From: Candidatus Eiseniibacteriota bacterium
GTDB taxonomy: Bacteria; Eisenbacteria; RBG-16-71-46; DASYSL01
Direction: 5' to 3'
Length of the DNA stretch: 64,000 nt
Assembly: GCA_050733935.1 (NCBI GenBank)
Contig: JBOHUC010000024.1
Coordinates: forward strand, 8,750 to 72,749
Shown here: piece after piece, positions 1 through 64,000 of the stretch
Numbering within the stretch: the first letter of the stretch is position 1
Layout of the letters: every line of letters begins with the position of its first letter
The notes under the pieces: generated by a model
Told to the model about the DNA's origin: nothing
Seen by the model: the letters and a program-made list of their open reading frames with translations, nothing else
Databases searched by the model: none
Made by a program: the position numbers and the translations under genes

Positions 1-728
1 GGCGTGTGGGCGATCGCGTGGAGAACCGCGGCCGGGCTGTCGCCGTCGAAGGGTGGCCGGCCGGCGAGGAGCTCATAGGACAGCACGCCGAACGAAAAGA
101 CATCCGATGACGGCCCGACGTCTCCGCCGGTCACCTGCTCGGGCGACGTGTACCGGAGCGTGCCGACAAGCGAGCCCGTGACGGTGAGGTTCGGATGTCC
201 GGTCCGGAATTTCGCGATGCCGAAGTCGACGAGCTTCGCTCCGCCTTCTTCGGTGAGGAGCACGTTGCCGGGCTTGATGTCGCGGTGGGTGATGCCGTGA
301 CTGTGGGCGGCCGCCAGCGCTTCGGCGACCGGAAGCGCGATGCGCAGGTAAGCATCCGCGGAGACGGGTGTCGCGAGCGCCGCACTCCCGAGCGACCTGC
401 CGGGCACCCACTCCATGACCAGGAACGGCGCCCCCACCTCGTCGATGTCGTAGATCGTGACGATGTTCGCGTGCTGGAGCGCCGCAAGCGAACGGGCTTC
501 GTGGCGCACGCGCTCGGCCGCGGCCGGATCAACCGGGCGGAGCCCGGGGAGGAACTTGAGTGCCACCTGGCGACCCAGCCGGGTGTCCTCAGCATGGAGC
601 ACGACCCCCATGCCACCCTCCCCGGCATTTCCGAGAATGCGAAATTGTCGAAATTGCTCACCGACGTTTGGAATCGCCACGAAGTTGGAACTCCTGGACG
701 GCCGCCGCAGGGTGAAGACCGCGGACAT
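1..728 (-). CDS. Serine/threonine protein kinase, partial; the C-terminus lies beyond the window start
   Basis: Minus-strand translation gives GEGGMGVV (Gly loop), VALK (Lys), HRDIKPGNVLL (catalytic loop), DFGIAK and TSPEQ. The start is uncertain: ATG near 728 or GTG near 680. Not in the ORF table because no stop falls inside the window. Confidence 0.7.
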   Translation of the reverse strand, partial: MSAVFTLRRPSRSSNFVAIPNVGEQFRQFRILGNAGEGGMGVVLHAEDTRLGRQVALKFLPGLRPVDPAAAERVRHEARSLAALQHANIVTIYDIDEVGAPFLVMEWVPGRSLGSAALATPVSADAYLRIALPVAEALAAAHSHGITHRDIKPGNVLLTEEGGAKLVDFGIAKFRTGHPNLTVTGSLVGTLRYTSPEQVTGGDVGPSSDVFSFGVLSYELLAGRPPFDGDSPAAVLHAIAHT

Positions 729-810
729 TCTCACGGAATTCGTCCCGTCATGGAAGAGGCCATCCCGCGTATGCGGCTCGCGGCCGGGCGACCTGGCGCC
801 TCCCCCTCTC

Positions 811-1095
811 TTATTCGAGCGCGATCACTTTGGCGCGGAAGTCGCCGCGCGGCGTGACGAGCCGGCTAGAAGCTACGCGGCATCTCTCGCCCTCGCGAGC
901 GTCATGACACGGACGGAATGGCGGACCCGCCAGTGCGTCGTTGTCGCCAGCTTCGATCCGCTTCTGAAGGCCGGCCAGGCGCGGACTGGTTGGTGTGTCC
1001 TGGGATGTTGGCCCGGACTCGGGAGAGGCCGCCGCATCGGGGGCGATCAAGAGGCTCATCAAAAACAGGGTGAGGGCCGCGCCCGTCACCCACAC
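811..1095 (-). CDS. Hypothetical small protein, possibly secreted
   Basis: 94-aa ORF with a hydrophobic N-terminus and non-Arg-rich composition. No recognisable domain. Confidence 0.2.
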   Translation of the reverse strand: MWVTGAALTLFLMSLLIAPDAAASPESGPTSQDTPTSPRLAGLQKRIEAGDNDALAGPPFRPCHDAREGERCRVASSRLVTPRGDFRAKVIALE

Positions 1096-1342
1096 TTTGC
1101 ACCTAGTTGCCTTCCGGGTTGGAGAAGTCCACCGGGACCGTCGGGTTAACGCACATGTTAGGTGGTTTGCTACCGCGGATTGTTCTGAGACCGTCGGTCA
1201 TTAACAGTCCCCTTGTGCTGCCCATAGCACTGAGCTTGCAATCCCGAAGACCCGATCTTGTATGCCTGCGAAACGCTGCCGTTCACCTGCGGCGGACCGA
1301 GCGACCGCAGGGAGCGAGGCCCCGCGTCAGGTGAACGGCATG

Positions 1343-2524
1343 TTAGGCAGTACCCGTTGACGCGACGAACTCGGAGACGGACATGTTGAAGCCAGCTTGC
1401 TTGACTATCTTCGCAAGGGTACCTATCCGCAGGTCCCCGGGATGCAAGGGGACCGGGAACTTACTCCCGTTCGGCGCTCGCCAGATCTCGTGACTGCCTT
1501 TGCCCTGTCGCCAGATCGAGCATCCGCCGGCGCGGAGGCGACGGGCGAGATCTCCGTACCGAAGGTACCGAAGGCCTAGTCGAAATCGGGCCGCAAGTGG
1601 TGAGCCGCGTTGTACTATGTAATTCACACGGCTGGTGACACGGCTCAGTCCCGTAAACGCTTGTGGCGATGAATGCCAAATCGCCGGGTCGCACCCAGGG
1701 ATTGAGGGAAGCGCAAAGCGGTGGTTCTCCTCTGCGAAGAGGGCCCGTGTGTCGGTGAACGCTCGAGTCTCGAGCACGCGATCGGCTTCCGCATATCCGG
1801 GTGCGCATGTCCGAATGTATTGCCGCAGCGCGTCCAGCGCGACCTGGCGCTTGCCCGGATCATTCGGCTTACGAAACGCCCGCTCCTTGACCTTGCGATA
1901 TCCGTAGGCGGTGGCAAGCGTCTCCTCGACGCACTTCGATGTCCCAAAAGTCATGCGGAACCAGCGCTCGAAGGGCTCACGATAGAGCGGAGAGCGATGA
2001 GTGATCTCCAGTCGGGTAGCGAACACCTCGACCGCGTGATGAAAGGCTTCGTGACCATACAGAAAAATGCGCGCTGCGATCATGGAGTCTCGACCGGAGA
2101 GGGCTCCGGAGGAGTTTACGGTCAACTGCTGGGCCAACCAGTGGACACCTTCAAGGACGAGATAGACGCCCCACCAAGTCGGGTGGAAGTAGTGGAACGG
2201 CAGATAAAACGCGAGCGCATCAGGAGGAGGCGTGCTACCGCCATGGTGAGTCGCAGGCGCACCGGGAAACGCGGCTCCATCTCCGAAGCGTGGTAGGTCG
2301 GAATCTGGAAGAAAGTCTACGGACGTTACCTGCGTCGGGGCTCCAGCGACACTCGACAGCACGGATTCATAATCCATGACGTCGTTGACGGGCTCCCAGA
2401 GTTGGCCTTCGGGGTCTTCAATCGGAACGAAGAGCCAGTCGTCTTCCCATCCCGGCGGAAGCGGATGGTCAGCGAAGATTTCTGGAATCTGTTGCCGTAA
2501 CGTGTCGAGGTCGTCGATGGCCAT
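1343..2524 (-). CDS. Fusion protein with an N-terminal HExxH-containing domain and a C-terminal HicA/YcfA-like toxin domain
   Basis: The C-terminal 60 aa (GCSIWRQGKGSHEIWRAPNGSKFPVPLHPGDLRIGTLAKIVKQAGF) match the HicA/YcfA consensus (GSH, PxH, KQAG). The N-terminal ~320 aa carry a YGHEAFHH (HExxH) motif. Composition is protein-like, not antisense junk. Confidence 0.6.
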   Translation of the reverse strand: MAIDDLDTLRQQIPEIFADHPLPPGWEDDWLFVPIEDPEGQLWEPVNDVMDYESVLSSVAGAPTQVTSVDFLPDSDLPRFGDGAAFPGAPATHHGGSTPPPDALAFYLPFHYFHPTWWGVYLVLEGVHWLAQQLTVNSSGALSGRDSMIAARIFLYGHEAFHHAVEVFATRLEITHRSPLYREPFERWFRMTFGTSKCVEETLATAYGYRKVKERAFRKPNDPGKRQVALDALRQYIRTCAPGYAEADRVLETRAFTDTRALFAEENHRFALPSIPGCDPAIWHSSPQAFTGLSRVTSRVNYIVQRGSPLAARFRLGLRYLRYGDLARRLRAGGCSIWRQGKGSHEIWRAPNGSKFPVPLHPGDLRIGTLAKIVKQAGFNMSVSEFVASTGTA

Positions 2525-2634
2525 GTTGACTACCTTGCCGCAGCCCGAATCTGCCTAACGCCATGCCGCTCAGCCGCCAGCGAAGCATTGCGGTCGCATC
2601 GTAGCAGAGGCGCGAGCCTCCGGGGTGGCGACCC

Positions 2635-3696
2635 TCAGGAAGAGTAGATCGGGCGGTTCTCCGATGCTGGGACAGGCGCACGAACCACGAAGCTCCCGCT
2701 CGAGCGCGGCATCCACGGGGGCGGCTCGAGCACCTTTTGGAGCGGAGAGCGTGGAGACGTCCAGATCATGAAGGCCGATCCGCGATCCCGCCACTCGTTG
2801 CGCACCGCGCGCCACAGATGTCGCACGGCGTCCTCGTGGCCCGGGCGAAACCACACGCGGCTTGCCCCGATCTCGCGCATGAGTCCGTCTTTCGGAACGA
2901 TCCGAATCAGATGGTTGAGGAGCCACGGCACGACCGGCATGCGAACCATGCGGGTCGTCCGGATCCGCCCCCCCTCGATCACCGCGAGCCCCGCGACCAT
3001 CTCGCCCGCGTGCGTGACCGCCACCCGCAAATGCCGAAATTGAGACTCCAGCGGAGTCTCCTCGCACCACGCGCGGAGGCCTTCGGCCGTCTCGGGCGCA
3101 TAGAAATTGAATTCCGCATGGAACGTGTTGACGCCCTCGACGAAGGACGCGAGGCCTTCGCCATCGGACAGCTCGAGTGCACGCTCCTGATAGGCGCTCG
3201 AGCGGGGTGCGCGCGAAGCGGCAGGCATCGGAAAGACGGTCAGGCAATCGCGCAGCGTCTGCGTGCTCCAGCGGGCCGCGGTCTTCACTGAGCCCGTGTT
3301 GCCGCGCTGGATGCCGGCGTAGATCACTCCACCTTCTCCGACTCGCTCGTGCGCCCGCTCTACCCGTGCGTCGGCGATCTGCGCGGCAAGCCCGCGCCGC
3401 CGCATCACGGGGTGCACGACGAGGGAATTGAGGAAAGCGTAGGGACGCAGCTCTCCCTCATACTGGCAGCGACCAAAACGGATGAGCCCGGCTCCTGCGA
3501 GCCCTTCGAATCCATCCGACTCGGCGACCACGCCTTCGAAATCTCCGTGGAGCGCTCGCAGCGCGTCCCACGGCGGAATCTGAAAGCGCGAGGAGACCTG
3601 GAAGCGCCCGGCGTCCGCGCTCTGCGCAAGGAGTGTCGCGAACGCGGGGCCGTCCGCGGGAACGATCGGACGCAGGCGGAAACCGTAATCGGTCAT
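2635..3696 (-). CDS. GNAT family N-acetyltransferase, two-domain
   Basis: GNAT motif A (LVVHPVMRRRGLAAQI) lies in the N-terminal half. The internal ATG at 3696 (MTDYGF...) is preferred over the ORF start at 3714. Confidence 0.7.
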   Translation of the reverse strand: MTDYGFRLRPIVPADGPAFATLLAQSADAGRFQVSSRFQIPPWDALRALHGDFEGVVAESDGFEGLAGAGLIRFGRCQYEGELRPYAFLNSLVVHPVMRRRGLAAQIADARVERAHERVGEGGVIYAGIQRGNTGSVKTAARWSTQTLRDCLTVFPMPAASRAPRSSAYQERALELSDGEGLASFVEGVNTFHAEFNFYAPETAEGLRAWCEETPLESQFRHLRVAVTHAGEMVAGLAVIEGGRIRTTRMVRMPVVPWLLNHLIRIVPKDGLMREIGASRVWFRPGHEDAVRHLWRAVRNEWRDRGSAFMIWTSPRSPLQKVLEPPPWMPRSSGSFVVRAPVPASENRPIYSS

Positions 3697-3749
3697 ACGC
3701 CCCAAAACTAGCATGCAACCTTTCCCCGCTCCCGAACCACAGAGGGGAC

Positions 3750-4310
3750 ATGGAAGCCCACGCTCCCGAGCCCGCCGATCGTGAACTGGTGGAGCGGTTC
3801 CTAAGGACGCGATCGGACGCCGCCTTCCTCGCGCTCTACGACCGCCACACCGAGGCGCTTTACGCGTTTGCGGCGCGGCTCGTCGGGAGCGCGTCGGGCC
3901 ACGAGCCGGCCGAGCTCGTTCAGGAGGCCTGGCTTCGCGCGCTCACGGGGCTTTCCCAATTCCGGTGGGGATCGAGCCTCCGCACGTGGCTCTGCGGAAT
4001 CGTTCTCAATCGCTGGCGCGAAGTGCGCCAGCGGGAAGTCCGGGAGCGCCGATTCGAGATCGTGGAGGGCTCGCGTTCGCCGGAGGGGACGGCACTGCCG
4101 GCCGGCGACGCGGTCCTCCTCGAGCGGGCGCTGGCGACACTGCCGGAAGGATATCGAGAAGTGCTGCTGCTGCACGACGTCGAGGGTTACACGCATGAGG
4201 AGATCGCACGGCACTTCGGGATCGTCGAAGGCACATCGAAGAGTCAGCTCCACCGGGCGCGTCGCGCGCTTCGTGAAGCCCTGGGACTGACGGAGAAGGA
4301 GCGGGCATGA
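3750..4310 (+). CDS. ECF (sigma-70 family) RNA polymerase sigma factor
   Basis: Regions 2 and 4 are recognisable (LVERFLRTRSDAAFLALYDRH; ...LLLHDVEGYTHEEIA...GTSKSQLHRAR). The start is MEAHAP within the longer ORF 3633-4310. Confidence 0.85.
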   Translation: MEAHAPEPADRELVERFLRTRSDAAFLALYDRHTEALYAFAARLVGSASGHEPAELVQEAWLRALTGLSQFRWGSSLRTWLCGIVLNRWREVRQREVRERRFEIVEGSRSPEGTALPAGDAVLLERALATLPEGYREVLLLHDVEGYTHEEIARHFGIVEGTSKSQLHRARRALREALGLTEKERA

Positions 4311-4963
4311 GTGACGATCGCAAGCCGCACGAGGACGATCCGGGACGTCCGGCGCTCGAAGGTTGGGGCGCCGCGTGGCGGCCGCCGGCCTCGCTCCGCG
4401 AAGACACGTTGCGGGCTGCGCGGGCGCGCGGCCTCGTGGGGGGACGAAGGATGAATCGATGGAGCTTGTGGGTCGGCGCGGCGGCGGCAGCGGTTCTGCT
4501 GTTCGTCGCAGGATTCGGGCTCGGATCGCAGCGCGTACCCGGCGCGCCGGAGGAGACGAACGTGGCCAGCACGAAAGGATCGACCGCGGGAGAAGCGGCC
4601 GCACCGGACGCCCCGACGGGACCGCTCTTCGCGCTCTTCCTGTTCGAAGACAAGGGCTACCAGCAGCCCACGCCCGACGCGCTCGGCGCGCGCATCGGCG
4701 AATACTCGAGCTGGGCGCGCAGCATCGGGGAGTCGGGCCGCTACGTGACCGGGGAGAAGCTCGCGGACGACGGATCGTTCTGCCGTCTCGAGAAGGGAGC
4801 GCTCACCGCGTCGGGTCCCGTGCACGACTCGACTCGCGGGGTCCTCGCAGGCTACTTCATCATCGGAGCGGCGAGCCTCGAAGAGGCGCGCTCGATCGCT
4901 CGCAACTGCCCCCACCTCAAGTACGGCGGGAGTGTGGAGATCCGGCGGCTCGAAACGACCTGA
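4307..4963 (+). CDS. Putative anti-sigma factor with one TM helix and a C-terminal YciI-like domain
   Basis: ATGA overlap with the sigma factor stop. There is a TM segment (WSLWVGAAAAAVLLFVAGFGLG). The C-terminus (GVLAGYFIIGAASLEEARSIARNCPHLKYGGSVEIRRL) resembles the YciI/DGPF fold. Confidence 0.6.
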   Translation: MSDDRKPHEDDPGRPALEGWGAAWRPPASLREDTLRAARARGLVGGRRMNRWSLWVGAAAAAVLLFVAGFGLGSQRVPGAPEETNVASTKGSTAGEAAAPDAPTGPLFALFLFEDKGYQQPTPDALGARIGEYSSWARSIGESGRYVTGEKLADDGSFCRLEKGALTASGPVHDSTRGVLAGYFIIGAASLEEARSIARNCPHLKYGGSVEIRRLETT

Positions 4964-4987
4964 TCGAGCCCCGGCGGCTGCCTGGGC

Positions 4988-5659
4988 TCAGGCGCCGAGC
5001 ACGAAGTCGAACGTCGCGAGCTTGTGGGTCCGCCCGTCGGCCACGTTCATGAGGAGCTCGGGCTGGAAGATGCCGTCCCGCTGATTCCGGGGCTCGTTCG
5101 GGAAATAGAGCTGGGTCGTGAGGATCTTCCCCTTCGGCGCCTGGACGCGCACATGGAAGTGGCGCGTCCGTCCCGGATAGAGACCGGGGACGACCGTCTC
5201 GAGCCGGAACTTCCCGTCGGCGTCCGCGAACTGATGCCCGCGGCATCGGTAGCCCTCGTTGTCGTAGTCCCCGTCGCCGTCGGCGTGCCAGAAGTCGAGG
5301 AGTGCCCCCGCGACGGGCTTGCAGTTCTTCGAGAACACGCGTCCCGCGAGCACGATCGGCGTCCCCGGAACTCCCTTCTCGAGGAGCGACTTCTTGAGCG
5401 GGGAGTTCGGCGTGTAGAAGGGGCCCGCCGTTTCGGAGGGCGTGATGTCGTCGTCGTCCGCGCACGGCGGCGTTGCGGCGAGGACCGGCTCGTCGGCGCC
5501 CGCGGCGGACGCCGCGCGCTTCGTGGATTCGGCGGCCCACACGTCTGCGGCGCCCGCCGCGTGCGCGATCCAGGCGGCGACGGTCCATCCCGCGGGCAGG
5601 AGCAATGCAGACTTCAGGAATCGGCGGCGATCCAGCAACGGCTCGATGCGATCGGACAT
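4988..5659 (-). CDS. Intradiol ring-cleavage dioxygenase family protein with a Tat signal
   Basis: Twin-arginine signal (RRRFLKSALLLPAG). Dioxygenase C-terminal motifs are present (GRVFSKNCKPVAGALLDFWHADGDGDYD, PGRTRHFHVRV). The internal ATG at 5659 is preferred. Confidence 0.7.
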   Translation of the reverse strand: MSDRIEPLLDRRRFLKSALLLPAGWTVAAWIAHAAGAADVWAAESTKRAASAAGADEPVLAATPPCADDDDITPSETAGPFYTPNSPLKKSLLEKGVPGTPIVLAGRVFSKNCKPVAGALLDFWHADGDGDYDNEGYRCRGHQFADADGKFRLETVVPGLYPGRTRHFHVRVQAPKGKILTTQLYFPNEPRNQRDGIFQPELLMNVADGRTHKLATFDFVLGA

Positions 5660-5750
5660 GCGGCGCTCCCTCCGAGGCGGTGGATTCGACGGTAGGGAAC
5701 GCGCCGGGGCCTGTGCAAACCCAAAGCACGGCCGGTGTGCAATCTCTGCG

Positions 5751-8141
5751 TCAGGCCAGTCGGGCATCGCTCCCGGCGGCACGCCCGGTATCGATCCGCA
5801 CTTCCTTGAAGAGCGCATGATTCACGGCGCTGACCATGGGAGCTTCGAGAGGCCAGACAAGAGTGAGATTGGATCTGCGCGGGGCGTACGGCTCCCGATC
5901 CAGAACCGGATGCAGGTTCGGGTTCAGGCGCGCCGAGACCGGGGAGAGGTCCGCATTGACAGGCTGACGCAGGTACACGAGGGCCCGGTCCAGATCGCCG
6001 AGGCGGACACACGCCTCGGCGAGCAAGTAGCACGAGCCCGTGTTGAGACCCCGCGGGTCCTTCAGTTCCTCGACCAGCCTCCGAGCCTCGTCGTGACGAC
6101 CAGTACCCGCCGCGATGGCAGCACGGGACGCGTCCATCTCATGCCCATCCGCTCCATCCTTCAGAGCTTCCTCGAGCGTCTGCTCGGCGCGGGCATAGTC
6201 CCCTCGCAGGATGTGCGCCGCAATTCGAAGACCGTAGCTGCCGTTGATGTAAAACGTCGCATCCGTCATCTCTCGCAGGCGCCGGGCAGTGGCGATCGAC
6301 TCCTCGATCCTCTCCGTATCCAAAAGGAGAACCGAGAGCCAGGTTACCGCGAAGAGCTCCTGCGGATCGATTTCGAGCACACGGCGGATGAGACGTTCCG
6401 TTCCGGCCACGTCCGCGAGCGCATACTTGTTGACCGCCAGGTTCAACATGGCCGGCGTGAACCGTGGATTCACTTCGAGGGCACGCTCGAGCTCCATGCG
6501 TGACTCGGCAGCCTCACCGGATTGTCGCAATACGAGAGCGAGGGCCTTGTGGCCTTCCGCAAGACGCGGATCGATTGCAATGGCTCGCCGCGCCGCTTCG
6601 ATGCCTGACCGGCGGGCTTCAACCGGGTCGTCGGTCAACTGGAACTGAAGCATCTGTCCGTAGCAATCCGCGATCCCCGACCAGGCGAGTGCGTAGTTGG
6701 GATCGATCTCGGTGGCCTCGCGGAAGAACTCGAAGGCCTCGCGGATGCTCTTCTCCGAATACTGGCGATAGCGGTCCCGCCCTTTCAGGTAGAGATCGTA
6801 CGCGCGGACATCCTTTGGCCGCTCCTTGCCCAGGTTCTCGGATTCGCCGGGCCGCAGCGCGACGCGAAGCGCTTCGGCAATGGAGGACGCGATTTCTTCC
6901 TGAACCGCGAACACGTCCTCGAGAGTCCGGTCGTAGCGATCGGCCCAGAGATGGAATCCGTCTGCGGCATTGATGAGCTGTGCGGTGATCCGCACGCGAT
7001 CGCCGGCGCGCCGGACGCTGCCCTCGAGCACCGCCCGGACCCCGAGCTCAGTACCGACCTTCGCGATGTCGACGGCTTGCCCGCGATAGCGGGCAACGGC
7101 ATTCCGTGAGGCCACGCGCAGGCCCTTGATCTTCGAGAGATCGGTCAGAATGTCCTCGGTGATTCCCGAGCAGAAGTAATCGCTCTCCTTGTCGGCGGCC
7201 AGGTTCTCGAAATAGAGCACAGCGAGCGACGGAAGCTCCGCGGCTTTCGGGCCGATTCCGGACGCGGGTCCGCGTCCCGCCGAGGAGAGTTCGGCGGCGA
7301 TGGCCGAAAGCTCGCGGCGCAAATCGCCGATGTCGCGCGGCCGCTCCGTTGCATCCTTCGTGAGGCAACGTTCCATGAGCTCCCGAAGGCGGACCGGCAC
7401 GCCCGGCGGCAGCGCACTCCAGTCCGGCTCGCGCTCGAGGATTCCGGCAATCACGTCGGAGGAGGTTTCGCCGGCGAACGTCTGTTTGCCGCTCAGGCAT
7501 TCGAACAGCAGGCAGCCGAACGCCCACACGTCGGTGCGGCGATCCACGGGCTTCCCGCGCGCCTGCTCGGGGCTCATGTACGGTGCTGTGCCGAGAACGA
7601 CCCCGTGTTCGGTGATCGAGGGGGCCTGGGGCGTCACGGTGAGGTCGGAGGACGAGCCGGGCTCGGTTCCCTTCGCGAGCCCGAAGTCGAGCACCTTGAC
7701 GGCCCCGGACGGCGTGAGAATCACGTTCGCGGGCTTGAGGTCGCGATGGACGATCCCGCGTTCGTGCGCGGCATCGACGGCGGCCGCGATTTGACCGCCC
7801 AGGTCGAGCGTCTCGCGCACGCTGAGCGGGCCCCGGGCCAGGCGTGCGCTCAGCGTCTCGCCGTCGACGAACTCGAGAACGATGTACGGCGTGCCGTCGA
7901 CGTCCTCGAGCCCGTGGATCATGGCGATGTTCGGATGATTGAGCGCGGCCACGAGTTTCGCTTCGCGCTCGAATCGCGCGCGGCGCTCGGGGTCGCTCGT
8001 GAAGGCCTTCGGCAGGGACTTGATCGCGACCGTCCGCTCGAGGCGCGTGTCGCGCGCGCGGTAGACCTCGCCCATCCCACCTGCGCCAAGGGGCGCAAGG
8101 ATCTCGTACTGACCGAGGCGTGTGCCGGTCATCAGGGACAT
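5751..8141 (-). CDS. Serine/threonine protein kinase with a C-terminal TPR repeat region
   Basis: The N-terminal kinase domain shows GAGGMGEVY, AIK, HRDLKPANVIL, DFGLAK and SPEQ. It is followed by a central sensor-like module and C-terminal TPR repeats. Confidence 0.85.
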   Translation of the reverse strand: MSLMTGTRLGQYEILAPLGAGGMGEVYRARDTRLERTVAIKSLPKAFTSDPERRARFEREAKLVAALNHPNIAMIHGLEDVDGTPYIVLEFVDGETLSARLARGPLSVRETLDLGGQIAAAVDAAHERGIVHRDLKPANVILTPSGAVKVLDFGLAKGTEPGSSSDLTVTPQAPSITEHGVVLGTAPYMSPEQARGKPVDRRTDVWAFGCLLFECLSGKQTFAGETSSDVIAGILEREPDWSALPPGVPVRLRELMERCLTKDATERPRDIGDLRRELSAIAAELSSAGRGPASGIGPKAAELPSLAVLYFENLAADKESDYFCSGITEDILTDLSKIKGLRVASRNAVARYRGQAVDIAKVGTELGVRAVLEGSVRRAGDRVRITAQLINAADGFHLWADRYDRTLEDVFAVQEEIASSIAEALRVALRPGESENLGKERPKDVRAYDLYLKGRDRYRQYSEKSIREAFEFFREATEIDPNYALAWSGIADCYGQMLQFQLTDDPVEARRSGIEAARRAIAIDPRLAEGHKALALVLRQSGEAAESRMELERALEVNPRFTPAMLNLAVNKYALADVAGTERLIRRVLEIDPQELFAVTWLSVLLLDTERIEESIATARRLREMTDATFYINGSYGLRIAAHILRGDYARAEQTLEEALKDGADGHEMDASRAAIAAGTGRHDEARRLVEELKDPRGLNTGSCYLLAEACVRLGDLDRALVYLRQPVNADLSPVSARLNPNLHPVLDREPYAPRRSNLTLVWPLEAPMVSAVNHALFKEVRIDTGRAAGSDARLA

Positions 8142-8250
8142 GAGAAAGCCTTCGATCGGGTCGATTCGGAGCAGACCGCCATCATCGAGCGGGAGGAGTG
8201 TCTGTCGCTGCAGAAAGATACAGGCTCACGGCCCCGGCGTTCAAGCGCGC

Positions 8251-9018
8251 TCAGCGTGCGGTGTAGCCCCCGTCGATCACGAGCTCGCTTCCGGTCACGA
8301 ACTTCGATTCGTCGGATGCGAGATAGAGGATGCCGTAGGCGATGTCGTCCGGCTCGCCCATGCGCCCGAGAGGGTGGCGTGCGGCGATCGTCTTCTTCCC
8401 GCCTTCCACGTCGCCCGACGCCTCAAGGAAGCCCTCGACCATCGGCGTCCAGATGAAGCCCGGGTGAACCGAGTTCACCCTGATGTTTTCGCGCGCGTAG
8501 TACATCGCATCCGTCTTGGTCATGAGGCGAAGCGCCCCCTTCGACGCATGATATGGCGGAGCATCGGGCGCGCCGACGAGCCCGTAGATCGAGGAGAGAT
8601 TCACGATGCTTCCGCCGCCTGCCTTTCGCAGGTGTGGGATCGAGTGCTTCGTGCAGAAAAAACAGCCCTTCACGTTCACGGCCTGGACCCGGTCCCACTC
8701 GGCCTCGGTGATCTCTTCGGTCGGCTTGCTCGCGCCGCTGATGCCCGCGTTGTTGACGAGAACGTCGAGCCGCCCGAATTCCTGAACGACCTCTGCGATC
8801 ACGCGCCGGACTTCGTCCTCTTTCGCCACGTCGAGGTGCCAGTACTTCGCGCGCCCGCCGGCCGTGCGTATCTCCTCAGTGAGCTTCGCGCCCTCGCTGT
8901 CGAGCACGTCCGTCACCGCGACCGACGCCCCTTCCCGCGCGAGCATGAGACACGCCGCACGGCCGATGCCGAGCGCCCCGCCCGTGACGATCGCGACCTT
9001 TCCTGCCACTCGATTCAT
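8251..9018 (-). CDS. SDR family short-chain dehydrogenase/reductase
   Basis: TGGALGIG Rossmann motif, NNAG, and the YxxxK catalytic motif (PYHASK). The start at M10 is preceded by AGGAGA 5 nt upstream. Confidence 0.85.
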   Translation of the reverse strand: MNRVAGKVAIVTGGALGIGRAACLMLAREGASVAVTDVLDSEGAKLTEEIRTAGGRAKYWHLDVAKEDEVRRVIAEVVQEFGRLDVLVNNAGISGASKPTEEITEAEWDRVQAVNVKGCFFCTKHSIPHLRKAGGGSIVNLSSIYGLVGAPDAPPYHASKGALRLMTKTDAMYYARENIRVNSVHPGFIWTPMVEGFLEASGDVEGGKKTIAARHPLGRMGEPDDIAYGILYLASDESKFVTGSELVIDGGYTAR

Positions 9019-9181
9019 TTCGTTCTCCTGTCGCCTGTGAACCATCCGCCCGGAGAGTAGGAGAGCGAACCAGAAGCCGCAACGCGGGCCCTTCCGATGG
9101 GAGGGGCCCGCGCGCGTCGGGGGGAGAGCTCGAGATGTCAGCGGAACGCCCGCTCTCGGGCAAGTTCCGTTCGTACCTTCT

Positions 9182-9880
9182 TCAGGCCGCCGTTCGCTCC
9201 GCGGCTCGATCAGCGACTCGATCCGATCCGGTCGATCCCTTCCGGGGCGCCGGCGTGCGCACGAGCTTGCGATAGAGCGCCGGATCCGGATTCCTGAGGT
9301 AGCGACCGATCCGGTCGCGGAGGAACACGCGCGCCCGATGGAGGCGCGAGTTCACCGCGGAAACCGTGATGCCCATCGCCTCCGCCGTCTCGGCGCTCGA
9401 GAGATCCTGCAAATCGTGAAGAACGAACGCGGCGCGCTGCTCGGTCGGCAGGGCCTGAATCGCGTCTTCCATGATGCGCCGCGTCTCGTCGGTCAGGATT
9501 TCCTCGTCCGGCGTCGCCGACCAGTCCGGGAGCTCCCACGCGCTCCGCACGTCCGCGTCCTCGGAGGGGTGATCGAGCGAGACCAGGTTCGCCCGCCGGG
9601 CACGCGCCTTCATGAGCGCGGCATTCGTCGCAATGCGGTAGATCCAGGTCGAGAAGCGCGCGTCCTGACGGAAGCGCGGGAGCGCGCGGTACGCGCTCAC
9701 GAACGTATCCTGGAGCGCGTCCTGCGTGTCCTCCTCGTGGCGAAGGATCTTGAACAGGATGCGATAGACGATGTTCGTATAGCGTCGAACGAGCTCGTCG
9801 AACGCGGGGGAATCGCCCCCCTGTGCGCGTTTCACGAGAGCTTCGTCCGACTCTCGAGCCAGCAGCGTCGATAGCGTCAT
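9182..9880 (-). CDS. ECF sigma factor with a C-terminal extension
   Basis: ALVKRAQGGDSPAFDELVRRYTN (region 2) and region 4 (LHDLQDLSSAETAEAMGITVSAVNSRLHRAR). About 50 aa follow region 4. Confidence 0.85.
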   Translation of the reverse strand: MTLSTLLARESDEALVKRAQGGDSPAFDELVRRYTNIVYRILFKILRHEEDTQDALQDTFVSAYRALPRFRQDARFSTWIYRIATNAALMKARARRANLVSLDHPSEDADVRSAWELPDWSATPDEEILTDETRRIMEDAIQALPTEQRAAFVLHDLQDLSSAETAEAMGITVSAVNSRLHRARVFLRDRIGRYLRNPDPALYRKLVRTPAPRKGSTGSDRVADRAAERTAA

Positions 9881-10551
9881 GACTGGCCTCCTTCCCGGGC
9901 CCCGCTTCCTGCGGGCACGTCCTTCCGGCGCAACGTATCGAGATAGCGCGTCAGCATCGTTTCGCAGTCGGAAAAGGCCCCCGGCCCGCGCACGGCCTTG
10001 GCGAGCAGGATCGTGCCCTCGAGCATCGAGAGCAGGAATCCTCCGGCGACGCCGGGAGAGAAATCGTCTGCGAGCTCACCGTCCCGCTGACCGCGCGCCA
10101 GCGCGTCGGCAATGAGCTGTTTCAAGTCGTCGAAGCACGCCACCAGCTCGCGGCGAATGTCTTCGTGCACGTCCGTCGTCTCGGCGGCGAAGTTGCCGAG
10201 AAGACATCCACGCTTGCAGCCGCCGTCCGTCTGATACTGGATGGCCTGGCGGAAGAAGGCCTGGACCTGAGGGATCGCGTCTCCTGTCCCGGTGAAGACG
10301 CTGCGCGTGAGCTCCTCGCGAACGAACAACCGGTATCGGTACAGGAGCTCCCGTCCCAGGTCCTCCTTGCTCTTGAAGTAGAAGTAGAACGAACCCTTCG
10401 GCACCCCGCTCGCGTCGAGAATTTCCTGGAGGCCGGTGTTCTTGAACCCCTTCTGATGGATGAGCTCGGTGGCCGCAGCCAGGATTCGCGCTTTGGTCTC
10501 CTCACCCTTGCGTGTGGGGGCGACGCCGAGTTCGTTCATGCCGTCCATCAT
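9877..10551 (-). CDS. TetR/AcrR family transcriptional regulator
   Basis: N-terminal TetR HTH (KARILAAATELIHQKGFKNTGLQEILDASGVPKGSFYFYFKSKE). The stop overlaps the start of the ECF sigma gene (ATGA). Confidence 0.85.
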   Translation of the reverse strand: MMDGMNELGVAPTRKGEETKARILAAATELIHQKGFKNTGLQEILDASGVPKGSFYFYFKSKEDLGRELLYRYRLFVREELTRSVFTGTGDAIPQVQAFFRQAIQYQTDGGCKRGCLLGNFAAETTDVHEDIRRELVACFDDLKQLIADALARGQRDGELADDFSPGVAGGFLLSMLEGTILLAKAVRGPGAFSDCETMLTRYLDTLRRKDVPAGSGAREGGQS

Positions 10552-10752
10552 ATAGACGACCGGTCTATTACGAAGACAAGTCGGCGTAAAGCTCCGATCG
10601 GCCCTGGTTGCTGAGCAGCAAGTGCTCCCAGGCGAAGCGCGCCCCTGACCACGTTCGGCCGGGTGCGACCCCGACGCCTCGGATCTTGAAGTCTTATCTG
10701 GTCAATCACTTGCGTCCGTCGAGGAAAACCGAAAAGGCGAGCCCGAATCCCG

Positions 10753-10779
10753 TTGACGTGGATATCGAAGGGATATAAT
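10753..10779 (+). promoter_or_regulatory. Sigma-70-like promoter (TTGACG-15 nt-TATAAT) with a TGATATCA palindrome just downstream
   Basis: Perfect -10 hexamer and near-perfect -35 about 40 nt upstream of the SPFH gene. The RBS AAGGGGG lies before the ATG at 10818. The divergent tetR suggests the palindromes are operator sites. Confidence 0.55.
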
Positions 10780-10817
10780 ACTGATATCACTCAACCGAAA
10801 GGGGGTTCGAGAAACCC

Positions 10818-11690
10818 ATGACCAAAGAGACCCAGGCTCACCCGCTCCCCGGAATTCTCGGGCTGTTCCTCTTCCTCGGACTACTCGCCGTGTCGACCTG
10901 GTTCGTGTTCCGGGCATCGCCGATCGAGCCTTACGTGCTGTCCGTGTCGCTCGGGATCTTCGGGTTCCTCGTGGCCACCCTGGTGCTGAACGGTCTTTTC
11001 ACCGTGCAGCCGAACCAGGCGGTGGTGCTGATCCTGCTCGGCAACTACAGCGGGACTGTGCGCACGCCCGGCTGGTGGTTCACGAATCCGATCATGAGCA
11101 AGAAGCGCGTGTCCCTCCGCGTCCACTCGCTGAACGGCGAGAAGCTCAAAGTGAACGACCAGGATGGGAATCCGGTCGAGATTGCCGCCGTCACGGTGTG
11201 GCGCGTGCGCGACTCGGCGCAGGCCATCTTCGACGTGGAGAAATATGTGGAGTTCGTCGCGGTCCAGAGCGAGACCTGCGTTCGCCATCTGGCGAGCCAG
11301 TATCCGTACGATTCGCACGACGACGTCACCTTGTCGTTGCGCGGCAGCATGGACCAGATCGCCGACACGTTGAGCACGGAGCTCCAGACGCGCCTCGACA
11401 AGGCCGGCGTCGAAGTGATCGAAGCGCGACTCTCCCACCTCGCGTACGGGCCGGAGATCGCAAGCGCGATGCTGCGCCGCCAGCAGGCGGGAGCGGTCGT
11501 TGCCGCCCGCATGCGGATCGTGGACGGCGCGGTCGGAATGGTCGAGATGGCGCTCGAGCGGCTCGCCCAGCGGCACACGGTCGAGTTCGACGAGGAGAAG
11601 AAGGCGGCCATGGTCTCGAACCTGCTCGTCGTCCTGTGCAGCGAGCAAGCGGCAAGCCCGGTCATCAACGCAGGGACGCTTCACACCTAG
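10818..11690 (+). CDS. SPFH/band-7 (stomatin/prohibitin-like) domain membrane protein
   Basis: N-terminal TM segment followed by an SPFH-like core. First gene of a co-directional cluster. Confidence 0.8.
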   Translation: MTKETQAHPLPGILGLFLFLGLLAVSTWFVFRASPIEPYVLSVSLGIFGFLVATLVLNGLFTVQPNQAVVLILLGNYSGTVRTPGWWFTNPIMSKKRVSLRVHSLNGEKLKVNDQDGNPVEIAAVTVWRVRDSAQAIFDVEKYVEFVAVQSETCVRHLASQYPYDSHDDVTLSLRGSMDQIADTLSTELQTRLDKAGVEVIEARLSHLAYGPEIASAMLRRQQAGAVVAARMRIVDGAVGMVEMALERLAQRHTVEFDEEKKAAMVSNLLVVLCSEQAASPVINAGTLHT

Positions 11691-11729
11691 CCCGAGAACG
11701 GGCGAAAGGATCGGGACGGAACGACGATC

Positions 11730-11945
11730 ATGGCACTGCGAAAGGCATTCCTGCTCCGGGTGACGCCCGAGCTCCATGAGGCCCTCGAAAAGTGGGCCGC
11801 GGACGAGCTGAGGAGCGTCAACGGGCAGATCGAGTACCTTCTCTCGCAGGCCGTGAAGCAAGCCGGCCGGGAGCGACGCCGCGCCCGGACCGGCCCGGAG
11901 AATGACGAGTCGCGGCCGCAAGGCTCGAAAGAGGAGACGTCATGA
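11730..11945 (+). CDS. Arc-type ribbon-helix-helix DNA-binding protein
   Basis: [31 protein letters not shown] matches the Arc/MetJ RHH pattern (L-R-hydrophobic-P-E-L-H ... S-hydrophobic-N). Confidence 0.55.
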
Positions 11946-12205
11946 CCCAGATCAAGGTGTACCCGGCGCCCTGGATGCGGTGGTTCGTCGTCGCGCTTCT
12001 CGTTCCGGTCTGGGGCTTCATCACCTACGGCACGTTCTTCCAGACCGGCGAGGAGCGCGTCCCGATCTTCATGTGGGTGTTCATCACGGTCATCTTCGTA
12101 TTCGTCGGGACCATGCTGTTCCTGGGCGGCGCGCGGCGGATGCCCACGCACGTGCTCGAGGTGGACGACGAGGACATCAGGCGATTGCTCGGCAAGGGCA
12201 AGTAG
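11942..12205 (+). CDS. Small two-TM membrane protein, hypothetical
   Basis: ATGA overlap with the RHH gene. Two hydrophobic helices. Confidence 0.5.
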
Positions 12206-12233
12206 CGGACACCGTCACACGGGGAACGAAGCG

Positions 12234-13212
<979 letters not shown>

Positions 13213-13220
<8 letters not shown>

Positions 13221-14430
13221 TTCCCGCCGCCCCGAGTGGCTTCCGGTCGCCCGCTTCGAGACGTTTCGGACGCTCAGGCGGGGGGACTTCATCGTCACCC
13301 TTCTCATCATGCCGCTCATCATCGTGGGCGTTTCGTTCGGCGTGAACGTTCTCACGAAGCGCGCGAGCCGGCCGGCGAAGGTTGCGCTCGTCTCCGAGTC
13401 GCCGCTCCTCACCCTGGGCACGGCCCCGTTCGACTCGATCGAAGGAATCGCGCTCGTGCGCGTCAGCGGAGCGGCCGCCACGCCCGAATCGCTCGCCCGC
13501 GCGGTCGACACGAAGGCGCTCGATGGTGCGATCCTGGTTCCGGCACGTTTCGCAGCCGACGACTCCGTCCGGCTCATCGTCCGGCGTGCGGATCCATCGT
13601 GGGTACGGCGCGTGCACGATCCTTTCCGGGTCGCGGCACGCCACGCGCGGGCCGTCGACGCGGGGCTCGCGCGCGAGATCGCGACGGCGCTCGACGATCC
13701 GGTGAAGCTCGCGCAGTCCCCGACGCAGCCCTCGGGTGGAACCGAGCGGGCGGACCGCGCTGTGGCGTTCGCCCTCGCGGTCCTGCTCCTGAGCACGATT
13801 TACGCGACGGCGGCCTATCTTGCGGTCGGGATTACGGGAGAGAAACAGGCACGCGCGACCGAGGTGATCATCTCCGCGATTCGCCCGCAGGCCTGGATGG
13901 ACGGCAAGCTGATCGCGTTCACCGCACTCGGTCTGCTTCAGCTCGTGGTCTGGGCCGCCTCGCTCGCGGCGATCGCCATCTTCATGTCGTGGTGGAAACT
14001 GCCGCCGGTCGATCCGGTCGCGCTCGCGACGAACCTGGCCTTCGCGGTGCTCGGGTTTGCGTTCTACGTTGCGCTCTTCGCGGCCATCCTCGCGACGATC
14101 AAAGACCTTCAGTCGACGTCGAAGTTCCAGGCCTACCTGTACTTCCTGCCGGTCATCCCGCTTCTGTTCCTCGATCCGGTGGTGGACAACCCGGAGTCCA
14201 CGCTTGCGATCGTGCTCTCCTGGTTCCCGGCGTTCTCTCCGATGCTCATGCCGGCACGGCTCGCACTGCACGCCGCGGCCTGGTGGGAGGTCGCGGGCGC
14301 GCTCGTGCTCCTTGCGTTCGCGACGTATCTCATGCGCCTCGCGGCCGGGCACGCGTTCCGGATCGGGATGCTCATGTACGGGAAGGAAGTGAGCCTGCCC
14401 GAGCTCGTGCGCTGGGCACGAACCGAGTAG
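13213..14430 (+). CDS. ABC-2 family transporter permease
   Basis: GTG start overlapping the ATPase stop (GTGACTGA), with RBS AGGAGGA at 13201. Multi-TM protein within the longer ORF 12895-14430. Confidence 0.75.
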
Positions 14431-14468
14431 CGAGTTGGCGGGCGGCGGCGGGCGCGACCGCCGCGACG

Positions 14469-14957
14469 TCAGCGCGCGGCGGGAACGGTTGCGAGAGTGG
14501 TGAGCGCTTCTCCGGCCACGCGGTAGGTCGTCCAGTCGTCGAGCGGCACCGCACCGAGCGATTTGTAGAACGCGATCGAGGGTTCGTTCCAGTCGAGCAC
14601 CGCCCACTCGAGACGTCCCCCGCCCCGCTCGAGCGCAAGAACGGCAAGCCGCGCGAGAAGCGCGCGCCCCACGCCCCGGCCCCGTGCTTCCGGAAGCACG
14701 AAGAGATCCTCGAGCCACAGGCCGGGCTTGCCGAGAAACGTCGAATACGTCGGGAAGAAAAGTGCGTACCCCACCGGCTGCTCTTCCAGGGACGCGACGA
14801 GCGCTTCCGCGCAGGGGCGCGGTCCGAAGAGCGCACGTTCGAGGTCCGCTTCGGTCGCGACCAGCGTGTGCTGGAGCTTTTCGTAGACCGAGAGCGCCTG
14901 AACGAGGCGATGGAGCAGGGGAACGTCGGCCGGCGTGGCCGCCGCGATGCGGATCAC
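14469..14957 (-). CDS. GNAT family N-acetyltransferase
   Basis: RGRGVGRALL motif A and a typical ~160 aa length. Confidence 0.8.
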   Translation of the reverse strand: MIRIAAATPADVPLLHRLVQALSVYEKLQHTLVATEADLERALFGPRPCAEALVASLEEQPVGYALFFPTYSTFLGKPGLWLEDLFVLPEARGRGVGRALLARLAVLALERGGGRLEWAVLDWNEPSIAFYKSLGAVPLDDWTTYRVAGEALTTLATVPAAR

Positions 14958-14961
14958 CGTC

Positions 14962-16302
14962 TCAGGCTCCGCGAACGGCCGAGAGCTTGGGGTCCTTGGC
15001 CTTCACCTCGCCGCCTTCGGTCGAGAGATTTGCGCCCGCTGCGGCCGAAGACTCCGCGCTTGCGGCCGCGAGCTTCTGCGCCTCGACGGTCGCAGGGTCG
15101 TTGTAGCCCTTCTGCACTTCGCGGGGAATGTAGGCCTCGAGGAGCTGGGTCAGCGCCGCGGTCTCCTTGACCAGGTTCCGCGCGACGACCATGCGCTGCA
15201 CCTGGTTCGTGCCTTCGTAGATCTGCGTGATCTTCGCGTCCCGCATGTATTTCTCGATCGGATAGTCGCGCATGAAGCCGTAGCCGCCGAACACCTGGAC
15301 GGCGTCGGTCGTCACCTTCATGGCCGTCTCCGTCGCGTAGAGCTTCGCCATCGCGGCCATCTTGTTCGCCGTCGGAAGCTTCTTGTCGAGCGCGGTCGCA
15401 CTCGCGTACACGAGCTGGCGCGCCGCCTCGATCTGGGTGGCCATGTCGGAGAGCAGCTGCTGGATCATCTGGAACGAGTTGATGGACTGGCCGAACTGCT
15501 GGCGGCGCGCAGAGTAGACCATCGCGTACTCGAGCGCGCCCTGCGCGAGCCCCAGGCCCTGAGCCGCCACGCCGGGGCGCGCGAGATCGAGCGTGCCCAT
15601 CGCGTGATGGAAGCCGAAGCCCGGTTGCCCTCCGAGGAGATGCGCGGTTTCGACCCGGACGTCCTTGAAGTGGGTCTCGACGACGGGGACACAGCGGATC
15701 CCCATCTTGTCTTCGACCTTCCCGACCGTGAAGCCCGGCGTTCCCTTCTCGACCAGGAACGCGGAGATACGGCGCGACTTCGACGCCGGATCGGAGACCG
15801 CGAAGACCGTGTAGAGATCCGCGGCGCCGCCGTTCGTCGTCCACTTCTTCTCGCCGTTCAGAACCCAACCGTCGCCTGCGGGTTTCGCATCGAGGCGGAG
15901 GCTCGCCGCGTCCGAGCCCGCGAACTTTTCGGAGAGACAGAATGCGATGAGCTTCTCCCCGCTCGCGATCTTCGGCAGCCAGCGCTTCTTCTGCTCCTCG
16001 GTCGCTCCGACGAGGATCGGGAACGAGCCGAGCGCGTTCACGCAGTACATGACGCCGACGCCGCCGCACGCGCGCGAGAGTTGCTCGATCACGAGACAGA
16101 GATCGAGCACTGTGCCGCCGGCCCCGCCGTATTCCTTGGGGATCCAGACGCTGAAGAATCCAGCCTCGGCGAGCGCGTCCTTGATTTCCCACGGATACTC
16201 CTGGAGATCGTCGTATTTCTTCGCGAGCGGACGCACGACCTTCTCGGCCACCTGGCGGGCCTTCTCCTGCCACATGCGATTCTGGTCGTTCAGGAACGGC
16301 AT
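14962..16302 (-). CDS. Acyl-CoA dehydrogenase with a ~60 aa low-complexity C-terminal extension
   Basis: ACAD N-terminal, middle and C-terminal domain motifs (WTTNGG, YEGTNQVQRMVVAR). The start is taken at MPFLNDQ. Confidence 0.85.
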   Translation of the reverse strand: MPFLNDQNRMWQEKARQVAEKVVRPLAKKYDDLQEYPWEIKDALAEAGFFSVWIPKEYGGAGGTVLDLCLVIEQLSRACGGVGVMYCVNALGSFPILVGATEEQKKRWLPKIASGEKLIAFCLSEKFAGSDAASLRLDAKPAGDGWVLNGEKKWTTNGGAADLYTVFAVSDPASKSRRISAFLVEKGTPGFTVGKVEDKMGIRCVPVVETHFKDVRVETAHLLGGQPGFGFHHAMGTLDLARPGVAAQGLGLAQGALEYAMVYSARRQQFGQSINSFQMIQQLLSDMATQIEAARQLVYASATALDKKLPTANKMAAMAKLYATETAMKVTTDAVQVFGGYGFMRDYPIEKYMRDAKITQIYEGTNQVQRMVVARNLVKETAALTQLLEAYIPREVQKGYNDPATVEAQKLAAASAESSAAAGANLSTEGGEVKAKDPKLSAVRGA

Positions 16303-16340
16303 CGGAGTCCTCTCGGGCAAGCAAGGATCGGAAGGTGGGG

Positions 16341-16385
16341 GCAACGAAAAAGCCGCCGGCATGATAGCACAGCCGGCGGCCTCGA
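16341..16385 (-). terminator. Rho-independent terminator for the lipoprotein/Rieske transcript
   Basis: The minus strand reads GCCGCCGGC-loop-GCCGGCGGC followed by TTTTT. Confidence 0.5.
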
Positions 16386-16417
16386 AGCCTCGGGGGCACT
16401 ACCGTCACCGGGGCGTC

Positions 16418-16576
16418 TCAGAACCAGATCGGGCCCGTTCCGATCGACACGCTTCCATACGGGCCGCCGCCGTATCCTCCGCGGATCGGGACCGAGATTC
16501 CGACCGATCCGTAGCAGCCGGCGAGCGCGATCACGGTCAGCGTGACGACAAGCAGAAGACGAAATGAAGTGCGCAT
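16418..16576 (-). CDS. Small Gly-rich lipoprotein (52 aa)
   Basis: MRTSFRLLLVVTLTVIALAGC lipobox signal, RBS AAAGGAG 6 nt upstream, followed by a terminator. Too short for the ORF table. Confidence 0.55.
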   Translation of the reverse strand: MRTSFRLLLVVTLTVIALAGCYGSVGISVPIRGGYGGGPYGSVSIGTGPIWF

Positions 16577-16611
16577 GATCGGCTCCTTTCAGAACCGCCC
16601 AGGGCCGCGTG

Positions 16612-16923
16612 TCAGTCCGGCAGCGTCAGGTAGAGTCCATCCTGCTGTTCCACAATCGGGTACGTGCGCAGGTCGCGCCCCGGAACGGTCTCGCATCGGC
16701 CGGTCGGAAGTTCGAACTGCCATCCATGCCATGGACACGTGACGAGCAGTCCCTCGAGATATCCCTCGTGCAGCGGACCCTGGCGATGCGGACACTCGTT
16801 CGAAATCGCGTAGTGAGTTCCGTTCGCGTTGAAGACCGCGATCGCAACTCCTCCCTCCTCGATCAATCGGGACTGACCGGGGGCGATTTCTCCCGGACTT
16901 GCGATCCGGACCGTGCGTGACAT
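16612..16923 (-). CDS. Rieske [2Fe-2S] domain protein (NirD / oxygenase ferredoxin-like)
   Basis: CPHRQGPL ... CPWHGWQF, i.e. CxH-Xn-CxxH. Confidence 0.85.
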   Translation of the reverse strand: MSRTVRIASPGEIAPGQSRLIEEGGVAIAVFNANGTHYAISNECPHRQGPLHEGYLEGLLVTCPWHGWQFELPTGRCETVPGRDLRTYPIVEQQDGLYLTLPD

Positions 16924-17047
16924 GGGGGTTCATTCCCTGCGGTGGAGGTGTAGGATGGGTTTCCCGGGGGTCGGCGCGCCGACCTCCGTGCGCGCGCCGG
17001 CCGCATCCTATCCAATGCACCTCCATGGTCTCAACCTCGGAGGCATC

Positions 17048-18325
17048 ATGAGCACCACCGCCCCGACCGCTCCTCGTCGCTCCACCGGCCATTCCCCGTT
17101 CCAGGCGGCGAACGCGCTGTTCGATCGCGCCGCCGAGAAGCTCGACCTCGATCCCGCGATGCGCGCGATGTTGCGCGCGCCACAGCGCGAGATCGGCGTG
17201 CGGGTGTCGTTCGAGCGCGACGACGGTGTCTTCGAGACCGTCGCGGGCTATCGCGTTCAGCACAACGACGCCCGGGGGCCGTTCAAGGGGGGAATCCGTT
17301 ATCACCCGGCGGTGGATCTGGACGAGGTGCGCGCACTGGCGGCCCTCATGACGTGGAAGACGGCCCTCGCCGATCTTCCGTTCGGCGGGGCGAAGGGCGG
17401 GATCGCAATCGATCCGAAGCCTCTCTCGCGCGGCGAGCTCGAGCATCTGACACGCGCGTACACGCGCGCGATTGGTCCCCTGATCGGACCCAAGGTCGAC
17501 GTGCCGGCTCCGGACGTGAACACGACACCACAGATCATGGGGTGGCTCGCGGACGAGTTCGGGCGCATGTGCGGCGAGTGGTCGCCTGCGGTCGTGACCG
17601 GGAAGCCGATCGAAGCGGGCGGCTCGCTCGGACGGACCGAGGCCACCGGGCGCGGGGCGGCACTCCTTGCGCGCGCGCAGGCGAAGCGGCAGGGCATCGA
17701 GATGCGCGGCGCCACGGCCGTGATCCAGGGCTTCGGAAACGCGGGCGCGTACGCCGCGCGGTTTCTCTCCGAAATGGGCGTGCGCGTGCTGGCGGCCGGC
17801 AATTCGCGTGCGTCGCTCCACAACGAGCGGGGCATCGACGTCGAGGAGCTGATCGGCCACGACGCGCGTACCGGTGGCCTCGCAGGCTTCGGCGGCGCGG
17901 GACCGGTCGGGCACGCGGACCTCCTCGCGATCGAGTGCGACATTCTCGTGCCCGCGGCACTCGGGGATGCGATCGACGAGACGAACGTGGGACGGCTCAA
18001 GACGCGTCTCATCGTCGAGGCCGCGAACCACCCGATCACGCCGGCGGCCGATGCCGAGCTCGAGCGGCGCGGCATTCCTGTGATTCCGGACATCCTCGCG
18101 AACGCGGGCGGCGTGACCGTGAGCTACTTCGAGTGGGTGCAGAACCTCCAGCAGCAGCAGTGGACCGAGGAGCACGTGAACGCGGCGCTCGCCGCCGTGC
18201 TCGATCGGGCCTACGAAGCGGTGTCGAAGCGTGCTTCCGAAGCGCGCGTGTCGTTGCGCACGGCGGCGTTCATGGTCGCGATCGAGCGGGTCGCGGCGGC
18301 GGCCCGCGCGCGGGGTGCGGCCTGA
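17048..18325 (+). CDS. gdhA: Glutamate dehydrogenase (Glu/Leu/Phe/Val dehydrogenase family)
   Basis: GGAKGGI active-site motif and a GFGNAGAYAARF NAD(P)-binding glycine-rich motif. RBS GGAGG precedes the ATG at 17048. Confidence 0.88.
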   Translation: MSTTAPTAPRRSTGHSPFQAANALFDRAAEKLDLDPAMRAMLRAPQREIGVRVSFERDDGVFETVAGYRVQHNDARGPFKGGIRYHPAVDLDEVRALAALMTWKTALADLPFGGAKGGIAIDPKPLSRGELEHLTRAYTRAIGPLIGPKVDVPAPDVNTTPQIMGWLADEFGRMCGEWSPAVVTGKPIEAGGSLGRTEATGRGAALLARAQAKRQGIEMRGATAVIQGFGNAGAYAARFLSEMGVRVLAAGNSRASLHNERGIDVEELIGHDARTGGLAGFGGAGPVGHADLLAIECDILVPAALGDAIDETNVGRLKTRLIVEAANHPITPAADAELERRGIPVIPDILANAGGVTVSYFEWVQNLQQQQWTEEHVNAALAAVLDRAYEAVSKRASEARVSLRTAAFMVAIERVAAAARARGAA

Positions 18326-18328
18326 GCG

Positions 18329-19681
18329 GTGGCGGCACGAGACGTCCGCCGTAAGGTCACGTTCCCGGCAGCCCGGGGCCTCCTGCGGGTTCTCGCGAGC
18401 CTTGCGATCACGGCTCTGGCGGCGCTTCCCGGCTGCGGCCCCGGTGCGGAGGACGCGGGGCGCCCGCCGCCTCTTCGCGTGCTCCTCCCTCCCGGCGAAC
18501 GTCCGTTCTGGGAGCCGCTCGCCCGCACCTTCGAGCATGCGAACCCGGGGATACGAGTTCTTCTCGTCGAGGGACCCCAGCCCACGGACCTGCGCGAGAA
18601 CCTGTACACCGCATCCCTCCTGGCCCGCGATCCGACGTTCGACCTCGTCTATCTCGACGTCACCTGGACTCCCAAGTTCGCGGCCGCGGGGTGGCTCCTT
18701 CCGCTCGACGACCGACTCGGCACATTTGGTCGCGCACGATTCCTCCCCGAAGCACTCGACGCAGGCGTGTATCGGGATCAGCTGTATCGCATCCCCGTGC
18801 GCACGGACATGGGCCTCCTGTTCTATCGACGGGACTGGCTCGATTCCGCCGGCATCGCGCCGCCGACGACCTTCGACGAGCTCCTGCGTGCGGCCCGGGC
18901 GTTTCACGATCCTCCCGCGCGCTTCGGCTACGTGTGGCAGGGCAGGCAGTACGAAGGCCTCGTGTGCAACTACCTCGAGGTCCTGCACGGGTTCGGCGGA
19001 GCCTGGACCGACGCTCGCACCGGGGAGGTCGCGCTCGATCACGCGCCGGCGATTGCCGCGCTCCGATTTCTCCGCTCCACGCTCGGCGCGGCGGGAGTGT
19101 CTCCACGCGGCGTGACCACCTACCAGGAAGAGGAGAGTCGGCGGCTGTTCGCGGACGGGCGAGCGGCTTTCCTGCGCAACTGGACCTACGTGTGGCGCCT
19201 CTTGCAGCGCGAAGATTCCCGTGTCCGCGGACGCGTGGGCGTCACGCTTCTGCCGCGCGACTCGGCAGGCCGTCCGGCGGGAACCCTCGGAGGGTGGGGC
19301 CTCGGCATCTCGCGCTACAGCCGAAGCCCCGATCTCGCGTTCGCGTTCATCCTTCACGCAACAACGATCGAGAGCCAGCGCGCGCTCTGCGAGCCGACCG
19401 GTTACGCGCCCTCGATCCTCGCCGCGTACGAGGATTCCACCCTCCTCGCGGCCAACCCCTTCCTCGCTCACTTTCGCACGTTGCATGCCGGAGCCGTGGC
19501 GCGGCCGGCCCTTCCCCGTTACGCGCTCGCTTCCGACGTGCTGCAGCGGCATCTGAGCGCGGCTCTCGCCGGACTCGCCGACCCGGCCGACGCGCTGCGA
19601 GATGCCGCTCGCGAGACTCGAATGCTCCTCGGGGACGGGAGCGTCGGGAGCGCGGCCGGAACCGGAACGAGGACTCGATGA
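18329..19681 (+). CDS. ABC transporter substrate-binding lipoprotein (carbohydrate type, family 1)
   Basis: GTG start, lipobox ALPGC, SBP_bac_1-like length and composition. Confidence 0.75.
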   Translation: MAARDVRRKVTFPAARGLLRVLASLAITALAALPGCGPGAEDAGRPPPLRVLLPPGERPFWEPLARTFEHANPGIRVLLVEGPQPTDLRENLYTASLLARDPTFDLVYLDVTWTPKFAAAGWLLPLDDRLGTFGRARFLPEALDAGVYRDQLYRIPVRTDMGLLFYRRDWLDSAGIAPPTTFDELLRAARAFHDPPARFGYVWQGRQYEGLVCNYLEVLHGFGGAWTDARTGEVALDHAPAIAALRFLRSTLGAAGVSPRGVTTYQEEESRRLFADGRAAFLRNWTYVWRLLQREDSRVRGRVGVTLLPRDSAGRPAGTLGGWGLGISRYSRSPDLAFAFILHATTIESQRALCEPTGYAPSILAAYEDSTLLAANPFLAHFRTLHAGAVARPALPRYALASDVLQRHLSAALAGLADPADALRDAARETRMLLGDGSVGSAAGTGTRTR

Positions 19682-20577
19682 CGCCCCCGTCGTCACGCCG
19701 TCGCGAGGAATCGTGGCAGCAGGCACTCCTCCTGGCGCCGGGAGCGATCCTGATCGCAGTGGTCGTCGCGCTACCGATCGCACGCGTGCTTCAGCTCTCC
19801 GCAAGCCGGGTCGAGCTCGCCGAGGGAATCGTCCTTCGCTGGGCGGGCCTCGAGCCGACGTTTCGGCTCTGGCAGGACGGACGGTGGTGGGCGGCGCTCC
19901 GCAACACGCTCGTGTTCGCGCTGTCCTCGGTCGCAATCGAAATGGTGCTCGGAACGGCGATGGCCCTGGTCCTTCATCGGACGTTTCGCGGGCGCGGTGC
20001 GGTGCGGGCTCTCGCCGTGCTCCCGTGGGCGCTGCCCACGGCCGTCATGGCCCTCGCGTGGGCCTGGATCTTCAATGATTCGTTCGGAGTCGCGAACGAT
20101 CTCCTGGGACGCATCGGCCTCGCCCGGGAACCGATCGCATGGCTCGCGCAGCCGTTCACGGCCATGTTCGCGTTGGTCGTCGCGGACGCGTGGAAGACCA
20201 CGCCGTTCGTCGCCCTGATCGTGCTGGCGGGGCTCGCTTCGATCCCGCAGGACCTCGTGGATGCGGCACGCGTCGACGGGCTCCCGCCGCACCGGATCTT
20301 CACGCGCGTGATCCTTCCCCTTCTTGCGCCCTCGCTCGTCATCGCGGCGGCCTTTCGGCTCGTGCAGGCCTTCGGCGCGTTCGATCTCGTCTATGTCATG
20401 ACCGGTGGCGGACCGGGCGGATCCACCGAGACCGTGTCCCTGTACGCGTACCAGAACTATTTCCGCTACCTGGACTTCGGATACGGATCGACGATCGCGG
20501 TTCAGGGCGCGCTCATCGTCGCCCTCCTCGCGTACGCGATTACGCGGCTCGGGCCGCGCGCGGAGGATCGAACGTGA
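19678..20577 (+). CDS. Sugar ABC transporter permease (MalF/UgpA-like)
   Basis: ATGA overlap with the SBP gene. Multi-TM protein with the EAA-like loop AARVDGLPPHRIFTRVILPLLAP. Confidence 0.85.
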   Translation: MTPPSSRRREESWQQALLLAPGAILIAVVVALPIARVLQLSASRVELAEGIVLRWAGLEPTFRLWQDGRWWAALRNTLVFALSSVAIEMVLGTAMALVLHRTFRGRGAVRALAVLPWALPTAVMALAWAWIFNDSFGVANDLLGRIGLAREPIAWLAQPFTAMFALVVADAWKTTPFVALIVLAGLASIPQDLVDAARVDGLPPHRIFTRVILPLLAPSLVIAAAFRLVQAFGAFDLVYVMTGGGPGGSTETVSLYAYQNYFRYLDFGYGSTIAVQGALIVALLAYAITRLGPRAEDRT

Positions 20578-21401
20578 GAGCCGACCGGATCGCGTTCGCG
20601 GGCGTCGTGACCGTGCTTGTCGCCTGGAGCCTCGGGCCCGCGGTGTGGCAGCTTCTGACCGCGCTCAAGCCGGACAATCAGATCGCGCGCTATCCGGTCG
20701 TCTATCTCCCCCGGCCGGCCACCCTCGAACACTTCTTCGCGCTGTGGAGCCGCAAGCCGTTTGGCGCTTACCTGCTCAACAGCGCGCTCGTGGCGCTCGG
20801 GGCGACCGCGATCTGCCTCGCCGCCGCGTTCCCGGGAGCCGCCGCTCTCGCGCGGATGGCGGGACGCACGCGCGACGCGGTCCTGCTCCTTCTTCTCGGC
20901 CTCGCGCTCTTTCCCCCGGTGCTTCTCCTGTTTCCTCTCTACGAGGGCGTACGCGCGCTCGGATGGATCAACCGGCCGGAGGGGCTCGTTCTCCCGTATG
21001 CGGCGTTCAATCTCCCGCTCGCGGTCTGGGTCCTCGAGAGCGCTTTCCGCTCGCTCCCCCGTGAGCTCGACGAAGCCGGCCGTCTCGACGGGCTTTCGGT
21101 CGTCGGCCGGATCCGAAGGATTCAGGCTCCGCTCGTCGCGCCTTCCGCCGCCACCGCCGCCATTCTCGTGTTCGTGTTCTCGTGGAACGAGTTCATGCTC
21201 GCGCTCACGTTTCTCACGCGCGACACGTCGAAGACGGTGACGGCCGGCATCGCGAGCGTGGGCGGTGCGTCGCTGTACGAGATCGCGTGGGGGCAGTTGT
21301 CGGCGGCGACCGTCTTCGCAACGGTCCCGCTCGTGGTGCTCGTTCTCTTCTTCCAGCGTCGAATCGTCTCGGGACTCACGCGCGGCGGCGTGAAGGGTTG
21401 A
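20574..21401 (+). CDS. Sugar ABC transporter permease (MalG/UgpE-like)
   Basis: GTGA overlap with the previous permease. EAA loop: EAGRLDGLSVVGRIRRIQAPLVAP. Confidence 0.85.
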   Translation: MRADRIAFAGVVTVLVAWSLGPAVWQLLTALKPDNQIARYPVVYLPRPATLEHFFALWSRKPFGAYLLNSALVALGATAICLAAAFPGAAALARMAGRTRDAVLLLLLGLALFPPVLLLFPLYEGVRALGWINRPEGLVLPYAAFNLPLAVWVLESAFRSLPRELDEAGRLDGLSVVGRIRRIQAPLVAPSAATAAILVFVFSWNEFMLALTFLTRDTSKTVTAGIASVGGASLYEIAWGQLSAATVFATVPLVVLVLFFQRRIVSGLTRGGVKG

Positions 21402-21435
21402 GGCTTTCGAGGCCTTCGCGCGACTTCGTCCGGCG

Positions 21436-22041
21436 CTAGCGGGGGTGCCTTCGAAGGCGTGAGAGAAATTCTTCGCGGCGGGCGGGATCGTCCATCGCCC
21501 CGCGGAAGACCGAAGTTTCGACGCGCGCGCGCTTCCGCGCCCCGCGCATCTCCATGCAGAGGTGCCGCGCTTCGAGGAGGACCGCCACGCCGCGGGGTGC
21601 GAGCGCCCGGGTGAGCTCGTCGGCGATCTCCGCCCCCAGGTTCTCCTGGAGCGTGGGACGTCGTGCGCGGTAGTCCACGAGGCGCGCGATCGCGCCGAGT
21701 CCGACGACGGATTGGTCCGGCAGATAAGCGACGTGCGCGCGGCCGAAGAACGGCAGGAGATGGTGCGCGCACATGGCGTGGAACGGCAGGTCGCGCGCGA
21801 GCACGAGCCCGGCGCCCGGATCCGGATTCGGAAACGCGGCGAGGTCGGGAGCCTGTGCCGGGTCGAGACCCGCGAACAGTTCGCTCCACAGCTCGGCCAC
21901 CCGCTCGGGGGTGCCGGTCAGGTTCGCCCCCTCCGCCGGAACTCCGAGGGCGCGCAGCGCCTCGGCCAGAGCTTGTGCCGCCGTCCGAACGTCGACCTTC
22001 GTCACGAGAAGCCCTCCTCGATCGGGAATGGACGGAACCAA
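21436..22041 (-). CDS. folE: GTP cyclohydrolase I
   Basis: HAMCAHHLLPFFGRAHVAYLP matches the FolE active-site segment (CEHH..PF.G..H..Y.P). Confidence 0.85.
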   Translation of the reverse strand: MVPSIPDRGGLLVTKVDVRTAAQALAEALRALGVPAEGANLTGTPERVAELWSELFAGLDPAQAPDLAAFPNPDPGAGLVLARDLPFHAMCAHHLLPFFGRAHVAYLPDQSVVGLGAIARLVDYRARRPTLQENLGAEIADELTRALAPRGVAVLLEARHLCMEMRGARKRARVETSVFRGAMDDPARREEFLSRLRRHPR

Positions 22042-22076
22042 GCTATCACAGGGCTTCGGCAGCCGTGTGCTAGGCT

Positions 22077-22925
22077 TTGACCGTCATGCATCGCGCATTG
22101 CCTGCCCTCCTTCTCGGTGGATCACTGTTCTTTCTTCCGGCCTGCTCGGGCGGATGGCGCAACCTCGCGGAACCCGCGGGCCCGCGCTACGCGGGCTGCT
22201 GCGTCGCGCCGCCCGGCGCCATCGACACGCTCCGCGTCGTCACGTTCAACATCAAGTTCGCGCAGGAAATCGACCGGGCCATTCGGCTCTTCCGCGACAC
22301 GCCGGAGCTCCGGAGCCCGGACATCGTGTTCCTCCAGGAAATGGACGAGCGCGGCGTGAGCAAGCTCGCGCGCGCGCTGGCTTTGAACTACGTGTACTAC
22401 CCGGCCGCCATCAATCTGGGGAAAGGGCGGCTCTTCGGAAACGCCGTCCTCGCGCGCTGGCCGATCGAAAACGACCGGAAGATCCTGCTGCCGCACGGCG
22501 CGCGCTTGAGCGGCCTGCGGCGCATTGCTGTGCGCGCGACCGTGAACGTGAACGGACAATCGCTTCGCCTCTACTCCCTCCATTTCGCGACCGCGTTCGA
22601 GCTCGGCGGCGACGCGCTTCGGGACCAGGCGCTTGCGGTCCTCGAAGACGTTCAGGAGGACGACGAGCCCGCGATCCTGGCCGGCGACCTCAACAGCCTC
22701 GGGCTCCAAAAGGTGCTTGCCGAAGGCGGGCTCGCGTGCGCGACCGGCGGGCTCGGACCCACGACCTATTTGTTCAGCCTCGACCACATCTACCTGAAGG
22801 GGCTCGAGCGCTGCCCCACGGCCGCGGCGGGCGTCATCGCCGAGAACTACGGAGCGAGCGATCATTCCCCGGTCTGGGCGCTCGTCGAGATGCCCCGCGA
22901 CTTCCGATCGAGCGCCGCCCCGTGA
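22077..22925 (+). CDS. Endonuclease/exonuclease/phosphatase (EEP) family lipoprotein
   Basis: Lipobox FFLPAC. EEP motifs: VVTFNIKF, FLQEMD, and the C-terminal SDHSPVWA. Confidence 0.75.
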   Translation: MTVMHRALPALLLGGSLFFLPACSGGWRNLAEPAGPRYAGCCVAPPGAIDTLRVVTFNIKFAQEIDRAIRLFRDTPELRSPDIVFLQEMDERGVSKLARALALNYVYYPAAINLGKGRLFGNAVLARWPIENDRKILLPHGARLSGLRRIAVRATVNVNGQSLRLYSLHFATAFELGGDALRDQALAVLEDVQEDDEPAILAGDLNSLGLQKVLAEGGLACATGGLGPTTYLFSLDHIYLKGLERCPTAAAGVIAENYGASDHSPVWALVEMPRDFRSSAAP

Positions 22926-23650
22926 AGGCTTCCGCCGGCGCTCCGCGCGCCGTCTTCTTCGACGTCGGCGACACGCTGCTCGACACGAGCTCGATGCTCG
23001 ATGCCGCGCTCTTCACCGCGCTCGTTCCGATCGACGCGAAACGGACGATCGAGGACGTGCGCGCCGCGGTGCAGGCCTCCGCAGCGGATTTGCCCGCGCA
23101 ACGCCCGTCCTATCTCGATCCGCGCGAGAACGCAGCCTGGTGGATCGATCGCTACCGGCGGGTGGCGGACGCGCTCGGACTCACGGGAGAGGCGCACGAG
23201 CGGTTCGTCGAGGTCGTGTCGGAGGGCCACTTCGCGGGCGATCCGCTCCGGGTCGTGCCGGAGGCTCCCGCCGCACTCGAACGGCTCACTGCGCGCGGCG
23301 TGCGCCTCGGCGTGATTTCGAACTGGGACGACACGCTCGAGCCGATCCTCGAGCGGAAGGGTCTTCGGAGATACTTCCAGGCTGTCGTGGCCTCCACGCT
23401 GTTCGGAACCGCGAAGCCTTCGCGCGCGATCTTCGATCACGCGCTCAGGATGCTGGGCGTTCCTGCGGAAGAGGCGTGGCACGTCGGAGACGATCCGCGC
23501 GCGGATGCTCTCGGGGCGCTCGAAGCGGGGCTCTCAGCGGTGCTGCTCGATCCGTACGGTCTCTATCCGGGGGTCGAAGCGGCGGGGGCACGCCGCGCGC
23601 GCAACTTGACCGAGGCCGTTGATCACATCCTGAACGGAAGTCCCGCTTGA
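22922..23650 (+). CDS. HAD superfamily hydrolase
   Basis: GTGA overlap. HAD motif I (VFFDVGDTLLD) near the N-terminus, a motif II Ser/Thr, and motif III/IV (K ... GDD). Confidence 0.75.
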   Translation: MKASAGAPRAVFFDVGDTLLDTSSMLDAALFTALVPIDAKRTIEDVRAAVQASAADLPAQRPSYLDPRENAAWWIDRYRRVADALGLTGEAHERFVEVVSEGHFAGDPLRVVPEAPAALERLTARGVRLGVISNWDDTLEPILERKGLRRYFQAVVASTLFGTAKPSRAIFDHALRMLGVPAEEAWHVGDDPRADALGALEAGLSAVLLDPYGLYPGVEAAGARRARNLTEAVDHILNGSPA

Positions 23651-24480
23651 AGCACGATCATCATCATCGTGCGACGTCGAACCCGGCGGATCCGTGGGAG
23701 GTTTCGACGGGCGAGAGCGAAGCGTTCGTGCGGCGCGCATGGAACGCGTGGAGCGCGGACGGAGGCAACTCTCAGGACGGCTCCGGGGGCTCCCGCCGAC
23801 GCCCGCGACTCCTCGACGTCGGCGCCGGAGCGGGACGGCTCGCGGCGGCGCTCGTGCGCGCCGGATTCGACGTGGCCGCGCTCGAGCCGGAGCCGGAGAC
23901 GGCGGCGGCCGCACGCGCCCGCGGGCTCGAAGTCCTCGAGACCGACGTCACGGAATGGACGCGGCCCGCGCCGGAAACCGGGGAAACTCCCTTCGACTGC
24001 ATTCTGTTCGCGCGCTCGCTCCACCACATCCCGGATCTCGAACGCGCGCTCACGATCGTTCGCGATGCGCTGAAGCCCGGGGGCCTCGTCGTGCTCGAGG
24101 AGTTCACACACGACGAAGCCGACGAGCCGACCGCGCGCTGGTATTTCGAGCGATTCGATGCCGGGGTGCGGGAGGGGTTTCTTCGCCCGCCCGACGACGA
24201 AGAGCCTTTGACGGCGACCGGCCTCGCGCGCTGGCGTTCGGTCTTCGATCACGATCCCCCGCTCCACGGGGGACAGACGCTGCTCGATGCGCTCGCGCGG
24301 ATCATTGCGCCGCCGGTCCTGGTCGAGCGCGCACCCTATCTCTATCGCTGGTTCGAGGAGCGGTCGCTTGTGCCCGATCCCGCGCGCGTGCGTTCCGTTC
24401 TGAGCGAGGAGAAGGAAGCCGTGGCGGGGGGAATTCTCAGGCCCGTCGGGCTACGAGCGGTCGCCGTCCGTCCGGCTTGA
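23647..24480 (+). CDS. Class I SAM-dependent methyltransferase
   Basis: Motif I (LLDVGAGAGRLAAAL). A TTG start overlaps the HAD stop, so the true start is uncertain. Confidence 0.65.
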   Translation: MKHDHHHRATSNPADPWEVSTGESEAFVRRAWNAWSADGGNSQDGSGGSRRRPRLLDVGAGAGRLAAALVRAGFDVAALEPEPETAAAARARGLEVLETDVTEWTRPAPETGETPFDCILFARSLHHIPDLERALTIVRDALKPGGLVVLEEFTHDEADEPTARWYFERFDAGVREGFLRPPDDEEPLTATGLARWRSVFDHDPPLHGGQTLLDALARIIAPPVLVERAPYLYRWFEERSLVPDPARVRSVLSEEKEAVAGGILRPVGLRAVAVRPA

Positions 24481-24972
24481 GGGCGTGCCCCCCGGGACGT
24501 ATCCGCGCACGGGCCGCATCTCCATCCAGCTCCAGGGATGCTCGAGCGGAGTGAAGCCGGTCTTCTCGTACAGGCCTTGCGCGTCGCGCGTCGCGAGGAT
24601 CCAGCGCCGGAAGCCCTGCAATGCCGGGTGCGTCACGATCGTCTCCATGAGCCACTTCGAGAGACCGCGGCCGCGATGTTCCGGGGCGACGAACACGTCG
24701 CCCACGTAGGCGAACGTCGCGTAATCCGTGATGACGCGCGCGAACCCGACCTGCTCGTCGCCGCGGTAGATCCCGAACGGCATCGAGTGTTCGATCGAAC
24801 GGCGCATCGTCTCGAACGGAATCTGGGTCGCCCAGTACGAGGATTCGGCCAGAAAGCCGTGGACGACTTCGAGGTCGAGCCGCGCGCGATCCGTGCTGAT
24901 CGCGTACTCGCCGCGCTGCCAATCAAGAGGATCCGAACTCGGGGGTGTGCTGGCGCGCGTCTCGTCGTTCAC
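24451..24972 (-). CDS. GNAT family N-acetyltransferase
   Basis: HRGRGLSKWLM motif A and a typical ~170 aa length. Confidence 0.75.
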   Translation of the reverse strand: MNDETRASTPPSSDPLDWQRGEYAISTDRARLDLEVVHGFLAESSYWATQIPFETMRRSIEHSMPFGIYRGDEQVGFARVITDYATFAYVGDVFVAPEHRGRGLSKWLMETIVTHPALQGFRRWILATRDAQGLYEKTGFTPLEHPWSWMEMRPVRGYVPGGTPSSRTDGDRS

Positions 24973-25004
24973 TCACGAATCTCCTGCGGCCGCCGACCGC
25001 GCCG

Positions 25005-25961
25005 TCAGTTGACGCGAGTGACCGCTCCGAGCAGGTACATGTCGCCCGTCGGCTGGGAAACTCCGCCCGCGGGCTCGAGCGTGACCGCGAACGCTCCGAT
25101 GCGTTGCGGCTCGGGCACCTCGGGCAGGACGTGCGTTGCGCGTCCTTGTTCGTCGACCGGGAAGACTCCCTCGCTCTTCGGCGTCTGACCTTCGATCACC
25201 CAGAGCTGGTAGTCCTTGCCGGCCGGCGGACGCGGCAATCCGTACGCGTAGAACACGGCCTTCTTTTCCTCCGGCGACCAGAGCACCCGCGCCTGGCTCG
25301 AAGGCGAAGGCTTCAGACCGCCGAGCGCGACGATGCGCAGTCTCGGCGAGTGAACGACGTCCATGACGCGCGCGAGCTCCTGGTTCTCGAGCGTGACGCG
25401 TTCGAGGTCGGCACGCACGAGAGCGAGCTGACCCTGGAGCCTGTACGCATAAACACCGGAGAGCGAGGCCGCCAGGATGCCGGCGAATGCAAGAGCGGGA
25501 GAGATCCTTTGCCAGAATCCGGGCTTCGGAGAAGGGGTCGCCTCGACCTTCCTCGGCGGCCATGGCGCAGGAGAAGGCTCGTAGGTCGGCTTGATCTCGG
25601 GCACGCCGGGACGCCACGGCATGCCCGGAACGTGTCGCTTCGCCCCGTCTTTCGCATCCGCGCGCCGGTCGGTGGCGGTTCCACTGATCGCCGTGTCGAG
25701 AGCGGTCTTCTCCGCGCGGGCGACTTCCGCCGCGAGGTCCGCTTCGACGGCCGCGAGCACGCGGTCGCGCAGCGCGGCCGGCACGGGAGTCACCGCAACC
25801 GAATACGCGAGCGCATCTCCGACCGCGTCCATGCCCGCGAGCTCCCGCTCGCACGTCGCACAGCCGGAAGCCAGGTGGCGCTCGAACTGCTCGAGCTCCT
25901 CGCCTTCCAGCAGGCCGAGTGCGTAGTCGGGTGCAAGCTCGGTGAAGCGATCCTCGTTCAC
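25005..25961 (-). CDS. Anti-sigma factor with an N-terminal zinc-finger and a C-terminal RskA-like domain
   Basis: HLASGCATCE (HxxxCxxC), a TM segment, and a C-terminal anti-sigma-K-like region. The stop overlaps the start of the sigma gene at 25958-25961. Confidence 0.75.
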   Translation of the reverse strand: MNEDRFTELAPDYALGLLEGEELEQFERHLASGCATCERELAGMDAVGDALAYSVAVTPVPAALRDRVLAAVEADLAAEVARAEKTALDTAISGTATDRRADAKDGAKRHVPGMPWRPGVPEIKPTYEPSPAPWPPRKVEATPSPKPGFWQRISPALAFAGILAASLSGVYAYRLQGQLALVRADLERVTLENQELARVMDVVHSPRLRIVALGGLKPSPSSQARVLWSPEEKKAVFYAYGLPRPPAGKDYQLWVIEGQTPKSEGVFPVDEQGRATHVLPEVPEPQRIGAFAVTLEPAGGVSQPTGDMYLLGAVTRVN

Positions 25962-26671
25962 GTGCGATCGTCCTCCGGTTGCGCGAGCATCCCCGCTTCG
26001 GCGAACTCCCCGAGCATGTCCCGAAGCCGGATCATGCCCTGCCGGATGCGCGCCTTGATCGTGCCCAGAGGCGCCTCCAGCTTCTCCGCGATTTCCGAGT
26101 GACTCAACCCTCCGAAGTACGCCATCTCGAGGGCCGTGCGTTGCGCCTCCGGCAGGACTCCGAGGGCCCGGGCGACCGCGTTTCGCAGCTCGCCCACGTA
26201 GGCGGTTTCGTTCGGATCCAGCTGCTTCGGCGCGACATCGGCCTGGCGCTCGACTTCATAGGCATCGCTCGTCTTCGACTGCGTGCGCCGGGCGCGAATG
26301 CGATCGATCGCGCGGTTGCGCGCGAGCGAGACGAGCCACCCCAGGAACGCGCCGCGTTCCGCATCGAAGAGCTCCGCCCGGCGCCACAGGTGCAGAAACA
26401 CGTCCTGTGTCAGGTCCTCGGCTTCGGTCGCATCGCGCAGGATGCGGAGACCAAGGCCGTAGACCATGCTCGAGTGCCGGTCGTAGAGCGCTCGAAGGGC
26501 ATTCGAATCGCGCTGCCGGACGCGGACCATGAGGTCGGCGTCATGCGCGTTCGACTCGTTTGCGAGCTGGCGGGCGGGTGCGGGCGTCAAGCGTTCCTCG
26601 TGGAAGCCCCGGCGTGCGGGGGTGGACCGACGGCCGCCTCGTGCAACCGTCCGTCCCCAAGGCTCGCTCAA
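25958..26671 (-). CDS. ECF sigma factor
   Basis: DADLMVRVRQRDSNALRALYDRH (region 2) and region 4 (AYFGGLSHSEIAEKLEAPLGTIKARIRQGM). The start could be internal. Confidence 0.8.
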   Translation of the reverse strand: MSEPWGRTVARGGRRSTPARRGFHEERLTPAPARQLANESNAHDADLMVRVRQRDSNALRALYDRHSSMVYGLGLRILRDATEAEDLTQDVFLHLWRRAELFDAERGAFLGWLVSLARNRAIDRIRARRTQSKTSDAYEVERQADVAPKQLDPNETAYVGELRNAVARALGVLPEAQRTALEMAYFGGLSHSEIAEKLEAPLGTIKARIRQGMIRLRDMLGEFAEAGMLAQPEDDRT

Positions 26672-26866
26672 TGTACCCTCGACGTCCGTTAGGCCGCAAG
26701 CCGAGGGGGGTTCGAGCCGCGTTCATGTTTCAATACGGACGCGGGACGCTGCCGGATGGGTCGCGGGTCGTCCAAACGGTGCCGGCGGTCGCCTGTGCTA
26801 TGCTCCGCGCGCCTTTACCAGCCAAGGGGCCCTTGCCCAGGGTCCCTTTGCCTTGACCAGGACCCC

Positions 26867-28732
26867 ATGGAGGAGTCCTTGGGCACTCCCGCCAAATCGA
26901 CCGGGAACGATCTCCGTCAACTCGGCTGGCTTCTCGCCTGGGCCGTCGTCTTCTGCGACATCGGCACCAGCGTCTACTACGTGCCGGGCATTCTCTACGG
27001 CGACGTCGGCGACCTGGCCCCGGTCTTCGTCGCGCTCACGACGATCGGATTCATCCTGCTCGCCACGAAGTACGTCGAAGTGTCGTGGCGGAATCCCGAG
27101 GGCGGCGGTGTCGTCACGGTCGCCACCAAGGCGTTCAGCCCGTTCGTCGGCGCGATCGGCGGCATGCTCATCATCGTGGATTACTTCCTCACGTCCGCGA
27201 TCTCCTCCGTCAGCGCGTGGCAGTACATCGGCTCGGTCCTTCCGTTCTTCAGCCAGCATGTCGAGCTCATGGCCGGGCTCGGGCTCGTCTTCCTCGCGCT
27301 CATCAACATCGTCGGGATCAAGGAAAGCGCGACCCTCGCGCTCTACATGGCGGCCGCCTCGTTCGGCGTGAACCTGATCGTCTTGGGCGTCGTCGCGGTC
27401 AATCTCACCCCCGAGCAGTGGGCGTTCGCGCTCGAGCAGACGCGCGCGGTCCGGTCCATTCCCGCTCAGTCCGCGCTCATCGGCTTCGCAGGTGCCTGGC
27501 TCGCGTTCTCGGGGCTCGAGAGCATCAGCCAGCTCTCGCCCGCGATGCGCCACCCGATCCGGTCGACCGCAAGCCGCGCGATGCTCCTCGTCGTGCTGAC
27601 GATGGCCGTCACGTCTCCTCCGCTCACGACCCTGGCGGTCGCGGGTCTCGACGAGATCACGAAGCAGGCGAGCAAGGAGTACTTCATCTCCGAGCTCGGG
27701 CGCATCTACGGCGGCCCGTGGCTCGCGTGGAGTGTCGTGATCTCCGCCTCGGCGCTCCTTCTCTTCGCCGCGAACACCGCGTTGATCGGCGGCTATCACG
27801 TGTTCCTCGCACTCTCGCGCGCCGAATACCTGCCGTCCGCGCTCGCAAAGCGGAACCGCATCTTCGGAACCCCCCACATCGGAATCATCCTGTTCACGGT
27901 CGTCACGTTTGCGATCGTGCACGCGACGCAGGGCCGGCTCGAGATGCTCGGCCACATGTATTCGTTCGGGCTCCTGGGCGCGTTCACGTTCACGTCCGCC
28001 GGGCTCGACGTGATCCGATGGCGCGAGGGCCAGCGCGGCCCGGTGTTCTGGGTCGGGCTCGTGACGACCGCGATGGTCGCGACTGCCTGGGGCGTGAACA
28101 TCATCTTCAAGCCGCAGGCGACCCTGTTTGGCGGCGGCGTGGTCCTGCTCGGTGTCCTGATCGCAGTCGGCATCCGAAAGGACTGGGCGATCCGAATGCT
28201 GAACCAGCTCCCGTGGGTCGCGAGCGAAGCCGCGCGGCAGCGGACGCGCGCGGAGGACATCTGGGAGCGCCGGAGTCGCGAGATCGTCTCGCTCGAGACT
28301 GCGATCGAAGCGTCACAGATCGAGCCGTCGAGGACGCTCGTCGCGATTCGCGATTCGAACCCGCGCCTCATCGACGAGGCGATCCTCCGGGCCAAGGGCA
28401 TCGGCGACACCGCCATCTTCGTGCTCGCGGTGACCGAGTGGCCGGGGTTGTTCTCGGGCGAGCAGCTCCAGCCCGAACCGCGGTTGCTCGAGGCGATCGA
28501 CGACGCGGCCGACCGCATTCGTGCGGCGGGGCTCACGCCGATCGCGGTCTGGCGACTGTCGCACGATGCAGCGCGCTCGATCGCCGACGCCGCGCGCCAG
28601 CTCGAAGTGAACGCGGTCATGGTCGGAGTGAGCCAGCGCTCGCAGCTCGTCCACATGCTCCGCGGGTCGGTGTTGAAGGGCCTGCACCGGCTCCTCCCCG
28701 GAGACCGGATCCTCATTCACACGGTCGGCTAG
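26867..28732 (+). CDS. APC family amino acid/polyamine permease fused to a C-terminal UspA domain
   Basis: 12-TM APC-like core. The C-terminal ~140 aa are Usp-like (TAIFVLAV ... NAVMVGVSQRSQL ... GSVL). Confidence 0.8.
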   Translation: MEESLGTPAKSTGNDLRQLGWLLAWAVVFCDIGTSVYYVPGILYGDVGDLAPVFVALTTIGFILLATKYVEVSWRNPEGGGVVTVATKAFSPFVGAIGGMLIIVDYFLTSAISSVSAWQYIGSVLPFFSQHVELMAGLGLVFLALINIVGIKESATLALYMAAASFGVNLIVLGVVAVNLTPEQWAFALEQTRAVRSIPAQSALIGFAGAWLAFSGLESISQLSPAMRHPIRSTASRAMLLVVLTMAVTSPPLTTLAVAGLDEITKQASKEYFISELGRIYGGPWLAWSVVISASALLLFAANTALIGGYHVFLALSRAEYLPSALAKRNRIFGTPHIGIILFTVVTFAIVHATQGRLEMLGHMYSFGLLGAFTFTSAGLDVIRWREGQRGPVFWVGLVTTAMVATAWGVNIIFKPQATLFGGGVVLLGVLIAVGIRKDWAIRMLNQLPWVASEAARQRTRAEDIWERRSREIVSLETAIEASQIEPSRTLVAIRDSNPRLIDEAILRAKGIGDTAIFVLAVTEWPGLFSGEQLQPEPRLLEAIDDAADRIRAAGLTPIAVWRLSHDAARSIADAARQLEVNAVMVGVSQRSQLVHMLRGSVLKGLHRLLPGDRILIHTVG

Positions 28733-28741
28733 GTCCGCCTG

Positions 28742-29383
28742 ATGAGCGACACCTCGTCGGTCGCGCTCCCCGCGCTCGTCGATCTCGGCGCGGTGTTCGT
28801 GAGCGCGCTCTCGGGGGCGCTGTTCGCGCAGAGCAAGCGCATGGATCTCGCCGGGCTTGCCGGGCTTGCGATCGTGACCGGGCTCGGCGGAGGAATGATC
28901 CGCGACGTGCTCCTGCAACGCGGGCTTCCTGCGGCCCTCGCCGACGCGCGCTACCTCGTGACCGCGCTTGCCGGAGCGCTTGCGGTGCTCGCGTTCGGAG
29001 CGCTGGTCGCGCGCGCCGCTCGTGCGCTTCTCGTCGTGGATGCGCTGAGCCTCGGCGTGTACGGGGTCGTCGGCACGCTCAAGGCGGTCTCGTTCGGGCT
29101 TTCGTTCGTGCCGGCCGTGTTCCTGGGCGTGATTACCGCGGTGGGCGGCGGTGTGTTGCGCGATGCGCTCGCGGGCGAGATCCCCGCGATCTTCAAGCCC
29201 GGCGAGCTCTACGCCGTTCCGGCCGTATTCGGCTGCGCGATCCTCGTCCTTCTTCTGGACGCGGGCTGGAGCCAGGTCGCCGCCGGAGCAGCGGGCTTCG
29301 TCGCGATCGTCGTCTTCCGCCTCCTGTCGCTTCAGTTCGGCTGGCGGACGCGCGCCGCAGGCGCGTCCGGCCCCGGGACTTGA
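28742..29383 (+). CDS. UPF0126 (YadS/TRIC-like) membrane protein
   Basis: Duplicated GGGMIRDVLL / GGGVLRDAL motifs. Confidence 0.75.
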   Translation: MSDTSSVALPALVDLGAVFVSALSGALFAQSKRMDLAGLAGLAIVTGLGGGMIRDVLLQRGLPAALADARYLVTALAGALAVLAFGALVARAARALLVVDALSLGVYGVVGTLKAVSFGLSFVPAVFLGVITAVGGGVLRDALAGEIPAIFKPGELYAVPAVFGCAILVLLLDAGWSQVAAGAAGFVAIVVFRLLSLQFGWRTRAAGASGPGT

Positions 29384-29493
29384 CCGGAGACCTGAGCGGG
29401 AACGGCCGCTGCCGCTCCCCTGTTCGTGCAATGCTCGCAAAGTTTCGTCGCCGATCCGCATCGTAAGACCTGAAGACCAGGAGCTCTCCCGCC

Positions 29494-29976
29494 ATGAGCG
29501 AAGTCCGCATTTTCCTCCGTCACACGGTCGCCACGCTCGCCTACCGGGGCGGCAAGGCCACACGCGGCGCCACTTCTGAGTTCGGCAGCTTCAAGGTGGG
29601 GCCCACGACACGCACGCCGCGCGAGATCGTGGCGCACGTCGGCGATCTCCTCGAATGGGCTCTGACGATGGCGCAGGGTCAGGAGAAGTGGGTGCGCGCG
29701 ACGCCGGTCTCGTGGGAGGGCGAGGTCCAGCGCTTTCACCGCTGCCTGCAGGCGTTCGACGCCTACCTCGAGTCGGGCGAGCCTCTCAACGTGAGTGTCG
29801 AGCGGCTATTCCAGGGACCCATCGCCGACGCTCTCACGCACGTCGGGCAGGTCGCGATGCTCCGGCGTCTCGCCGAGGAGCCGATGAAGGGCGAGAACTA
29901 TGCGCGGGCACAGATCGAAAGCGGACGCGTCGGGCCGGATCAAGTCCCCGCCGAGCCGAAGAACGAATTCGACTGA
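29494..29976 (+). CDS. DinB superfamily protein
   Basis: His-Asp-His triad spacing typical of DinB_2 (EIVAHVGDLLEW ... DALTHVGQVAMLRR). Confidence 0.6.
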   Translation: MSEVRIFLRHTVATLAYRGGKATRGATSEFGSFKVGPTTRTPREIVAHVGDLLEWALTMAQGQEKWVRATPVSWEGEVQRFHRCLQAFDAYLESGEPLNVSVERLFQGPIADALTHVGQVAMLRRLAEEPMKGENYARAQIESGRVGPDQVPAEPKNEFD

Positions 29977-30016
29977 ACCTGGGGTGCGGCAGGTTGTCCG
30001 GCCGATGTGCCGCGAG

Positions 30017-30141
30017 ACTCGCCCGGGTAACTTGCCCCGGGGCAACGTTGACATAACGAACGATGAACTCGCTCTGGAGCGAATTCATCAACGGTGTTGA
30101 TCGCCGCCAGGAGCCCGTGAACTTGCCCCGGCGTGTTGAGG
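30017..30141. repeat. Two copies of the palindromic repeat AACTTGCCCCGGGGCAAGTT in a convergent intergenic region
   Basis: GTAACTTGCCCCGGGGCAACGTTGAC and GTGAACTTGCCCCGGCGTGTTGAG. The same palindrome occurs three times at 53505-53625. Confidence 0.6.
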
Positions 30142-30160
30142 GGAACACCGCCCGAGCCCC

Positions 30161-30727
30161 CTACCGACCGAACTTGTTCTCCATCTTCTGATTGAAGGCG
30201 GTCGACTGGCCGCGCGGGATGCTGAGCGAGCGGAACGACGCGCCGCCTGCGTGCTTCGCAAGCAGCACGATCTGTCCCACATGATTCCCGTAGTGCGTGA
30301 GCTGACGATGGATCGCTGCGATCACTGTGTGCGGCTCGCCCCGGATCGTGATCGTCCTCTGGAGATCGTCCCCCTTGAGCGGCTCGAGGGCGGTGAACAG
30401 CGAGTTCCAGCCCGCCTGCCAGCGGGCCATGAGCGCTTCGCGCGTGTCGGCTTCGCCCGGCTCGAACTCGGTGTCGCGGTTCCGGTCCGGCTTCTCGCCG
30501 TCGCTCGTCAGGAAGTCGGTCCAGCGCGACCGCAGGTTTCCCGCGATGTGCTTGACCACGACCGCGATGCTGTCTCCTTCCGGCGCGGGCACGTCGAAGA
30601 ACGTGGCGTCGTCCACCTGGTCGAGTGCCTTCTCCGCGAGCTTCTTGAGACCGCGGAACTCTTCGATAGCGTTCGCAAGCACGAGATCGCCGACAGTGCC
30701 CTGCGTCCCGGCCGGATTGCCGCTCAT
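30161..30727 (-). CDS. DUF1572 family protein (DinB/YfiT-like fold)
   Basis: IAVVVKHIAGNLRSRWTDFLTSDGEKP...TIRGEPHTVIAAIHRQLTHYGNHVGQIVLLAK. The start is the internal ATG, and the Arg-rich upstream ORF portion is rejected. Coordinates follow ORF-table arithmetic. Confidence 0.7.
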   Translation of the reverse strand: MSGNPAGTQGTVGDLVLANAIEEFRGLKKLAEKALDQVDDATFFDVPAPEGDSIAVVVKHIAGNLRSRWTDFLTSDGEKPDRNRDTEFEPGEADTREALMARWQAGWNSLFTALEPLKGDDLQRTITIRGEPHTVIAAIHRQLTHYGNHVGQIVLLAKHAGGASFRSLSIPRGQSTAFNQKMENKFGR

Positions 30728-31368
30728 GTGCCACCTCCCATGGGATGCTGCGGCCACGCCGCAAGCGGTCGCCCGATCGCCTCGCGCGCGCGCCGGGCCT
30801 GTTCGAGATGCCGCTCCTGGTGGACTGCGATCGCCGCGAACCATGCGCCGAGACGCACACGAATGAGCGGGGTCGCGGCCGATCCCACGCGCACGCGGGA
30901 CAGCGCGAGGCCGCGCGCGCGCTCGACACGCGCGAGTAGCTCTTCCTGAAGGATCAAGAACGACTGCACCACACCCTCGATCGTGAGATGCGACCGCGGG
31001 ACGAACGCCCGGGGCGTGCGCATGCGCTGCGTCGGGCGGCCCTTCACGCTCGCGAGCGAGCGGACGAACAGGCGGTCGAACCATCCGTAGTCGATCGGAT
31101 TTGCGACGCCGGGCGTGACGTTACCCACGCCGCCCGATCGCTCCCGTGTCTTCTCGATGCCCCGATCGAGCCGGGGCAGCATGAGCCCGCCCTGCACGTT
31201 CAAATGATCGAGGCACTGTCCGACGGACCACGAACCTGGCTCCGGCTCGCGGATGAACTCGGCGGGAGAGAGTCCGTCGACGAGCGCTTGCGCGCGCACC
31301 TGATCCCGGTGGTATGCGCGCGCGCATTCGTCGAGATCGAGCGGCAGCGCAGCCGCGGGTTTCTTCAC
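30724..31368 (-). CDS. DinB family protein
   Basis: C-terminal HQERHLEQ motif. The GTG start is inferred at 31368, and the stop overlaps the DUF1572 start (ATGA). Confidence 0.5.
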   Translation of the reverse strand: MKKPAAALPLDLDECARAYHRDQVRAQALVDGLSPAEFIREPEPGSWSVGQCLDHLNVQGGLMLPRLDRGIEKTRERSGGVGNVTPGVANPIDYGWFDRLFVRSLASVKGRPTQRMRTPRAFVPRSHLTIEGVVQSFLILQEELLARVERARGLALSRVRVGSAATPLIRVRLGAWFAAIAVHQERHLEQARRAREAIGRPLAAWPQHPMGGGT

Positions 31369-31381
31369 CGGCGCGGAGCTC

Positions 31382-31891
31382 TCATCGCGACCCCCCGGAT
31401 GGACAGACAGCGCGGACGTACGGGAACTCGACCTTTCTCGACTTCCCGTCGACCGTCCCTTCGATCCAGGCCTCGAGCGAGCCGTCGCGCCCGCGGCGAT
31501 ACGCGACACGCTGCGGGAAGTCGTGCGTCGCGTTCTCGAACACGACAAGCGAGTCGGTGAGCGTGATCGACGTGAACGACGCCTGCGATTGACCTGACGG
31601 CAGCGAGGTGAACACGAGACGACCGTCCTTCTCCTCGATCCTGAGCTGCTCGTACTCGACCACGCGCTGTTCCGCGAGCGAGACCGTCCGGCTCGAGCCG
31701 AGCATGAGTCCCGCCGCCGGCGCCATCCACTGCTCTTCGACGAGACGCTTCGTGGATTCGCGCTTCCAGCAACCGGCGAGCCACTCGAGGCGCGCGAGCG
31801 CGGTCGGTGCGGTCGGCGCGGTCGGTGCGGCCGGTGCGGCCGGTGCGGCCGCGGCGCAGACGATCGCAGTCGCGACCCAGGCGGCGATCAA
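31382..31891 (-). CDS. NTF2-like/SnoaL-like fold small protein with an N-terminal PAAPTAP repeat
   Basis: LEWLAGCWKRE ... VVFEN ... FPQRVAYRR pattern. Putative TTG start overlapping the DUF1684 stop (TTGA), with GGAGGG upstream. Confidence 0.45.
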   Translation of the reverse strand: MIAAWVATAIVCAAAAPAAPAAPTAPTAPTALARLEWLAGCWKRESTKRLVEEQWMAPAAGLMLGSSRTVSLAEQRVVEYEQLRIEEKDGRLVFTSLPSGQSQASFTSITLTDSLVVFENATHDFPQRVAYRRGRDGSLEAWIEGTVDGKSRKVEFPYVRAVCPSGGSR

Positions 31892-32541
31892 TGACCCTCC
31901 ACGTCCAGCATGCCCGCCTCGATCGCAACCGGGAGCCAGTTCTCCCGTGGCGGCAGCGGACAGATCCACGTCGAATCGTAGGCGCAGTACGGGTTGTAGG
32001 CTTTGTTGAAATCGAGCACGAACTTGTGCGTGTCGAGGGAGTCGAGGTGAACGTACCGGCCACCGCCATAGGTCGCGATGCCGCTCGTCGAGTCCGCAAA
32101 CGCGATGAAGTACTGCTCGGGGTGCTCGAACGGCCGGTAGACGATGAGACGAAGCGTGTCTCCGCGGACGAGGAACGGATAGCTCCCGTACTCGAAGTAA
32201 GGCGAAGACTTCCCGCGGTTGTCCGGAAGCTGGATCGCCTTCGGCGGCCGGTAGCGCTCGAGATCCCCGACGAAGCGCCAGGTCGGAGCGTACGGATAGA
32301 AGCCAAGCTCCGCGAACGACGCCCGCATCTCCTCCGGGAGCGGCGAATCCGATCCGCGCATGACGTCGTCCCACTGCTGCTTGTGAGTTGCGAACTGGGA
32401 CTGAAGCATGGAGAGCGTCGCGGGCGGCAGCTCCTCGTTCCGTGCCGGCGGGACGGGACCTCCCTCGTCCTTCTTCGCGCAACCTGGAAGCAGGCCGCCC
32501 AACAACAGCAATGTGGCGGCGAGCCGCAGCGACCGCCTCAC
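31888..32541 (-). CDS. DUF1684 domain lipoprotein
   Basis: Lipobox LLPGC and the [13 protein letters not shown] signature. The GTG start overlaps the SPFH stop (GTGA). Confidence 0.75.
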
Positions 32542-33296
32542 ACCTTCTTCTCCATGAACGCCTTGAGGAAGTCAATCGGCACCGGGAAGATGGTCGTCGA
32601 GTTGTTCTCGGTCGCCACCTCGGCGAGCGTCTGCAGGTAGCGGAGCTGAAGTGCCGCCGGCTCCCGGCCGATGATCGCCGCAGCCTCGGCGAGCCTTTGG
32701 GCCGCCTGGAACTCGCCCTCGGCGTTGATCACCTTCGCCCGGCGTTCGCGCTCGGCTTCGGCCTGGCGGGCAATCGCGCGCTGCATCTCCTGCGGCAGAT
32801 CCACGTGCTTCACTTCGACGACACTCACCTTCACGCCCCAGGGATCGGTCTGGTTGTCGATGATCTTCTGCAGATCCTGGTTGATCTTCTCGCGCTCGGA
32901 GAGGATCTCGTCGAGCTCGGCCTGACCGCAGATCGAGCGCAACGTGGTCTGCGCGATCTGGCTCGTCGCATACAGGTAGTTCTCGACTTCGACGACGGCG
33001 CGCGAGGCGTCGACGACGCGAAAGAAGATGACCGCGTTCACCTTGACCGAGACGTTGTCCCGCGTGATCACGTCCTGGGGCGGAACGTCCATGCTCACGG
33101 TTCGCAGGGAGACCTTGACCATCCGGTCCACGACCGGGATCAGGAAGATGAGCCCGGGCCCCTTCGTTCCGATGAGCCGGCCGAGTCGGAACACGACGGC
33201 GCGCTCGTACTCGCGCAGCACCTTGACGGCGCTTCCGAGGATGAGCACGAGCAGAATGACGAGCGGCAGCATGAATCCGGTGAAGATCTGTGTCAT
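32538..33296 (-). CDS. SPFH/band-7 (stomatin-like) protein
   Basis: TM segment plus SPFH core ([17 protein letters not shown] ... [16 protein letters not shown]) and a coiled-coil tail. ATGA overlap with nfeD. Confidence 0.85.
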
Positions 33297-34702
33297 GGAG
33301 CCTTCGCCTCCATCGCGACCGCGGCGGTCGCGTCCCGGGTCTCGAGGGGCATCACGCGTGCGGTGAGCCCCTCGAGACGCACGATCTGAACCGCACTGCC
33401 CGCCCGGATGGGCGGTGCCCCCGGAGCCGCAAGCGCGCCCCAGATCTCGCCCCGCACCCGGACCTGTCCGGCCTGGGTCCCGCTGATGTCCGAGATCGCG
33501 ACTCCCTGTCCGCCCACGAGCCCCTCGGCCCCGGTCACGGGCTTCCGGCGCTGCGCCCTCAAGCCTGCGCCGAGCGCGAACAGGAAGAACGCGGCGACGC
33601 CGATGGTCGTGCTCGCGATCACGCCGAGCGAGACCCGAAACGCGGGCCCCGAAGCCGGATTGAAGAGGAGGAGCGAGCCCGCCACGAACGCGAGCACGCC
33701 GCCGGATGCGAGAATGCCGTGGCTCTGCACCTTGAGCTCGATCAGGAAGAACACCATCGCGAGCAGGATGAGGAGGAGCCCGCCCAGATTGACGGGCAGC
33801 GTCTGGAACGCGATGAGCGCGAGCACGAGGCAGATCGCACCGATCACTCCCGGCAGGATCGATCCCGGATTCGAGAGCTCGAACACGAGCCCGAGCGTCC
33901 CGAGATTGAACAGGATGTAAGCCACGGTCGGATCCGCGAGCGTCGAGAGGACGCGGTGACGGAGCGAGGGCTCGATCTGGTGCACGGTGGCGCCGGTGAG
34001 TTCGAGCGTGAGCTCGCCCGAGCGGACGCGCACCGTCCGTCCGTCGGCCTTCGCGAGGAGCTCGTGCACGTCCCTTGCGACGAAGTCGACGACGCCGAGC
34101 TCGATCGCTTCCTTCTCGGAAGCAGCGACCGCTTCGCGCACCGCACGCACGTTCCATGCGGCGTTCCGGCCGCGCTCCTTCGCGAGCGTTTCGATGAACG
34201 CGGCCGCGTCGTTCGTCGCCTTGCTCTTGAGCGTCGAGTCCATCGGCGCGCCCATCGCGACCGGCGAGGCGGCGCCGAGATTCGTGTTCGGGGCCATGGC
34301 CGCGACGTGGGAGGCCGTCACGATGAAGAGTCCGGCGGACGCGGCGCGCGAGCCTTCGGGCGCGACCCAGGTGATCACCGGCACGTTGCTCTTGAGGATG
34401 GCCTGCACGATCGAGCGCATCGAGGCGTCGAGTCCGCCGGGCGTGTCGAGCTCGATCACGAGCGCGGCACGATCGTTCTTCTCCGCACTCGCGATGGCGT
34501 GCGTCACCTGCTCGAGCACGATCGGCGAGATCACTTTGTCGACGCGGATGACGTCGGCGGAAGGCACGGCCGACGCGGCAGACGCGGCCGATGCGGCCGA
34601 CACGGCCGGCTCGGCGGCGCGAGCGGCGACCGGAACGGCCGGCGCGGCGACGGCGCTCAGCAGGACGGCGAGAAATGGAAGGTTCGGGAAGCGACGATGC
34701 AT
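33293..34702 (-). CDS. NfeD family membrane-bound ClpP-class serine protease
   Basis: Signal peptide, ClpP-like domain ([21 protein letters not shown] ... [12 protein letters not shown]), multi-TM region and a C-terminal OB-fold. Classic partner of SPFH. Confidence 0.8.
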
Positions 34703-34806
34703 GCGGGCCTCGTGGAGCGCAGCATAGCGCACCCCGCGGCCGCGTGCTACGATGCCTCTACCCTGTGTCACCTCCGACCCCAGTCCTCCCGGAGGGTATC
34801 GCCGGA

Positions 34807-36906
34807 ATGGTTCGCTCTTCCGACCCCGTCGCGTCCGAGCGCCCCTTGCGCAAGGGCGCGGACGGACGTCCCACACGCGAAGCGCTCGAGCGTCAGAATT
34901 TCGAGCTCACCGCACTGCTCGAGATCGCGCGCGGACTCTTGTCCGCCGGCGATCCCGGACAGGCCGTGGGCCAGTTCCTGCTCTCCTGCGTGGCGGGTGT
35001 AGGGGCCGCGAGCGCTGCGGGCCTCCGCTGGGAGGCCGACCGCGGCCGGCTCAGGCTGTGGCGGCACTACGGCTATCAGGAAGCGATCGTCACCGACATC
35101 CGTCCGGTGCTCGACCCCGAAGACCTCGTCTTTCTCGAAAGCGCGGAAGCCCGGAGCGGCGTGTCACTCAAGCCGTCGCCCGGAAGCGATCGCTGCCGCG
35201 ACTTCGTGCGCCGAAACGGCGACTGGCTCGCGCGTCTCGATGCGCAGGCAATTGTCCCGCTCGTCGGTCGCGGCGGCTTCTACGGACTTGCGGTCTGGGG
35301 ACCACGCCTTCTCGGCGAGGACTACGGCGACGACGAGCTCGATCTTCTCGCGACCGCCGCCCAGCTCTGCACGCAGGCGCTCGAGAACCTCCTCTATCAC
35401 TCGACGGGAGCCGCGTCCGGTGAGCAGCCGACGTTCGGTCCGGTCGAACCGACCGAAGCTCCGGGCGCGCTCGAGCCCGACGCGGGACCGTCCGCGCATC
35501 TCGGCAAACTTTCGCTCTCGGAGCTGCGCCGGCGATTTCCGATCACGCAGGAGATCGTGGGCGAGAGCCCGACGTTCGAGCGCTTCTTCCGCGAAGTCGC
35601 GATGGTCGCGCCCGCGCGCTGCCCCGTGCTCATCCTTGGCGAAACCGGAACGGGCAAGGAGCTCGCGGCCCGCGCGATCCATCACCTCTCACCGCGCGCC
35701 GAGCGGCCGTTCGAGGTGGTCGACTGCGGCTCGATCCCGCGCGAGCTGATCGAGAGCGAGCTCTTCGGGCACGTGCGCGGCGCCTTCACGGGCGCGACAC
35801 GCGATCGCCGCGGCGCGTTCGAGCTCGCGAACGGCGGAACGCTGTTCCTCGACGAGATCGGCGAGCTCCCGAACGGCGCACAGACGCGCCTCCTCCGGGT
35901 TCTCCAGGAAGGACGCTTCCGCCGCGTCGGCGACGAGCGCGCGATCCAGGTGGACGTGCGCGTGGTCGCCGCCACGAACCGCGACCTTCTGAGCGAGGTC
36001 AAGGCCGGCCGATTCCGCGAAGATCTCTACTATCGTCTCAACGTGTTCTGCATCCGTCTGCCGGCGCTGCGCGAGCGGCGCCAGGACATCCCGCTCCTCG
36101 TCTCCCACGTCCTGGACCGGCTCGCCGACGATCTCGGCGGCCCGCCGCCGCGGCTTCCGACCGCCGTGCTCCGCCGCCTCGAGGAGTACGCGTTCCCGGG
36201 CAACATTCGGGAGCTTCGAAACCTCCTCACCGCCCTCGTGCTGCGCACGCAGGGTCGTGTGCCGACGCTCGAGGATCTCGACAATCTCCTCGAGCATTCG
36301 GAGGCGGGGCTCCTCGGGAACGGGTTCGCATCCCAGGGCGCGGGCCGCGAGGCGCGGCCGGCGTCGGGGCCGGGCTCGCGCTATCCGGATGCGCCCGCTC
36401 CGGTCGGTGCCGGGACTCCCTATCGCGATCCGGACGATGACGACGGCCCGTCGCCCTCGCGACCGCTCAAGCGCGACGTCGAGACGACCGGCGCCTGGGT
36501 GCTCGACCAGCTCCGTCGTTGCGACTTCAACCTGAGCCAGGCCGAGAGAAGCCTCGCGCGCCTCCGCCGCTCACCGGCCGGGCGAGCTGCAGCCCCGGTC
36601 GCCGACCGCTCGAGCCTCACGTATTACTTCCAGGGCGAATGCTTCAAGGCTTTCGCGGCCGCCGGCTTCGACCTGAAGCGCGCGGCGCGCGCGATCGCCG
36701 TCCTCCCCGACCTCGAGGATCGCGCCCGCGCCCGCCTCGAGGGCTACCTCGAATTCGTGATCGAGATCACGAACGAAGCGAACGATGACAACGACGCGCG
36801 GGAACGCTGCCGCGCGCGCCTTCCCAAGCTCCCCGCCCCCTACCTGCCGCACCTCGATGCAGTCGTCGACGCCTGTCGACGCGGAGGCTGGTCCCTCGGC
36901 AAGTAA
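34807..36906 (+). CDS. Sigma-54-dependent transcriptional activator (GAF, AAA+, HTH) with an extra C-terminal domain
   Basis: GETGTGKE Walker A, GAFTGA motif (HVRGAFTGA), the arginine-finger region, and an HTH with an insertion. RBS GGAGGG lies 10 nt before the ATG at 34807. Confidence 0.85.
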
Positions 36907-36927
36907 CGGTCCCGCTCCCGCGGCCGC

Positions 36928-37194
36928 CTAAGGCTGGTTCATCGGCGGAGGGGGCGGCGGTGGCGGCGGAGCGTTCCCGTCATTGCATCCGCTGAGATCC
37001 TCGAGGAATTCGTCGATCATGATGTAGATGTACGGCGCCTTGTCGCGCAGGAACTTGAAGATCGCACCTCCAAGCCGCGCCCAGGGGTTGTGTGTCTCGA
37101 TCGAGCTGCCGGCCATTGCCGCGCGCGGGGATGCGGCGAGGCTTCCCGCGGTCACGAGGGCGACGAGAGTAAGAAGGCTCACGAGCTTTCGCAT
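36928..37194 (-). CDS. Small secreted protein A with a poly-proline tail (paralog family)
   Basis: Signal peptide MRKLVSLLTLVALVTAGSLAA, core ...NPWARLGGAIFKFL...IDEFLEDL, and a C-terminal PPPPPPPPP. Confidence 0.55.
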   Translation of the reverse strand: MRKLVSLLTLVALVTAGSLAASPRAAMAGSSIETHNPWARLGGAIFKFLRDKAPYIYIMIDEFLEDLSGCNDGNAPPPPPPPPPMNQP

Positions 37195-37511
37195 GTGCGT
37201 GTCTCCGAAGGGGACCGTGTCTCCGACGGGGAACGTGTCCTCGCGAGGGCGGTGATGCGCCGAAGCGAACGCGCCGTCGAGGAGTGACGGCGCGTCACGT
37301 CGGCGAACGGCTCCCGGGCGACCACACGACGGATCGCACCGGGAACCGCACTTCGAATCGCGCGAGCGGCCCATCGCACGATGCCGCGGCCCGGACCCGC
37401 TTCCGCGGGAGTCCACGCGGGCTCCGCAAAAGCGCTGAGCAAGGCGAGAACGCCGAGCACCGCGAGCCCGACCACGACGAGCGATCGACGGACGCACGAG
37501 AGGCGAATCAA
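37179..37511 (-). CDS. Putative small secreted protein D (paralog family, weakest member)
   Basis: TTG start overlapping the stop of B (TTGA). Strong signal peptide (IRLSCVRRSLVVVGLAVLGVLALLSAFA). The mature part is Arg-rich, so this may be a spurious frame. Confidence 0.3.
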   Translation of the reverse strand: MIRLSCVRRSLVVVGLAVLGVLALLSAFAEPAWTPAEAGPGRGIVRWAARAIRSAVPGAIRRVVAREPFADVTRRHSSTARSLRRITALARTRSPSETRSPSETRTCESS

Positions 37512-37774
37512 CCGCTCGAATCCGCCGGCGGCCAGGGTGGATCCCCGGGAACCCACTGATCGATCACGTCCTCGAGGAACTCGAGCACCCGCTTGAGGGC
37601 CCGCCGGATCAACTCGACCGGCACGCGCGGAAGATCCCATCCCTGGATCTCGAACGAGGGTGTCCGGTCCCCGTCGTCTACACCGGCGACCGAAATCGGT
37701 GGAGCCGGGAGCCCGAGCGCGATGGCCAGCACGAGTACGAGCGCGAGCTTCAGGGGGCTTCTCCGGGCGCTCAT
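37508..37774 (-). CDS. Small secreted protein B with a Pro-rich tail (paralog family)
   Basis: ATGA overlap with C. Signal peptide, then ...RVLEFLEDVIDQW, then PGDPPWPP. Confidence 0.5.
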   Translation of the reverse strand: MSARRSPLKLALVLVLAIALGLPAPPISVAGVDDGDRTPSFEIQGWDLPRVPVELIRRALKRVLEFLEDVIDQWVPGDPPWPPADSSG

Positions 37775-38130
37775 TCCTGCTCGGGAGCGTTGCAGGATCC
37801 AGAAGCTGGCGACCCGGGTGCAGGGTCGCCGTGACCGGGACTGCGCGCAGGTTCGATGGCCGGTCCGGCCGCGGGACCGACAGGAACCGGAGCGATCATC
37901 GGGGGTCGGGGCGGCGGATTGTGGCGCTTTGCGCTCTCCCAGTATCCGCGCACGAGCTCGCTGATGCCATCGAGGCCGTCGAACATGGCGCGCGTGAGCC
38001 AGAGGCCGATGCGCGCGGCATCGTACGGATTGGCGGTGAACGCCGGGAGCGGGACGATCGGATGTGCCGGCGCGGAGCGCGGCACGAGGACGAGTCCGAT
38101 CGAGAGAAGAACGAACGCGAGAGATCGCAT
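37771..38130 (-). CDS. Small secreted protein C with a Pro-rich tail (paralog family)
   Basis: Signal peptide MRSLAFVLLSIGLVLV, core ...NPYDAARIGLWL...ISELVRGYWE, then a NPPPRPP...Pro/Gly/Ala-rich tail. RBS GAGG precedes the ATG at 38130. Confidence 0.55.
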   Translation of the reverse strand: MRSLAFVLLSIGLVLVPRSAPAHPIVPLPAFTANPYDAARIGLWLTRAMFDGLDGISELVRGYWESAKRHNPPPRPPMIAPVPVGPAAGPAIEPARSPGHGDPAPGSPASGSCNAPEQE

Positions 38131-38204
38131 GCGACCTCACGGCGGGAGCGGGCCCGGGGGCTCCCTTGGATCGACTGCGCCGGGGCCGCGCGAATCACGC
38201 GGAA

Positions 38205-38221
38205 CGCAAGCCGGGTGCCAG
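38205..38221 (-). promoter_or_regulatory. Sigma-54 (-24/-12) promoter
   Basis: The minus strand reads CTGGCACC-CGGC-TTGCG, matching TGGCACG-N4-TTGC. It lies about 75 nt upstream of gene C with no intervening ORF. Confidence 0.6.
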
Positions 38222-38378
38222 AAGGCAGACAGGCTCGAGTCGGCCACGCCCTGGCAGCGACACGCTCGCGTCCAACGAGTTAGGGACGAATCGTCTTCTG
38301 CAGACGCCCGAGACGCGCCGCAACTTCGCCGAACGAGGGACGCACGGCGTCGAGCGCTCGACGAATCGGCGGGTTAGA

Positions 38379-39314
38379 TCAGAGGATTCGCTTCCCGAGG
38401 GCAGACAGAAGGAGCTCGACGGCCAGATTGGCCGTCTGGTTGTGCTCGTCGAGCACCGGATTCACTTCCATGAGATCGAAGGCCATGAGGCGGCTCGAAT
38501 CCGACACCATCTCCATCGCAAGATGGGCCTCGCGATACGTGATGCCGCCGGGCACGGTCGTCCCGGTGCCCGGAGCGAACGACGGATCGATGCAGTCCAT
38601 GTCGAACGAGACATGAAGTCCGCCCGTTCCGTTGAGCGCGATCGCGAGCGCCTCCTCCATCACGGCCCGCATGCCCCGTTCGTCGATCTGGCGCATCGTG
38701 AACACGTGCACGCCAACCTGCTCGATGTTGCGCTTTTCACCCAGGTCGATCGAACGCGGGCCCACGAGCACGGCATTCTTCGGATGCACCTTGGGCTTGA
38801 AGCCCGCGATCTCGGTCATGTCCCGGTCGCCGAGCCCGACGGCGATCGCGAGCGCCATGCCGTGGATGTTCCCCGACGGAGTCGTCTCCGGCGTGTTCAT
38901 GTCGCCGTGCGCGTCGAACCAGATGAGGCCCATCGTCTCGTCGCGCTTCCTGAGATACGCGCCCAGGCCCGACGTCGAGCCGATCGCAACCGAGTGATCC
39001 CCGCCCAGGACGACGGGCAGGCACCCGTCGTCGAGCGACTGCTCGACTGCGATCGAAAGCTCGCGGCAGGTCTCGAGGATCGGCGCCTTGTACTTGAGCT
39101 TCGAGTCCCCGTGCTCCTGCTGCTCAGGAAGCTTGACGCGCACGTCGCCGAAATCCTCGACCGTGTATCCGAGCGCGCGCAGCCGGCTCCCGAGCTCGGC
39201 CACCCGCAGGGCCGAAGGGCCCATGTCCACGCCCCGCCGTCCGGCGCCCAGATCCATCGGGGCGCCGACCAGGCGGATGCGCTTGCTCGCGAGCACGCTC
39301 GGTACCGTCGACAT
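38379..39314 (-). CDS. rocF: Arginase (ureohydrolase family)
   Basis: GGDHSVAIG, DAHGDMNTP, SFDMDCIDP and GGITYRE manganese-binding motifs. Confidence 0.82.
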   Translation of the reverse strand: MSTVPSVLASKRIRLVGAPMDLGAGRRGVDMGPSALRVAELGSRLRALGYTVEDFGDVRVKLPEQQEHGDSKLKYKAPILETCRELSIAVEQSLDDGCLPVVLGGDHSVAIGSTSGLGAYLRKRDETMGLIWFDAHGDMNTPETTPSGNIHGMALAIAVGLGDRDMTEIAGFKPKVHPKNAVLVGPRSIDLGEKRNIEQVGVHVFTMRQIDERGMRAVMEEALAIALNGTGGLHVSFDMDCIDPSFAPGTGTTVPGGITYREAHLAMEMVSDSSRLMAFDLMEVNPVLDEHNQTANLAVELLLSALGKRIL

Positions 39315-39574
39315 AGTTACAAGTCCTTGGCTTGAGTGAAGTTGACGGGGCCCGTCCGGGCCGTCTCAAGGTCGAGTCTAGCCCACGGCCCGGGTGCGCT
39401 CAACCTCAGGGAAGGGCCAACATTCCGGGTTGTGCCGCGGGGATTCGAGGCGTAGCGTTTCTGTCGCTTCCGATGGCCCCGTTCGGCAAGCGCCGATGGG
39501 GCAAATGCCCGGGCGTGAAGACCCGGGCAAAGCGGGCCGATCCCGCCGGCGGTCACGCCGACGAGATCCCCCGC

Positions 39575-39612
39575 AAACCAAGGCCCGCCGCGGATCCGCC
39601 GCGGCGGGCTCG
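39575..39612 (+). terminator. Orphan Rho-independent terminator-like hairpin
   Basis: CCCGCCGCGG-ATCC-GCCGCGGCGGG followed by T8 on the plus strand. No annotated plus-strand CDS lies upstream. Confidence 0.45.
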
Positions 39613-39753
39613 TTTTTTTTCCATTCCCTGACAGCATCGCGCGCGCCGTCGTTGCCAACGCCGTTGTGCATCACGCAAAGTCGTGCGCGCAGTGACATCC
39701 CCCAAGTTCGCCGCTCGCGCCCACGTTCTCGCCCGCGCGACACGTCCTAAGAG

Positions 39754-41370
39754 ATGCGATTCCCGCGGGCCGGGGAGTTCCGATCCATGATGCATCCCGA
39801 CGGAATGCACTTTCATCACGGTCCCAGGGAGATCGACACCGGCGTCACACGCCGGGATTTCCTGCGCGGCAGTCTGGCCCTGGGCGCCGGCATCGTCGTG
39901 TCCCGCCTCGCGCTCGACGCGTGGGAACCGGTGCTTGCACAGGCGGCGGAATCCCAGCTCCCGCCGGTCACGTCGTTCCTCAAGCAGGATCAGGTCCAGG
40001 AGCTGCTCAAGATCGCGCTCTCGAAGGGCGCCGAGTTCGCGGAAGTGTACGGCGAGTACACGATCAACACCGCGTTCGTCCTCGACGAGAACGAGCTTCG
40101 CCAGGCGCAGTACGGAATTCTCTCCGGCGTCGGCGTGCGCGTGCTGTCGGGCGAGGTGACCGGTTACGCGTACGCGGACGATTACGAGATGGCGAGTCTC
40201 CGCGAAGCCGCGCGCGTCGCGGCCTCGGCAGCAGCGTCCGGAGCAGCCGGAAAGCCCAAGGCGTTCGCCGTCTCGCCCGCGAAGTCGCCGTTCGTGCTTC
40301 AGCGCCCGGCTCCGCTCTTCACGACCGAGATCGGGAAGATCGAGCGTTGCCAGCGCGCGAACCAGGCCGCGCGCGCGAAGGACCCGCGCATCAAGCAGGT
40401 TCAGGTGACGATGGCGGACACCGCGAAGGCGATCCTGGTCGCAAACTCCGAAGGCCTCTGGGCCGAGGACCGGCAATTCATCTCGAGCCTCGTGTGCGTC
40501 CCGACCGCGATCGACGGCACGAACCGCCAGACCGGCATCTCGATCGGCGGCGGCGCGGTCGAGCTCGACTACTTCGAGACGAATACGCCCGAGATGATCG
40601 CGAACGACGCCGCGGACACGGCGATCGCGCTCCTCGGAGCCGTGGACGCGAAGGCCGGCAGCTATCCCGTCATCATCAACAAGGGCTGGGGCGGCGTGCT
40701 CGTCCACGAGTGCTTCGGGCATTCGCTCGAGGGCGACGGCATCCGCAAGAAGACCTCGATCCGCGAGAAGCAGTTCGGCCAGAAGGTGTGCGCCGACATC
40801 GTGGACATCTACGACGACTCGACGGTTCCGAACTGCCGCGGCTCGTTCAAGGTGGACGACGAGGGAACGCCCTCCCAGAAGTCGCACGTGGTCGAGAAGG
40901 GCATCCTCAAGGGCTACCTGTGGGACCGCCTCAACGCCAAGCTCACCGGCAACGTGAGCAGCGGGAACGGGCGGCGGAACAGCTACCGCGACTACCCGAT
41001 CCCGCGCATGACGAACACGTACATTGGGGGCGGAACGAGCGATCCGCAGGCTCTCCTCGGATCGGTCAAGAACGGGCTCTTCTGCAAGTCGCTCGGCGGC
41101 GGCTCCGTGAATCCGGCGGACGGCAACTTCTCGTTCGTCGTCCAGGAGGCGTACCTGATCGAAGGCGGAAAGATCACGAGCGCGGTCAAGGGTGCGACCC
41201 TCACCGGGAACGCCGCCGACGCGATGCTGCGCGTCGAAGGCCTCGGAAACGATCTCAAGATCGACACCACGCGCGGCACGTGCGGCAAGGACGGGCAATT
41301 CAAGCCCGTCGGCGTCGGCCAGCCGACCGTCCTCTTCTCCGAGATGACTGTGGGAGGGACCCGTGCCTGA
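39754..41370 (+). CDS. tldD: TldD family metallopeptidase with a Tat signal
   Basis: HECFGHSLEGD (HExxxH) and a twin-arginine motif (TRRDFLRGSLALGAG). The start could be the ATG at 39787. Confidence 0.85.
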   Translation: MRFPRAGEFRSMMHPDGMHFHHGPREIDTGVTRRDFLRGSLALGAGIVVSRLALDAWEPVLAQAAESQLPPVTSFLKQDQVQELLKIALSKGAEFAEVYGEYTINTAFVLDENELRQAQYGILSGVGVRVLSGEVTGYAYADDYEMASLREAARVAASAAASGAAGKPKAFAVSPAKSPFVLQRPAPLFTTEIGKIERCQRANQAARAKDPRIKQVQVTMADTAKAILVANSEGLWAEDRQFISSLVCVPTAIDGTNRQTGISIGGGAVELDYFETNTPEMIANDAADTAIALLGAVDAKAGSYPVIINKGWGGVLVHECFGHSLEGDGIRKKTSIREKQFGQKVCADIVDIYDDSTVPNCRGSFKVDDEGTPSQKSHVVEKGILKGYLWDRLNAKLTGNVSSGNGRRNSYRDYPIPRMTNTYIGGGTSDPQALLGSVKNGLFCKSLGGGSVNPADGNFSFVVQEAYLIEGGKITSAVKGATLTGNAADAMLRVEGLGNDLKIDTTRGTCGKDGQFKPVGVGQPTVLFSEMTVGGTRA

Positions 41371-42745
41371 CACTTCGAAATCCCAGGTCCCGCTCAAGCA
41401 GGCGGCCGAGATGGCCGTGTCGTTTGCCACGAAGGCGGGTGCGGCCGAGGCGGACGCGCTCATCGAGTCGGGAAGCCAGTACACGGTCAACGTGCACGGC
41501 GGAGGCATCGAGCAATTGAAGCAGGCGCAGACGCGCGGGCTCGGGCTGCGCGTGTTCGTGGATCACAAGCTCGGCTTCGTCTACACGTCCGATCTCAGGC
41601 CCGATGCGCTCAAGGACATCGCGGAGAAGGCCGTGGCGCTCGCGAAGAAGAGCCAGCCCGACGAGTTCGCCGGGCTCCCCGGCCAACCGCCCGGCATGCT
41701 CGCGAACGCGGACGCGCTCGAGTTGTTCGATCCCGCGGTCGATTCGCTCTCGCCCGAGAAGAAGATCGCGATGGCGAAGGACCTCGAGAAGGCCGCGCTC
41801 GCGTACGACAAGCGGATCACGCGCTGCGACGGCTGTTCGCTTCAGACCGGGATCGGCGAGACGTTCTTCGCGAGCTCGGCCGGAGCGCCGATCTCCTACC
41901 GCGCGACCTTCATCGGCATGTTCGTCAATCCCCTGGCCGATGACGGCGCACGCCAGCAGTCCGGCAACTACGGCGAGTTTCAGCGCCGGATCGGGCTCCT
42001 CGGGAGCCCCGAGTCGATTGCGAAGGAAGCCGGACGTCGGGCCGTCGAGCGCATCGGAGCGCGCGGCGTGCCGACACAGAAGGTGCCCGTCGTCCTGCAC
42101 CCGGACATCGCGGGCAACTGGTTCCAGAACATGTTCAATGCGTTCTCGGGCGAGCAGGCGTTCAAGAAGATCAGCTACCTGACCGAGAAGGTCGGCCAGC
42201 CGATCGCCTCCGAGCTCGTCACGATCGTCGACGACGGCACGATGAAAGCCGGCGTCGGCACCGCACCGTTCGACGGCGACGGCCTTCCCACACAGAAGAA
42301 CCTCCTGGTCGACAAGGGCGTGATGAAGATGTTCGCCTACAACGCGTACTGGGGCCGGAAGGCGAAGGTGAAGAGCACCGGGAACGCGGGGCGCGGCTAC
42401 CAGAACACGCCGCAGATCGGCAGCAAGAACCTGTATCTCGCGGCCGGAACGTCGAAGCTCGCGGACATCTTCAAGTCCGTCGAGCGCGGCTTCTACATGG
42501 TCGACCAGGGCGCGTTCGGCTACAACCAGACGACCGGCGCGTATTCGTATCAGGCCGCCGGATTCTGGATCGAGAACGGCGCGAAGGCGTTTCCCGTGCA
42601 GGAGATCACGGTCGCCTCGACGACGCTCGAGATGCTCAAGAACATCGTCATGGTGGGTGACGACCTCGTGTTCAACGGCAACGTGAACTCGCCGACGATC
42701 AAGATCGCCGAGATGACGGTGTCGGGTCGGGAGAGCGCGGGCTAG
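41363..42745 (+). CDS. pmbA: PmbA/TldE family metallopeptidase partner
   Basis: PmbA/TldD fold lacking HExxxH. Overlaps the tldD stop by 8 nt. Confidence 0.85.
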   Translation: MPDTSKSQVPLKQAAEMAVSFATKAGAAEADALIESGSQYTVNVHGGGIEQLKQAQTRGLGLRVFVDHKLGFVYTSDLRPDALKDIAEKAVALAKKSQPDEFAGLPGQPPGMLANADALELFDPAVDSLSPEKKIAMAKDLEKAALAYDKRITRCDGCSLQTGIGETFFASSAGAPISYRATFIGMFVNPLADDGARQQSGNYGEFQRRIGLLGSPESIAKEAGRRAVERIGARGVPTQKVPVVLHPDIAGNWFQNMFNAFSGEQAFKKISYLTEKVGQPIASELVTIVDDGTMKAGVGTAPFDGDGLPTQKNLLVDKGVMKMFAYNAYWGRKAKVKSTGNAGRGYQNTPQIGSKNLYLAAGTSKLADIFKSVERGFYMVDQGAFGYNQTTGAYSYQAAGFWIENGAKAFPVQEITVASTTLEMLKNIVMVGDDLVFNGNVNSPTIKIAEMTVSGRESAG

Positions 42746-42829
42746 GGGCACACGCGGACGAAATGACTCGGGCGCCTTCTCCGGCGGACGATTTGCCGGA
42801 ACGGGCGCCCGCTTCTTTTTGTCCGCTTC

Positions 42830-44386
42830 TCAGTTGTAGTGCTTGAGGCGCGGCCACGCACCCCGGAGATCGACACGCGGCTTCCGCGCAATCGAGACAT
42901 CGAGCCCGCGCTCGTAGGGCATCGACCACCGGGATTGGGTCTGGCCGACGATCTCGATGTCCTCGAAGAGCTCCGCGTTGTCCTCACGGTCTCCGCCGAT
43001 GATGATGAGCACGTCACATTCGCCCTCGCCGGGGCCCCACAGCCAGTAGCTGTTGTGACCGCTCAACGCGTGCGGCAGCCCGAGCCGTCGGCCGAGCACG
43101 TCGATCGCTCCCGCCTCCCCGTAGTTCTGGCCGAAGATCCGGCAGCGAACCTGCTCCTCGGGCGTGAGGCGCCGGTACGCTTCGGCCACGAGTGCCGTCA
43201 TCTCCTCCCAGCCGAACATGTCCGCGAAGTGCTGCGGGAGCGCGCCCATTTCGTGACGCTCCTCCGTCCGCGGAGCGAGCCCAAGAGCCGCCTGGTAGCG
43301 CACGTAGGTCTCGGCCGGAAGGAGCGGGAGCGCGAGCGGCGCGCTCAGAACGCCACCGGCGACGACGAGCACGACCGCCATCGCACGCAGCACGACGCGC
43401 GCGTGCGTGCGCGTCCAGCGCTCGATCGCGATACCACCGAGCGCGAGCAGGCCGCAGTAGGCGGGAGCCAGGTACGAGGCCCGCGCGCTCCCGGCCACGA
43501 GCAGGAGCGCGAGAACGGCGAGATAGAGCCCGACGAGAATGCGCCCCTTGCCCGAGTCGCGCGAGAACGCGCCATACAGGATGCCTGCAATCCAGACGGG
43601 CACTGCGCCGACGTTCATGTAGAGGATCTGGTCCCCCAGGAATCCGATCACCGTCGGCCGGACCATCTTATGGGAAGCGGCGTTTCGCATGAACTCGAGC
43701 GTCGGCCAGCCGTGGCCGATCTGCCAGACGACGTGCGGCAGGAAGAAGAGCCCCGCAAGGCCGATCGCAACCCACGGCCAGGGCCCGCGCAGGACGCGTC
43801 GGTAGGGCGTGAGGAGGAGGCCGGCCCCGAGGCCCCCGAGAAACCAGATCATGCTGATCTTGTTGAGAAGGCCGAGACCGCACACGATCCCGAGGAGGAT
43901 CCACTCGCGTTTCCGATCCGCGGCGAGGGCGCGCAGGACGAGCCACGTCGCGAGGGGCCAGAACAGGAGCTCGAACGCGTTCATCGAGTAGTAGCGGCCC
44001 GTGCCCAGGAAGACCGGTGAGAGGACCGCGGCCAGGGCGGCGAGCCCCAGCGCGAAGCCCCTCCCGCCCAGCTCGCGCGCGATCAGGCCCGTGAAAACGA
44101 CCGTTGCGACGCCCGCGAGGGCGGGAACGATCCGAAGTGCCGGAAGCGAGTCTCCGAGGAGCGCGCGCACGACCGCGAGCACCGCGATTGAAAATGGCGG
44201 GTGGTCGACGTAGCCCCAGTCCAGATGCTCGGTGCTCGCTAGGTAGTAGAGCTCGTCGCGGAAGTACCCGTACTGCCCGATCGCGGCCAGGTGGAGAAGG
44301 AGCTTCGCGGCCACGAGCGCGACCAGCACACCAATCGCGACTCTGGGAGTCTTGTGGTTTGCCGAATCAGGAGGGCGCTGGTTCAT
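42830..44386 (-). CDS. Glycosyltransferase family 39/83 (ArnT/PMT-like) membrane protein
   Basis: Multi-TM N-terminal region with the DHPPF loop motif typical of ArnT/PMT_2. Confidence 0.75.
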   Translation of the reverse strand: MNQRPPDSANHKTPRVAIGVLVALVAAKLLLHLAAIGQYGYFRDELYYLASTEHLDWGYVDHPPFSIAVLAVVRALLGDSLPALRIVPALAGVATVVFTGLIARELGGRGFALGLAALAAVLSPVFLGTGRYYSMNAFELLFWPLATWLVLRALAADRKREWILLGIVCGLGLLNKISMIWFLGGLGAGLLLTPYRRVLRGPWPWVAIGLAGLFFLPHVVWQIGHGWPTLEFMRNAASHKMVRPTVIGFLGDQILYMNVGAVPVWIAGILYGAFSRDSGKGRILVGLYLAVLALLLVAGSARASYLAPAYCGLLALGGIAIERWTRTHARVVLRAMAVVLVVAGGVLSAPLALPLLPAETYVRYQAALGLAPRTEERHEMGALPQHFADMFGWEEMTALVAEAYRRLTPEEQVRCRIFGQNYGEAGAIDVLGRRLGLPHALSGHNSYWLWGPGEGECDVLIIIGGDREDNAELFEDIEIVGQTQSRWSMPYERGLDVSIARKPRVDLRGAWPRLKHYN

Positions 44387-44413
44387 TCGTCCCTCGAAGT
44401 GGTTGGGAGGGCT

Positions 44414-45370
44414 CTACGCCGCGGGTGGAGACGCAGGCGGCGGGATCGCCGGCGGTGGAATCGCCGGAGTCACGTCCGCGGGCCGGGCCGCGGTGGCGGG
44501 CGCGGGCTTCGGCTTCCGCACGTGCGCCGCCGCCTCGAGATAGCGCCAGCGCACCTGACCGTTCAACTCGCCCCCGATCATGAACGCAAGGGCCGTGAGA
44601 TAGAGCCACGTCATGAGCACCAGAAACGCGCCGAGGATCCCGTAGAGCTTGTCCATGCGGCCGTAGAGCGAGAGGTAGCGATCGAACCCGTAGCCGATCG
44701 CGACCCACAGGAGCCCGAACAGGATCGCCCCCGGCACCGTCCAGCGCCAGTCGACGCGCGGGAGCGCCGGCGCGATCGAGTAGAGCGCCACGCCGACGCT
44801 CGTCGCAACCAGGAAGTACGCAGGCCAGCGCGCCCAGCCGAAGAGCCCGGGCAGGTCGACCGGCGTGGGCCAGCTCGCGATCCAGTTCTTCACCAGCGAG
44901 GATCCGACGAGCAGGATCTCGAACGCCGTGATGAGTCCGAATCCGACTGCGACCACGAGCACGATCGCAAGGAGCCTCCGGTACCAGAACGGACGGTACT
45001 CGGTGACGCGATACGCCCGGTTCAGCCCGCCCATGATGACGTCGAATCCGTTCGACGCGACCCACGTCACGCCGACGAGTCCGAGTCCGAGCACGGGGGC
45101 GGTCCCCCGCGAGAGGGCCGCACGCATCGAGGCGAGCGTCGCTTCGACGAGATCGCGCGTGTCACCGGGAGTTGCGCTTTCAATCAGGAGTCCGAGCGTC
45201 GAGAGAAATCCGGGGTTCGCTCCCAGGGCCGTGAGAAGCCCGATCAGAACGAACATGCCGGGGAACAGCGCGTAAATCCAGTGATACGCGATCTGGGTCG
45301 CGAGCCCGTGGCAGTCGTGCTCGAAGATGCCCTTCACCGTTCCCGCGAGCGATTTCCGGAGGAGGGTCAT
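44414..45370 (-). CDS. YihY/BrkB family membrane protein
   Basis: Six-TM protein with ...FDVIMGGLNRAY... and a Pro/Ala-rich C-terminus. Confidence 0.72.
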   Translation of the reverse strand: MTLLRKSLAGTVKGIFEHDCHGLATQIAYHWIYALFPGMFVLIGLLTALGANPGFLSTLGLLIESATPGDTRDLVEATLASMRAALSRGTAPVLGLGLVGVTWVASNGFDVIMGGLNRAYRVTEYRPFWYRRLLAIVLVVAVGFGLITAFEILLVGSSLVKNWIASWPTPVDLPGLFGWARWPAYFLVATSVGVALYSIAPALPRVDWRWTVPGAILFGLLWVAIGYGFDRYLSLYGRMDKLYGILGAFLVLMTWLYLTALAFMIGGELNGQVRWRYLEAAAHVRKPKPAPATAARPADVTPAIPPPAIPPPASPPAA

Positions 45371-45392
45371 CGGAGAGCGCTCCCCGGGCCGG

Positions 45393-47030
45393 TCAGAGCG
45401 GAGCGGGCAGGTAGTCGGACGCGGCGGCGCGCGAGCGCGCGATCGAACTTCCGGCGTCCTTCGCCGCGCTCAGCACCTCGGCGCGCACGCTCTCGACCCG
45501 CCAGGAGCGCGTGGGCTCCTGCGCGATCTCGGTGAAGATCTGACGGGCGGCCGGCGCCTCCCCGATCGACAGCAGCGATTCCGCAAGCAGGGACGCTCCG
45601 ATCAGGTCGTGCGGCGAGGTCTTCCGCACGTTCTCGAGTGCGGAGATCGTGCGCAGCGTGTCCCCCGCCGCCCATAGCGCCTCGGCGTACGTGCGGACGA
45701 GGATCGGATCGCCTCCGGACGCCTCGCTTCCCGCGCGTGCGGCGAGCACGGGAAGACCGGGAGCACCGCGGTTCACGCGGATCGTGCGCGAGAGCCAGTA
45801 GAGCGCGGCCGGACGCCGGAGCGGATCGCCCGCCGCCTGGTACAGCTTGTCGCCGGCGAGCGAGAACTCTCCGCGCTCGATCAGTTGCTCGGCCGCTTCG
45901 AGCTCGGGCGAGGACCAGGCCGGTAGCGGCGATCCTCCGGCGCGCGTCGCGGATGCGAGGCCGGCCGCCGGATTGAGCCTTCGCGCTTCGTCGAACGCGA
46001 GGCGCGCCTGCGCGGTGTCCCCCTCCTCACGATGAATGCGGCTTGCGAGGAGCGGCACGAGGTAGTTCGTCGGATCCACGCGGCGCAGCGTCCGGAGCAT
46101 GGTCCACGCGCGGGCGGTGTCACCGGCGGCGAGCCGCTCGAGCGTGATGTTGTAGCCCGCGTCGAACGACAGCGAATCGCGGCGGGACGCGCGCTGGAAG
46201 AAGACGAGCGCCGAGTCGCGGTTCCCGAGCGCGCGCTGCACCAGGCCCATCTCGACCGCCCACACGGGCTGATCGGGATCCTGGGCGAGCAGGTAGTGGA
46301 GCGCTTCCGCCGCCTCCCGGTCTCGCCCGAGTCCGCGCAACGCCTGCGCCATGTGCTGACGCGCGCTCAGATCGTTCGGCACCTGGTAGAGGTGAAGCTT
46401 GAGCCCCTCGTACGCGCCGTTGTAATCGCCGCGCGAGAGCATGAGGCCGAGGCTCGTGGACCACCACAGGTACGACCGGCTCTGATCCTGCTCGACGGCC
46501 CGCGCGCGCTCGATCGCCTTGTCGGCCTCCCCGAGCTCGGCGCGCGTCCAGTGGTAGACGCACTTCGTGTACCACGCGGTCCCGAACAGCGAGTCGGCCG
46601 CGAGCGCGTACTCGAGCGACTTCTTGCCCTCCTCTTCGAGTCCGAGCTGGAGGAACGAGACCTGGGCGAGGCGGTTCCAGATCGGCGCCTGGTCGGGAGC
46701 GAGCACGGCCGCGTGCTCGTAGGCCTGGAACGCCGCGCGAAACCGGCGCTGGCGCATGTAGATCCCGCCGAGAACGTCGAACACCTCGGCCGAGAGCGAA
46801 TCCTTCTGGATGGCGGCGAGCCCGGCCTGATAAGCGCCGGACAGGTTGTTCTGGCGCAGCCGGCTCTTCACGCGATTGAGCTCGACCTGGGCCGCATCGT
46901 TCGCCTTGAAATGAGCGCCCGGAATCTCCGAGCGCAGGACGACCGCCCGTGCAGGCGGAGAGAAGAACGTGAGTGCGAGCGCGACGAGCAAGGCGAAACC
47001 GGCCAGAAGGGTGCGGCGGCTCGTGATCAT
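45393..47030 (-). CDS. Secreted tetratricopeptide repeat protein
   Basis: Signal peptide MITSRRTLLAGFALLVALAL...ARA and multiple TPR motifs. RBS AAGGAA precedes the ATG at 47030. Confidence 0.75.
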   Translation of the reverse strand: MITSRRTLLAGFALLVALALTFFSPPARAVVLRSEIPGAHFKANDAAQVELNRVKSRLRQNNLSGAYQAGLAAIQKDSLSAEVFDVLGGIYMRQRRFRAAFQAYEHAAVLAPDQAPIWNRLAQVSFLQLGLEEEGKKSLEYALAADSLFGTAWYTKCVYHWTRAELGEADKAIERARAVEQDQSRSYLWWSTSLGLMLSRGDYNGAYEGLKLHLYQVPNDLSARQHMAQALRGLGRDREAAEALHYLLAQDPDQPVWAVEMGLVQRALGNRDSALVFFQRASRRDSLSFDAGYNITLERLAAGDTARAWTMLRTLRRVDPTNYLVPLLASRIHREEGDTAQARLAFDEARRLNPAAGLASATRAGGSPLPAWSSPELEAAEQLIERGEFSLAGDKLYQAAGDPLRRPAALYWLSRTIRVNRGAPGLPVLAARAGSEASGGDPILVRTYAEALWAAGDTLRTISALENVRKTSPHDLIGASLLAESLLSIGEAPAARQIFTEIAQEPTRSWRVESVRAEVLSAAKDAGSSIARSRAAASDYLPAPL

Positions 47031-47038
47031 GGATTCCT

Positions 47039-48841
47039 TTATCGAAGGAGGAGCGGGCGGATGTCCGCCCGGAGGAGGTTCACCGCACCTCCCGCCTGAA
47101 ATGCAATCCGGCGGCCGTCGGGCGACCAATCGCCGTGCTGGTCGGAAGAGAGTGGGTTCTCGACCAGCGGCCGGGCTTCGCCGGTCGCGAGATCGAGGAG
47201 CCACAGGTCGGCATCGCCGCGGCGCACGCGGGTGAAGAGCACGTGGGAACCGTCCGGAGAGACGGCCGGCTGCGCATCCCACGATCCGGGGACGTCGTCG
47301 CTCGTGAGCGCGACGGGAGCACCCGGTCCGCCGTCGAGAGAGGCGCGCCAGAGCGAGGGACGTCCCTCCCGAAGCGACGCATAGACGAGCGCGCCGCCGT
47401 CCGGCGTGAACGCGGGCGCGTGGGCGCCGCCGGGCGCCCCGATCGTCACGGCGCGGAGCCGGCGCGCGACGCCCTCCATCAGATAGAGATCGAACCCGGT
47501 CCCGAGGTCCGCGGAGAACGCGAGCGCGCGGCCATCCGGCGACCAGCGCGGCTCACCCTTCGCTCCCGCCCCGTGCGTGACCGTTTCGAGATCCGCCCCG
47601 GTGGCATCCGTGAGCGCGAGGTTCGTCCCGCCCTGCTCGCGGTCGGTGACGTAGATGATCTGGCCGCTCGCCCTGGACCAGTTCGGCATCCGGTCTTCGG
47701 CCGGAAAGCGCGTCACCTGCTTGGCCGGCCCGGTGGCGGCTTCTCCCTTCGCGTCCATGATCCATAAGTCATCGTTCCCGGAGCGGGTCGAAACGAACAG
47801 AACATGAAACCCGTCTCCAGACCAGGACGGCTCGCGATCATCGAACAGCGAGGAGCTCAGCGTGTCGGTTCGCGCGCCGTCGAGGTCACGCGCGACCACG
47901 ACCCACGGACTCTGGCGGTCGAACCAGAGCGTCTTCCCCTTCGGATCCCAGGCCGGCCGTCGCGCCTGCTGGAACGCCGCCGTGACGGGCCGCCAGGGCG
48001 CGAGAACGGGCGCGGGGAAGGGCTTGTCGTCCGCGCGGTAGGAAGTCCCGCGCGACTTGTCGATGCGCGCGATCCAGAGATTCGAGTAGCCTGTCGAATC
48101 CGAAGCAAACGCGAGCCACTTCCCGTCGGGCGAGAACGCGGGATCGGATTCGCGCGCCGCTCCCGCCGTGAGCTGGATCGGAACGCCGCCCTTCGCAGGC
48201 ACCCACCACAGGTCGCCCTGCCAGACGTACGCGATGCCTTTGCCGTCGGGGCTGTAGGCCGGACGCGCGAGCGGGAACGGAGGCAGCGCCTTGACGAGGG
48301 TCGTGCGCGCGAAGTCGGCCACGCGAATCTCGACGAGCTCCCAGCTCGAGTCGCTCTTCGCGACGCCGGCGACACGGTCGCCATCCGGCGCATACACGGC
48401 GTCCCGGATCAGCACGTCGAGCGGGCGCGGATCGCCGCCCGCGGCGTCGACCACGAACGCGCGCTCATCCGATCCGTCAGGGGTGGTGCGGGTGAAGAGG
48501 ATCCGCTTGCCGTCCGACGTCCAGGTCGGCCGCGAGACGTTGCCCGGGCCGACTGCGATCGCCCGCGGCTCGCCGGTGGGAAGTGCGCGCACGAACAGCG
48601 CGCGCGTCCCGTCCCCGCGCTCACTCACGAAGCAGAGCGACTTCCCGTTCGGTGCGATCGCGACGTCGCCGTCCCACGCGGCGTCCTGCGTCGCCTCCGT
48701 GAGCGCGGGCAGCGTCCCCGGCTCGTAGCGGCCGCAACCCGTCGCGAACAGAACGAGCGCCGAGAAGCTCCCGAACAAAAATGCGAAAGCCCGCCCTCGG
48801 CTGGCGGGCTCGCTCGGGATCCGATGGGTGATGCGTGACAC
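47039..48841 (-). CDS. TolB-like WD40/PD40 beta-propeller lipoprotein
   Basis: Many PD40 repeats (SPDGKWLAF, WSPDGRALAF, WSPDGRRIAF). Lipobox FATGC. The GTG start is inferred just after the upstream stop, and the upstream Arg-rich ORF part is rejected. Confidence 0.68.
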   Translation of the reverse strand: MSRITHRIPSEPASRGRAFAFLFGSFSALVLFATGCGRYEPGTLPALTEATQDAAWDGDVAIAPNGKSLCFVSERGDGTRALFVRALPTGEPRAIAVGPGNVSRPTWTSDGKRILFTRTTPDGSDERAFVVDAAGGDPRPLDVLIRDAVYAPDGDRVAGVAKSDSSWELVEIRVADFARTTLVKALPPFPLARPAYSPDGKGIAYVWQGDLWWVPAKGGVPIQLTAGAARESDPAFSPDGKWLAFASDSTGYSNLWIARIDKSRGTSYRADDKPFPAPVLAPWRPVTAAFQQARRPAWDPKGKTLWFDRQSPWVVVARDLDGARTDTLSSSLFDDREPSWSGDGFHVLFVSTRSGNDDLWIMDAKGEAATGPAKQVTRFPAEDRMPNWSRASGQIIYVTDREQGGTNLALTDATGADLETVTHGAGAKGEPRWSPDGRALAFSADLGTGFDLYLMEGVARRLRAVTIGAPGGAHAPAFTPDGGALVYASLREGRPSLWRASLDGGPGAPVALTSDDVPGSWDAQPAVSPDGSHVLFTRVRRGDADLWLLDLATGEARPLVENPLSSDQHGDWSPDGRRIAFQAGGAVNLLRADIRPLLLR

Positions 48842-48846
48842 GCGGC

Positions 48847-49170
48847 TCAGGTCTTGAAAGACTTGCCGCAACCGCATCCGCCACCGGTGGCGTTCGGGTT
48901 CTTGATCGAGAAACCCTCGGAGCCGAGATCCTCCTTGAAGTCGATCTCGGAGCCGTTGAGGAGCGGGAGGCTGTCTCCGTCCACGAGGAGCTTCACGTCC
49001 CCGTGGCTGAACACCTGGTCGCCTTCGGCCGGGTCGTCGAACACCATGTCGTACTGGTAGCCCGAGCAGCCGCCGGGAACGACGCGGATCCGGAGACCCT
49101 TGTCCTCCGCACCTTCCGCCACGAGGATCTCGCGCAGCTTGAGCGCGGCGGTATCTGAGAGCGTGACCAT
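48847..49170 (-). CDS. A-type iron-sulfur cluster carrier (IscA/ErpA/HesB family)
   Basis: CSGYQY ... GCGCGKSF cysteine signature. Confidence 0.85.
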   Translation of the reverse strand: MVTLSDTAALKLREILVAEGAEDKGLRIRVVPGGCSGYQYDMVFDDPAEGDQVFSHGDVKLLVDGDSLPLLNGSEIDFKEDLGSEGFSIKNPNATGGGCGCGKSFKT

Positions 49171-49291
49171 CCGTCTTCCACCTTTCGAGAGTCGGGGGAT
49201 TGCAGGCCGCTTCGAGCGGCCTCACACACGGCAAGCATAAGGGCCGGGCGGAAGCACTGTCAAATCCGCCCGGCCCTCGACGCCAGGGCCT

Positions 49292-50668
49292 CTAATTCAC
49301 GACCGTCACGCGGGTCACAGCCTTTACACCCGGGAATTCGAGGCGTGCGAGGAAGAGCCCGCTGCTCACGCGGCGCCCCGCGTCGTCGCGACCGTCCCAC
49401 TCGACGCCCGTCGCGGCGAGCGGCGCTTCGAGACTCCGGACCTGCCGCCCCGCGACCGTGAACAGCGTGATGCGGCCTGCCGCCGGAAGCGGAAGCCCGA
49501 ACGCAAGGAGAGAGGTTCCATCCGTGACCGCAGGCTGCGCGCGGAAGCGAAGCGTTCCGCCGGCGAGCGCGGCGGTTCCGTCGCCCGCGCCGCCCGCACC
49601 GTCGCGCGGCTCGAGCACGAAGCCTCGCATCCCGCCCTCGTGAATGCCCCAGCCTACGATCTGTCCCGCATCGTTGATCCCGCGCGCTTCCCAGAACTCC
49701 CATCCCTCGGCGTTCGCGACCAGGCTCTTGAGCTCGACTGGCTCTTCTCCCGCGAGGGCGACGAACGCGCGGCATCCGCCCCACGAGCCGACGACGTCGC
49801 CGTGCGCGTTCACCCCGTAGGCGCGGCCCCCCTGAGCCCCGATCCGCTCGACCTTTCCGTTCGCGTAGCGCACGGGCTGGAACTGGTGGGAGCCGTCCTC
49901 CGACGCGCCGACCACGAGTCCCGCCGCGTTCACCGCATAAGCGTGGCTGTGCCGGCCGCCGGGAAGCGTGCCCAAGTCCTCGAGACGTCCGCTCGCCTCG
50001 CTCCAGGCGAAGGCGTGCGACGCGGCATCGCCCTGGATCCCGGCGTCCCCGACCACGAGACCGGCGTCGTTCACGGCGAACGCGCGGCTGTGCGTGCCGC
50101 CCAGCGTACCGAGATCGATCGTCTCGCCCGACGGGCTCCTCTGGAACGCGCGCTCGCTCGTCTCCTCCGCGACGGTCGTGCCGACGACGACTCCGCGTGC
50201 GTTGATCCCGCGGGCGCCACCCGAGGTTGCGCCGAGGTCGTCACTGAAGCGCTCCCCCCCGCGAACCGCGTGCAGGCGGAATTCCGAGTCCTTTGCCCAG
50301 CCTGCAAGCGTGCCGCTCGAGTTGAGGGCGTAAGCGAATGATTCGCCCTCGGCGCGCAGCGGCGTCATCCACTGGAACTTCCCCGCGCTCCATCGAAACC
50401 CGATCGCGGAGCCGTCCTCCCCGATCGCCCCGAAGAGCGTCCCGGCCACCTGACCCGCGTCGTTGATCGCGTAGGCCTGCGTGTCGCCGCGTTCGGAGGC
50501 GATCGGAACGAGCGTGTAGCGCGGTGCGTTGGCGGGTGCGGCAGCGGGTGCGGCAGCGGGTGCGGCAGCGGGCGCGGCACCTGCGGCGGCGAGTGCGGGT
50601 GAAGCAAAGGTCGCCCCGGCGAGAAGAGCAGCTGCGGCCACGGAGGGCAGAGCGGGAAGGTTCGGCAT
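49292..50668 (-). CDS. Secreted HAF-family extracellular repeat protein with a C-terminal T9SS/FlgD-Ig-like sorting domain
   Basis: Signal peptide plus an (AAAP)n linker. Repeated H-A/S-F-x-W ... NxxGxVVG modules. C-terminal ...GRQVRSLEAPLAATGVEWDGRDDAGRRVSSGLFLARL... RBS GGAG precedes the ATG at 50668. Confidence 0.7.
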   Translation of the reverse strand: MPNLPALPSVAAAALLAGATFASPALAAAGAAPAAAPAAAPAAAPANAPRYTLVPIASERGDTQAYAINDAGQVAGTLFGAIGEDGSAIGFRWSAGKFQWMTPLRAEGESFAYALNSSGTLAGWAKDSEFRLHAVRGGERFSDDLGATSGGARGINARGVVVGTTVAEETSERAFQRSPSGETIDLGTLGGTHSRAFAVNDAGLVVGDAGIQGDAASHAFAWSEASGRLEDLGTLPGGRHSHAYAVNAAGLVVGASEDGSHQFQPVRYANGKVERIGAQGGRAYGVNAHGDVVGSWGGCRAFVALAGEEPVELKSLVANAEGWEFWEARGINDAGQIVGWGIHEGGMRGFVLEPRDGAGGAGDGTAALAGGTLRFRAQPAVTDGTSLLAFGLPLPAAGRITLFTVAGRQVRSLEAPLAATGVEWDGRDDAGRRVSSGLFLARLEFPGVKAVTRVTVVN

Positions 50669-50779
50669 GGCGCAATCTCCGGTTGAGGGGTTTCGAATGA
50701 GGCCCGAGCATACGCCCGTCCGGGGGGACGTCAAAGCAGCGAGCGGAGCGCCTGTGGTATCCTCTTGTCGCAAACCCCC

Positions 50780-51649
50780 ATGGACCTGTCCCTGATCCTC
50801 GTCTACTACAAGGCCCGTGAACACCTGAGGGCCTGCCTGCCCTCCCTGCCCGCGGCGTGCGCGGGACTCTCGTACGAGGTGATCGTGGTCGACAACGCCT
50901 CGGCGGACGGTGTGGCGGCCGAAATGAGACGGGAATTCCCTCACGTCCGCTGGATCGAGAATTCCGAAAACGTGGGGTTCGCTCGCGGCGTGAACCGCGG
51001 GCTCGCAGTCGCGGGCGGCCGCGCCATCGCGCTCCTCAATCCGGACACGATCGTGGAGCCCGGAGCCTTCTCCACGCTCGTGCGTCATCTCGACCAGCAC
51101 CCGGCGACGGGCGCCGTCGGGCCCAAGATCCTCGACCCGGATGGCTCGATTCAGCTCTCCTGCCGGCGGTTTCCCACGCACTGGACGGGACTCTTCAACC
51201 GCTACTCGCTCCTCACCCGGCTCTTTCCGAACAACCCGTGGAGCCGCGCCTATCTCATGCTCGATTTCGATCACGCCTCGACACGGGCTGTCGACTGGAT
51301 CTCGGGCGCGTGCCTCGTGACCCGGCGCGACGTGGTCGAACGCGTCGGACCGATGGACGAGGCGTTCTTCCTCTTCAACGAGGACGTGGACTGGTGCCGC
51401 CGCATGCACGATGCGGGCTACGACGTCGTCTATCTTCCGGAAGCGCGCTGCATGCACGCGATCGGCGCGTCGAAGGGCGCGATTCCGCTGTGGCTCATCT
51501 GGCGGCGACACCAGGGCATGCGCCACTATTTCCGTAAGCACCACAAGGGACCGTGGCCGGTCATGCTGCTCACGGATCTCGGGATCCTCCTTCGCTGCGC
51601 CGCCCAGGTCGCGCTCAATCCCCTGCGCGCGCTCGGAGGTCCCGCTTGA
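50780..51649 (+). CDS. Glycosyltransferase family 2
   Basis: VDNASADG (DxD) and a GT-A fold N-terminal region. The ATG at 50780 is preferred over the TTG at 50765. Confidence 0.8.
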   Translation: MDLSLILVYYKAREHLRACLPSLPAACAGLSYEVIVVDNASADGVAAEMRREFPHVRWIENSENVGFARGVNRGLAVAGGRAIALLNPDTIVEPGAFSTLVRHLDQHPATGAVGPKILDPDGSIQLSCRRFPTHWTGLFNRYSLLTRLFPNNPWSRAYLMLDFDHASTRAVDWISGACLVTRRDVVERVGPMDEAFFLFNEDVDWCRRMHDAGYDVVYLPEARCMHAIGASKGAIPLWLIWRRHQGMRHYFRKHHKGPWPVMLLTDLGILLRCAAQVALNPLRALGGPA

Positions 51650-52701
51650 CGCCGGGCTGGCTCGGCGTGCTCGCCCTCACCGCCGCTGCGTTCGTGGTCG
51701 CGATTGCGTTCACGCCGGCCGTCATGCGGGCGGCGCAGCGTTTCGGCTTCGTCGATCATCCGGGCGAACGCAAGGTCCATCGCGAGCCGATGCCTACCGG
51801 CGGCGGTTTCGCAGTCGCGGGCGCGTTCTTTGCCGTCCTGTGGATCTCGACGTTGTTCCCGGGAGCCCCGCCGATGCGCGCGGTCATCGGGCTCACGGTC
51901 GTCGGCGTCCTCGCTCTCCTCCTCGGATATTTCGACGACCGCTTCCGGCTTCCGGCGTGGTTCAAGCTCATCGTCCAGGCGGGCTGCGGAGTCTTGCTGC
52001 ACCAGTTCGGCTTTGGCGTCGACAAGCTCTCGAACCCGTTCGCGGGCGATCGAGCGGCGATCGAGCTCCAGGGCCTCGGAATCCTGGTCGACGTCATCTG
52101 GGTGCTCGCGATCACGAACGCGATCAATCTGATCGACGGTCTCGACGGCCTGGCCACGGGCGTGGTCGCGATCGCGACGGGGGCGCTGGTCGCGGTCGCG
52201 ACCATCCATCAAGACGCCTCGGTGATCTGGGTGGGAGCGATCCTGGTCGGTGCGTGCCTCGGGTTCCTGCGCTACAACTTCCCGCCCGCGCGCATGTTCC
52301 TCGGCGACACGGGGAGCCAGTTCCTCGGCATGATGATGGCGGCGCTCGCGCTGCTCGAGAACAACAAGGGCACGGCCGCGATCACGCTCCTCCTTCCGAT
52401 CGTCGCGATGGGCCTGCCGCTCCTCGATTCAGGGCTCGCGTTCGTCCGGCGGCTCGGTCGGGGCGGCCGGATCTTCCGCGCCGACCAGGAGCACCTGCAC
52501 CACAGGCTCCTCCACCTCGGGCTCACGCAGCGCCAGGTCGTCACGCTCATGTACTACGCGTGCGCGTACCTCGGGATCACGGCCTACATGCTGTCGTTCC
52601 TGCCGCGGCGGGCGGTGCTGCTCGTCCTCGTCCTCCTCACCATGGGCCTCGTGCTCGCGCTCGAGACGCTCGAGTTCATCGATCGCCGATCCCGTCGCTA
52701 G
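51646..52701 (+). CDS. Glycosyltransferase family 4, undecaprenyl-phosphate sugar-phosphate transferase (WecA/MraY-like)
   Basis: VDHPGERKVH, NAINLIDGLDGLA and FLGDTGSQFLG motifs. The TTG start overlaps the GT2 stop (TTGA). Confidence 0.75.
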   Translation: MTPGWLGVLALTAAAFVVAIAFTPAVMRAAQRFGFVDHPGERKVHREPMPTGGGFAVAGAFFAVLWISTLFPGAPPMRAVIGLTVVGVLALLLGYFDDRFRLPAWFKLIVQAGCGVLLHQFGFGVDKLSNPFAGDRAAIELQGLGILVDVIWVLAITNAINLIDGLDGLATGVVAIATGALVAVATIHQDASVIWVGAILVGACLGFLRYNFPPARMFLGDTGSQFLGMMMAALALLENNKGTAAITLLLPIVAMGLPLLDSGLAFVRRLGRGGRIFRADQEHLHHRLLHLGLTQRQVVTLMYYACAYLGITAYMLSFLPRRAVLLVLVLLTMGLVLALETLEFIDRRSRR

Positions 52702-52715
52702 CTTTTGCTTTTGCG

Positions 52716-52755
52716 CGGTCGCGCGGAGCGTTCTTCGGTCGCGCGGGGCGTCTTT
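52716..52755. repeat. Two 20-bp tandem direct repeats (CGGTCGCGCGGRGCGTYTTT) plus a degenerate third
   Basis: Seen directly in a locally lower-GC intergenic stretch, 52702-53040. Confidence 0.5.
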
Positions 52756-53040
52756 GGTCGGGGCCCGGTGCGCGATCGCGCCGAACTTTTTTGGCGCGCT
52801 ATGAGAGATTTTTCTTGACGCTCTTTCAGCGTCGGAGCGGTTGTCGCTCCCGGGTCTCTCAAAGGACACGCGCGAGCGTGCTCAGGATCGCTCGACTCGC
52901 GAGATCCGGCGGAGGTCCGGCGCAGCGCTCATGAGGCTCTGAACGACGCTCGTTGCGCGGCTGTCCGGGCGTGTCCGCCGCTCGTGATAGAAATGAATCG
53001 AGTCCCCGCTCGAAGGTGCGCCCCCGGTGGAGTCGTTGCC

Positions 53041-54198
53041 ATGCGTGCCTACGCCCTGACTCACCTCAGCGATGAAGTCCTGCTTCGCAATCTGAACGAG
53101 CTCGTTGCGCGGGACCGCCTGACGACGACGGAGCTCCTCGCCTGCCTGGCCGAGGTCGATGCCCGCAGGCTCTACGTCCCCGCGGGCTACACGTCGATGC
53201 ACGCCTTTTGCGTCGACGGCCTTCACCTGTCCGATGACGCAGCCTTCAAGCGGATCCAGGCCGCGCGGGCGGCGCGGCAGTTTCCGGCCCTCTTCGGAGC
53301 GCTGGCCGAGGGGCGGCTTCACCTCACGGCCGTGCGCCTCCTCGCGCCCCATCTCACCGAGGAGAACGCGGACGAGCTGATTCGGGCCGCGTCGCACCGG
53401 CGTAAGGGCGAGATCGAAGAGTTCCTCGCCCGGCGTTTCCCCCTGCCCGAGGGGCAGTCGATGGTCCAGACGCTCCGCGCGCTTCCCTCGGTTCGGGCGT
53501 TACCGAAGGTGGAACTTGCCCCGGGGCAAGTTGCCGCTGCGGTGCGAGGTCTCCTGGGCGAGGTTGCCCCGGGGCAAGTTGAGTCTCGTGAGCCGCAGCC
53601 GGCCGGTGAACTTGCCCCGGGGCAAGTTGGAACGGCGGTCGGAGGGCCTGCCTCCGCCCCGACGACGGCTCCGGCGCGCTACCTGCTTCGGCTCGCCATT
53701 GGAAAGACCACCCACGACCGGCTGCGGTACGCGCAGGAGTTGCTCAGCCATTCGGTGCCCTCGGGGGACATCGAGGCCGTTCTGGATCGCGCGCTCGAGG
53801 CCCTCATTCGTCAGCTCGAGTCCCGAAAGTTCGCGGCCACGAAGGAGGTGAAGCCAAAGCGTCGTGCGAACACGAAGCCCACGACGTCGGACAAGAGCCT
53901 GGGGGCGGTACCCATGCGGCGGGAGTCGGCTCGTGACCGGTACGTCCCGGCACGCGTCAAGCGTGGGGTCTGGAAGCGCGATCAGGGTCGGTGCACGTTC
54001 GTGGGTGAGAGCGGACATCGCTGTGAGGCGCGAAGCTTCCTCGAATTCGATCACATTGAGCCGCTGGCCCGAGGCGGAAGCGCGACCCGGGAGGGAACGC
54101 GACTCCGATGCCGGGCTCACAATCAGTTTGAAGCCGAGCGAGTGTTCGGCACCGGGTTCATGGCCCACAAACGAGAGCAGGCTCGAGCGGGCACCTAG
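53041..54198 (+). CDS. HNH endonuclease with an N-terminal DUF222-like domain (REP13E12-type)
   Basis: C-terminal HNH motif (...WKRDQGRCTFVGESGHRCEARSFLEFDHIEPLARGGSATREGTRLRCRAHNQ). The N-terminus is DUF222-like. Three in-frame palindrome copies encode ELAPGQV repeats. Confidence 0.75.
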   Translation: MRAYALTHLSDEVLLRNLNELVARDRLTTTELLACLAEVDARRLYVPAGYTSMHAFCVDGLHLSDDAAFKRIQAARAARQFPALFGALAEGRLHLTAVRLLAPHLTEENADELIRAASHRRKGEIEEFLARRFPLPEGQSMVQTLRALPSVRALPKVELAPGQVAAAVRGLLGEVAPGQVESREPQPAGELAPGQVGTAVGGPASAPTTAPARYLLRLAIGKTTHDRLRYAQELLSHSVPSGDIEAVLDRALEALIRQLESRKFAATKEVKPKRRANTKPTTSDKSLGAVPMRRESARDRYVPARVKRGVWKRDQGRCTFVGESGHRCEARSFLEFDHIEPLARGGSATREGTRLRCRAHNQFEAERVFGTGFMAHKREQARAGT

Positions 54199-54259
54199 CA
54201 CGACGAGTACGACGAGGCGTGCCCGCACACCGGAGCGCGCGGAGCTTCCTCTGCTGCGG

Positions 54260-55090
54260 CTAGCGGAAGCGGCCCGGCCCCCCGCCTTGCGCGAACAGCG
54301 GCAGCTGCACCGAGGATCCCGTGTTCCACGCGGGGCACATCGGCTGGAATTCGCACCAGTTGCAGAGCGGAGTGATCCGCGGCGGAAAATCGTCCGCCTG
54401 GGCCGCGCGCTGGATGCGCGCGATGAGCCCGAGCACGTTGAGTTTCAACTCGCGCAACTGGTCCGGTGTGCGGATCGAGAAGAGCATCCGGTCGTGGGCC
54501 AGGTAGTGCCACACGAGCTTGATCGAGTGCACATCGGGCAGCTGGAGCGTGACGCCCAACTGATAGAGCGCGAGCTGGCGATCGCGGTCGATCTCGTTCT
54601 GCGACGGCAGGCGGCGCGAGGTCTTGTAGTCGTGGATCTCGTAGTTCCCGCCGCCCAGATCCACGAGCCGGTCCACATAGCCGGTCAGGTGGACGTCGTT
54701 CTCCGGATCGAGCGGATAGGTGACGAGCATTTCCGCGCCCAGCGTGCGGCCGCGGTTGAACGGGTCGTGGCGCCGATAGTAGAGCTCGAGGCACCGCTCG
54801 GCGATGCGGCGATAGCCCGCGACCGTCTCTCCCGCCCGCACGACGTGGACGGCGCCGGACCACTCCCGTCCCCAGGCCTCCCGAAAGTGATCGAGGATTT
54901 CGGCCTGCGTGGGCTTGTAGCCCATCTCGATCGACTGATAGAGGAATTCGAGCGTCTCGTGGACGCGCTTCCCGAGGAACGACTCGATGCTCTCCCGTGG
55001 CGGGACTTCGACCTGATCCACGTACCGGAGACGGTATTGGAGCGGGCAGTTCTCGTAGGCATTGAGTCGGGAGTTCGAAAACGTCGCCAT
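54260..55090 (-). CDS. PD-(D/E)XK nuclease family protein (Cas4/RecB-like with a Cys cluster)
   Basis: N-terminal Cys (YENCPLQY), the D...E-x-K motif (VDRLVDL ... YEIHDYKTS), the QxxxY motif (QLALYQL), and a C-terminal CNWCEFQPMC. Confidence 0.7.
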   Translation of the reverse strand: MATFSNSRLNAYENCPLQYRLRYVDQVEVPPRESIESFLGKRVHETLEFLYQSIEMGYKPTQAEILDHFREAWGREWSGAVHVVRAGETVAGYRRIAERCLELYYRRHDPFNRGRTLGAEMLVTYPLDPENDVHLTGYVDRLVDLGGGNYEIHDYKTSRRLPSQNEIDRDRQLALYQLGVTLQLPDVHSIKLVWHYLAHDRMLFSIRTPDQLRELKLNVLGLIARIQRAAQADDFPPRITPLCNWCEFQPMCPAWNTGSSVQLPLFAQGGGPGRFR

Positions 55091-55139
55091 CGAGGAGCAA
55101 GTATAGTCCGCTCCTCGGACGCTCTGCTAGTGTGCCCGC

Positions 55140-55763
55140 ATGTCTCGCGCGCGACTTGCTGTCGCTTTCGCCGCGGTCGTCGCTCTGACCTCGCTCGCGC
55201 TCGTCGTCGGTTGCGGGGGCAATGACCGTTCGCGTGATCGCGCATCCGGGCGCGGCGGCGCGGCGCGTGAGACGCCGGCAGGAGAGACGCCGGCGGGAAC
55301 GGCAGGGGGGACGGGGACGCCCCAGGGCGCCGGGCCGGCCGATACGTCGCGCGAGGGGCGCACGTTCGTCGCGACCTACGACGACGGTCCCGTGGATCGC
55401 CTCCGGATCGTGCGCGACACCGCGGGCGGCCTCGTGGTCGAAGGGGCCACCGGCTTTCCGGATGGCACCGCGGTTCTGATCTCGCTGCTCCGTCCCACAG
55501 CCGGCGGGCGCACCGAAACCGTGGCGGCCACGCGCGCCCTGGTCGAGCTCGGGCGTTTCCAGGGCGAGCCCCTGCTCGCGGCGAGCGGACCGGTCCCGGA
55601 AGGCCCGGTCACGATTCGCGTGCTCGTGTCCTTCGCCCCGGGTCGCCAGTCGGACGCCGTCCTTCAGGCGACGGCGCGCGGGCGGCGATTCGGCGGCGCC
55701 GGAATGCGCGACACTCCCGACGGCCATGCCGTGTACGAGAGCACCGTGGAGGCGAACCTGTGA
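55140..55763 (+). CDS. Hypothetical lipoprotein
   Basis: Lipobox LVVGC signal peptide followed by a Gly/Thr/Pro-rich linker. Confidence 0.6.
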   Translation: MSRARLAVAFAAVVALTSLALVVGCGGNDRSRDRASGRGGAARETPAGETPAGTAGGTGTPQGAGPADTSREGRTFVATYDDGPVDRLRIVRDTAGGLVVEGATGFPDGTAVLISLLRPTAGGRTETVAATRALVELGRFQGEPLLAASGPVPEGPVTIRVLVSFAPGRQSDAVLQATARGRRFGGAGMRDTPDGHAVYESTVEANL

Positions 55764-57049
55764 AGAAGCGCCGGAGTGAGCACCGGAGTGACCGCCAGGG
55801 CGAGCGCGTGCGCATCGTCGTGCGCGAAGCGCGAAAGGGCGAGGAGGAGAAGCTCGCCGACAGCGGATTCCGTTCTTTTCGCACAGCCGATCGCGAGTCG
55901 TGGCTCAAGTACGTGTTCCGCGAGAACCCGCACCTCGTGGCGCCGGATACGCTCGTCGCCGAGATCGGAGGCCAGATCGCGGGCCAGGCCTCCGGTTTCC
56001 GGTTCACGATGAGCCTCGCCGGACGCGACGTGCCGGTGCGCGGCATCGCCGCCGTCGCGGTCGTCCCCGAGTTCCGCCGCCAGGGCGTGGCGGACGCCGT
56101 GATGCTCGCGCTCCACCGCCAGATGAAGCGGCGCAAGGAAGCGCTGTCCATGCTGTATCCGTTCCGGATGTCGTTCTACCGGAAGTTCGGCTACGGGACG
56201 GTGGAGTGGCTCGAGTTCCTGCGCGTGAGCCCCGATCAGCTCCCCGAATCGCCGCTGCGCCGGAACGTGCGCCGGTTCGATCGCGAGAAGGACGCCGCCG
56301 CTCTCGCGCGCGCCTACGAGGCGGCCCGCGCCGGCACCTCGGGCCGCATCCTGCGCAGCAAGGACTGGTGGGATGTGCGCGTGCTCGCGCGCGTCGGCGA
56401 GGGCGTGGTCTACGTCGACCCGGGCTCGCGCCGGATCACGGGCTACGCCCTGTTCGACATCCCCGCCGATCCCCCCTATCCGCGCCAGCACGCGCTCGTG
56501 CGCGAGCTCGTCGCGGCCACGCCCGAAGCGTTTCGCGGGATCCTCGGTTTCTTCGAATCGCTCGGGGATCAGTACAAGATGCTCGAGCTCTCGTTTCCAC
56601 GCGGACAGGGCCTGGGACTCGAGCAGAACTTCGGAGTGATCGGACTTCCCGAGCCGCTCCGTCTCTTTCAGACCGCGGGCTACGCGTCGGCCGGGGCGAT
56701 GCTCCGGCTCGTCGACGTCGCGGCGGCGTTCGCGCTCCATCCCGGACCGGCGGCGAACGGAGCCCGGGGACGGCTCGGCCTCGATCTCGAGGACCCGGTG
56801 TTCCCGGGTCAGACGGGCGCCTTCGATGTGACGTTCGGGGCCTCGGGCGCGCGTGTCGCGCGCGGACGGAGCGCGCGCGATCGGCTCGCGCTTTCGGTCG
56901 CGACGCTCGCTCAGATCTACGGGGGTGGGACCTCCGCGCGCGTGCAGCTCGGACAGGGAATGATCGCGGGGAGCGCGCGCGCGGCGCGGCTCCTCGATCG
57001 CGCGTTCGAGGGTCCGCCGGTTCACCTGCTGCCGCTCAACGGATTCTGA
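55760..57049 (+). CDS. Eis-like GNAT acetyltransferase (GNAT plus a sterol-carrier-like C-terminal domain, ends in Phe)
   Basis: RRQGVADAVM motif A, ~400 aa, and a C-terminal ...LPLNGF. The GTG start overlaps the upstream stop (GTGA), and the N-terminal 16 aa are uncertain. Confidence 0.72.
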   Translation: MKKRRSEHRSDRQGERVRIVVREARKGEEEKLADSGFRSFRTADRESWLKYVFRENPHLVAPDTLVAEIGGQIAGQASGFRFTMSLAGRDVPVRGIAAVAVVPEFRRQGVADAVMLALHRQMKRRKEALSMLYPFRMSFYRKFGYGTVEWLEFLRVSPDQLPESPLRRNVRRFDREKDAAALARAYEAARAGTSGRILRSKDWWDVRVLARVGEGVVYVDPGSRRITGYALFDIPADPPYPRQHALVRELVAATPEAFRGILGFFESLGDQYKMLELSFPRGQGLGLEQNFGVIGLPEPLRLFQTAGYASAGAMLRLVDVAAAFALHPGPAANGARGRLGLDLEDPVFPGQTGAFDVTFGASGARVARGRSARDRLALSVATLAQIYGGGTSARVQLGQGMIAGSARAARLLDRAFEGPPVHLLPLNGF

Positions 57050-57091
57050 TCGAACCTGGCCGCGTCAATATCGCGGCCTATCGTCACATCG

Positions 57092-57652
57092 TCACATCGT
57101 CGGCGGCGGCTCGACTCCCATCATCCTCAAGTAGAGAGCGAGCTGCGCCCGGTGGTGGATCTCGTGTTCCTGCGTACACGCGAGAATCCAGTGGAGCGTC
57201 GCCTTCTTCTCGGCTCCGCTCTGCGCCCGGTACGTGATCACACGATCGATCTCGAACGCGGGCTTGTCGAGCCACGCTTGCGTGCGCCGGTGCTCGACGT
57301 CGAGCAGCTCGAGGAGCGCGGCATGATCGCGCGCTTCCGGCACCGTGACCCAGCCCTGCTGCGGATCCGCATGCGGCACGACCCACTCCTCGTACGGTCC
57401 ACCCTCGAGCACGTGATGGATCCAGCCGCGCTCCGATTCCGCGATGTGGACGAGGAGCTGCTGGGCGGTGAGCATTGCGGGGCGGGGCTTGAAGTCGAAG
57501 CGATCGACCGGCAGCGCCTCGACCGCGAGCCTGAGGAACGGGCGGTACTGCGCGTCCCAGAGCGGAAAATAGGAACGGACCGTCCCGGCGGCCGAAGCGG
57601 CCGACAGACCGCGCGCGGTATCACGGATGCGGACGGCGATGGACGTCGCCAA
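57092..57652 (-). CDS. DinB family protein
   Basis: LLVHIAESERGW ... and the C-terminal QEHEIHHRAQL motif. Confidence 0.75.
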   Translation of the reverse strand: MATSIAVRIRDTARGLSAASAAGTVRSYFPLWDAQYRPFLRLAVEALPVDRFDFKPRPAMLTAQQLLVHIAESERGWIHHVLEGGPYEEWVVPHADPQQGWVTVPEARDHAALLELLDVEHRRTQAWLDKPAFEIDRVITYRAQSGAEKKATLHWILACTQEHEIHHRAQLALYLRMMGVEPPPTM

Positions 57653-57756
57653 GAGTCACCTCGCGAAACGAAAGCGCCGGACCCCGCGAGGGATCCGGCG
57701 TCGTGACAGCTCGAAGGTGGTCGCCCGTCAGGAAGCCCGGGCGGCCGCGGACCGCG

Positions 57757-58290
57757 TCAGATGCCCGCGTCGACCACGAGCACGAGCGTGGCAGGATCGA
57801 CCACGAAGTCGTTCCCCGATCCGCCCACCACGTAGATCGTGAACATCCCGTCGCCCTTGATCTCGTTGAGAACGGTTCCCTTGCCGTCCGGAGCAAAGAG
57901 CTTCGCGGAGTCGTCCCAGTCGATCGTCACCGTCTCCCCGGCCGGGACGTCGAACGGGCCCCAGAGCAGGAGGGCATTGGTCGTGATCTGGTTCACCGTC
58001 GTGTAGCTCGTCTCATCGGCCGTGATGTAGACCGTGACGGTGGCGTCAGGACCGCCGGTGTTCGTGACCGTTCCGAGTACCGCGAGATCGGCCAGTCCGT
58101 CGAGATCGTCCTTGTGATCGTTGTAGCTGTCGATCGTGTTCAGGTCGACGTCTTCCTCATGGAACGGGGTGCCGCTGTCGATGGTGATCGGCGCATCCAG
58201 AGGGACGTCAATCGTGATCTGCCCCGTCGTCAGGATGCACCCGACGAACAGGAGGGGCAGTACGAGGGCAAGCGTTTTGAATCTCTTCAT
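57757..58290 (-). CDS. Hypothetical Asp/Thr-rich lipoprotein
   Basis: Lipobox LFVGC. GC content is lower than in the neighbours (about 60%). No recognisable domain. Confidence 0.6.
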   Translation of the reverse strand: MKRFKTLALVLPLLFVGCILTTGQITIDVPLDAPITIDSGTPFHEEDVDLNTIDSYNDHKDDLDGLADLAVLGTVTNTGGPDATVTVYITADETSYTTVNQITTNALLLWGPFDVPAGETVTIDWDDSAKLFAPDGKGTVLNEIKGDGMFTIYVVGGSGNDFVVDPATLVLVVDAGI

Positions 58291-58299
58291 GGCGCCCTC

Positions 58300-58854
58300 C
58301 TACCATCCAGGGGTGATGCGGCGGCCGAGGCCAAGGGTGACGCCGACCCACTTGCGGGACGCGTCCCCGGTATCCACCATGTTCATCTCGCCGCGCAAGT
58401 CGATGAGCCAGCCGCCCGGCCCGGCACCCATGCCGAGGCCGAAGTTCCACGTCAGCTTGGACTGGTCGAGACCTTCGCGTGTCATCACGGTCGAGCCGAC
58501 GCCGCCGAACGGGTAGAAGCGGAAGCCTTCTCCCGTAAGCCGACCCAGGGCGACGTTGATCCCTGCAGACTTGAGGTCGATACCGTCCCGCTCGGTCGTG
58601 ATCCCCCCGATGTCCAGTTCGGTGGTCCCGCCGGAGCCTGCGAAGAAGTAGGGCTCCAACGAGAAGATCGTGCTCGTCGAGGCCGGGAAACGCACGCCGA
58701 AGCGCGCGCTCGTGGCATCATTATCTTCCTGCTCGATCGGGATGCTCGCTCCGCCCATGCCAACGATGCCGAACGAGAGCGGCTCTGCCAGGACCGGAGT
58801 TACGGCCGAGCCGAGAGCGAGCGCAGCGATGAGACCGATGTTTCGCATGCGCAT
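58300..58854 (-). CDS. Outer-membrane beta-barrel protein (OmpA-like/porin-family barrel)
   Basis: Signal peptide MRMRNIGLIAALALGSAVTPVLA, alternating amphipathic strands, and a C-terminal aromatic residue (...ITPGW). RBS GGGAAGGGAGAA is present. Confidence 0.65.
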   Translation of the reverse strand: MRMRNIGLIAALALGSAVTPVLAEPLSFGIVGMGGASIPIEQEDNDATSARFGVRFPASTSTIFSLEPYFFAGSGGTTELDIGGITTERDGIDLKSAGINVALGRLTGEGFRFYPFGGVGSTVMTREGLDQSKLTWNFGLGMGAGPGGWLIDLRGEMNMVDTGDASRKWVGVTLGLGRRITPGW

Positions 58855-58938
58855 GGGATTCTCCCTTCCCTGTCTCCCGGCCGCCGCGGACGCTCCGCGC
58901 CCGGACCGGACCACGAGCGGGGTGCCCGCGGCGGGGTC

Positions 58939-58966
58939 AGATTATCCGCAACAATTGTTGTGTCAA
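58939..58966 (-). promoter_or_regulatory. Sigma-70-like promoter (TTGACA-16/17 nt-TAATCT) with the 12-bp palindrome CAACAATTGTTG in the spacer
   Basis: The minus strand reads cTTGACAcaacaattgttgcggaTAATCT upstream of the OMP gene. Confidence 0.5.
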
Positions 58967-61863
58967 GAGCTTTGCGTGGCGACCCCCGGAGCTAAGTCGA
59001 GCACCCGCACCGCCTCTTCGAACCAACCGGGGGCCCCGGAGCGCAGGTTCTCGACCAGCGCGCGGTGGCAGGTGAGCACCAGAACCTGGTGCCCGGAGCG
59101 AGTCACCTCACCCAGGGCCTTCAGGAAATGGGCCGCCCGTTCGTCGTCGCTCGTGGCGAATGGATCGTCGAACAAGAGCGGCAGTCGTTCACGCCCGCGC
59201 GCGAGGTACTCGCAGATCGCAAGCCGAAGCGCGAGCTCGACCTGGTCCCGCGCGCCGGCCGAAAGTGCCGCGTCGAGTCGGGAACCGGAAAGCCGCTCGC
59301 CTCCCATCGAAAGGGAAACCTCGAGCTGATCCGAAATGCGGAAGCCTTGATGCGGAAGGCCGAAGCGCACGAGGAACGACTCCGCACGACCCGCGAGATG
59401 CTCCGACCAGCGCGCGTTCGTCTCGCGCGCGACGGTCTGGAACCGCTCGCGCGCCAGCTCGACGGCGTCCTTGAACTGGCGCGCGCGGACGAGCGCCGCC
59501 GAGAGTCGCGTCCGATCCGCGAGGAACCGCGCGAGCCGCTCCGCCGAGTCGCGATCCCGGCCGCCCACGCGCGCGTGAAGATCGATCTGCTCGCTACGCA
59601 CGACCGAGAGCTCGCGCTCGATCGACGCCGCGTCCCGGTCGCCTTCCGCGGGCACGGGCGCGGGCGCGGCTGCGCTCGAAGCGGACGCCGGATCCTCCGC
59701 TGCAGCGAGCTCCGCGCGCAGGCGCTCGAGCTCGGCCGTCTGCGCGCGCTGCGCCCCCTCCGAGAGCAGGCGCTCCTCGGCCCGCGGAATGAGCTCGCGT
59801 TCGAGCGTCTCGAGACGTGCATGCTCGCGGGCACGACGCTCGACGGCCTCGATGACTTCGGCCTCGTTCACTTCTGCGGACGCAAGCCCCAGGCGCTTTG
59901 CGATCGCGACGAGGTCGGCGCGCGCGTCGTCACGCCGCAGCCCGGCCACGCGCTCCTGATCGACGAGACGGGCCTCGACGGCTTCGAGCGACTTCGCGCG
60001 CGCCCGCGCATCGAGCACGGTGCCGATTCCGAGGCGAAGCTTCGCCAGCGCCTCGTGCGCGGGGATGCTCTCGGGAAGACCCGCGCGCCGGGCCAGCCGG
60101 ACGACGTGCTCGAGCGCTTCGGCCCGGCCCGAGCGCGCGCGCGTCGCATCCTCCTCGAGCCATCCGGCGCGCTGGTTCTCCGAGCTCACGCGCAGGAATT
60201 CGCCGTGCTCGCGCAGGAGCGCGGTCACGTCCGGAAATCCGAGGCGTCCCGAAAGGCCGGCCAGGAGATCCTCGCGCGCCTTCCGGCGATGCTGGAGCTC
60301 CCCGAGTCGCCGCTGCGCGTCGAGCACCTGCTTGAGCGCTTCGTTGCGCGCGTTGTTCCGGTGTACCGCGCTCCGGAACAGGAACACAGTGCCGAGGGAA
60401 AGCCCGAGAAGCGTCCCGCCGAGGCCGACGAAGCTCTGGATCACCTGCCCGTGAAGCGCAAACCAGACAGCCGCCGCGCAAGCGACGAGCCCGACCCCGA
60501 TGAACGTGATTCCCCAGCCCCTCTGGCGCCCGCGCTGGCGCGCGATCGCCTCGATCTGCCCCTGGCCCCCCGTGATCGCACGCTGCGCGTTCTCGGTCTC
60601 GACGACGATCGCCTGCGTCTGCGCCGGGTACTGCGTGAGGAGTGTCCGATCCTCGCCGGAGAGACCGCCGAAGCGCCCGGCCCGCTCCGCGAGATACGCG
60701 AGCGACAGGCCGCGCGCCACGAGCTCGCTCTCGAGCGCTCCGAGCTTGTCCGCCGATTCCCGCTCCTGACGGGTGACGCGCTCGAGGTCCTTCTCGAGCA
60801 TGTGGAGCTCTTCGATGTGGCCGGGCGCGGCCCACTCGAACGCGCCGTGCTTCGCCAGCAGAGTCTCGAGTTCGAGCCGGGGAGCAGCGAGATCGCGCTC
60901 GCGCTCCTTCGCAATCTGCTCGAGGGTCGAGAGCGCGGATTCATTCTCCGCTTTCGCGCGTGCAAGGCGGCTCGCCGCGTCCGCCGGGAAATCCCGCGAA
61001 CCCTCGAGACCCTTCACTTCCGTGCGATGGGATTCGAGCTCGCGCCGTTCCGCCGCATCGCGCTCGAGCACGGCCGCGAGATCGCCTATGCGCCGCCGCG
61101 TCTCCTCGCGCCGCACGCGGGTGAGCGCGGCCGTGAGGCGCGCCTCCCTGAGCCCGAGCTCGGTGAGACGCTCGAGCGCGTCCGCGAGCTCGCGCCGCTC
61201 GTTCTCCGCCGAAGCGAGATCCACCTTGTTGGTGGCGAGCGCAATCTCGAGCTTCTTGATCTCGTTCGTGACCAGGCCCGACTGCTGCATTCCGCGATAG
61301 GAACGGAGCGCGTTGTCGAGCACGCCGAACGCAGCCACGGCGGATGCGTCCCCGGTCACGCTCGAGGCCATGCTCTCGAGCATCGCGGTCAGGGAGCCGT
61401 CGGGCCTCACGTCCGCGCCGCCGAGCCGGCCGGGACCGGGCTGCATCCAGAGTGCGGTGCGCGCGAACTGGTCGATGTTCATCCCGAGCAGCTCTTCACC
61501 CAGCTTGTACTCGCCCGAGCCGTGACGGAACGAGTCCGTGACGTCACGACCGTCCTCGTGCACGTTGAGGCGGCCGTTTCCGAAGTGGCGGCTCACGATG
61601 TAGCGCCGGCCCTCGATCTCGAACTCGAGCTCGAGCGCGTACGTCCTCCCGCTCCACGGCCGGTGCTGATCGAGCGGTGTCTCGCGTTCCCGATACGCAC
61701 GGCGGTCGCTGTCGAGTCCGTAGAGGGCGGCCACGATCGCGGCCGCGAGCGTGGTCTTCCCGCGCTCGTTTCCGCCCACGATGAGATGGATGCGCTCGGG
61801 CTCGAACGTCCACGTCCCGGTCAGCGCGCCGAATCCCTCGATCTGAAGACGACGCAGGTTCAC
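58963..61863 (-). CDS. SbcC/Rad50-like AAA ATPase with a long coiled coil and an internal two-TM hairpin (YhaN-like)
   Basis: N-terminal Walker A (IVGGNERGKTT), a C-terminal signature/Walker B/D-loop region (...LPLLFDDPFATSDD...), and mid-protein TM helices (WGITFIGVGLVACAAAVWFAL, FVGLGGTLLGLSLGTVFLF). The GTG start overlaps the sbcD-like stop (GTGA). Confidence 0.8.
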   Translation of the reverse strand: MNLRRLQIEGFGALTGTWTFEPERIHLIVGGNERGKTTLAAAIVAALYGLDSDRRAYRERETPLDQHRPWSGRTYALELEFEIEGRRYIVSRHFGNGRLNVHEDGRDVTDSFRHGSGEYKLGEELLGMNIDQFARTALWMQPGPGRLGGADVRPDGSLTAMLESMASSVTGDASAVAAFGVLDNALRSYRGMQQSGLVTNEIKKLEIALATNKVDLASAENERRELADALERLTELGLREARLTAALTRVRREETRRRIGDLAAVLERDAAERRELESHRTEVKGLEGSRDFPADAASRLARAKAENESALSTLEQIAKERERDLAAPRLELETLLAKHGAFEWAAPGHIEELHMLEKDLERVTRQERESADKLGALESELVARGLSLAYLAERAGRFGGLSGEDRTLLTQYPAQTQAIVVETENAQRAITGGQGQIEAIARQRGRQRGWGITFIGVGLVACAAAVWFALHGQVIQSFVGLGGTLLGLSLGTVFLFRSAVHRNNARNEALKQVLDAQRRLGELQHRRKAREDLLAGLSGRLGFPDVTALLREHGEFLRVSSENQRAGWLEEDATRARSGRAEALEHVVRLARRAGLPESIPAHEALAKLRLGIGTVLDARARAKSLEAVEARLVDQERVAGLRRDDARADLVAIAKRLGLASAEVNEAEVIEAVERRAREHARLETLERELIPRAEERLLSEGAQRAQTAELERLRAELAAAEDPASASSAAAPAPVPAEGDRDAASIERELSVVRSEQIDLHARVGGRDRDSAERLARFLADRTRLSAALVRARQFKDAVELARERFQTVARETNARWSEHLAGRAESFLVRFGLPHQGFRISDQLEVSLSMGGERLSGSRLDAALSAGARDQVELALRLAICEYLARGRERLPLLFDDPFATSDDERAAHFLKALGEVTRSGHQVLVLTCHRALVENLRSGAPGWFEEAVRVLDLAPGVATQSS

Positions 61864-63083
61864 CGCGCGGCCTCTCCGATGTGCTCGTAGCGCGGCGCGA
61901 CGTCCCCGAGCCGAAGCGCATCGAGTCCGTAGTAGAGCGCCGCCTCGAGCAAGCGCCGACGCTCGGGATCGTTCTCCCGATCCATGTCCTCGAGCAACGA
62001 GCGCGCGAACCGCTCCTCGGTCGTGCGCGGCTCCGTGCGCCGGTAGACGTCGAGGTCGTAGTCGGGACGAAGCGCCGACGCATTGATCTCGAGGTGGAAG
62101 CAGCGGTTCGCGAACGCGTCCGCGCCCGGGAGGAGCTCCACGCCGGGCCGAACACGGCCCGTGAGCGTGACGAGCGCGATGTCGTCGGGATTGACGAATG
62201 CGAGATCGAGCTCCTCGGCGATCCGCTGGGTGAGCGCCTCCGGCGAGCCGACGGACTGGAGGCGCACTTCGATCCGGTGCAGGCGGCGCCGGTCGAGCTC
62301 GAGGACGTCCACATCCACGCGCCGGTGATGTCCATTGTGATCGACGGTGACGATCTGAACGTAGCGGCGATCCGTCTCGTCGACGCAGAGCGCGAGCGGC
62401 GAGCCGGAATAGCTTCCGCGAACGACTCCTTCCTCGTCCGTGATGCGGGCCGGGCGGTGGTAGTGACCGAGTGCGGCGTAATCGGCGCCCCACGCGATCA
62501 GCTCGTCGTCGGAGAACGGTGCCGTGAGCTTCTTCCCGAGCGGGAAGAACCCGTCGCGCGAGCCATGGAGCAGGAGCACGTGGAGCTTTCCGGGCGCGAG
62601 CGACGGCCGGTCGAGCGCGAGCACGCGCTCGCTCGAATCCACGTTCTCGTGCACGCATCGCCCCCACACGAAGACGTCGTCGCGGCCCGGGAGCGGCACG
62701 CCCGTGATCTGCGGCAGATCGAAGATGTGGACGTGCGCAGGCCAGGTCGCCTGACCCGCGGCTTCGAGCTTGCGGTTGTCGTAATAGAACGTGGCCCGGG
62801 AGAAGCAGTCGTGGTTGCCCGGAGCGATGAAGATGGGCGGGCATCCCGGTTGCGAGACGCACTCGATCGCGCGCGCCACGGTTTCACGATCCACGATCTC
62901 GCCGTCGAACAGGTCCCCGGGAATGAGGATTGCGTCGAGCTTGCGCTCGATGGCGACCTGCACGGCGCGGGCGAACAGCTCGCGCTGATCCTGGCGCCGC
63001 TTCTCCGCGACGGGGGCGGGGAGCCACGTGAACGGGCGCCCCAGATGGAGATCGGAGAGCTGGAGGAACGTGAAGGAAGGCAT
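61860..63083 (-). CDS. SbcD/Mre11-like metallophosphoesterase (YhaO-like)
   Basis: Calcineurin-like motifs (LQLSDLHLG, IPGDLFD, GNHD, LLHG, GHYH). The internal ATG at 63083 is preferred. Confidence 0.8.
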   Translation of the reverse strand: MPSFTFLQLSDLHLGRPFTWLPAPVAEKRRQDQRELFARAVQVAIERKLDAILIPGDLFDGEIVDRETVARAIECVSQPGCPPIFIAPGNHDCFSRATFYYDNRKLEAAGQATWPAHVHIFDLPQITGVPLPGRDDVFVWGRCVHENVDSSERVLALDRPSLAPGKLHVLLLHGSRDGFFPLGKKLTAPFSDDELIAWGADYAALGHYHRPARITDEEGVVRGSYSGSPLALCVDETDRRYVQIVTVDHNGHHRRVDVDVLELDRRRLHRIEVRLQSVGSPEALTQRIAEELDLAFVNPDDIALVTLTGRVRPGVELLPGADAFANRCFHLEINASALRPDYDLDVYRRTEPRTTEERFARSLLEDMDRENDPERRRLLEAALYYGLDALRLGDVAPRYEHIGEAAR

Positions 63084-63178
63084 CGGGTTGCACCCTACAC
63101 GCCGAGGAGGACAGGAACAAGCCTTGGCCGCTCCGCGGCTGGTCCGCACCGCGCGCGGCATGGTACCGTGAGCGTGTC

Positions 63179-64000
63179 ATGATCGATCCGTTCGGCCGCT
63201 CCATCCGCTATGTGCGCATCTCGGTCACCGACCGCTGCAATCTCCGGTGTCAGTACTGCATGCCCAACGGCTACCTGGGCGGCGAGTCGCCGGCGGACAT
63301 CCTCTCGTACGAGGAGATCGCGACGATTGCCGAGGCGATGGTGGGTCTCGGGGTCCGGAAGTTCCGCCTCACGGGCGGCGAGCCGCTGGTCCGGAGAGAT
63401 CTCCACGTCCTCGTGCGCATGCTGCGCGCGTTTCCCGAAGTCGAAGACCTCGCGCTCTCGACCAACGCGGTCCTCCTGAGGCAGCAGGCGCCCGCGCTGC
63501 GCGAGGCCGGCCTCAATCGGGTCAACATCTCCCTCGACACCCTGAATCCGGAGACGTTCCGCCGGATCTCGGTCAACTCCTCGCTCGACCTCGTCCTCGA
63601 CGGCATCAAGGCCGCGGAGGAGGTCGGGCTCGACCCGATCAAGCTCAACATGGTCGTGATGAAGGGCGTGAACGACGGTGAGATCGAGGACATGGCCCGC
63701 CTCACGTTCGAGAAGCCGTGGACGATCCGCTTCATCGAGGTCATGCCGATGCGGCAGGACCCCGGGCGCCAGGCCGGCCAGTATGTCTCGACCGACACGA
63801 TTCAGGCCCGGCTCGAGCGGGTCGGAACGCTCGTCCCCGTCCCGCGCGACGCGAATGCGGGTCCGGCCCGCGAGTACCGCTTCGAGGGCGCGCGCGGGGC
63901 GGTTGGCTTCATCACCCCGCTCTCGCACACGTTTTGCGCCACCTGTAATCGAGTGCGGATGACGACGACCGGGAAGCTCCGCCTGTGCCTGTTCGGCGAG
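63179..64000 (+). CDS. moaA: GTP 3',8-cyclase MoaA (radical SAM), N-terminal part; continues past the window end
   Basis: Translation from the ATG at 63179 gives MIDPFGRSIRYVRISVTDRCNLRCQYCMP (CxxxCxxC radical SAM motif), GGEPLVRRDL and NGV. It is not in the ORF table because no stop falls inside the window. Confidence 0.85.
   Translation, partial: MIDPFGRSIRYVRISVTDRCNLRCQYCMPNGYLGGESPADILSYEEIATIAEAMVGLGVRKFRLTGGEPLVRRDLHVLVRMLRAFPEVEDLALSTNAVLLRQQAPALREAGLNRVNISLDTLNPETFRRISVNSSLDLVLDGIKAAEEVGLDPIKLNMVVMKGVNDGEIEDMARLTFEKPWTIRFIEVMPMRQDPGRQAGQYVSTDTIQARLERVGTLVPVPRDANAGPAREYRFEGARGAVGFITPLSHTFCATCNRVRMTTTGKLRLCLFGE

Follow-up and report, generated by a model that had tools for sequence, protein, structure and literature searches.

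An nfeD gene of the ClpP-type NfeD1b class followed by an SPFH gene is a known operon arrangement (classification of Hinderhofer et al., 2009; PMC2636767), and is found as the NfeD1b-SPFH1b operon PH1510/PH1511 in Pyrococcus horikoshii. According to the 2009 survey (PMC2636767), 'additional genes' sometimes occur in nfeD-SPFH operons; the families DUF1684, DUF6265, DinB_2 and DUF1572 are not named there. In the stretch of DNA analysed here (64,000 nt of the genome of an uncultured soil bacterium, Candidatus Eiseniibacteriota, referred to as the window), the minus strand carries, from position 34702 down to 30161, an operon that resembles PH1510/PH1511 in its nfeD→SPFH order with overlapping stop and start, in an N-terminal ClpP-like domain with a Ser-Lys dyad, a membrane domain and a C-terminal OB fold, and in the stomatin-orthologue partner, but differs from it in four extra genes joined at the 3' end (Table 1). 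We consider it rather probable that this one operon is a mosaic of the nfeD-SPFH pair and a clade-specific, fluid tail, the products of which are co-expressed and do not form an obligate machine.

Table 1. Coordinates of the six genes, their junctions and the flanking elements in the window.
Feature	Position	Strand	Details
nfeD	33293..34702	-	ATG at 34702, stop TGA 33293-33295; 469 aa, long NfeD1b form
SPFH/Band 7, stomatin-type	32538..33296	-	252 aa; start ATG overlaps nfeD stop
DUF1684 lipoprotein	31888..32541	-	GTG start at 32541; 217 aa
DUF6265 (fourth gene)	31382..31891	-	TTG start at 31891; 169 aa
DinB_2	30724..31368	-	GTG start at 31368; 214 aa
DUF1572	30161..30727	-	ATG at 30727, stop TAG 30161-30163; 188 aa
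Junction nfeD/SPFH	33293-33296	-	ATGA overlap
Junction SPFH/DUF1684	32538-32541	-	GTGA overlap
Junction DUF1684/DUF6265	31888-31891	-	TTGA overlap
Junction DUF6265/DinB_2	31369-31381	-	gap, 13 nt
Junction DinB_2/DUF1572	30724-30727	-	ATGA overlap
Conserved promoter-like block CATCGTAGCACGCGGCCGCGGGGTGCGCTATGCT (TAGCAY-N17-TATGCT)	34721..34754	-	ends 18 nt before nfeD ATG
Terminator-like 13-bp hairpin, then UUCGUUAUGU	30061..30090	-	71 nt past DUF1572 stop, between convergent genes
Sigma-54 enhancer-binding protein (activator) gene	34807-36906	+	divergent neighbour of nfeD

The nfeD product is laid out as signal/anchor, ClpP-like serine protease domain, membrane domain and C-terminal OB-fold NfeD domain, with Pfam matches to NfeD1b_N (E=1.9e-13), NfeD_membrane (5.4e-24) and NfeD (6.7e-12). 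Comparison with the PH1510 protease domain (PDB 2DEO/3BPP) gave E=4.6e-37, the match to 2DEO covering residues 56-257. By counting of residues, Ser122 and Lys161 correspond in the alignment to the catalytic pair Ser97/Lys138 of PH1510, and Ser122 matches the site mutated in the S97A entry 6M4B. The neighbouring SPFH gene was assigned by Pfam Band_7 (E=2.7e-42) and by its similarity to human stomatin (E=1e-76) and PH1511 (E=1.3e-64). Judged from these matches, nfeD-SPFH is here a canonical PH1510/PH1511-type protease-stomatin pair, which would combine a membrane-bound Ser-Lys protease with an oligomeric SPFH scaffold partner as a membrane-microdomain/quality-control module. As a member of such STOPP protease-stomatin operons, the protease would be expected to cut its stomatin partner in the C-terminal region.

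The six minus-strand genes, four start/stop overlaps and 13-nt gap listed by the initial annotation were all found in place, both in the sequence and in the public gene calls on GCA_975254425.1, whose coordinates for the six genes are identical; with a codon-likelihood caller, four genes came out exactly alike and the other two differed slightly in their starts. Clear Shine-Dalgarno-like motifs (GGAG, GAGG or GGAGG) can be read in the sequence 4-10 nt before five of the six starts, with GGAGG in front of the TTG of DUF6265; for DinB_2 there is just a weak GAGAG, 10 nt before its start. The promoter-like block lies within the 104-nt gap between nfeD and the divergent sigma-54 activator gene, and is kept in L003, L005, L088, L089, L091 and L095, whether nfeD or DUF1684 leads; in L087 it is interrupted by an insertion of ~60 nt. 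It was not flagged by a strict sigma-70 scan, and with its poor sigma-70 consensus this presumed promoter could be an operator. Downstream, the hairpin is the sole minus-strand terminator-like site in 29400-35400, and the fold of 30040-30165 reached -50.9 kcal/mol (z=-2.2). Internal promoters and terminators were sought by a sequence scan, which gave zero promoter-like and zero same-strand terminator-like matches inside the six-gene run. Therefore, with the block upstream and the hairpin downstream, the six genes are probably co-transcribed as the single operon that had been proposed. Transcription would begin at the block 5' of nfeD and stop at the hairpin past DUF1572, and the start/stop overlaps would give co-expression and probably translational coupling.

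Since every related locus has the activator gene directly next to the operon in divergent orientation, whichever operon gene leads, the sigma-54 enhancer-binding protein might be thought to drive the six-gene operon via a -24/-12 promoter. This is extremely unlikely: a search of 34680-34900 for a GG-N10-GC (-24/-12) element gave no match, so that the 104-nt intergenic region lacks one, and the conserved block in this gap is of the -35/-10 type. A good sigma-54 promoter (TGGCACCCGGCTTGCG), kept in L003, L005, L089 and L095, is situated on the activator's other side, 75 nt 5' of a small secreted-protein operon, and the window's best sigma-54 matches lie outside 34680-34900.

Pfam (E=9.8e-42) and a signal peptide with Cys21 agree with the description of the third gene as a DUF1684 lipoprotein; in the family alignment the lipobox Cys is conserved and a Cx7C motif (C186, C194) is invariant in 18 diverse sequences. 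Identity to members outside the Eisenbacteria is just 34-46%, and the related PDB entries 2LNU and 2LOK/4DLH carry the annotation 'uncharacterized'. The fourth gene had been labelled 'NTF2-like', which has to be corrected, as its sole Pfam match is DUF6265 (6e-25) and its AF2 model (pLDDT 90.8) consists of one N-terminal helix and a ten-strand all-beta barrel. The best PDB matches of this model (3IA8, 2A13, 2FWV and 2FR2) have a TM of ~0.6, with 0.60-0.66 and a Foldseek probability of 1.00 for 3IA8, 2A13 and 3WJB, and the top 12 are all nitrobindin/Rv0813/Rv2717c-type barrels. By its predicted structure, DUF6265 is thus a nitrobindin/calycin-like 10-strand beta-barrel, is probably exported and has one invariant His, H123. 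An NTF2-like fold is ruled out, with no NTF2-clan profile match and a barrel that is not an alpha+beta cone. For the last two genes the assignment as DinB-fold proteins was borne out by Pfam. One would encode a four-helix-bundle member of the DinB_2 family (E=2.7e-15; 57.4 bits vs a cut-off of 24.8), while the DUF1572 gene (E=2.1e-62; 210 bits vs a cut-off of 23) also scores above the cut-offs of MST and MDMPI_N and matches DinB_2, DUF1572 being a member of the DinB/YfiT metalloenzyme clan (PMC4520260). His residues were spotted in the expected helices of both proteins (CLDHL and HQERH in DinB_2, VKHIAG and HYGNH in DUF1572), and neither protein gave a sequence-level match to a solved or characterised enzyme. 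The product of a neighbouring ORF (29494-29976) is modelled as a DinB/YfiT fold, too. Seven proteins tested against the PADLOC anti-phage defence models gave zero matches.

Synteny in related genomes, the check suggested by the initial annotation, showed the NfeD-SPFH-DUF1684 order in nine loci with 56-100% DUF1684 identity, hence down to ~56%, and an SPFH-DUF1684 junction that is always tight. In five further related contigs of up to 9.7 kb (L087, L088, L089, L091 and L095), nfeD and SPFH are absent, and DUF1684 directly adjoins the promoter block and the activator gene, which is 79-89% identical. Because block, activator and DUF1684 are kept there without the pair, nfeD-SPFH is demonstrably detachable from the tail. 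The tail itself varies in membership: DUF6265 is missing from the P0010 contig, L090, L093, L095, L097 and L100; RidA was confirmed in L005, L089, L094 and L097, with a decayed remnant in L090; a cupin gene occurs in L095; and L094 has a 2.8-kb insertion. DUF1684 is followed by DUF1572 in every long-enough contig, with DinB_2 between them except in L005, where it was not found. The DUF1684, DUF6265, DinB_2, DUF1572 tail is confined to this clade, and at 144 distant DUF1684-only loci (80 from genomes, 64 from metagenomes) the other five genes are absent within 10 kb; the operonic neighbours there are RadC, PheT and histidine kinases. In a neighbour-joining tree, calculated without support values, the loci lacking nfeD are nested among those that contain it, so that the six-gene form may be ancestral and may have been maintained for long. 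An unrelated lineage (L167 and L169) has a DinB_2-DUF6265(-DUF1684) cluster at a distance of 1-5 kb from another SPFH gene, which belongs to a different subfamily (Band_7_1 + HTH_17) and adjoins a Zn-ribbon gene; the window's SPFH has no tblastn match in L167 at E<=0.01, and the two loci look mutually syntenic and count as about one event.

These data bear on the six-gene functional unit that had been postulated, of which the shared transcription unit and the kept order stand. In its strongest form, a stomatin/NfeD microdomain recruits DUF1684 and DUF6265 and performs, together with the DinB enzymes, envelope redox repair, the coupling of the genes setting the stoichiometry. The kept NfeD-SPFH-DUF1684 order with its invariably tight SPFH-DUF1684 junction, the possibly ancestral nfeD-containing form and the L167/L169 cluster near an SPFH gene would fit such an integrated unit, but we regard it as quite unlikely, since five related contigs retain tail and promoter block without the pair, tail membership is variable, the distant DUF1684 loci lack SPFH and NfeD neighbours, and the SPFH of L167/L169 is of another subfamily. 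As a counterpoint to the mosaic reading, the always-tight SPFH-DUF1684 junction is also predicted by a functional link.

The run of tight junctions is real and operon-like, yet such packing is ordinary for a genome with 68% GC. Among the other co-directional junctions of the window, 15 of 34 (44%) measure 13 nt or less and 10 of 34 (29%) overlap; five successive tight junctions have a naive probability of ~0.017, and the run is the longest in the window, the runner-up having three. The packing would then be the outcome of genome-wide compaction, and where a genome is compact and of high GC, tight start/stop overlaps alone do not suffice to define a functional unit. This base rate also favours an operon of convenience, in which four unrelated small tail genes drifted together in a compact genome with no common theme, as do the free gain and loss of tail genes and the fact that synteny across the clade extends over the entire 20-kb neighbourhood (arginase, activator, permease, ECF sigma/anti-sigma), which makes conservation of gene order nothing specific to these six. 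Nevertheless, this explanation is unlikely, as the fluctuating genes are all of one kind (small DinB, RidA, cupin and barrel proteins) and DUF1684 followed by DUF1572 persists. Moreover, outside the clade DUF6265 repeatedly adjoins DinB, glyoxalase and DJ-1 genes, beyond random expectation: at six other DUF6265 loci, DinB-family genes were found within 5 kb in four, glyoxalase in two and DJ-1 in one.

In the mosaic of pair and tail favoured here, the tail would comprise small proteins with folds pointing to reactive-species handling, namely an exported Cx7C DUF1684 lipoprotein, an exported nitrobindin-like DUF6265 protein and two cytoplasmic DinB-fold putative metalloproteins; in relatives, RidA and a cupin are found in the tail as well. 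Pair and tail would work side by side as envelope and reactive-species stress genes. The activities of all four tail proteins are putative, and the stress/detoxification theme is suggested by fold-level resemblance and one archaeal ChIP-seq paper. A bolder proposal, which we judge very unlikely, makes the stomatin/NfeD microdomain a platform for envelope redox repair, with DUF1684 and DUF6265 on the outer face, DinB-fold transferases at the inner face that act on electrophiles derived from lipids or on peroxynitrite, and the nfeD-less loci as secondary losses compensated in trans; if true, it would provide a defined bacterial client set for stomatin and functions for four uncharacterised families. 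At the level of the clade, DUF1684, RidA, DinB_2 and DUF1572 are associated with one another, often together with DUF6265; this association gives context to four poorly understood families and fits one published hint that places DUF1684 in thiol/oxidative-stress biology. It serves as a lead in predicting function and is not a new system.

Compared to other described systems, the Bacillus subtilis pspA-ydjGHI (samGHI) membrane-stress operon likewise combines an SPFH gene with several unrelated partners in one stress operon, but it has an SPFH protein of another subfamily, no NfeD and other partner genes. For DUF1684, the homologue HVO_1043 of Haloferax volcanii is a target of the thiol-based oxidative-stress regulator OxsR with a proposed thiol relay (PMC9426492) and shares the family and the invariant Cx7C, whereas the present protein, a lipoprotein, has an N-terminal extension specific to its clade and a different gene context. 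With the nitrobindins (Arabidopsis At1g79260, the C-terminal domain of human THAP4 and M. tuberculosis Rv2717c), DUF6265 shares the predicted 10-strand barrel and N-terminal helix, a likeness of predicted fold alone, as the identity is only 11-15% and DUF6265 is probably exported. Finally, the DinB fold is that of the bacillithiol and mycothiol S-transferases, and DinB_2 and DUF1572 would be related to such enzymes (B. subtilis YfiT, and the M. tuberculosis mycothiol S-transferase, PDB 8F5V) through the Pfam DinB clan.

The six-gene run on the minus strand had been described by the initial annotation as translationally coupled, and reading of that strand confirmed the coordinates and overlaps of every gene (see table). 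Starts and stops of all six are identical in the public gene calls (assembly GCA_975254425.1, a metagenome-assembled genome assigned to Candidatus Eiseniibacteriota). A clear Shine-Dalgarno sequence of the GGAG/GAGG type lies 4-10 nt 5' of the start in five of them; the exception is DinB_2, with just a weak GAGAG at a distance of 10 nt. Pfam agreed with the earlier gene labels for all but the fourth gene, which had been named NTF2-like and belongs to DUF6265. Junction statistics were obtained with a codon-likelihood gene caller built on the window (GC ~68%), which found the operon genes and mostly matched the public calls. Junctions of 13 nt or less accounted for 15 of the 34 other co-directional junctions in the window (44%) and overlaps for 10 of them (29%); the naive probability of five consecutive tight junctions is ~0.017. 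The run of five in the operon is the longest in the window, the next longest being three; it is real and of the kind usual in operons, but as tight packing is normal for this genome it is not a special signal.

Features of the six-gene operon and of the adjoining activator region
Feature	Position	Strand	Remark
nfeD	34702-33293	-	direct reading of the strand
SPFH	33296-32538	-	ATGA overlap with nfeD
DUF1684	32541-31888	-	GTGA overlap with SPFH
Fourth gene (DUF6265)	31891-31382	-	TTGA overlap with DUF1684
DinB_2	31368-30724	-	GTG start; 13-nt gap after DUF6265
DUF1572	30727-30161	-	ATGA overlap with DinB_2; TAG stop
Terminator-like 13-bp hairpin	30090-30061	-	71 nt past the last stop (DUF1572)
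Promoter-like block CATCGTAGCACGCGGCCGCGGGGTGCGCTATGCT	34754-34721 (34 nt)	-	TAGCAY-N17-TATGCT; ends 18 nt before the nfeD ATG
Sigma-54 activator	34807-36906	+	long N- and C-terminal regions without Pfam domain
Three small secreted proline-rich protein genes	37771-38130, 37508-37774, 36928-37194	-	no Pfam match
Near-consensus sigma-54 promoter TGGCACCCGGCTTGCG	38220-38205	-	75 nt 5' of a small secreted-protein gene, far side of the activator

The first two genes are an NfeD1b-SPFH1b operon, a textbook pair of the type described by Hinderhofer et al. 2009 (PMC2636767). NfeD matched the solved PH1510 protease domain (E=4.6e-37), with the catalytic Ser97/Lys138 of PH1510 aligning with Ser122/Lys161, and contains the NfeD membrane and OB-fold domains according to Pfam; the SPFH protein matched human stomatin (E=1e-76) and PH1511 (E=1.3e-64). 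In the tail, formed by the last four genes, the DUF1684 protein is a lipoprotein whose signal peptide is followed by a conserved Cys, and it contains an invariant Cx7C (C186/C194). Its solved relatives carry the annotation 'uncharacterized', and the only functional hint found in the literature concerns the Haloferax homologue, which ChIP-seq identified as a strong target of OxsR, a regulator of oxidative stress, and for which a thiol-relay role was proposed on account of the Cx7C (PMC9426492). The DUF6265 protein was modelled with high confidence as a ten-strand barrel with one helix (pLDDT 90.8), its closest structures being nitrobindins, Rv0813 and Rv2717c (TM ~0.6), and because of this predicted fold and these matches the NTF2 label was rejected. 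DinB_2 and DUF1572 belong to the DinB clan by Pfam, as published for DUF1572 (PMC4520260), and no solved or characterised close relatives of either were found by sequence. A PDB sequence search with DUF6265, DinB_2 and DUF1572 returned nothing meaningful, none of the four tail genes received a name from NCBIfam, and a reading as anti-phage defence was discarded as PADLOC gave no matches.

Convergent with the operon lies an ORF of 160 aa (29494-29976, plus strand) without a Pfam, NCBIfam or PADLOC match. Its family comprises at least 7,979 database proteins; identity is ~61-79% among the best 120 listed, which include Eisenbacteria, Gemmatimonadota and Pyrinomonadaceae. H10, H48 and H116 are invariant. 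AF2 predicted a four-helix bundle of the DinB/YfiT type (pLDDT 91.3), with the M. tuberculosis mycothiol S-transferase 8F5V and DR0053 as best matches, which brings the DinB-fold genes at the locus to three. No DinB, DUF1572 or SPFH gene was seen near its homologues in two loci from two other phyla, one of these homologues adjoining a gamma-glutamyl transpeptidase gene. In some related loci the ORF beside DUF1572 is replaced by another small detox-type gene, likewise convergent with DUF1572: an HTH-DUF4423-glyoxalase fusion by Pfam in L095 (L095:7401-8351, minus strand), and a small protein, glyoxalase-like by sequence only, in L090 (L090:2762-3190, minus strand).

Relatives of the DUF1684 protein fell into two sharp groups, about 70 proteins with ≥51% identity, which have an N-terminal extension in common, and all others with ≤47%. 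Among the loci of the first group, fetched by exact-protein look-up and a metagenome scan, the order NfeD-SPFH-DUF1684 was found in the window, L003 (75%), the P0010 contig (61%), L005, L086, L090, L093, L094 and L096. Five further contigs (L087, L088, L089, L091 and L095) have DUF1684 and neither nfeD nor SPFH over their length of up to 9.7 kb. There, DUF1684 is directly divergent from an activator gene 79-89% identical to that of the window, with a gap of ~45-60 nt in four of the five; the promoter block is also present, and arginase, TldD and permease neighbours are shared with the loci carrying the pair. Since activator, promoter block and DUF1684 thus occur together without nfeD and SPFH, the link of the pair to the tail is facultative. 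The six-gene run as such is confirmed; the initial proposal of a functional unit is only partly supported. An integrated redox unit scaffolded by the stomatin is a rival reading that, given the contigs lacking the pair, we regard as quite improbable. In a neighbour-joining tree of DUF1684 (without support values) the loci lacking the pair are nested within those having it. The 20-kb neighbourhood as a whole is syntenic in the clade, which weakens gene-order conservation as evidence of function.

The tail itself varies among these relatives. DUF6265 is absent from the P0010 contig, L090, L093, L095, L097 and L100, DinB_2 was not detected in L005, and a cupin gene is present in L095 (Pfam) and, by sequence reading, in L088. 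A RidA (Ribonuc_L-PSP) gene precedes DinB_2 in most relatives; the presence of RidA was confirmed in L005, L089, L094 and L097, and its counterpart between DUF1684 and DinB_2 in L090 (L090:1159-1584) is an internally deleted remnant with fused N- and C-terminal motifs, which is direct evidence of decay within the tail. Junctions in these relatives often measure tens to hundreds of bases, indicating that translational coupling is not kept throughout the clade. Between DinB_2 and DUF1572 of L094 a 2.8-kb insertion (L094:2620-5430) contains ECF-sigma-like and anti-sigma-like genes and, on the opposite strand, a gene for a 411-aa protein without Pfam match.

Consensus scans of 29400-35400 detected no sigma-70-like promoter and, besides the hairpin after DUF1572, no terminator-like site on the minus strand, and an Rfam search for leaders, riboswitches or sRNAs over 28500-39000 (E≤1) gave one chance-level match only, inside the activator gene. 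The promoter block CATCGTAGCACGCGGCCGCGGGGTGCGCTATGCT is kept across related loci despite protein divergence to 55-75% identity and is probably the operon promoter or a promoter-operator; its reverse complement has TACGAT and may be used by the divergent gene. As its halves, TAGCAT and GCGCTACTCT, are parted by a ~60-nt insertion in L087 (L087:218-360), the block appears to consist of two separable elements, one per divergent gene. The neighbouring activator would suit sigma-54 control of the six-gene operon, but the region upstream of nfeD contains no -24/-12 element, and the sigma-54 promoter that is conserved serves the small-ORF operon across the activator gene, which leaves such control highly improbable. 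This promoter, TGGCACCCGGCTTGCG, recurs in the corresponding position of L003, L005, L089 and L095, and the small-gene operon 3' of it is the likelier target of the activator, a protein unusually conserved with 79-90% identity where DUF1684 has 55-75%.

Outside the clade, tblastn with the six proteins found DUF1684 without any of its five operon partners inside 10 kb, both in 80 representative-genome loci from many phyla and in 64 further metagenome loci where DUF1684 was the sole match, and a general linkage was rejected. The 111 co-directional immediate neighbours of distant DUF1684 genes were mainly RadC (25), PheT (14) and PAS/GAF histidine kinases (11), with DinB, SPFH, NfeD and DUF6265 missing from the 25 commonest families (each at most 2 of 111); distant DUF1684 genes have neighbours specific to their own clades. 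RadC lies 5' and PheT 3' of DUF1684 in Cytophagales loci (L014-L085), and a PAS/GAF histidine kinase directly 3' in L134, L136, L139, L146, L153, L154, L160, L162 and L164, a group with a sigma-54 activator homologue ~3 kb downstream of DUF1684.

Six unrelated loci surveyed from the DUF6265 side are strings of small enzymes. DinB-family genes lie within 5 kb of DUF6265 in four of the six (adjacent in L167, one gene off in L169) and a glyoxalase gene in two, other loci having DJ-1/PfpI, lactamase-B, DUF5655 or TrmO; L167 also has a DUF1684 of 34% identity ~1.1 kb downstream. These neighbourhoods support a loose theme of a small detox/stress enzyme array for the tail, not a fixed complex. Neutral packing of genes with no common theme, for which the generally dense window leaves room, is set against this and seems unlikely to us. 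We lean instead towards a composite operon, in which the canonical protease-stomatin pair would share a transcript with a tail that is specific to the clade and changeable in content, its proteins dealing with reactive-species and thiol stress in envelope and cytoplasm; presumably neither part depends on being coupled to the other. In the unrelated lineage of L167 (L167:4471-12447) and L169 (L169:2458-7207), DinB_2, DUF6265, DJ-1/PfpI, NIPSNAP and DUF1684 follow in one direction, and a Zn-ribbon gene and a Band_7_1/HTH_17 SPFH gene are located 1-5 kb from the DinB_2-DUF6265 cluster in both loci. An SPFH gene thus lies close to a DinB/DUF6265 cluster for a second time, independently of the operon in the window, and the pairing of Zn-ribbon and SPFH genes recalls YdjG/YdjI of B. 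subtilis.

Follow-up and report, generated by a model that had tools for sequence, protein, structure and literature searches.

Organization of the locus

The window analyzed here, that is, the whole 64-kb stretch of DNA, comes from a host genome of 68% GC and contains an array of four small genes lying between an arginase gene and a convergently transcribed gene for a sigma-54 activator (bEBP). The principal features are:

34807..36906, plus strand: sigma-54 activator (bEBP), 699 aa, with a full-length Pfam Sigma54_activat domain (PF00158; E = 2.3e-69)
36928..37194, minus strand: gene A, 88 aa, ATG at 37194, called by NCBI
37179..37511, minus strand: gene D (probable), 110 aa, TTG at 37511 in a TTGA overlap with the stop codon of B
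37508..37774, minus strand: gene B, 88 aa, ATG at 37774 in an ATGA overlap with the stop codon of C
37771..38130, minus strand: gene C, 119 aa, ATG at 38130, called by NCBI, with an orthologue in the related locus L004
38206..38220, minus strand: sigma-54 -24/-12 element TGGCACCCGGCTTGC, the sole exact TGGCAC-N5-TTGC in the window
38348..38363, unstranded: perfect 16-nt palindrome CGTCGAGCGCTCGACG, about 130 nt upstream of the -24 element
38379..39314, minus strand: arginase gene (Pfam Arginase, E = 6e-79), a conserved upstream neighbor

The small genes are tightly packed in the order C-B-D-A, with the sigma-54 element 75 nt upstream of the array. The ATGA overlap between C and B and the TTGA overlap between B and D bear out the view of the initial annotation that this is a coupled array of small proteins with signal peptides, and stop/start overlaps of the ATGA, TTGA and GTGA kinds recur in the window and in the related loci L005, L007, L008 and L013. 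The gap that had been placed before A does not exist, as this interval is occupied by D, within which the start codon of A lies, giving a D/A overlap of 16 nt. The stop codon of A is separated by 21 nt from the end of the convergent activator gene. A promoter and terminator scan of 36700-38500 found no sigma-70-like promoter and no credible terminator, the sole terminator-like match being located at the start codon of C and the count falling within chance expectation. Rfam searches over 36500-38800 returned only sub-threshold noise; hence, the interval between B and A is not a known RNA. Apart from the arginase and the activator, the neighborhood comprises NfeD, Band_7, DUF1684, DUF6265 and DinB genes, along with TldD/PmbA, common housekeeping genes that are transcribed divergently from the arginase.

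Related loci were recovered by scans seeded with the C-terminal domain of the activator, while those seeded with the A alignment gave no match in genome or metagenome contigs. The same general layout, namely an arginase gene, the motif GGCA[CT]-N5-TTGC, two to four ORFs with signal peptides and a convergent activator gene, is seen in 21 independent loci from Candidatus Eisenbacteria MAGs and metagenomes. Gene content and order differ between clades: the commonest layout, C'-A'-B' (e.g. L006/L007 and L016-L031), is devoid of a D-type gene, and the array of L032 consists of D and A only. In L003 and L004 a FlgD_ig gene is inserted between A and the activator gene, implying that strict adjacency of these two is not required. 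The P0009 contig has no called NfeD or Band_7 gene next to the activator gene, which these two flank elsewhere, and there too the activator gene adjoins the A gene. The module is a real one, conserved within a single group of uncultured bacteria of soils and sediments, the Candidatus Eisenbacteria, and its status as a lineage-specific operon is well supported.

The predicted sigma-54 promoter and the adjacent activator

The minus strand at 38221-38205 reads C-TGGCAC-CCGGC-TTGC-G, in which the GG and GC doublets are exactly 10 nt apart, as is characteristic of sigma-54 promoters. The single TGGCAC-N5-TTGC in the 64-kb window compares with 0.08 expected from dinucleotide shuffles, at least one occurrence being found in 8 of 100 shuffled windows. 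Across the related loci (n = 20) GGCA[CT]-N5-TTGC occurs exactly once per locus, and in all 21 independent loci, the window included, it precedes the first small gene, whose start codon lies roughly 45-75 nt away. The intergenic DNA around the motif is unalignable between loci, and the retention of the GG/GC core and the TTGC in 21 of 21 despite such diverged flanks upholds the original promoter call and suggests that the element is used as a sigma-54 promoter. Textbook sigma-54 geometry would place the transcription start near 38195, with a predicted 5'UTR of about 65 nt. The relaxed form of the motif has a second match, at 62839-62853, which was dismissed as it falls within a minus-strand coding sequence. 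The 64-kb window does not contain rpoN.

The activator gene is the only one of its kind in the window. In its product, a GAF-like region at the N-terminus is followed by an AAA+ domain bearing the GAFTGA motif, a variable linker and a conserved C-terminal domain of 147 aa. In addition to Sigma54_activat it matches AAA_lid_14 (E = 1e-18), and the GAFTGA, which starts at 35779, is again the only one in the window; its identification as a sigma-54 activator encoded convergently to the array is thereby confirmed. It is 91% identical to its L004 orthologue, with the linker as the variable part. Two finer points of the initial annotation fared less well. The designation as GAF-type is at most weakly supported, given that GAF_2 is matched at E = 0.11 with the full protein and at 0.014 with the N-terminal part, scores of 13-16 bits against a Pfam cut-off of 28.6 bits. 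Likewise, the supposed HTH is not recovered: the C-terminal 147-168 aa match neither HTH_8 nor any other Pfam family even at E <= 10, a PDB sequence search with this domain found no relative, and two 12-residue segments resemble an HTH by eye only. Wherever a locus extends far enough, the same C-terminal domain, at 85-93% identity, is encoded convergently to the small genes, and the tight linkage claimed for the activator and the small genes holds across three gene layouts. This conserved linkage suggests that the adjacent activator controls the promoter.

A quite improbable alternative is that the promoter is genuine and is served by another activator, for instance one of a nitrogen or arginine regulon tied to the arginase, with the neighboring activator controlling something else. 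The arginase gene lies upstream of the array in every locus long enough to show that region, and its product is highly conserved (91% identity to the L004 orthologue; dN/dS 0.07). Sigma-54 commonly governs nitrogen and arginine catabolism, as in the case of RocR/sigma-L with rocF in Bacillus. This alternative would also fit with the FlgD_ig insertion seen in L003 and L004, and with the fact that no shared upstream motif above chance defines a site for the adjacent activator. On the other hand, that activator stays by the array in all loci and all three layouts, including the P0009 contig, and no further sigma-54 motif is found near its gene, including before the divergent NfeD operon. Moreover, the arginase gene is situated upstream rather than downstream of the promoter and so is not driven by it, and no -24/-12 motif was found preceding the arginase gene itself.

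The region between the arginase gene and the promoter contains the palindrome CGTCGAGCGCTCGACG, which could be a binding site for the activator or the end of the arginase transcript. Inverted repeats of the CGTCG...CGACG type occupy the equivalent region of L006-L009, and palindromes are found 100-190 nt upstream in each locus, with no shared motif above chance. They may simply end the arginase transcript; read-through from the arginase gene into the array is also possible. The 9-mer GATYCGTCG, which is shared between the upstream regions, was set aside as a candidate activator binding site, its frequency over the full 64 kb being no higher than expected by chance.

The small proteins: coding potential, predicted export and kinship

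The product of C combines a signal peptide with an amphipathic helical core (DAARIGLWLTRAMFDGLDGISELVRGYWES) and a long Pro/Gly/Ala tail; its gene has a GAGG 5 nt upstream of the ATG, and its orthologue P0005 in the syntenic locus L004 is 60% identical. The idea that C is itself an alpha/beta hydrolase remnant, suggested by L005, was rejected, since only about 20 nt around DAARIG are shared; L005 is most simply explained as an assembly chimera. The B protein has a signal peptide, a single amphipathic helix (VELIRRALKRVLEFLEDVIDQW) and a PGDPPWPP tail, with a mature pI of 4.2; its orthologue P0003 is 67% identical and the L004 copy 41% identical. The A protein (mature pI 4.6) has a signal peptide followed by two short helices (PWARLGGAIFKFLRD and YIYIMIDEFLEDLS), a conserved Gly-Cys and nine consecutive prolines; over 20 aa of the core, only two conservative changes (M/L and L/M) distinguish it from the L004 copy. 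A profile search with A among 1.84 billion representative proteins gave only five matches, all of 87-90 aa and all displaying LYIxxDExxDDxxGC(x)C and a Pro tail. A Gly-Cys or C-x-C cluster is conserved among these A-type proteins (GCGCG, GCDC, GGCCGGCC), the window A having one Cys. A lipobox-like L-[STG]-G-C at residues 67-70 of A was rejected as such; it lies about 40 residues past the signal peptide with no preceding hydrophobic segment.

The fourth ORF, D, which had been offered as optional, is probably a real gene. In this genome C, B and A are called by the NCBI and Logan gene callers and D is uncalled. A D-type gene is, however, called in L013, and ORFs of this type also occur in L008, L009, L032, L033 and L036; in L005 the start of D at the equivalent position is an ATG within an ATGA overlap. 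Relative to L003, D shows 13 substitutions, of which seven are at third codon positions and all seven of those synonymous, and in alignments read by eye its conserved block AEAGPxRxIVRW differs from L004 by five synonymous third-position changes. Its product has a signal-peptide-like N-terminus followed by a strongly basic, Arg-rich segment (GIVRWAARAIRSAV...) with a mature pI of 11.9. Thus, the proline-rich tails attributed to the family are found in C, B and A, whereas D is devoid of one, being instead Arg/Ser/Thr-rich.

The dN/dS values of the other three genes are 0.29 (C), 0.36 (A) and 0.59 (B), compared with 0.07 for the arginase, and suggest that these small ORFs are coding. They could instead be spurious ORFs of a 68% GC genome preceded by a chance sigma-54 match, a reading to which the many long spurious ORFs in the region, the recurrence of the motif in shuffled windows, the atypically low GC3 of the C tail, and the uncalled and Arg-rich nature of D, as is frequent in out-of-frame translations, might lend some weight. 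We consider this hardly credible, as comparison between loci has for the most part refuted it: the motif is present in all 21 loci, dN/dS is below 1, the substitutions in D are biased to synonymous ones with an ATG start in L005 and a call in L013, and the orthologues in related loci keep length, signal peptide and core motifs.

All four products have the features of Sec-dependent export: the N-terminus is positively charged, hydrophobicity reaches Kyte-Doolittle values of 2.8-3.4 over 10 aa, and the cleavage motifs APA/H, VAG/V, AFA/E and AMA/G are of the AxA type. The same heuristic Sec/signal peptidase I pattern is present in 76 unique ORFs of the related loci, where it also served as the ORF selection filter, making that part of the export evidence circular. 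Taken together, these features point to export of the four products, though the Arg-rich D may be poorly exported. The mature proteins would be about 57-97 aa in length. Hydrophobic moments of 0.53-0.74 lie above nearly all shuffles, that of B (0.74) being matched by about 0.1% of 2000. The AF2 models, which are of low confidence, place helices at 37-51 and 53-68 in A (mean pLDDT 65.6) and at 7-19 (the signal peptide) and 53-74 in B, with the rest of B as coil (mean pLDDT 59.5), and would be consistent with an architecture of a helical core and a coil tail. A helix at the N-terminus, in the signal peptide region, is modeled for both proteins.

The description of these proteins as paralogous is not supported by direct comparison: BLASTP among the window A, B and C gave pairwise E > 20 (24 for A-B, 38 for A-C), and hhalign restricted to the cores gave probabilities of 1% or less for A-B, A-C and B-C and below 1% for D against every type. 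Indirect hhalign links through types from other loci (A with A' 96%, A' with B' 58%, C with C', the first-gene type of other loci, 72%, and B with E 25%) leave a common ancestry of A, B and C possible. As had been surmised, no recognized protein family is involved, as none of the small proteins gave a Pfam or NCBIfam match above noise and the A and B profiles retrieved no relative from PDB sequences; word-indexed homology searches gave only one or two matches each for A, B and C.

Small exported (predicted) helical proteins under a sigma-54 promoter adjoining an activator gene might be independent, inducible periplasmic proteins that buffer stress or metals, in the manner of ZraP under ZraSR/sigma-54 or of Spy/CpxP, and the Gly-Cys/C-x-C cluster of the A-type could bind metal or form disulfides. 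This is an unlikely explanation, given that none of the small proteins matches the ZraP/CpxP/Spy (LTXXQ) family in Pfam or NCBIfam or has a relative among PDB sequences, that the window A has a single Cys, and that one or two short helices are too small for a chaperone helical cradle. Furthermore, that distinct types remain translationally coupled from locus to locus speaks for their acting together.

The small proteins evolve far faster than their neighbors, with identities of 41-56% where the arginase and the activator show 91%. Such divergence through antagonism or recognition would be expected of secreted competition or signaling peptides, bacteriocin-like or pheromone-like, as would the clade-variable gene content and order and the small, cysteine-bearing products; TldD/PmbA peptidase genes are also nearby. 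These last are, however, housekeeping genes divergent from the arginase, and the neighbors include no gene for RiPP or bacteriocin modification, dedicated export or immunity. Instead of leader peptides, the proteins have Sec signal peptides of the ordinary sort, and mature A and B, being acidic, do not resemble the amphiphilic, cationic peptides that typically act on membranes. This proposal is therefore distinctly unlikely.

Proposed function and relation to known systems

The reading that we favor, with a probability of roughly 0.55 for the proposal as a whole, is that of a dedicated sigma-54 operon, whose four exported mini-proteins form an envelope hetero-oligomer for inducible adaptation. 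RNA polymerase with sigma-54 would bind the -24/-12 element at 38220-38206 and be remodeled to the open complex by the adjacent activator, with its cytoplasmic GAF-like sensor, its AAA+/GAFTGA module and an atypical C-terminal DNA-binding region. A single transcript from near 38195 would then carry the translationally coupled C-B-D-A. Each product would have a cleavable Sec-type signal peptide and in its mature form would consist of one or two amphipathic helices and an extended tail, which is rich in proline in C, B and A and in arginine in D. Within the cell envelope all four would most likely work jointly as a hetero-oligomer of fixed stoichiometry, with the basic helix contributed by D (pI about 12) pairing with acidic ones from A and B (pI 4-5) and the proline tails pointing outward, the purpose being an inducible adaptation of the envelope or surface. 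Three divergent loci share this pattern of charges, with the A and B/E types at pI 4.1-4.6 and the D type at pI 11-12, which is perhaps indicative of a charge-complementary complex of mini-proteins. As the commonest layout is without D, such acidic/basic pairing cannot be universal.

More tentatively, and with some doubt on our part, the locus may specify a lineage-restricted, previously undescribed envelope assembly of four kinds of mini-protein, namely the acidic A and B/E, the basic D and the long-tailed C, each with an amphipathic helix and an extended tail, which is switched on by an orphan activator with a new C-terminal DNA-binding domain. The regulatory logic of a sigma-54 promoter with an adjacent activator is textbook knowledge. 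What goes beyond it is the conserved, co-translated cargo of helix-plus-tail mini-proteins, for which Pfam, NCBIfam and PDB sequences offer no match, along with the highly conserved 147-aa C-terminal domain of the activator, which lies outside every known DNA-binding family searched. Literature searches on Eisenbacteria and sigma-54, and on sigma-54 and small secreted proline-rich proteins, yielded nothing relevant. If the inducible envelope structure is correct, it would represent a small-protein module of a new kind, from a phylum that is uncultured and without experimental genetics, and a system that is easy to reconstitute from one promoter, one activator and four tiny genes.

Among known systems, zraP/zraSR of Escherichia coli resembles this locus in having a sigma-54 promoter beside an activator gene and a small helical periplasmic protein with a signal peptide. 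ZraR is a phospho-accepting response regulator with ZraS as its kinase, the genes are transcribed divergently, and ZraP is a member of the LTXXQ/CpxP family, whereas here the activator has a GAF-like N-terminus without a receiver domain, the genes are convergent, and there are four tailed products with no Pfam or NCBIfam family. The phage-shock system, pspF/pspABCDE, is likewise a sigma-54 operon of small envelope-related proteins beside a dedicated activator and is induced as a unit. PspF is devoid of a sensor domain and is held by PspA, which is cytoplasmic, and PspB, PspC and PspD are membrane proteins without cleavable signal peptides; at the present locus no match to the PspA, PspB or PspC families was found in Pfam or NCBIfam. 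The type IV pilin genes under sigma-54 and PilR share a small exported structural subunit, a -24/-12 promoter and an activator. They differ in that the signal peptides here are of the ordinary kind, 22-31 aa long and ending in AxA-type sites, in place of the short G/FTLIE class III leader, and in that no assembly genes lie nearby. Finally, RocR/sigma-L and the arginase of the rocDEF genes of Bacillus subtilis also bring a sigma-54 activator gene and an arginase gene into one neighborhood; at the locus described here the arginase gene, with no -24/-12 element before it, lies upstream of the promoter, and it is the small-protein genes that lie downstream.

Organization and coding status of the array

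The array lies in 68% GC DNA of a Candidatus Eisenbacteria (Eiseniibacteriota) MAG, where four small genes are placed between an arginase and a convergent sigma-54 activator:

39314-38379, minus strand, arginase, separated from gene C by a 250-nt intergenic region
38130-37771, minus strand, gene C
37774-37508, minus strand, gene B
37511-37179, minus strand, gene D
37194-36928, minus strand, gene A
34807-36906, plus strand, sigma-54 activator, convergent with A and ending 21 nt from the A stop codon

The C/B and B/D junctions are ATGA and TTGA overlaps, respectively, as given in the initial annotation, which had also placed a gap before A; there is none, since D fills the interval and overlaps A by 16 nt. 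Directly 5' of the A start, an 18-nt unit (ACACGNTCCCCNTCGGAG) is present in about 2.3 tandem copies (37238-37195, minus strand), which read SPSETR-SPSETR in the D frame and hold two GGAG(A) Shine-Dalgarno-like sites. Codons 76-84 of A (36943-36969) form a run of nine proline codons, for whose translation a need for EF-P is expected, and which could be a control point in its own right. L004 (11315-12385) and L003 (525-1061), both close relatives, carry an inserted Laminin_G_3/FlgD_ig gene between A and the activator, where the window has just 21 nt.

Word-indexed searches showed homologs of C, B and A to be very rare, with one or two relatives each, one of which led to a syntenic locus, L004, in a second MAG. 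Between the window and L004 the arginase (dN/dS 0.07) and the activator each retain 91% amino-acid identity, as against 56%, 41% and 53% for C, B and A (dN/dS 0.29, 0.59 and 0.36, respectively), values which indicate purifying selection on small proteins evolving much faster than their neighbors. The conserved portion corresponds to the helical cores; that of A, KFLRDKAPYIYI[ML]IDEF[LM]EDL, is the same in both loci but for two conservative changes. The alternative that the ORFs and the promoter motif are artefacts is now very unlikely. The fast evolution would fit a further rival, in which the products are secreted competition or signaling peptides; the absence of accessory genes argues against it.

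Gene D, left uncalled by gene callers in the window genome, is probably real, given its overlap with the B stop (the corresponding L005 codon being an ATG in an ATGA overlap), its substitution bias, and its recurrence in other loci, with a called gene in L013 and ORFs in L008, L009, L032, L033 and L036. Relative to the near-identical contig L003, 7 of 13 substitutions are at third positions and 7 of 7 are synonymous, and the AEAGPxRxIVRW block differs from L004 by five synonymous third-position changes (alignments read by eye). The L008 D-type ORF (6813-7271) extends 224 nt into the E-type gene that follows (6755-7036), in another frame, before its stop, an arrangement also seen in L009; this may be a true long overlap or, in such high-GC sequence, simply a stop that comes late. 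In L005 (ENA contig BAND20-1 scaffold_50694), the ORF 5' of the B homolog (3-818), compared with window C (38130-37771), carries the C core and tail behind an alpha/beta-hydrolase-like N-terminus of about 200 aa, the junction lying exactly at DAARIG(I/L)W, where about 20 nt are held in common; chimeric assembly of the 1.1 kb contig is the probable cause, a real fusion being possible.

The predicted promoter and the convergent activator

The promoter string previously quoted was confirmed as TGGCACCCGGCTTGC at 38220-38206, the sole exact TGGCAC-N5-TTGC on either strand of the 64 kb (0.08 expected from dinucleotide shuffles). In its relaxed form, NGGCA[CT]-N5-TTGC, the motif was compared over 21 independent loci, the window among them; each related locus has it exactly once, always 5' of the first small gene and roughly 45-75 nt from its start codon. 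The intergenic DNA around it does not align between clades, and the motif, kept amid such diverged flanks, is a clear phylogenetic footprint of a predicted -24/-12 promoter. A further relaxed match in the window (GGGCATCCCGGTTGC, 62839-62853, plus strand) is internal to coding sequence of the minus strand (ORFs 61860-63161 and 58963-62862); no gene follows it, and it is most likely a chance occurrence. Scans of the region yielded no sigma-70-like promoter, credible terminator or Rfam family. In each locus, inverted repeats of the CGTCG...CGACG type lie 100-190 nt upstream of the motif, between it and the arginase stop (a perfect 16-nt palindrome at 38348-38363 in the window; 7763-7808 in L007; 7758-7801 in L008), and could be activator binding sites or mark the end of the arginase transcript. 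The one short motif common to these upstream regions occurs at a frequency expected by chance.

The earlier identification of the activator is borne out by a full Sigma54_activat domain (E = 2e-69), an AAA_lid_14 domain and a GAFTGA motif that is unique in the window, while its GAF and HTH labels find no support from family models. GAF_2 is sub-threshold, and the C-terminal 147 aa (residues 553-699; window 36463-36903), 85-93% conserved in about 28 loci and preceded by a linker variable between loci, match no Pfam family (HTH_8 included) and no PDB sequence. Known equivalogs match only the AAA+ core, none at cut-off. This C-terminal domain is about 100 aa longer than the usual Fis-type DNA-binding tail; two 12-residue segments in it resemble, by eye, degenerate Fis-type recognition helices.

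Distribution and diversity of the small proteins

Because locus scans seeded with the A protein gave no matches, the activator C-terminal domain was used as the probe, recovering 22 metagenome contigs and, in species genomes of GTDB, 6 loci that all bear the label Candidatus Eisenbacteria. A profile search with A against 1.84 billion representative proteins gave only 5 matches, on contigs where A is again convergent with this activator. Every locus with enough sequence shares a common plan, namely an arginase and a single sigma-54-type motif, then 2-4 tiled ORFs with signal peptides, and last the convergent activator, upholding the proposed linkage of activator and array. In a rival account the promoter would be served by another activator, one tied to arginine or nitrogen metabolism. 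The order of the small genes varies with clade, in four layouts:

C-B-D-A: the window and L004
C''-D-E-A: L008, L009, L013, L033 and L036
C'-A'-B': L006, L007 and most metagenome loci; the commonest
D-A alone: L032

The paralogy first suggested for A, B and C is unproven: they are mutually dissimilar by BLASTP (E > 20), and comparison of core-only profiles from 76 unique sequences gives a probability of 1% or less. Across loci, the types C/C'/C'', B/B', E, A/A' and D can be told apart, each with orthologs. The profiles give links, some significant and some suggestive, of A to A' (96%, E = 1e-9), C to C' (72%), A' to B' (58%), B to C' (38%) and both B and A' to E (about 25%), and BLASTP links A to E (3e-5 in the 76-sequence set). 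One ancient family behind the acidic types is possible; D is unrelated to the others by every test.

In all four window products a basic n-region leads into a strongly hydrophobic h-region, followed by an AxA-type site, in keeping with the signal peptides earlier proposed (4/4 by heuristic prediction). Proline-rich tails terminate C, B and A; the fourth product, initially also described as proline-tailed, is basic and has no such tail. AF2 models, of low confidence overall, predict signal-peptide helices (B 7-19; A 2-20), a core helix in B (53-74) and two in A (37-51 and 53-68, split by proline), and coil tails, with mean pLDDT 59.5 for B (72-79 in the helix) and 65.6 for A. The helices are strongly amphipathic (hydrophobic moments 0.53-0.74, above almost all shuffles). 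A conserved charge pattern goes with type in three divergent loci, acidic in A and B/E (pI 4.1-4.6), very basic in D (pI 11-12) and variable in C. In A-type proteins a common LYIxxDExxDDxxGC(x)C motif precedes a run of prolines. E tails (L008, L010, L012, L036) end in DPDFxP, most C' tails (L006, L007, L019-L029) in DSLPxRSIS, and B' tails (L016-L035) contain GTGHPGPLPGPLP (GTGHPGP(L/G)PGPLP); with these conserved motifs, the tails are neither mere low-complexity filler nor random proline runs.

A proposed dedicated operon and its counterparts

On the whole, the core reading of the initial annotation was right and the finding is real, with corrections to gene D, paralogy and the GAF/HTH labels. 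A dedicated sigma-54 operon is the best-supported account: the adjacent activator would respond to a cytoplasmic signal and open the promoter, and one mRNA would direct the coupled translation of four Sec-exported mini-proteins acting in the envelope. We favor their joint action as a hetero-oligomer because distinct types are kept together, translationally coupled and complementary in charge; this step is weakened by the commonest layout, C'-A'-B', which has no D. The rival here is that each acts on its own in the periplasm, as a ZraP-like stress or metal-binding protein.

Every test for membership of the ZraP/CpxP/Spy, Psp, type IV pilin or RiPP cluster groups failed, and a literature search found no papers that treat Eisenbacteria sigma-54 or proteins of this kind. 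In its logic the operon is similar to zraP-zraSR and pspF-pspABCDE, and it represents a variation on a familiar regulatory module with undescribed cargo in an uncultured phylum.

Follow-up and report, generated by a model that had tools for sequence, protein, structure and literature searches.

The HNH endonuclease gene of this locus (53041-54198, plus strand) carries several DNA palindromes, in frame and within the part that encodes a disordered linker, and across the gene's family it is the pairing between the palindrome arms that has been conserved. The gene resides in a one-gene cassette inserted between two convergent core genes of a 64-kb window (i.e., the whole stretch of 64,000 nucleotides that we analyzed). 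Judging from the sequence, we give roughly even chances to a putative function as a free-standing homing-type selfish nuclease gene, the linker DNA of which would provide cis-acting hairpins or cruciforms.

A palindrome scan identified three palindromes of the AACTTGCCCCGGGGCAAGTT type in the HNH ORF, 48 nt apart, all of which were missed in the preliminary description of the window. The first, AACTTGCCCCGGGGCAAGTT (53513 to 53532), encodes ELAPGQV. The second (53564 to 53577) is degenerated in its outer arm and consists of a perfect palindrome of 14 bp, TTGCCCCGGGGCAA, while the third (53609 to 53628) is again AACTTGCCCCGGGGCAAGTT. Given the peptide, the codon string of the first palindrome has a probability of 5e-6, and the segment from 53500 to 53645 folds as single-stranded DNA with an energy of -48.5 kcal/mol (z = -6.95). 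The motif CCCCGGGG has only four occurrences in the window, all within family-type palindromes. Family-wide, the linker DNA contains one to six in-frame palindromes of 14-42 bp. The 160 sites found in 80 of 84 ORFs are in a single codon frame, and their pair positions 2-9 are Watson-Crick in 93-99% of cases.

When sites were chosen without bias, all five unconstrained inner pairs were complementary in 53% of them, against 3% in an arm-swap null, with a per-pair complementarity in the palindrome flanks of 27-37%. The covariation score of the arms is 0.392, compared to 0.130 +/- 0.011 upon shuffling (0/500 shuffles) and to 0.05-0.12 when the partners are slid. Changes on one arm are compensated on the other, so that complementarity is preserved at the price of rare codons and coupled amino-acid swaps, a synonymous codon position dictating the amino acid two codons away. 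This bears on how repeats in disordered linkers are viewed. Positions 3, 6, and 7 vary freely yet remain complementary, even within one gene (L025, L029, L075, and L085). Since the changes are compensatory and a single gene can contain different variants, conservation concerns base pairing rather than a peptide or a single dimer site. Moreover, since G:T mismatches are not preferred over A:C mismatches (18 of each at positions 3-9), the pairing is likely to take place at the DNA level, in a hairpin or a cruciform. The arrays as a whole are not nested giant palindromes, their spacers being direct rather than inverted repeats (mean identity of 0.56 vs. 0.50). As far as we found, the literature holds no earlier description of pairing-conserved palindromes inside a family's own coding sequence.

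An RNA-level role is unlikely. The palindromes might act as mRNA hairpins that throttle translation of a toxic HNH domain, make RNase III sites, or stabilize 3' ends. Within the ORF, the hairpins are part of the transcribed strand and come just ahead of the nuclease half. At one locus (L026), an identical palindrome is found 5 nt past the stop codon, a placement suited to a stabilizer of mRNA 3' ends. The central pair is also the least constrained (74% Watson-Crick), which is loop-like. However, 99% of sites are complementary at position 2, where a 2-nt loop would preclude pairing, and this position even changes from C:G to G:C. Mismatches of the G:U type are no commoner than A:C, representing ~21% of the noncomplementary cells in the unbiased set where 17% is expected, and this absent tolerance for G:U is suggestive, although not decisive, against a role of the RNA. 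Furthermore, the palindromes persist in other reading frames and in degenerate extragenic clusters, such as the one located in this window between two convergent genes (30028 to 30140), composed of AACTTGCCCCGGGGCAAcGTT, GAACTCGCTCTGGAGCGAATTC, and GAACTTGCCCCGGcgtGTTG.

Alternatively, the palindromes could be functionless, a quasi-palindrome in a permissive linker having its arms homogenized by template switching and being built into arrays by tandem duplication. Template switching is documented to create and homogenize inverted repeats, coding DNA included (PMC8794818, PMC8604942). The missing tolerance for G:T would fit such a copying mechanism, the directly repeated spacers of the L063 array (70-93% identical) point to tandem duplication, and the disordered linker (residues 141-204, pLDDT <50) should tolerate any peptide. 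Against this, which makes the scenario quite unlikely, palindromes are found in 80 of the 84 genes despite a saturated dS of 0.7-1.6 and indel-rich surroundings. Five of the ten arm positions show the same base pair in ~88% of sites, and paralogues with diverged spacers still have identical palindromes. In addition, the palindromes are confined to one gene family, whereas a mutational process should seed other disordered linkers and deletion should remove palindromes.

We consider it improbable that the palindromes are double-stranded operators, bound by a dimeric protein (the N-domain of the HNH protein itself or a host regulator) with a repressing or nucleating effect. There is a precedent, the parS site within spo0J in Bacillus subtilis. 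The perfect dyad symmetry, conserved outer AAC/GTT, and GC core would suit an operator, the extragenic copies in the metagenome-assembled genome (MAG) are followed by a promoter-like TTGACATAA, and the N-domain has a weak Foldseek match to a Spo0J-parS complex. However, a base-reading protein would conserve bases, which the variable but complementary positions 3, 6, and 7 do not. Extragenic copies are also very rare, with 116 signature sites inside HNH ORFs vs. one truly outside in 355 kb of flanks, a census that rules out a REP-like genome-wide dispersal. A metagenome scan for the 14-mer TTGCCCCGGGGCAA yielded mostly chance matches in unrelated GC contexts, with 3 of 80 in HNH genes and two extragenic clusters (L156 and L165).

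As for the protein encoded around the palindromes, modeling by AlphaFold2 shows a well-folded helical N-domain (residues 1-135), the disordered linker, a helical hairpin (residues 222-265), a second disordered linker rich in K/R (residues 269-298), and a C-terminal His-Me (HNH) nuclease domain (residues 300-385), which is modeled mostly with pLDDT >90 (~75 near residue 345). The preliminary description recognized an HNH endonuclease, and this is borne out by the intact 385-aa ORF and its homologues. The C-terminal HNH motif (CTF...C...DH...C..HN) shows no variation among 118 homologues, and neither do the catalytic and zinc-binding residues D337, H338, H360, N361, C318, C328, and C357. PHROG HNH families match at 6e-7, and the best PDB matches in Foldseek are McrA and the Gme HNH nicking enzyme. 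Pfam HNH scores 13.7 bits on this protein, for a cut-off of 21.4, and is matched by 15 of 17 relatives (best at 1.3e-4). Assignment to the DUF222/REP13E12 type was not backed by Pfam, with no match to DUF222 (PF02720) at E <= 10 for the protein in the window or at E <= 1 for 17 family members. Precomputed Pfam entries for the 120 best homologues read '-' or HNH only, and plasmid records searched by tblastn with the N-domain revealed no DUF222 link. When the N-domain was compared with the PDB using Foldseek, no significant DNA-binding fold was found, the only matches being HNH proteins and the weak one to Spo0J (E = 8). The HNH proteins are under purifying selection. Comparison with paralogue L003 gives a dN/dS of 0.06 for the N-domain and 0.14 for the HNH domain. 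The corresponding dS is 0.7 in both domains and 1.56 in the helical hairpin.

The cassette that contains the gene extends from ~52.7-52.8 to ~54.2-54.3 kb, and consists of a terminator-like hairpin, a promoter-like leader, and the HNH gene. It is inserted between the 3' ends of a glycosyltransferase gene (GT4) and a gene for an Fe-S PD-(D/E)XK nuclease. In two relatives, L088 and L089, whose PD-(D/E)XK proteins are 80% and 71% identical to the one in the window, these two genes converge directly, with their ends overlapping by 24-41 nt. An HNH gene is absent both from this junction and from the rest of those contigs. Since GT4 and PD-(D/E)XK genes abut or overlap in relatives without the HNH gene, the HNH gene and its leader (~52.7-54.3 kb) are an insertion. 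Homology of the cassette with paralogue L003 spans ~52800 to 54200. The 20-bp direct repeats noted in the preliminary description are real but small: 2.3 copies of CGGTCGCGCGGAGCGTTCTT (52716 to 52760; TRF score of 69, 88% matches), located at the left junction, past the GT4 stop codon and before the cassette, upstream of the stretch conserved with HNH paralogues. The repeated motif has no further occurrence in the window. A motif scan also showed a flanking direct repeat, with a left copy CGCGCGGAGC[G]TTC[T/C]TC (52720 to 52737, plus strand) and a right copy CGCGCGGAGCTTCCTC (54236 to 54252, plus strand) that starts 38 nt past the HNH stop codon. On the plus strand of the window, this motif is present only at 52720 and 54236. 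Family-wide, flanking repeats barely exceed chance (8.13 vs. 7.70 +/- 0.18), L041 having an exact repeat of 19 nt. No terminal inverted repeats were found, and a family-wide search for consistent target-site duplications was negative.

Family members share what the alignments suggest is a promoter-like leader. A consensus scan showed that it is preceded by a terminator-like GC hairpin and T-run (52766 to 52793, plus strand), directly 5' of the promoter box, with the T-run and the bases after it being common to paralogue L005. Leader alignments define a -35-like box A, GAGATTTTTCTTGACG (52805 to 52820, plus strand; family consensus GATTTCnCTTGAC[AG]), the TTGAC of which is invariant in 38 aligned leaders and nearly invariant in a broader set. 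A noncoding module of fixed length (52821 to 52984, plus strand) then leads to box B, TGATAGAAAT (52985 to 52994, plus strand; family consensus CGTGnTAnnAA), which is extended -10-like. A simple sigma-70 scan called no full promoter at box B. In 38 loci, the two boxes are separated by 168-171 nt, a range that narrows to 169-171 nt when a single locus is set aside. There is no indication that the leader is a structured RNA, with no Rfam match (E <= 1), zero pairs predicted by RNAalifold in the 38 leaders, folding energy z-scores of -0.15 and -0.42 on the two strands, and a closing stem between box A and box B flanks scoring 4.92 for a null of 4.83. Nor is it a small-protein gene, no frame being open in more than 21 of the 38 copies. 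The AT-richness attributed to the leader (52702-53040) is unremarkable, at 65.2% GC where the window has a mean of 67.7% (sd of 3.1%), which corresponds to the 17th percentile of segments of the same size. Likewise, the HNH ORF does not deviate in composition (67.9% GC vs. 67.8% for the window).

The convergent neighbor (54260-55090, minus strand; 276 aa), which is outside the inserted cassette, is an Fe-S PD-(D/E)XK nuclease, as originally described, and belongs to the RecB family. It matches PDDEXK_1 (PF12705) over residues 3-253 with 116 bits (cut-off of 22) and E = 2.7e-33, and displays the D...DxK, QxxxY, and four-Cys (C-Xn-C-X2-C-X5-C) motifs. Residues C15, C243, C246, C252, E151, D154-Y-K156, and Q172...Y176 are invariant in 36 homologues, at least 90% of which keep D140. 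In these features, it resembles stand-alone Cas4-like/RecB-family (COG2887) Fe-S nucleases. In contrast to that group, it is a syntenic core gene with no CRISPR/cas context, and it scores 34.4 bits for the Cas4 equivalog TIGR00372, under the cut-off of 65. Profile scans confirmed the flanks given in the preliminary description, with GT4 upstream of the HNH gene and a lipoprotein-like ORF followed by an Eis-like GNAT gene downstream of the PD-(D/E)XK gene. Also in the vicinity are a DinB-like gene and SbcCD-like genes; no cas1/cas2 is present and, in line with the earlier statement, no tandem array scoring >=90 that could be a CRISPR array was found in the window. The order of the Eis-like, lipoprotein, PD-(D/E)XK, and GT4 genes is kept in L088 and L089, and synteny is seen across L088-L091, the PD-(D/E)XK gene of L090 (57% identical) still adjoining the Eis-like and lipoprotein genes. 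Identity to the PD-(D/E)XK homologues declines gradually from 80% to 45%, the pattern that vertical inheritance would produce. This Cas4-like nuclease is thus a conserved core gene, unrelated to the HNH cassette.

That the two nucleases form a small mobile or defense-related islet, as first suggested by their adjacent and convergent genes, has next to no chance of being correct and, judging by the empty-site loci, is already refuted: the PD-(D/E)XK gene is syntenic in relatives with no HNH gene, three other HNH copies that we examined (two in the same MAG, one in another) have no PD-(D/E)XK neighbor, so that the pairing here is coincidental, composition is normal, the HNH protein matches none of the PADLOC families, and the PADLOC Cas4 models match the PD-(D/E)XK protein at 3e-10 but with partial coverage and below threshold. 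For this protein, PADLOC shows only Cas4, DruK, and Aga nuclease-domain similarity, and none of the defense partner genes in these models are at the locus. Of the initial idea of a mobile insertion, the part concerning the HNH gene stands, while the Cas4-like gene, which is tempting to mis-annotate as part of an island, belongs to the core.

Our preferred reading, a homing-type selfish gene with structured linker DNA, draws on the resemblance of the cassette to free-standing homing endonuclease genes, in that a nuclease gene with a promoter-like leader lies between conserved genes and has an empty site in L088 and L089. The cassette would spread and persist through recombination that its nuclease provokes at empty sites. 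As for the linker palindromes, they would be cis-acting DNA structures, acted upon by the HNH protein or by the host recombination machinery. The protein might be a binder or nicker with specificity for both structure and sequence, like junction-cleaving His-Me enzymes and, because the palindromes are immediately downstream of the part coding for the N-domain, nascent protein could engage them in cis. Candidate outcomes of such an interaction are autoregulation, initiation of gene conversion, and copy maintenance. Against this proposal, cis-acting sites of mobile elements are normally found at element ends and not in mid-element, and self-cleavage would make the HNH copy a recipient rather than a donor in gene conversion. 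The age of the copies, the negative searches for terminal inverted repeats and target-site duplications, and the N-domain's lack of a significant match to a known DNA-binding fold also count against it. A bolder version, which we regard as doubtful, is that this is an unrecognized kind of selfish element in which in-frame cis hairpins or cruciforms are read as structures by the encoded His-Me nuclease, possibly with RuvB- or MrfA-type motors. Such an element would be an intragenic-hairpin equivalent of REP/RAYT or IS200/IS605 chemistry, with an HNH enzyme doing the work.

Several known systems resemble the cassette in part. REP/RAYT, IS200/IS605 ends, and integron attC sites are short DNA hairpins linked to one protein family, in which pairing and a few bases are kept while the stems vary, as is the case here. 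However, the hairpins here are in frame inside their own ORF instead of at element ends or in intergenic regions, and the linked protein is an HNH nuclease rather than an HUH/Y1 or tyrosine recombinase. The many intergenic copies and Y1 transposase typical of REP/RAYT contrast with the flank census above, and no HUH transposase is involved. Rickettsia palindromic elements, of 100-150 bp, are scattered in frame through many unrelated genes, and are similarly palindromic DNA translated at permissive positions of proteins. In contrast, the palindromes described here measure 14-42 bp and occupy one position in one gene family. Although multicopy HNH genes that encode a helical N-domain (e.g., mycobacterial REP13E12/DUF222) were recognized 25 years ago, to our knowledge they still lack a mechanism. 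According to PMC10589994 (citing Gordon et al. 1999), REP13E12/DUF222-HNH of Mycobacterium is a chromosomal multicopy unit of ~1.4 kb, of unknown function and flagged as a repeat or mobile-like element, which is akin to our family in size, copy number, helical N-terminal region, and C-terminal HNH. It differs in its host, Actinomycetota there and Eisenbacteria here, and the protein in the window and 16 relatives have no Pfam DUF222 match. A parallel for the proposed lifestyle is provided by the free-standing HNH homing endonuclease genes mobA-E of T4-like phages ("intronless homing"; PMC2790892, PMC2988022), single nuclease genes with their own promoter between conserved genes, showing presence/absence polymorphism and several diverged copies per genome. 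Unlike these, the present family is bacterial and chromosomal and has no relatives in phage or plasmid collections. The mob genes have neither the conserved fixed-length leader nor the intragenic palindromes. This sister-like HNH family provides a testable clue, with in-gene palindromes that show clean covariation over ~20 sequence variants. Action of the protein on the palindromes, if real, would account for the persistence and spread of such genes. An HNH-based member would then join the repertoire of hairpin-recognizing mobile elements, and a set of naturally matched hairpins and structure-specific nucleases would become available.

In species-representative genomes, the family numbers at least 574 loci, with nearly all of the genomes titled Eisenbacteria (Candidatus Eisenbacteria). 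Among the 80 loci kept, several genomes have three copies, and at least three diverged copies, with 55-78% identity and each in an unrelated housekeeping context, are present in this same MAG (assembly GCA_975254425.1). Because the copies are old (dS >= 0.7) and many are at orthologous positions in different MAGs, recent movement of the cassettes is not evident. An origin from plasmids or phages was rejected, plasmids giving only short HNH-domain matches and phages none, and short contigs showed no terminal overlaps that would make them circular or plasmid-like. The N and C modules, the identities of which correlate only moderately (r = 0.56), do not appear to have been recombined at a breakpoint in the linker. 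Between the gene in the window and L003 there is no sharp change in DNA identity, and the apparent difference of 93% vs. 72% is due to the neutral K/R linker. A RuvA_C-like tail is present in 7 of 17 HNH homologues, and one sub-lineage is translationally coupled to a gene for an MrfA-type helicase, which are links to junction and helicase machinery.

The MAG of the window (given as GCA_975254425.1) belongs to Candidatus Eiseniibacteriota and has a GC content of ~68%. A GT4 gene (51553-52701, + strand) is followed by a 339-nt non-coding leader (52702-53040), which separates its stop codon from an ORF of 385 aa with a C-terminal HNH motif (53041-54198, + strand). Convergent to it lies an ORF of 276 aa (54260-55090, - strand), beyond which the other flank is formed by a lipoprotein/Eis-like GNAT pair. 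As proposed in a preliminary description, the convergent ORF encodes a PD-(D/E)XK nuclease, with a full-length match to PDDEXK_1 (116 bits), four Cys, DxK and QxxxY. The label Cas4-like does not hold at the equivalog level, the protein scoring 34 against TIGR00372 for a cut-off of 65. Its homologues, mostly annotated as RecB-family exonucleases, grade from 80% to 45% identity in Eisenbacteria and beyond. In two relatives carrying this gene, L088 (80%) and L089 (71%), the order Eis-like GNAT, lipoprotein, PD-(D/E)XK, GT4, GT2 onward is that of the window, PD-(D/E)XK and GT4 being convergent with an overlap of 24-41 nt, and no HNH gene was found between these two or elsewhere on either contig. 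In a 57%-identical relative (L090), the Eis-like gene and the lipoprotein still adjoin PD-(D/E)XK. Alignment places the extra DNA of the window at ~52695-54320. The same MAG has further HNH copies on other contigs, in housekeeping surroundings (P0002, 78%, and P0023, 55%), and another MAG carries the copy P0073; a PD-(D/E)XK neighbor was found beside none of the three. Since relatives have empty sites and other HNH copies lack this neighbor, the HNH cassette is an insertion beside a core gene. Of the proposed mobile or defense-related islet of two nucleases, only the HNH gene is therefore inserted; the syntenic PD-(D/E)XK gene is a partner by positional coincidence. PADLOC returned no match for the HNH protein and, for its neighbor, similarity confined to the nuclease domain. 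As had been stated, no CRISPR-like array was found in the window.

Composition does not set the cassette apart. The leader, previously described as AT-richer than its flanks, falls at the 17th percentile with 65.2% GC (window mean 67.7 ± 3.1%), and the HNH ORF has 67.9% where the window has 67.8%.

The HNH family is large. Protein matches at E <= 1e-3 exceed 3,400, typically 55-60% identical over full length, and species-representative genomes hold at least 574 HNH loci, nearly all in Eisenbacteria MAGs; among the 80 loci kept of these, several genomes contribute three each. No relatives were found in phage or plasmid collections. Most copies are intact, with 4 of 84 interrupted. Comparison of the window gene with its paralogue at locus L003 gave a dN/dS of 0.06 for the N-domain, 0.055 for the middle helices and 0.14 for the HNH domain; the middle helices have a dS of 1.56, the N- and HNH domains one of 0.7 each. 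Such low dN/dS at these dS values shows that the copies are old and under purifying selection. Homology to the paralogue begins near ~52800 and stops at the HNH stop codon, defining a unit of ~1.4 kb that consists of leader and ORF. According to the coverage given in contig names, the contig of L039 (JBGQIE010000293.1, 2251 bp) is at 812x versus ~9-10x in sibling contigs of the same MAG, and that of L071 at 115x versus 17-31x. Judging by this far higher coverage, some cassettes may be collapsed repeats of high copy number; a terminal overlap marking a circle was not found.

As for the protein, its assignment as an HNH endonuclease draws on matches to PHROG HNH families (6e-7) and on the D-H, H-N and Cys residues of the motif, which are invariant in 118 sequences. 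Among 17 relatives, 15 have a Pfam HNH hit and 12 an HNH_5 hit. The DUF222 label is not upheld by Pfam, as neither the window protein nor any of these 17 relatives matches that profile. An AlphaFold2 model (mean pLDDT 78) comprises five parts: a helical N-domain (residues 1-135, pLDDT ~97), a disordered linker (141-204), a helical hairpin (222-265), a disordered K/R-rich linker (269-298) and an HNH domain (300-385), which is modeled confidently. Foldseek searches of the PDB matched HNH enzymes only (McrA, Gme nicking HNH), with no significant match for the N-domain. About 40% of homologues (P0003, P0011, P0101 and others in alignments A1 and A7) have a C-terminal tail past the HNH domain, which weakly matches RuvA C-terminal domain III in 7 of 17 homologues (best E = 0.0017) and is absent from the window protein. 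NCBI gives one tailed homologue a RuvA-type name. In a sub-lineage of five loci (L017, L052, L055 at 3625-6084, L062 and L072), which has a conserved position and no box A (a leader motif, see below), the HNH stop codon overlaps the ATG of a helicase gene (ATGA), the two being translationally coupled. This helicase is of the MrfA type, with DEAD, Helicase_C, WHD_HRQ1 and MrfA Zn-binding domains.

The leader is organized around two conserved motifs. Box A (consensus GATTTCnCTTGAC[AG], -35-like with TTGAC[AG]; 52805-52820 in the window) is present in most copies, and box B (consensus CGTGnTAnnAA) is extended -10-like (TGnTAnnA) and reads TGATAGAAAT in the window (52985-52994). The distance between them, over the window and the regions upstream of L003-L087, is 168-171 nt in 38 loci (169-171 in 37, 168 in one), that from box B to the ATG varying from 43 to 98 nt. 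The interval is strongly diverged in sequence, with conserved blocks, and no consensus RNA structure, open frame, excess folding energy, closing stem or Rfam match was found in it. Upstream of box A, at 52766-52793, lies a hairpin that resembles a terminator and carries a T-run. We regard the leader as the cassette's own putative promoter and insulator region. The 20-bp tandem repeat noted earlier is present, though small (52716-52760; 2.3 copies, TRF score 69), between the GT4 stop codon and the leader module. One of its units, CGCGCGGAGCGTTCTTC at 52720, recurs at 54236, 38 nt past the HNH stop codon. The cassette is thus flanked by a direct repeat, CGCGCGGAGC[G]TTC[T/C]TC (52720-52737 and 54236-54252), which has no other + strand copy in the window and may be a junction duplication. 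In the family, L041 alone offers a clear case, with an exact 19-nt repeat on either side of its cassette; family-wide, flanking repeats are barely above chance and not general.

An unexpected feature of the cassette lies within the ORF. In the DNA encoding the disordered linker, AACTTGCCCCGGGGCAAGTT occurs at 53513 and 53609, with a 14-bp core copy at 53564, so that three palindromes are spaced by 48 nt (16 codons), each encoding ELAPGQV or EVAPGQV. In 64 kb there are just four occurrences of CCCCGGGG, each of them inside this palindrome type. The palindrome uses codons that are rare in neighboring genes (CTT, 9% of Leu; CAA, 8% of Gln; GTT, 6% of Val), and, for the peptide it encodes, this string of codons has a probability of 5e-6. 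One to six palindromes per ORF are found in 80 of 84 homologous ORFs (160 sites), at the same location and in one shared frame, generally 400-700 nt from the ORF start; among the five helicase-coupled copies, L017 is the one in which none was found. Symmetry is kept despite sequence change (AACATGCCCCGGGGCATGTT, AACATGCGCCGGCGCATGTT, AACTCGCCCCGGGGCGAGTT, AACTGGCCCCGGGGCCAGTT, AACTGGCGGCGCCGCCAGTT, ACTCGTCCCGGGACGAGT), reaching a perfect palindrome of 42 nt in L053, and arrays grow through tandem duplication of palindrome plus spacer units. There are 116 signature sites inside HNH ORFs and five outside called ORFs in 355 kb of flanks. Four of these five are in interrupted HNH pseudogenes, leaving one truly outside versus ~0.2 expected from shuffles. 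The palindromes are thus essentially confined to HNH-family genes. Since a family palindrome identical to the linker copy sits just past the stop codon in L026 (3937-3958), and others lie in a 3' extension in a different reading frame in L059 (1873-1894 and 1939-1954), the element is independent of the encoded peptide.

Across the 160 sites, pair positions 2-9, counted outward from the center, are 93-99% Watson-Crick, and positions 3, 6 and 7 alternate among C:G, G:C, T:A and A:T. The peptide tracks the DNA: complementarity permits the residue pairs L..Q, H..H, L..R, L..P and P..Q, and the residue two codons on from Ala is set by the third, synonymous base of the Ala codon (GCC with GGG gives APG, GCG with GCG gives APA, GCT with GAG gives APE). 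Two tests guarded against circularity in the choice of sites. When sites were chosen by fixed anchor bases only (AC.....C..G.....GT), all five unconstrained inner pairs were complementary in 53% of unique sites, compared with 3% in an arm-swapped null (maximum 11.7% in 1000 permutations) and 27-37% per pair for the same pattern in flanking DNA. In the second test, the covariation score by pair counting is 0.392 versus 0.130 ± 0.011 in shuffles, none of 500 reaching the observed value, and 0.05-0.12 with slid partners; cells changed on both sides number 153 versus 48. Folded as single-stranded DNA, the linker has -48.5 kcal/mol (z = -6.95).

What kind of constraint maintains this pairing? Regulation at the RNA level would fit the central CCGG, which is the least constrained pair (74%), as for a loop. 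In 38 of the 160 sites (L003-L087), roughly one in four, this center has changed, for the most part to CCAG or CTGG. Such a pattern is expected for a relaxed loop or for a CpG/5-methylcytosine deamination hot spot. However, G:T mismatches do not outnumber A:C at positions 3-9 (18 each); in the pair counts they account for ~21% of the non-complementary cells, where 17% would be expected. This speaks for DNA hairpins/cruciforms or a two-strand constraint and against a stem that acts purely as RNA; we consider the RNA reading unlikely. Neutral palindromes could instead be maintained by template switching, a documented process (PMC8794818, PMC8604942), but the window and L003 share identical palindromes despite diverged spacers and a dS of at least 0.7, and five arm positions hold the same pair in ~88% of all sites, so that upkeep by this route alone appears slightly less likely than the RNA reading. 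Duplex operator sites are improbable, since one gene can contain differing variants (L025, L029, L075 and L085) and it is the pairing of the arms that is conserved, not, by this sequence evidence, base recognition by a dimer.

The cassette is a solo insertion from a large, old and selected family, with linker palindromes conserved as base pairs. These structural facts are established with far greater certainty than the function. We give roughly even odds to an overall account of a solo homing-type insertion whose palindromes are cis-acting DNA structures. Its lifestyle would be like that of free-standing HNH homing endonuclease genes, which occupy positions between conserved genes and provoke the recombinational repair by which they spread (PMC2790892, PMC2988022). 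The palindromes would be targets of the element's own protein or of the host recombination machinery. This role is plausible because they are exclusive to the HNH family and combine conserved bases with free stem sequence, as do the protein-recognized hairpins of REP or IS200/IS605 elements, and because their position directly after the N-domain coding part would permit co-translational action in cis. It is also plausible because junction-cleaving enzymes such as T4 endonuclease VII are found in the same superfamily as the nuclease, His-Me, and because some members have RuvA_C-like tails and one sub-lineage is coupled to an MrfA-type helicase. The account is weakened by the mid-element location of the sites and the orthology of many copies across MAGs, and self-cleavage would not obviously favor the copy. 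About 4 kb off the cassette, the window has a pair of genes for SbcD-like (Metallophos) and SbcC-like (AAA_23) proteins (~58963-63083, - strand; 2008-6128 in locus L001), retained in the synteny of relatives. Because SbcCD acts on DNA hairpins in other bacteria, host machinery acting on such palindromes is probably present.

Full-text literature searches found nothing on these HNH genes or palindromes. The gene type, a multi-copy HNH protein with a helical domain and a free-standing selfish nuclease, is already known. What appears to be new is the covariation of in-frame palindromes and the fixed length of the leader. That the family forms a distinct hairpin-based HNH element is a tentative proposal, which we consider rather unlikely.

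Elsewhere in the window, the intergenic region between two convergent genes has a cluster (30028-30140) of three palindromes of the family type in degenerate form (AACTTGCCCCGGGGCAAcGTT, GAACTCGCTCTGGAGCGAATTC and GAACTTGCCCCGGcgtGTTG), with no HNH coding sequence around them. The second variant matches linker palindromes of HNH genes from other genomes (L030, L056 and L082), and the cluster may represent either what remains of a lost cassette or a hairpin array that stands alone. Comparable clusters occur in L003 (~16429), L156 (~2009-2080) and L165 (~2026-2150).
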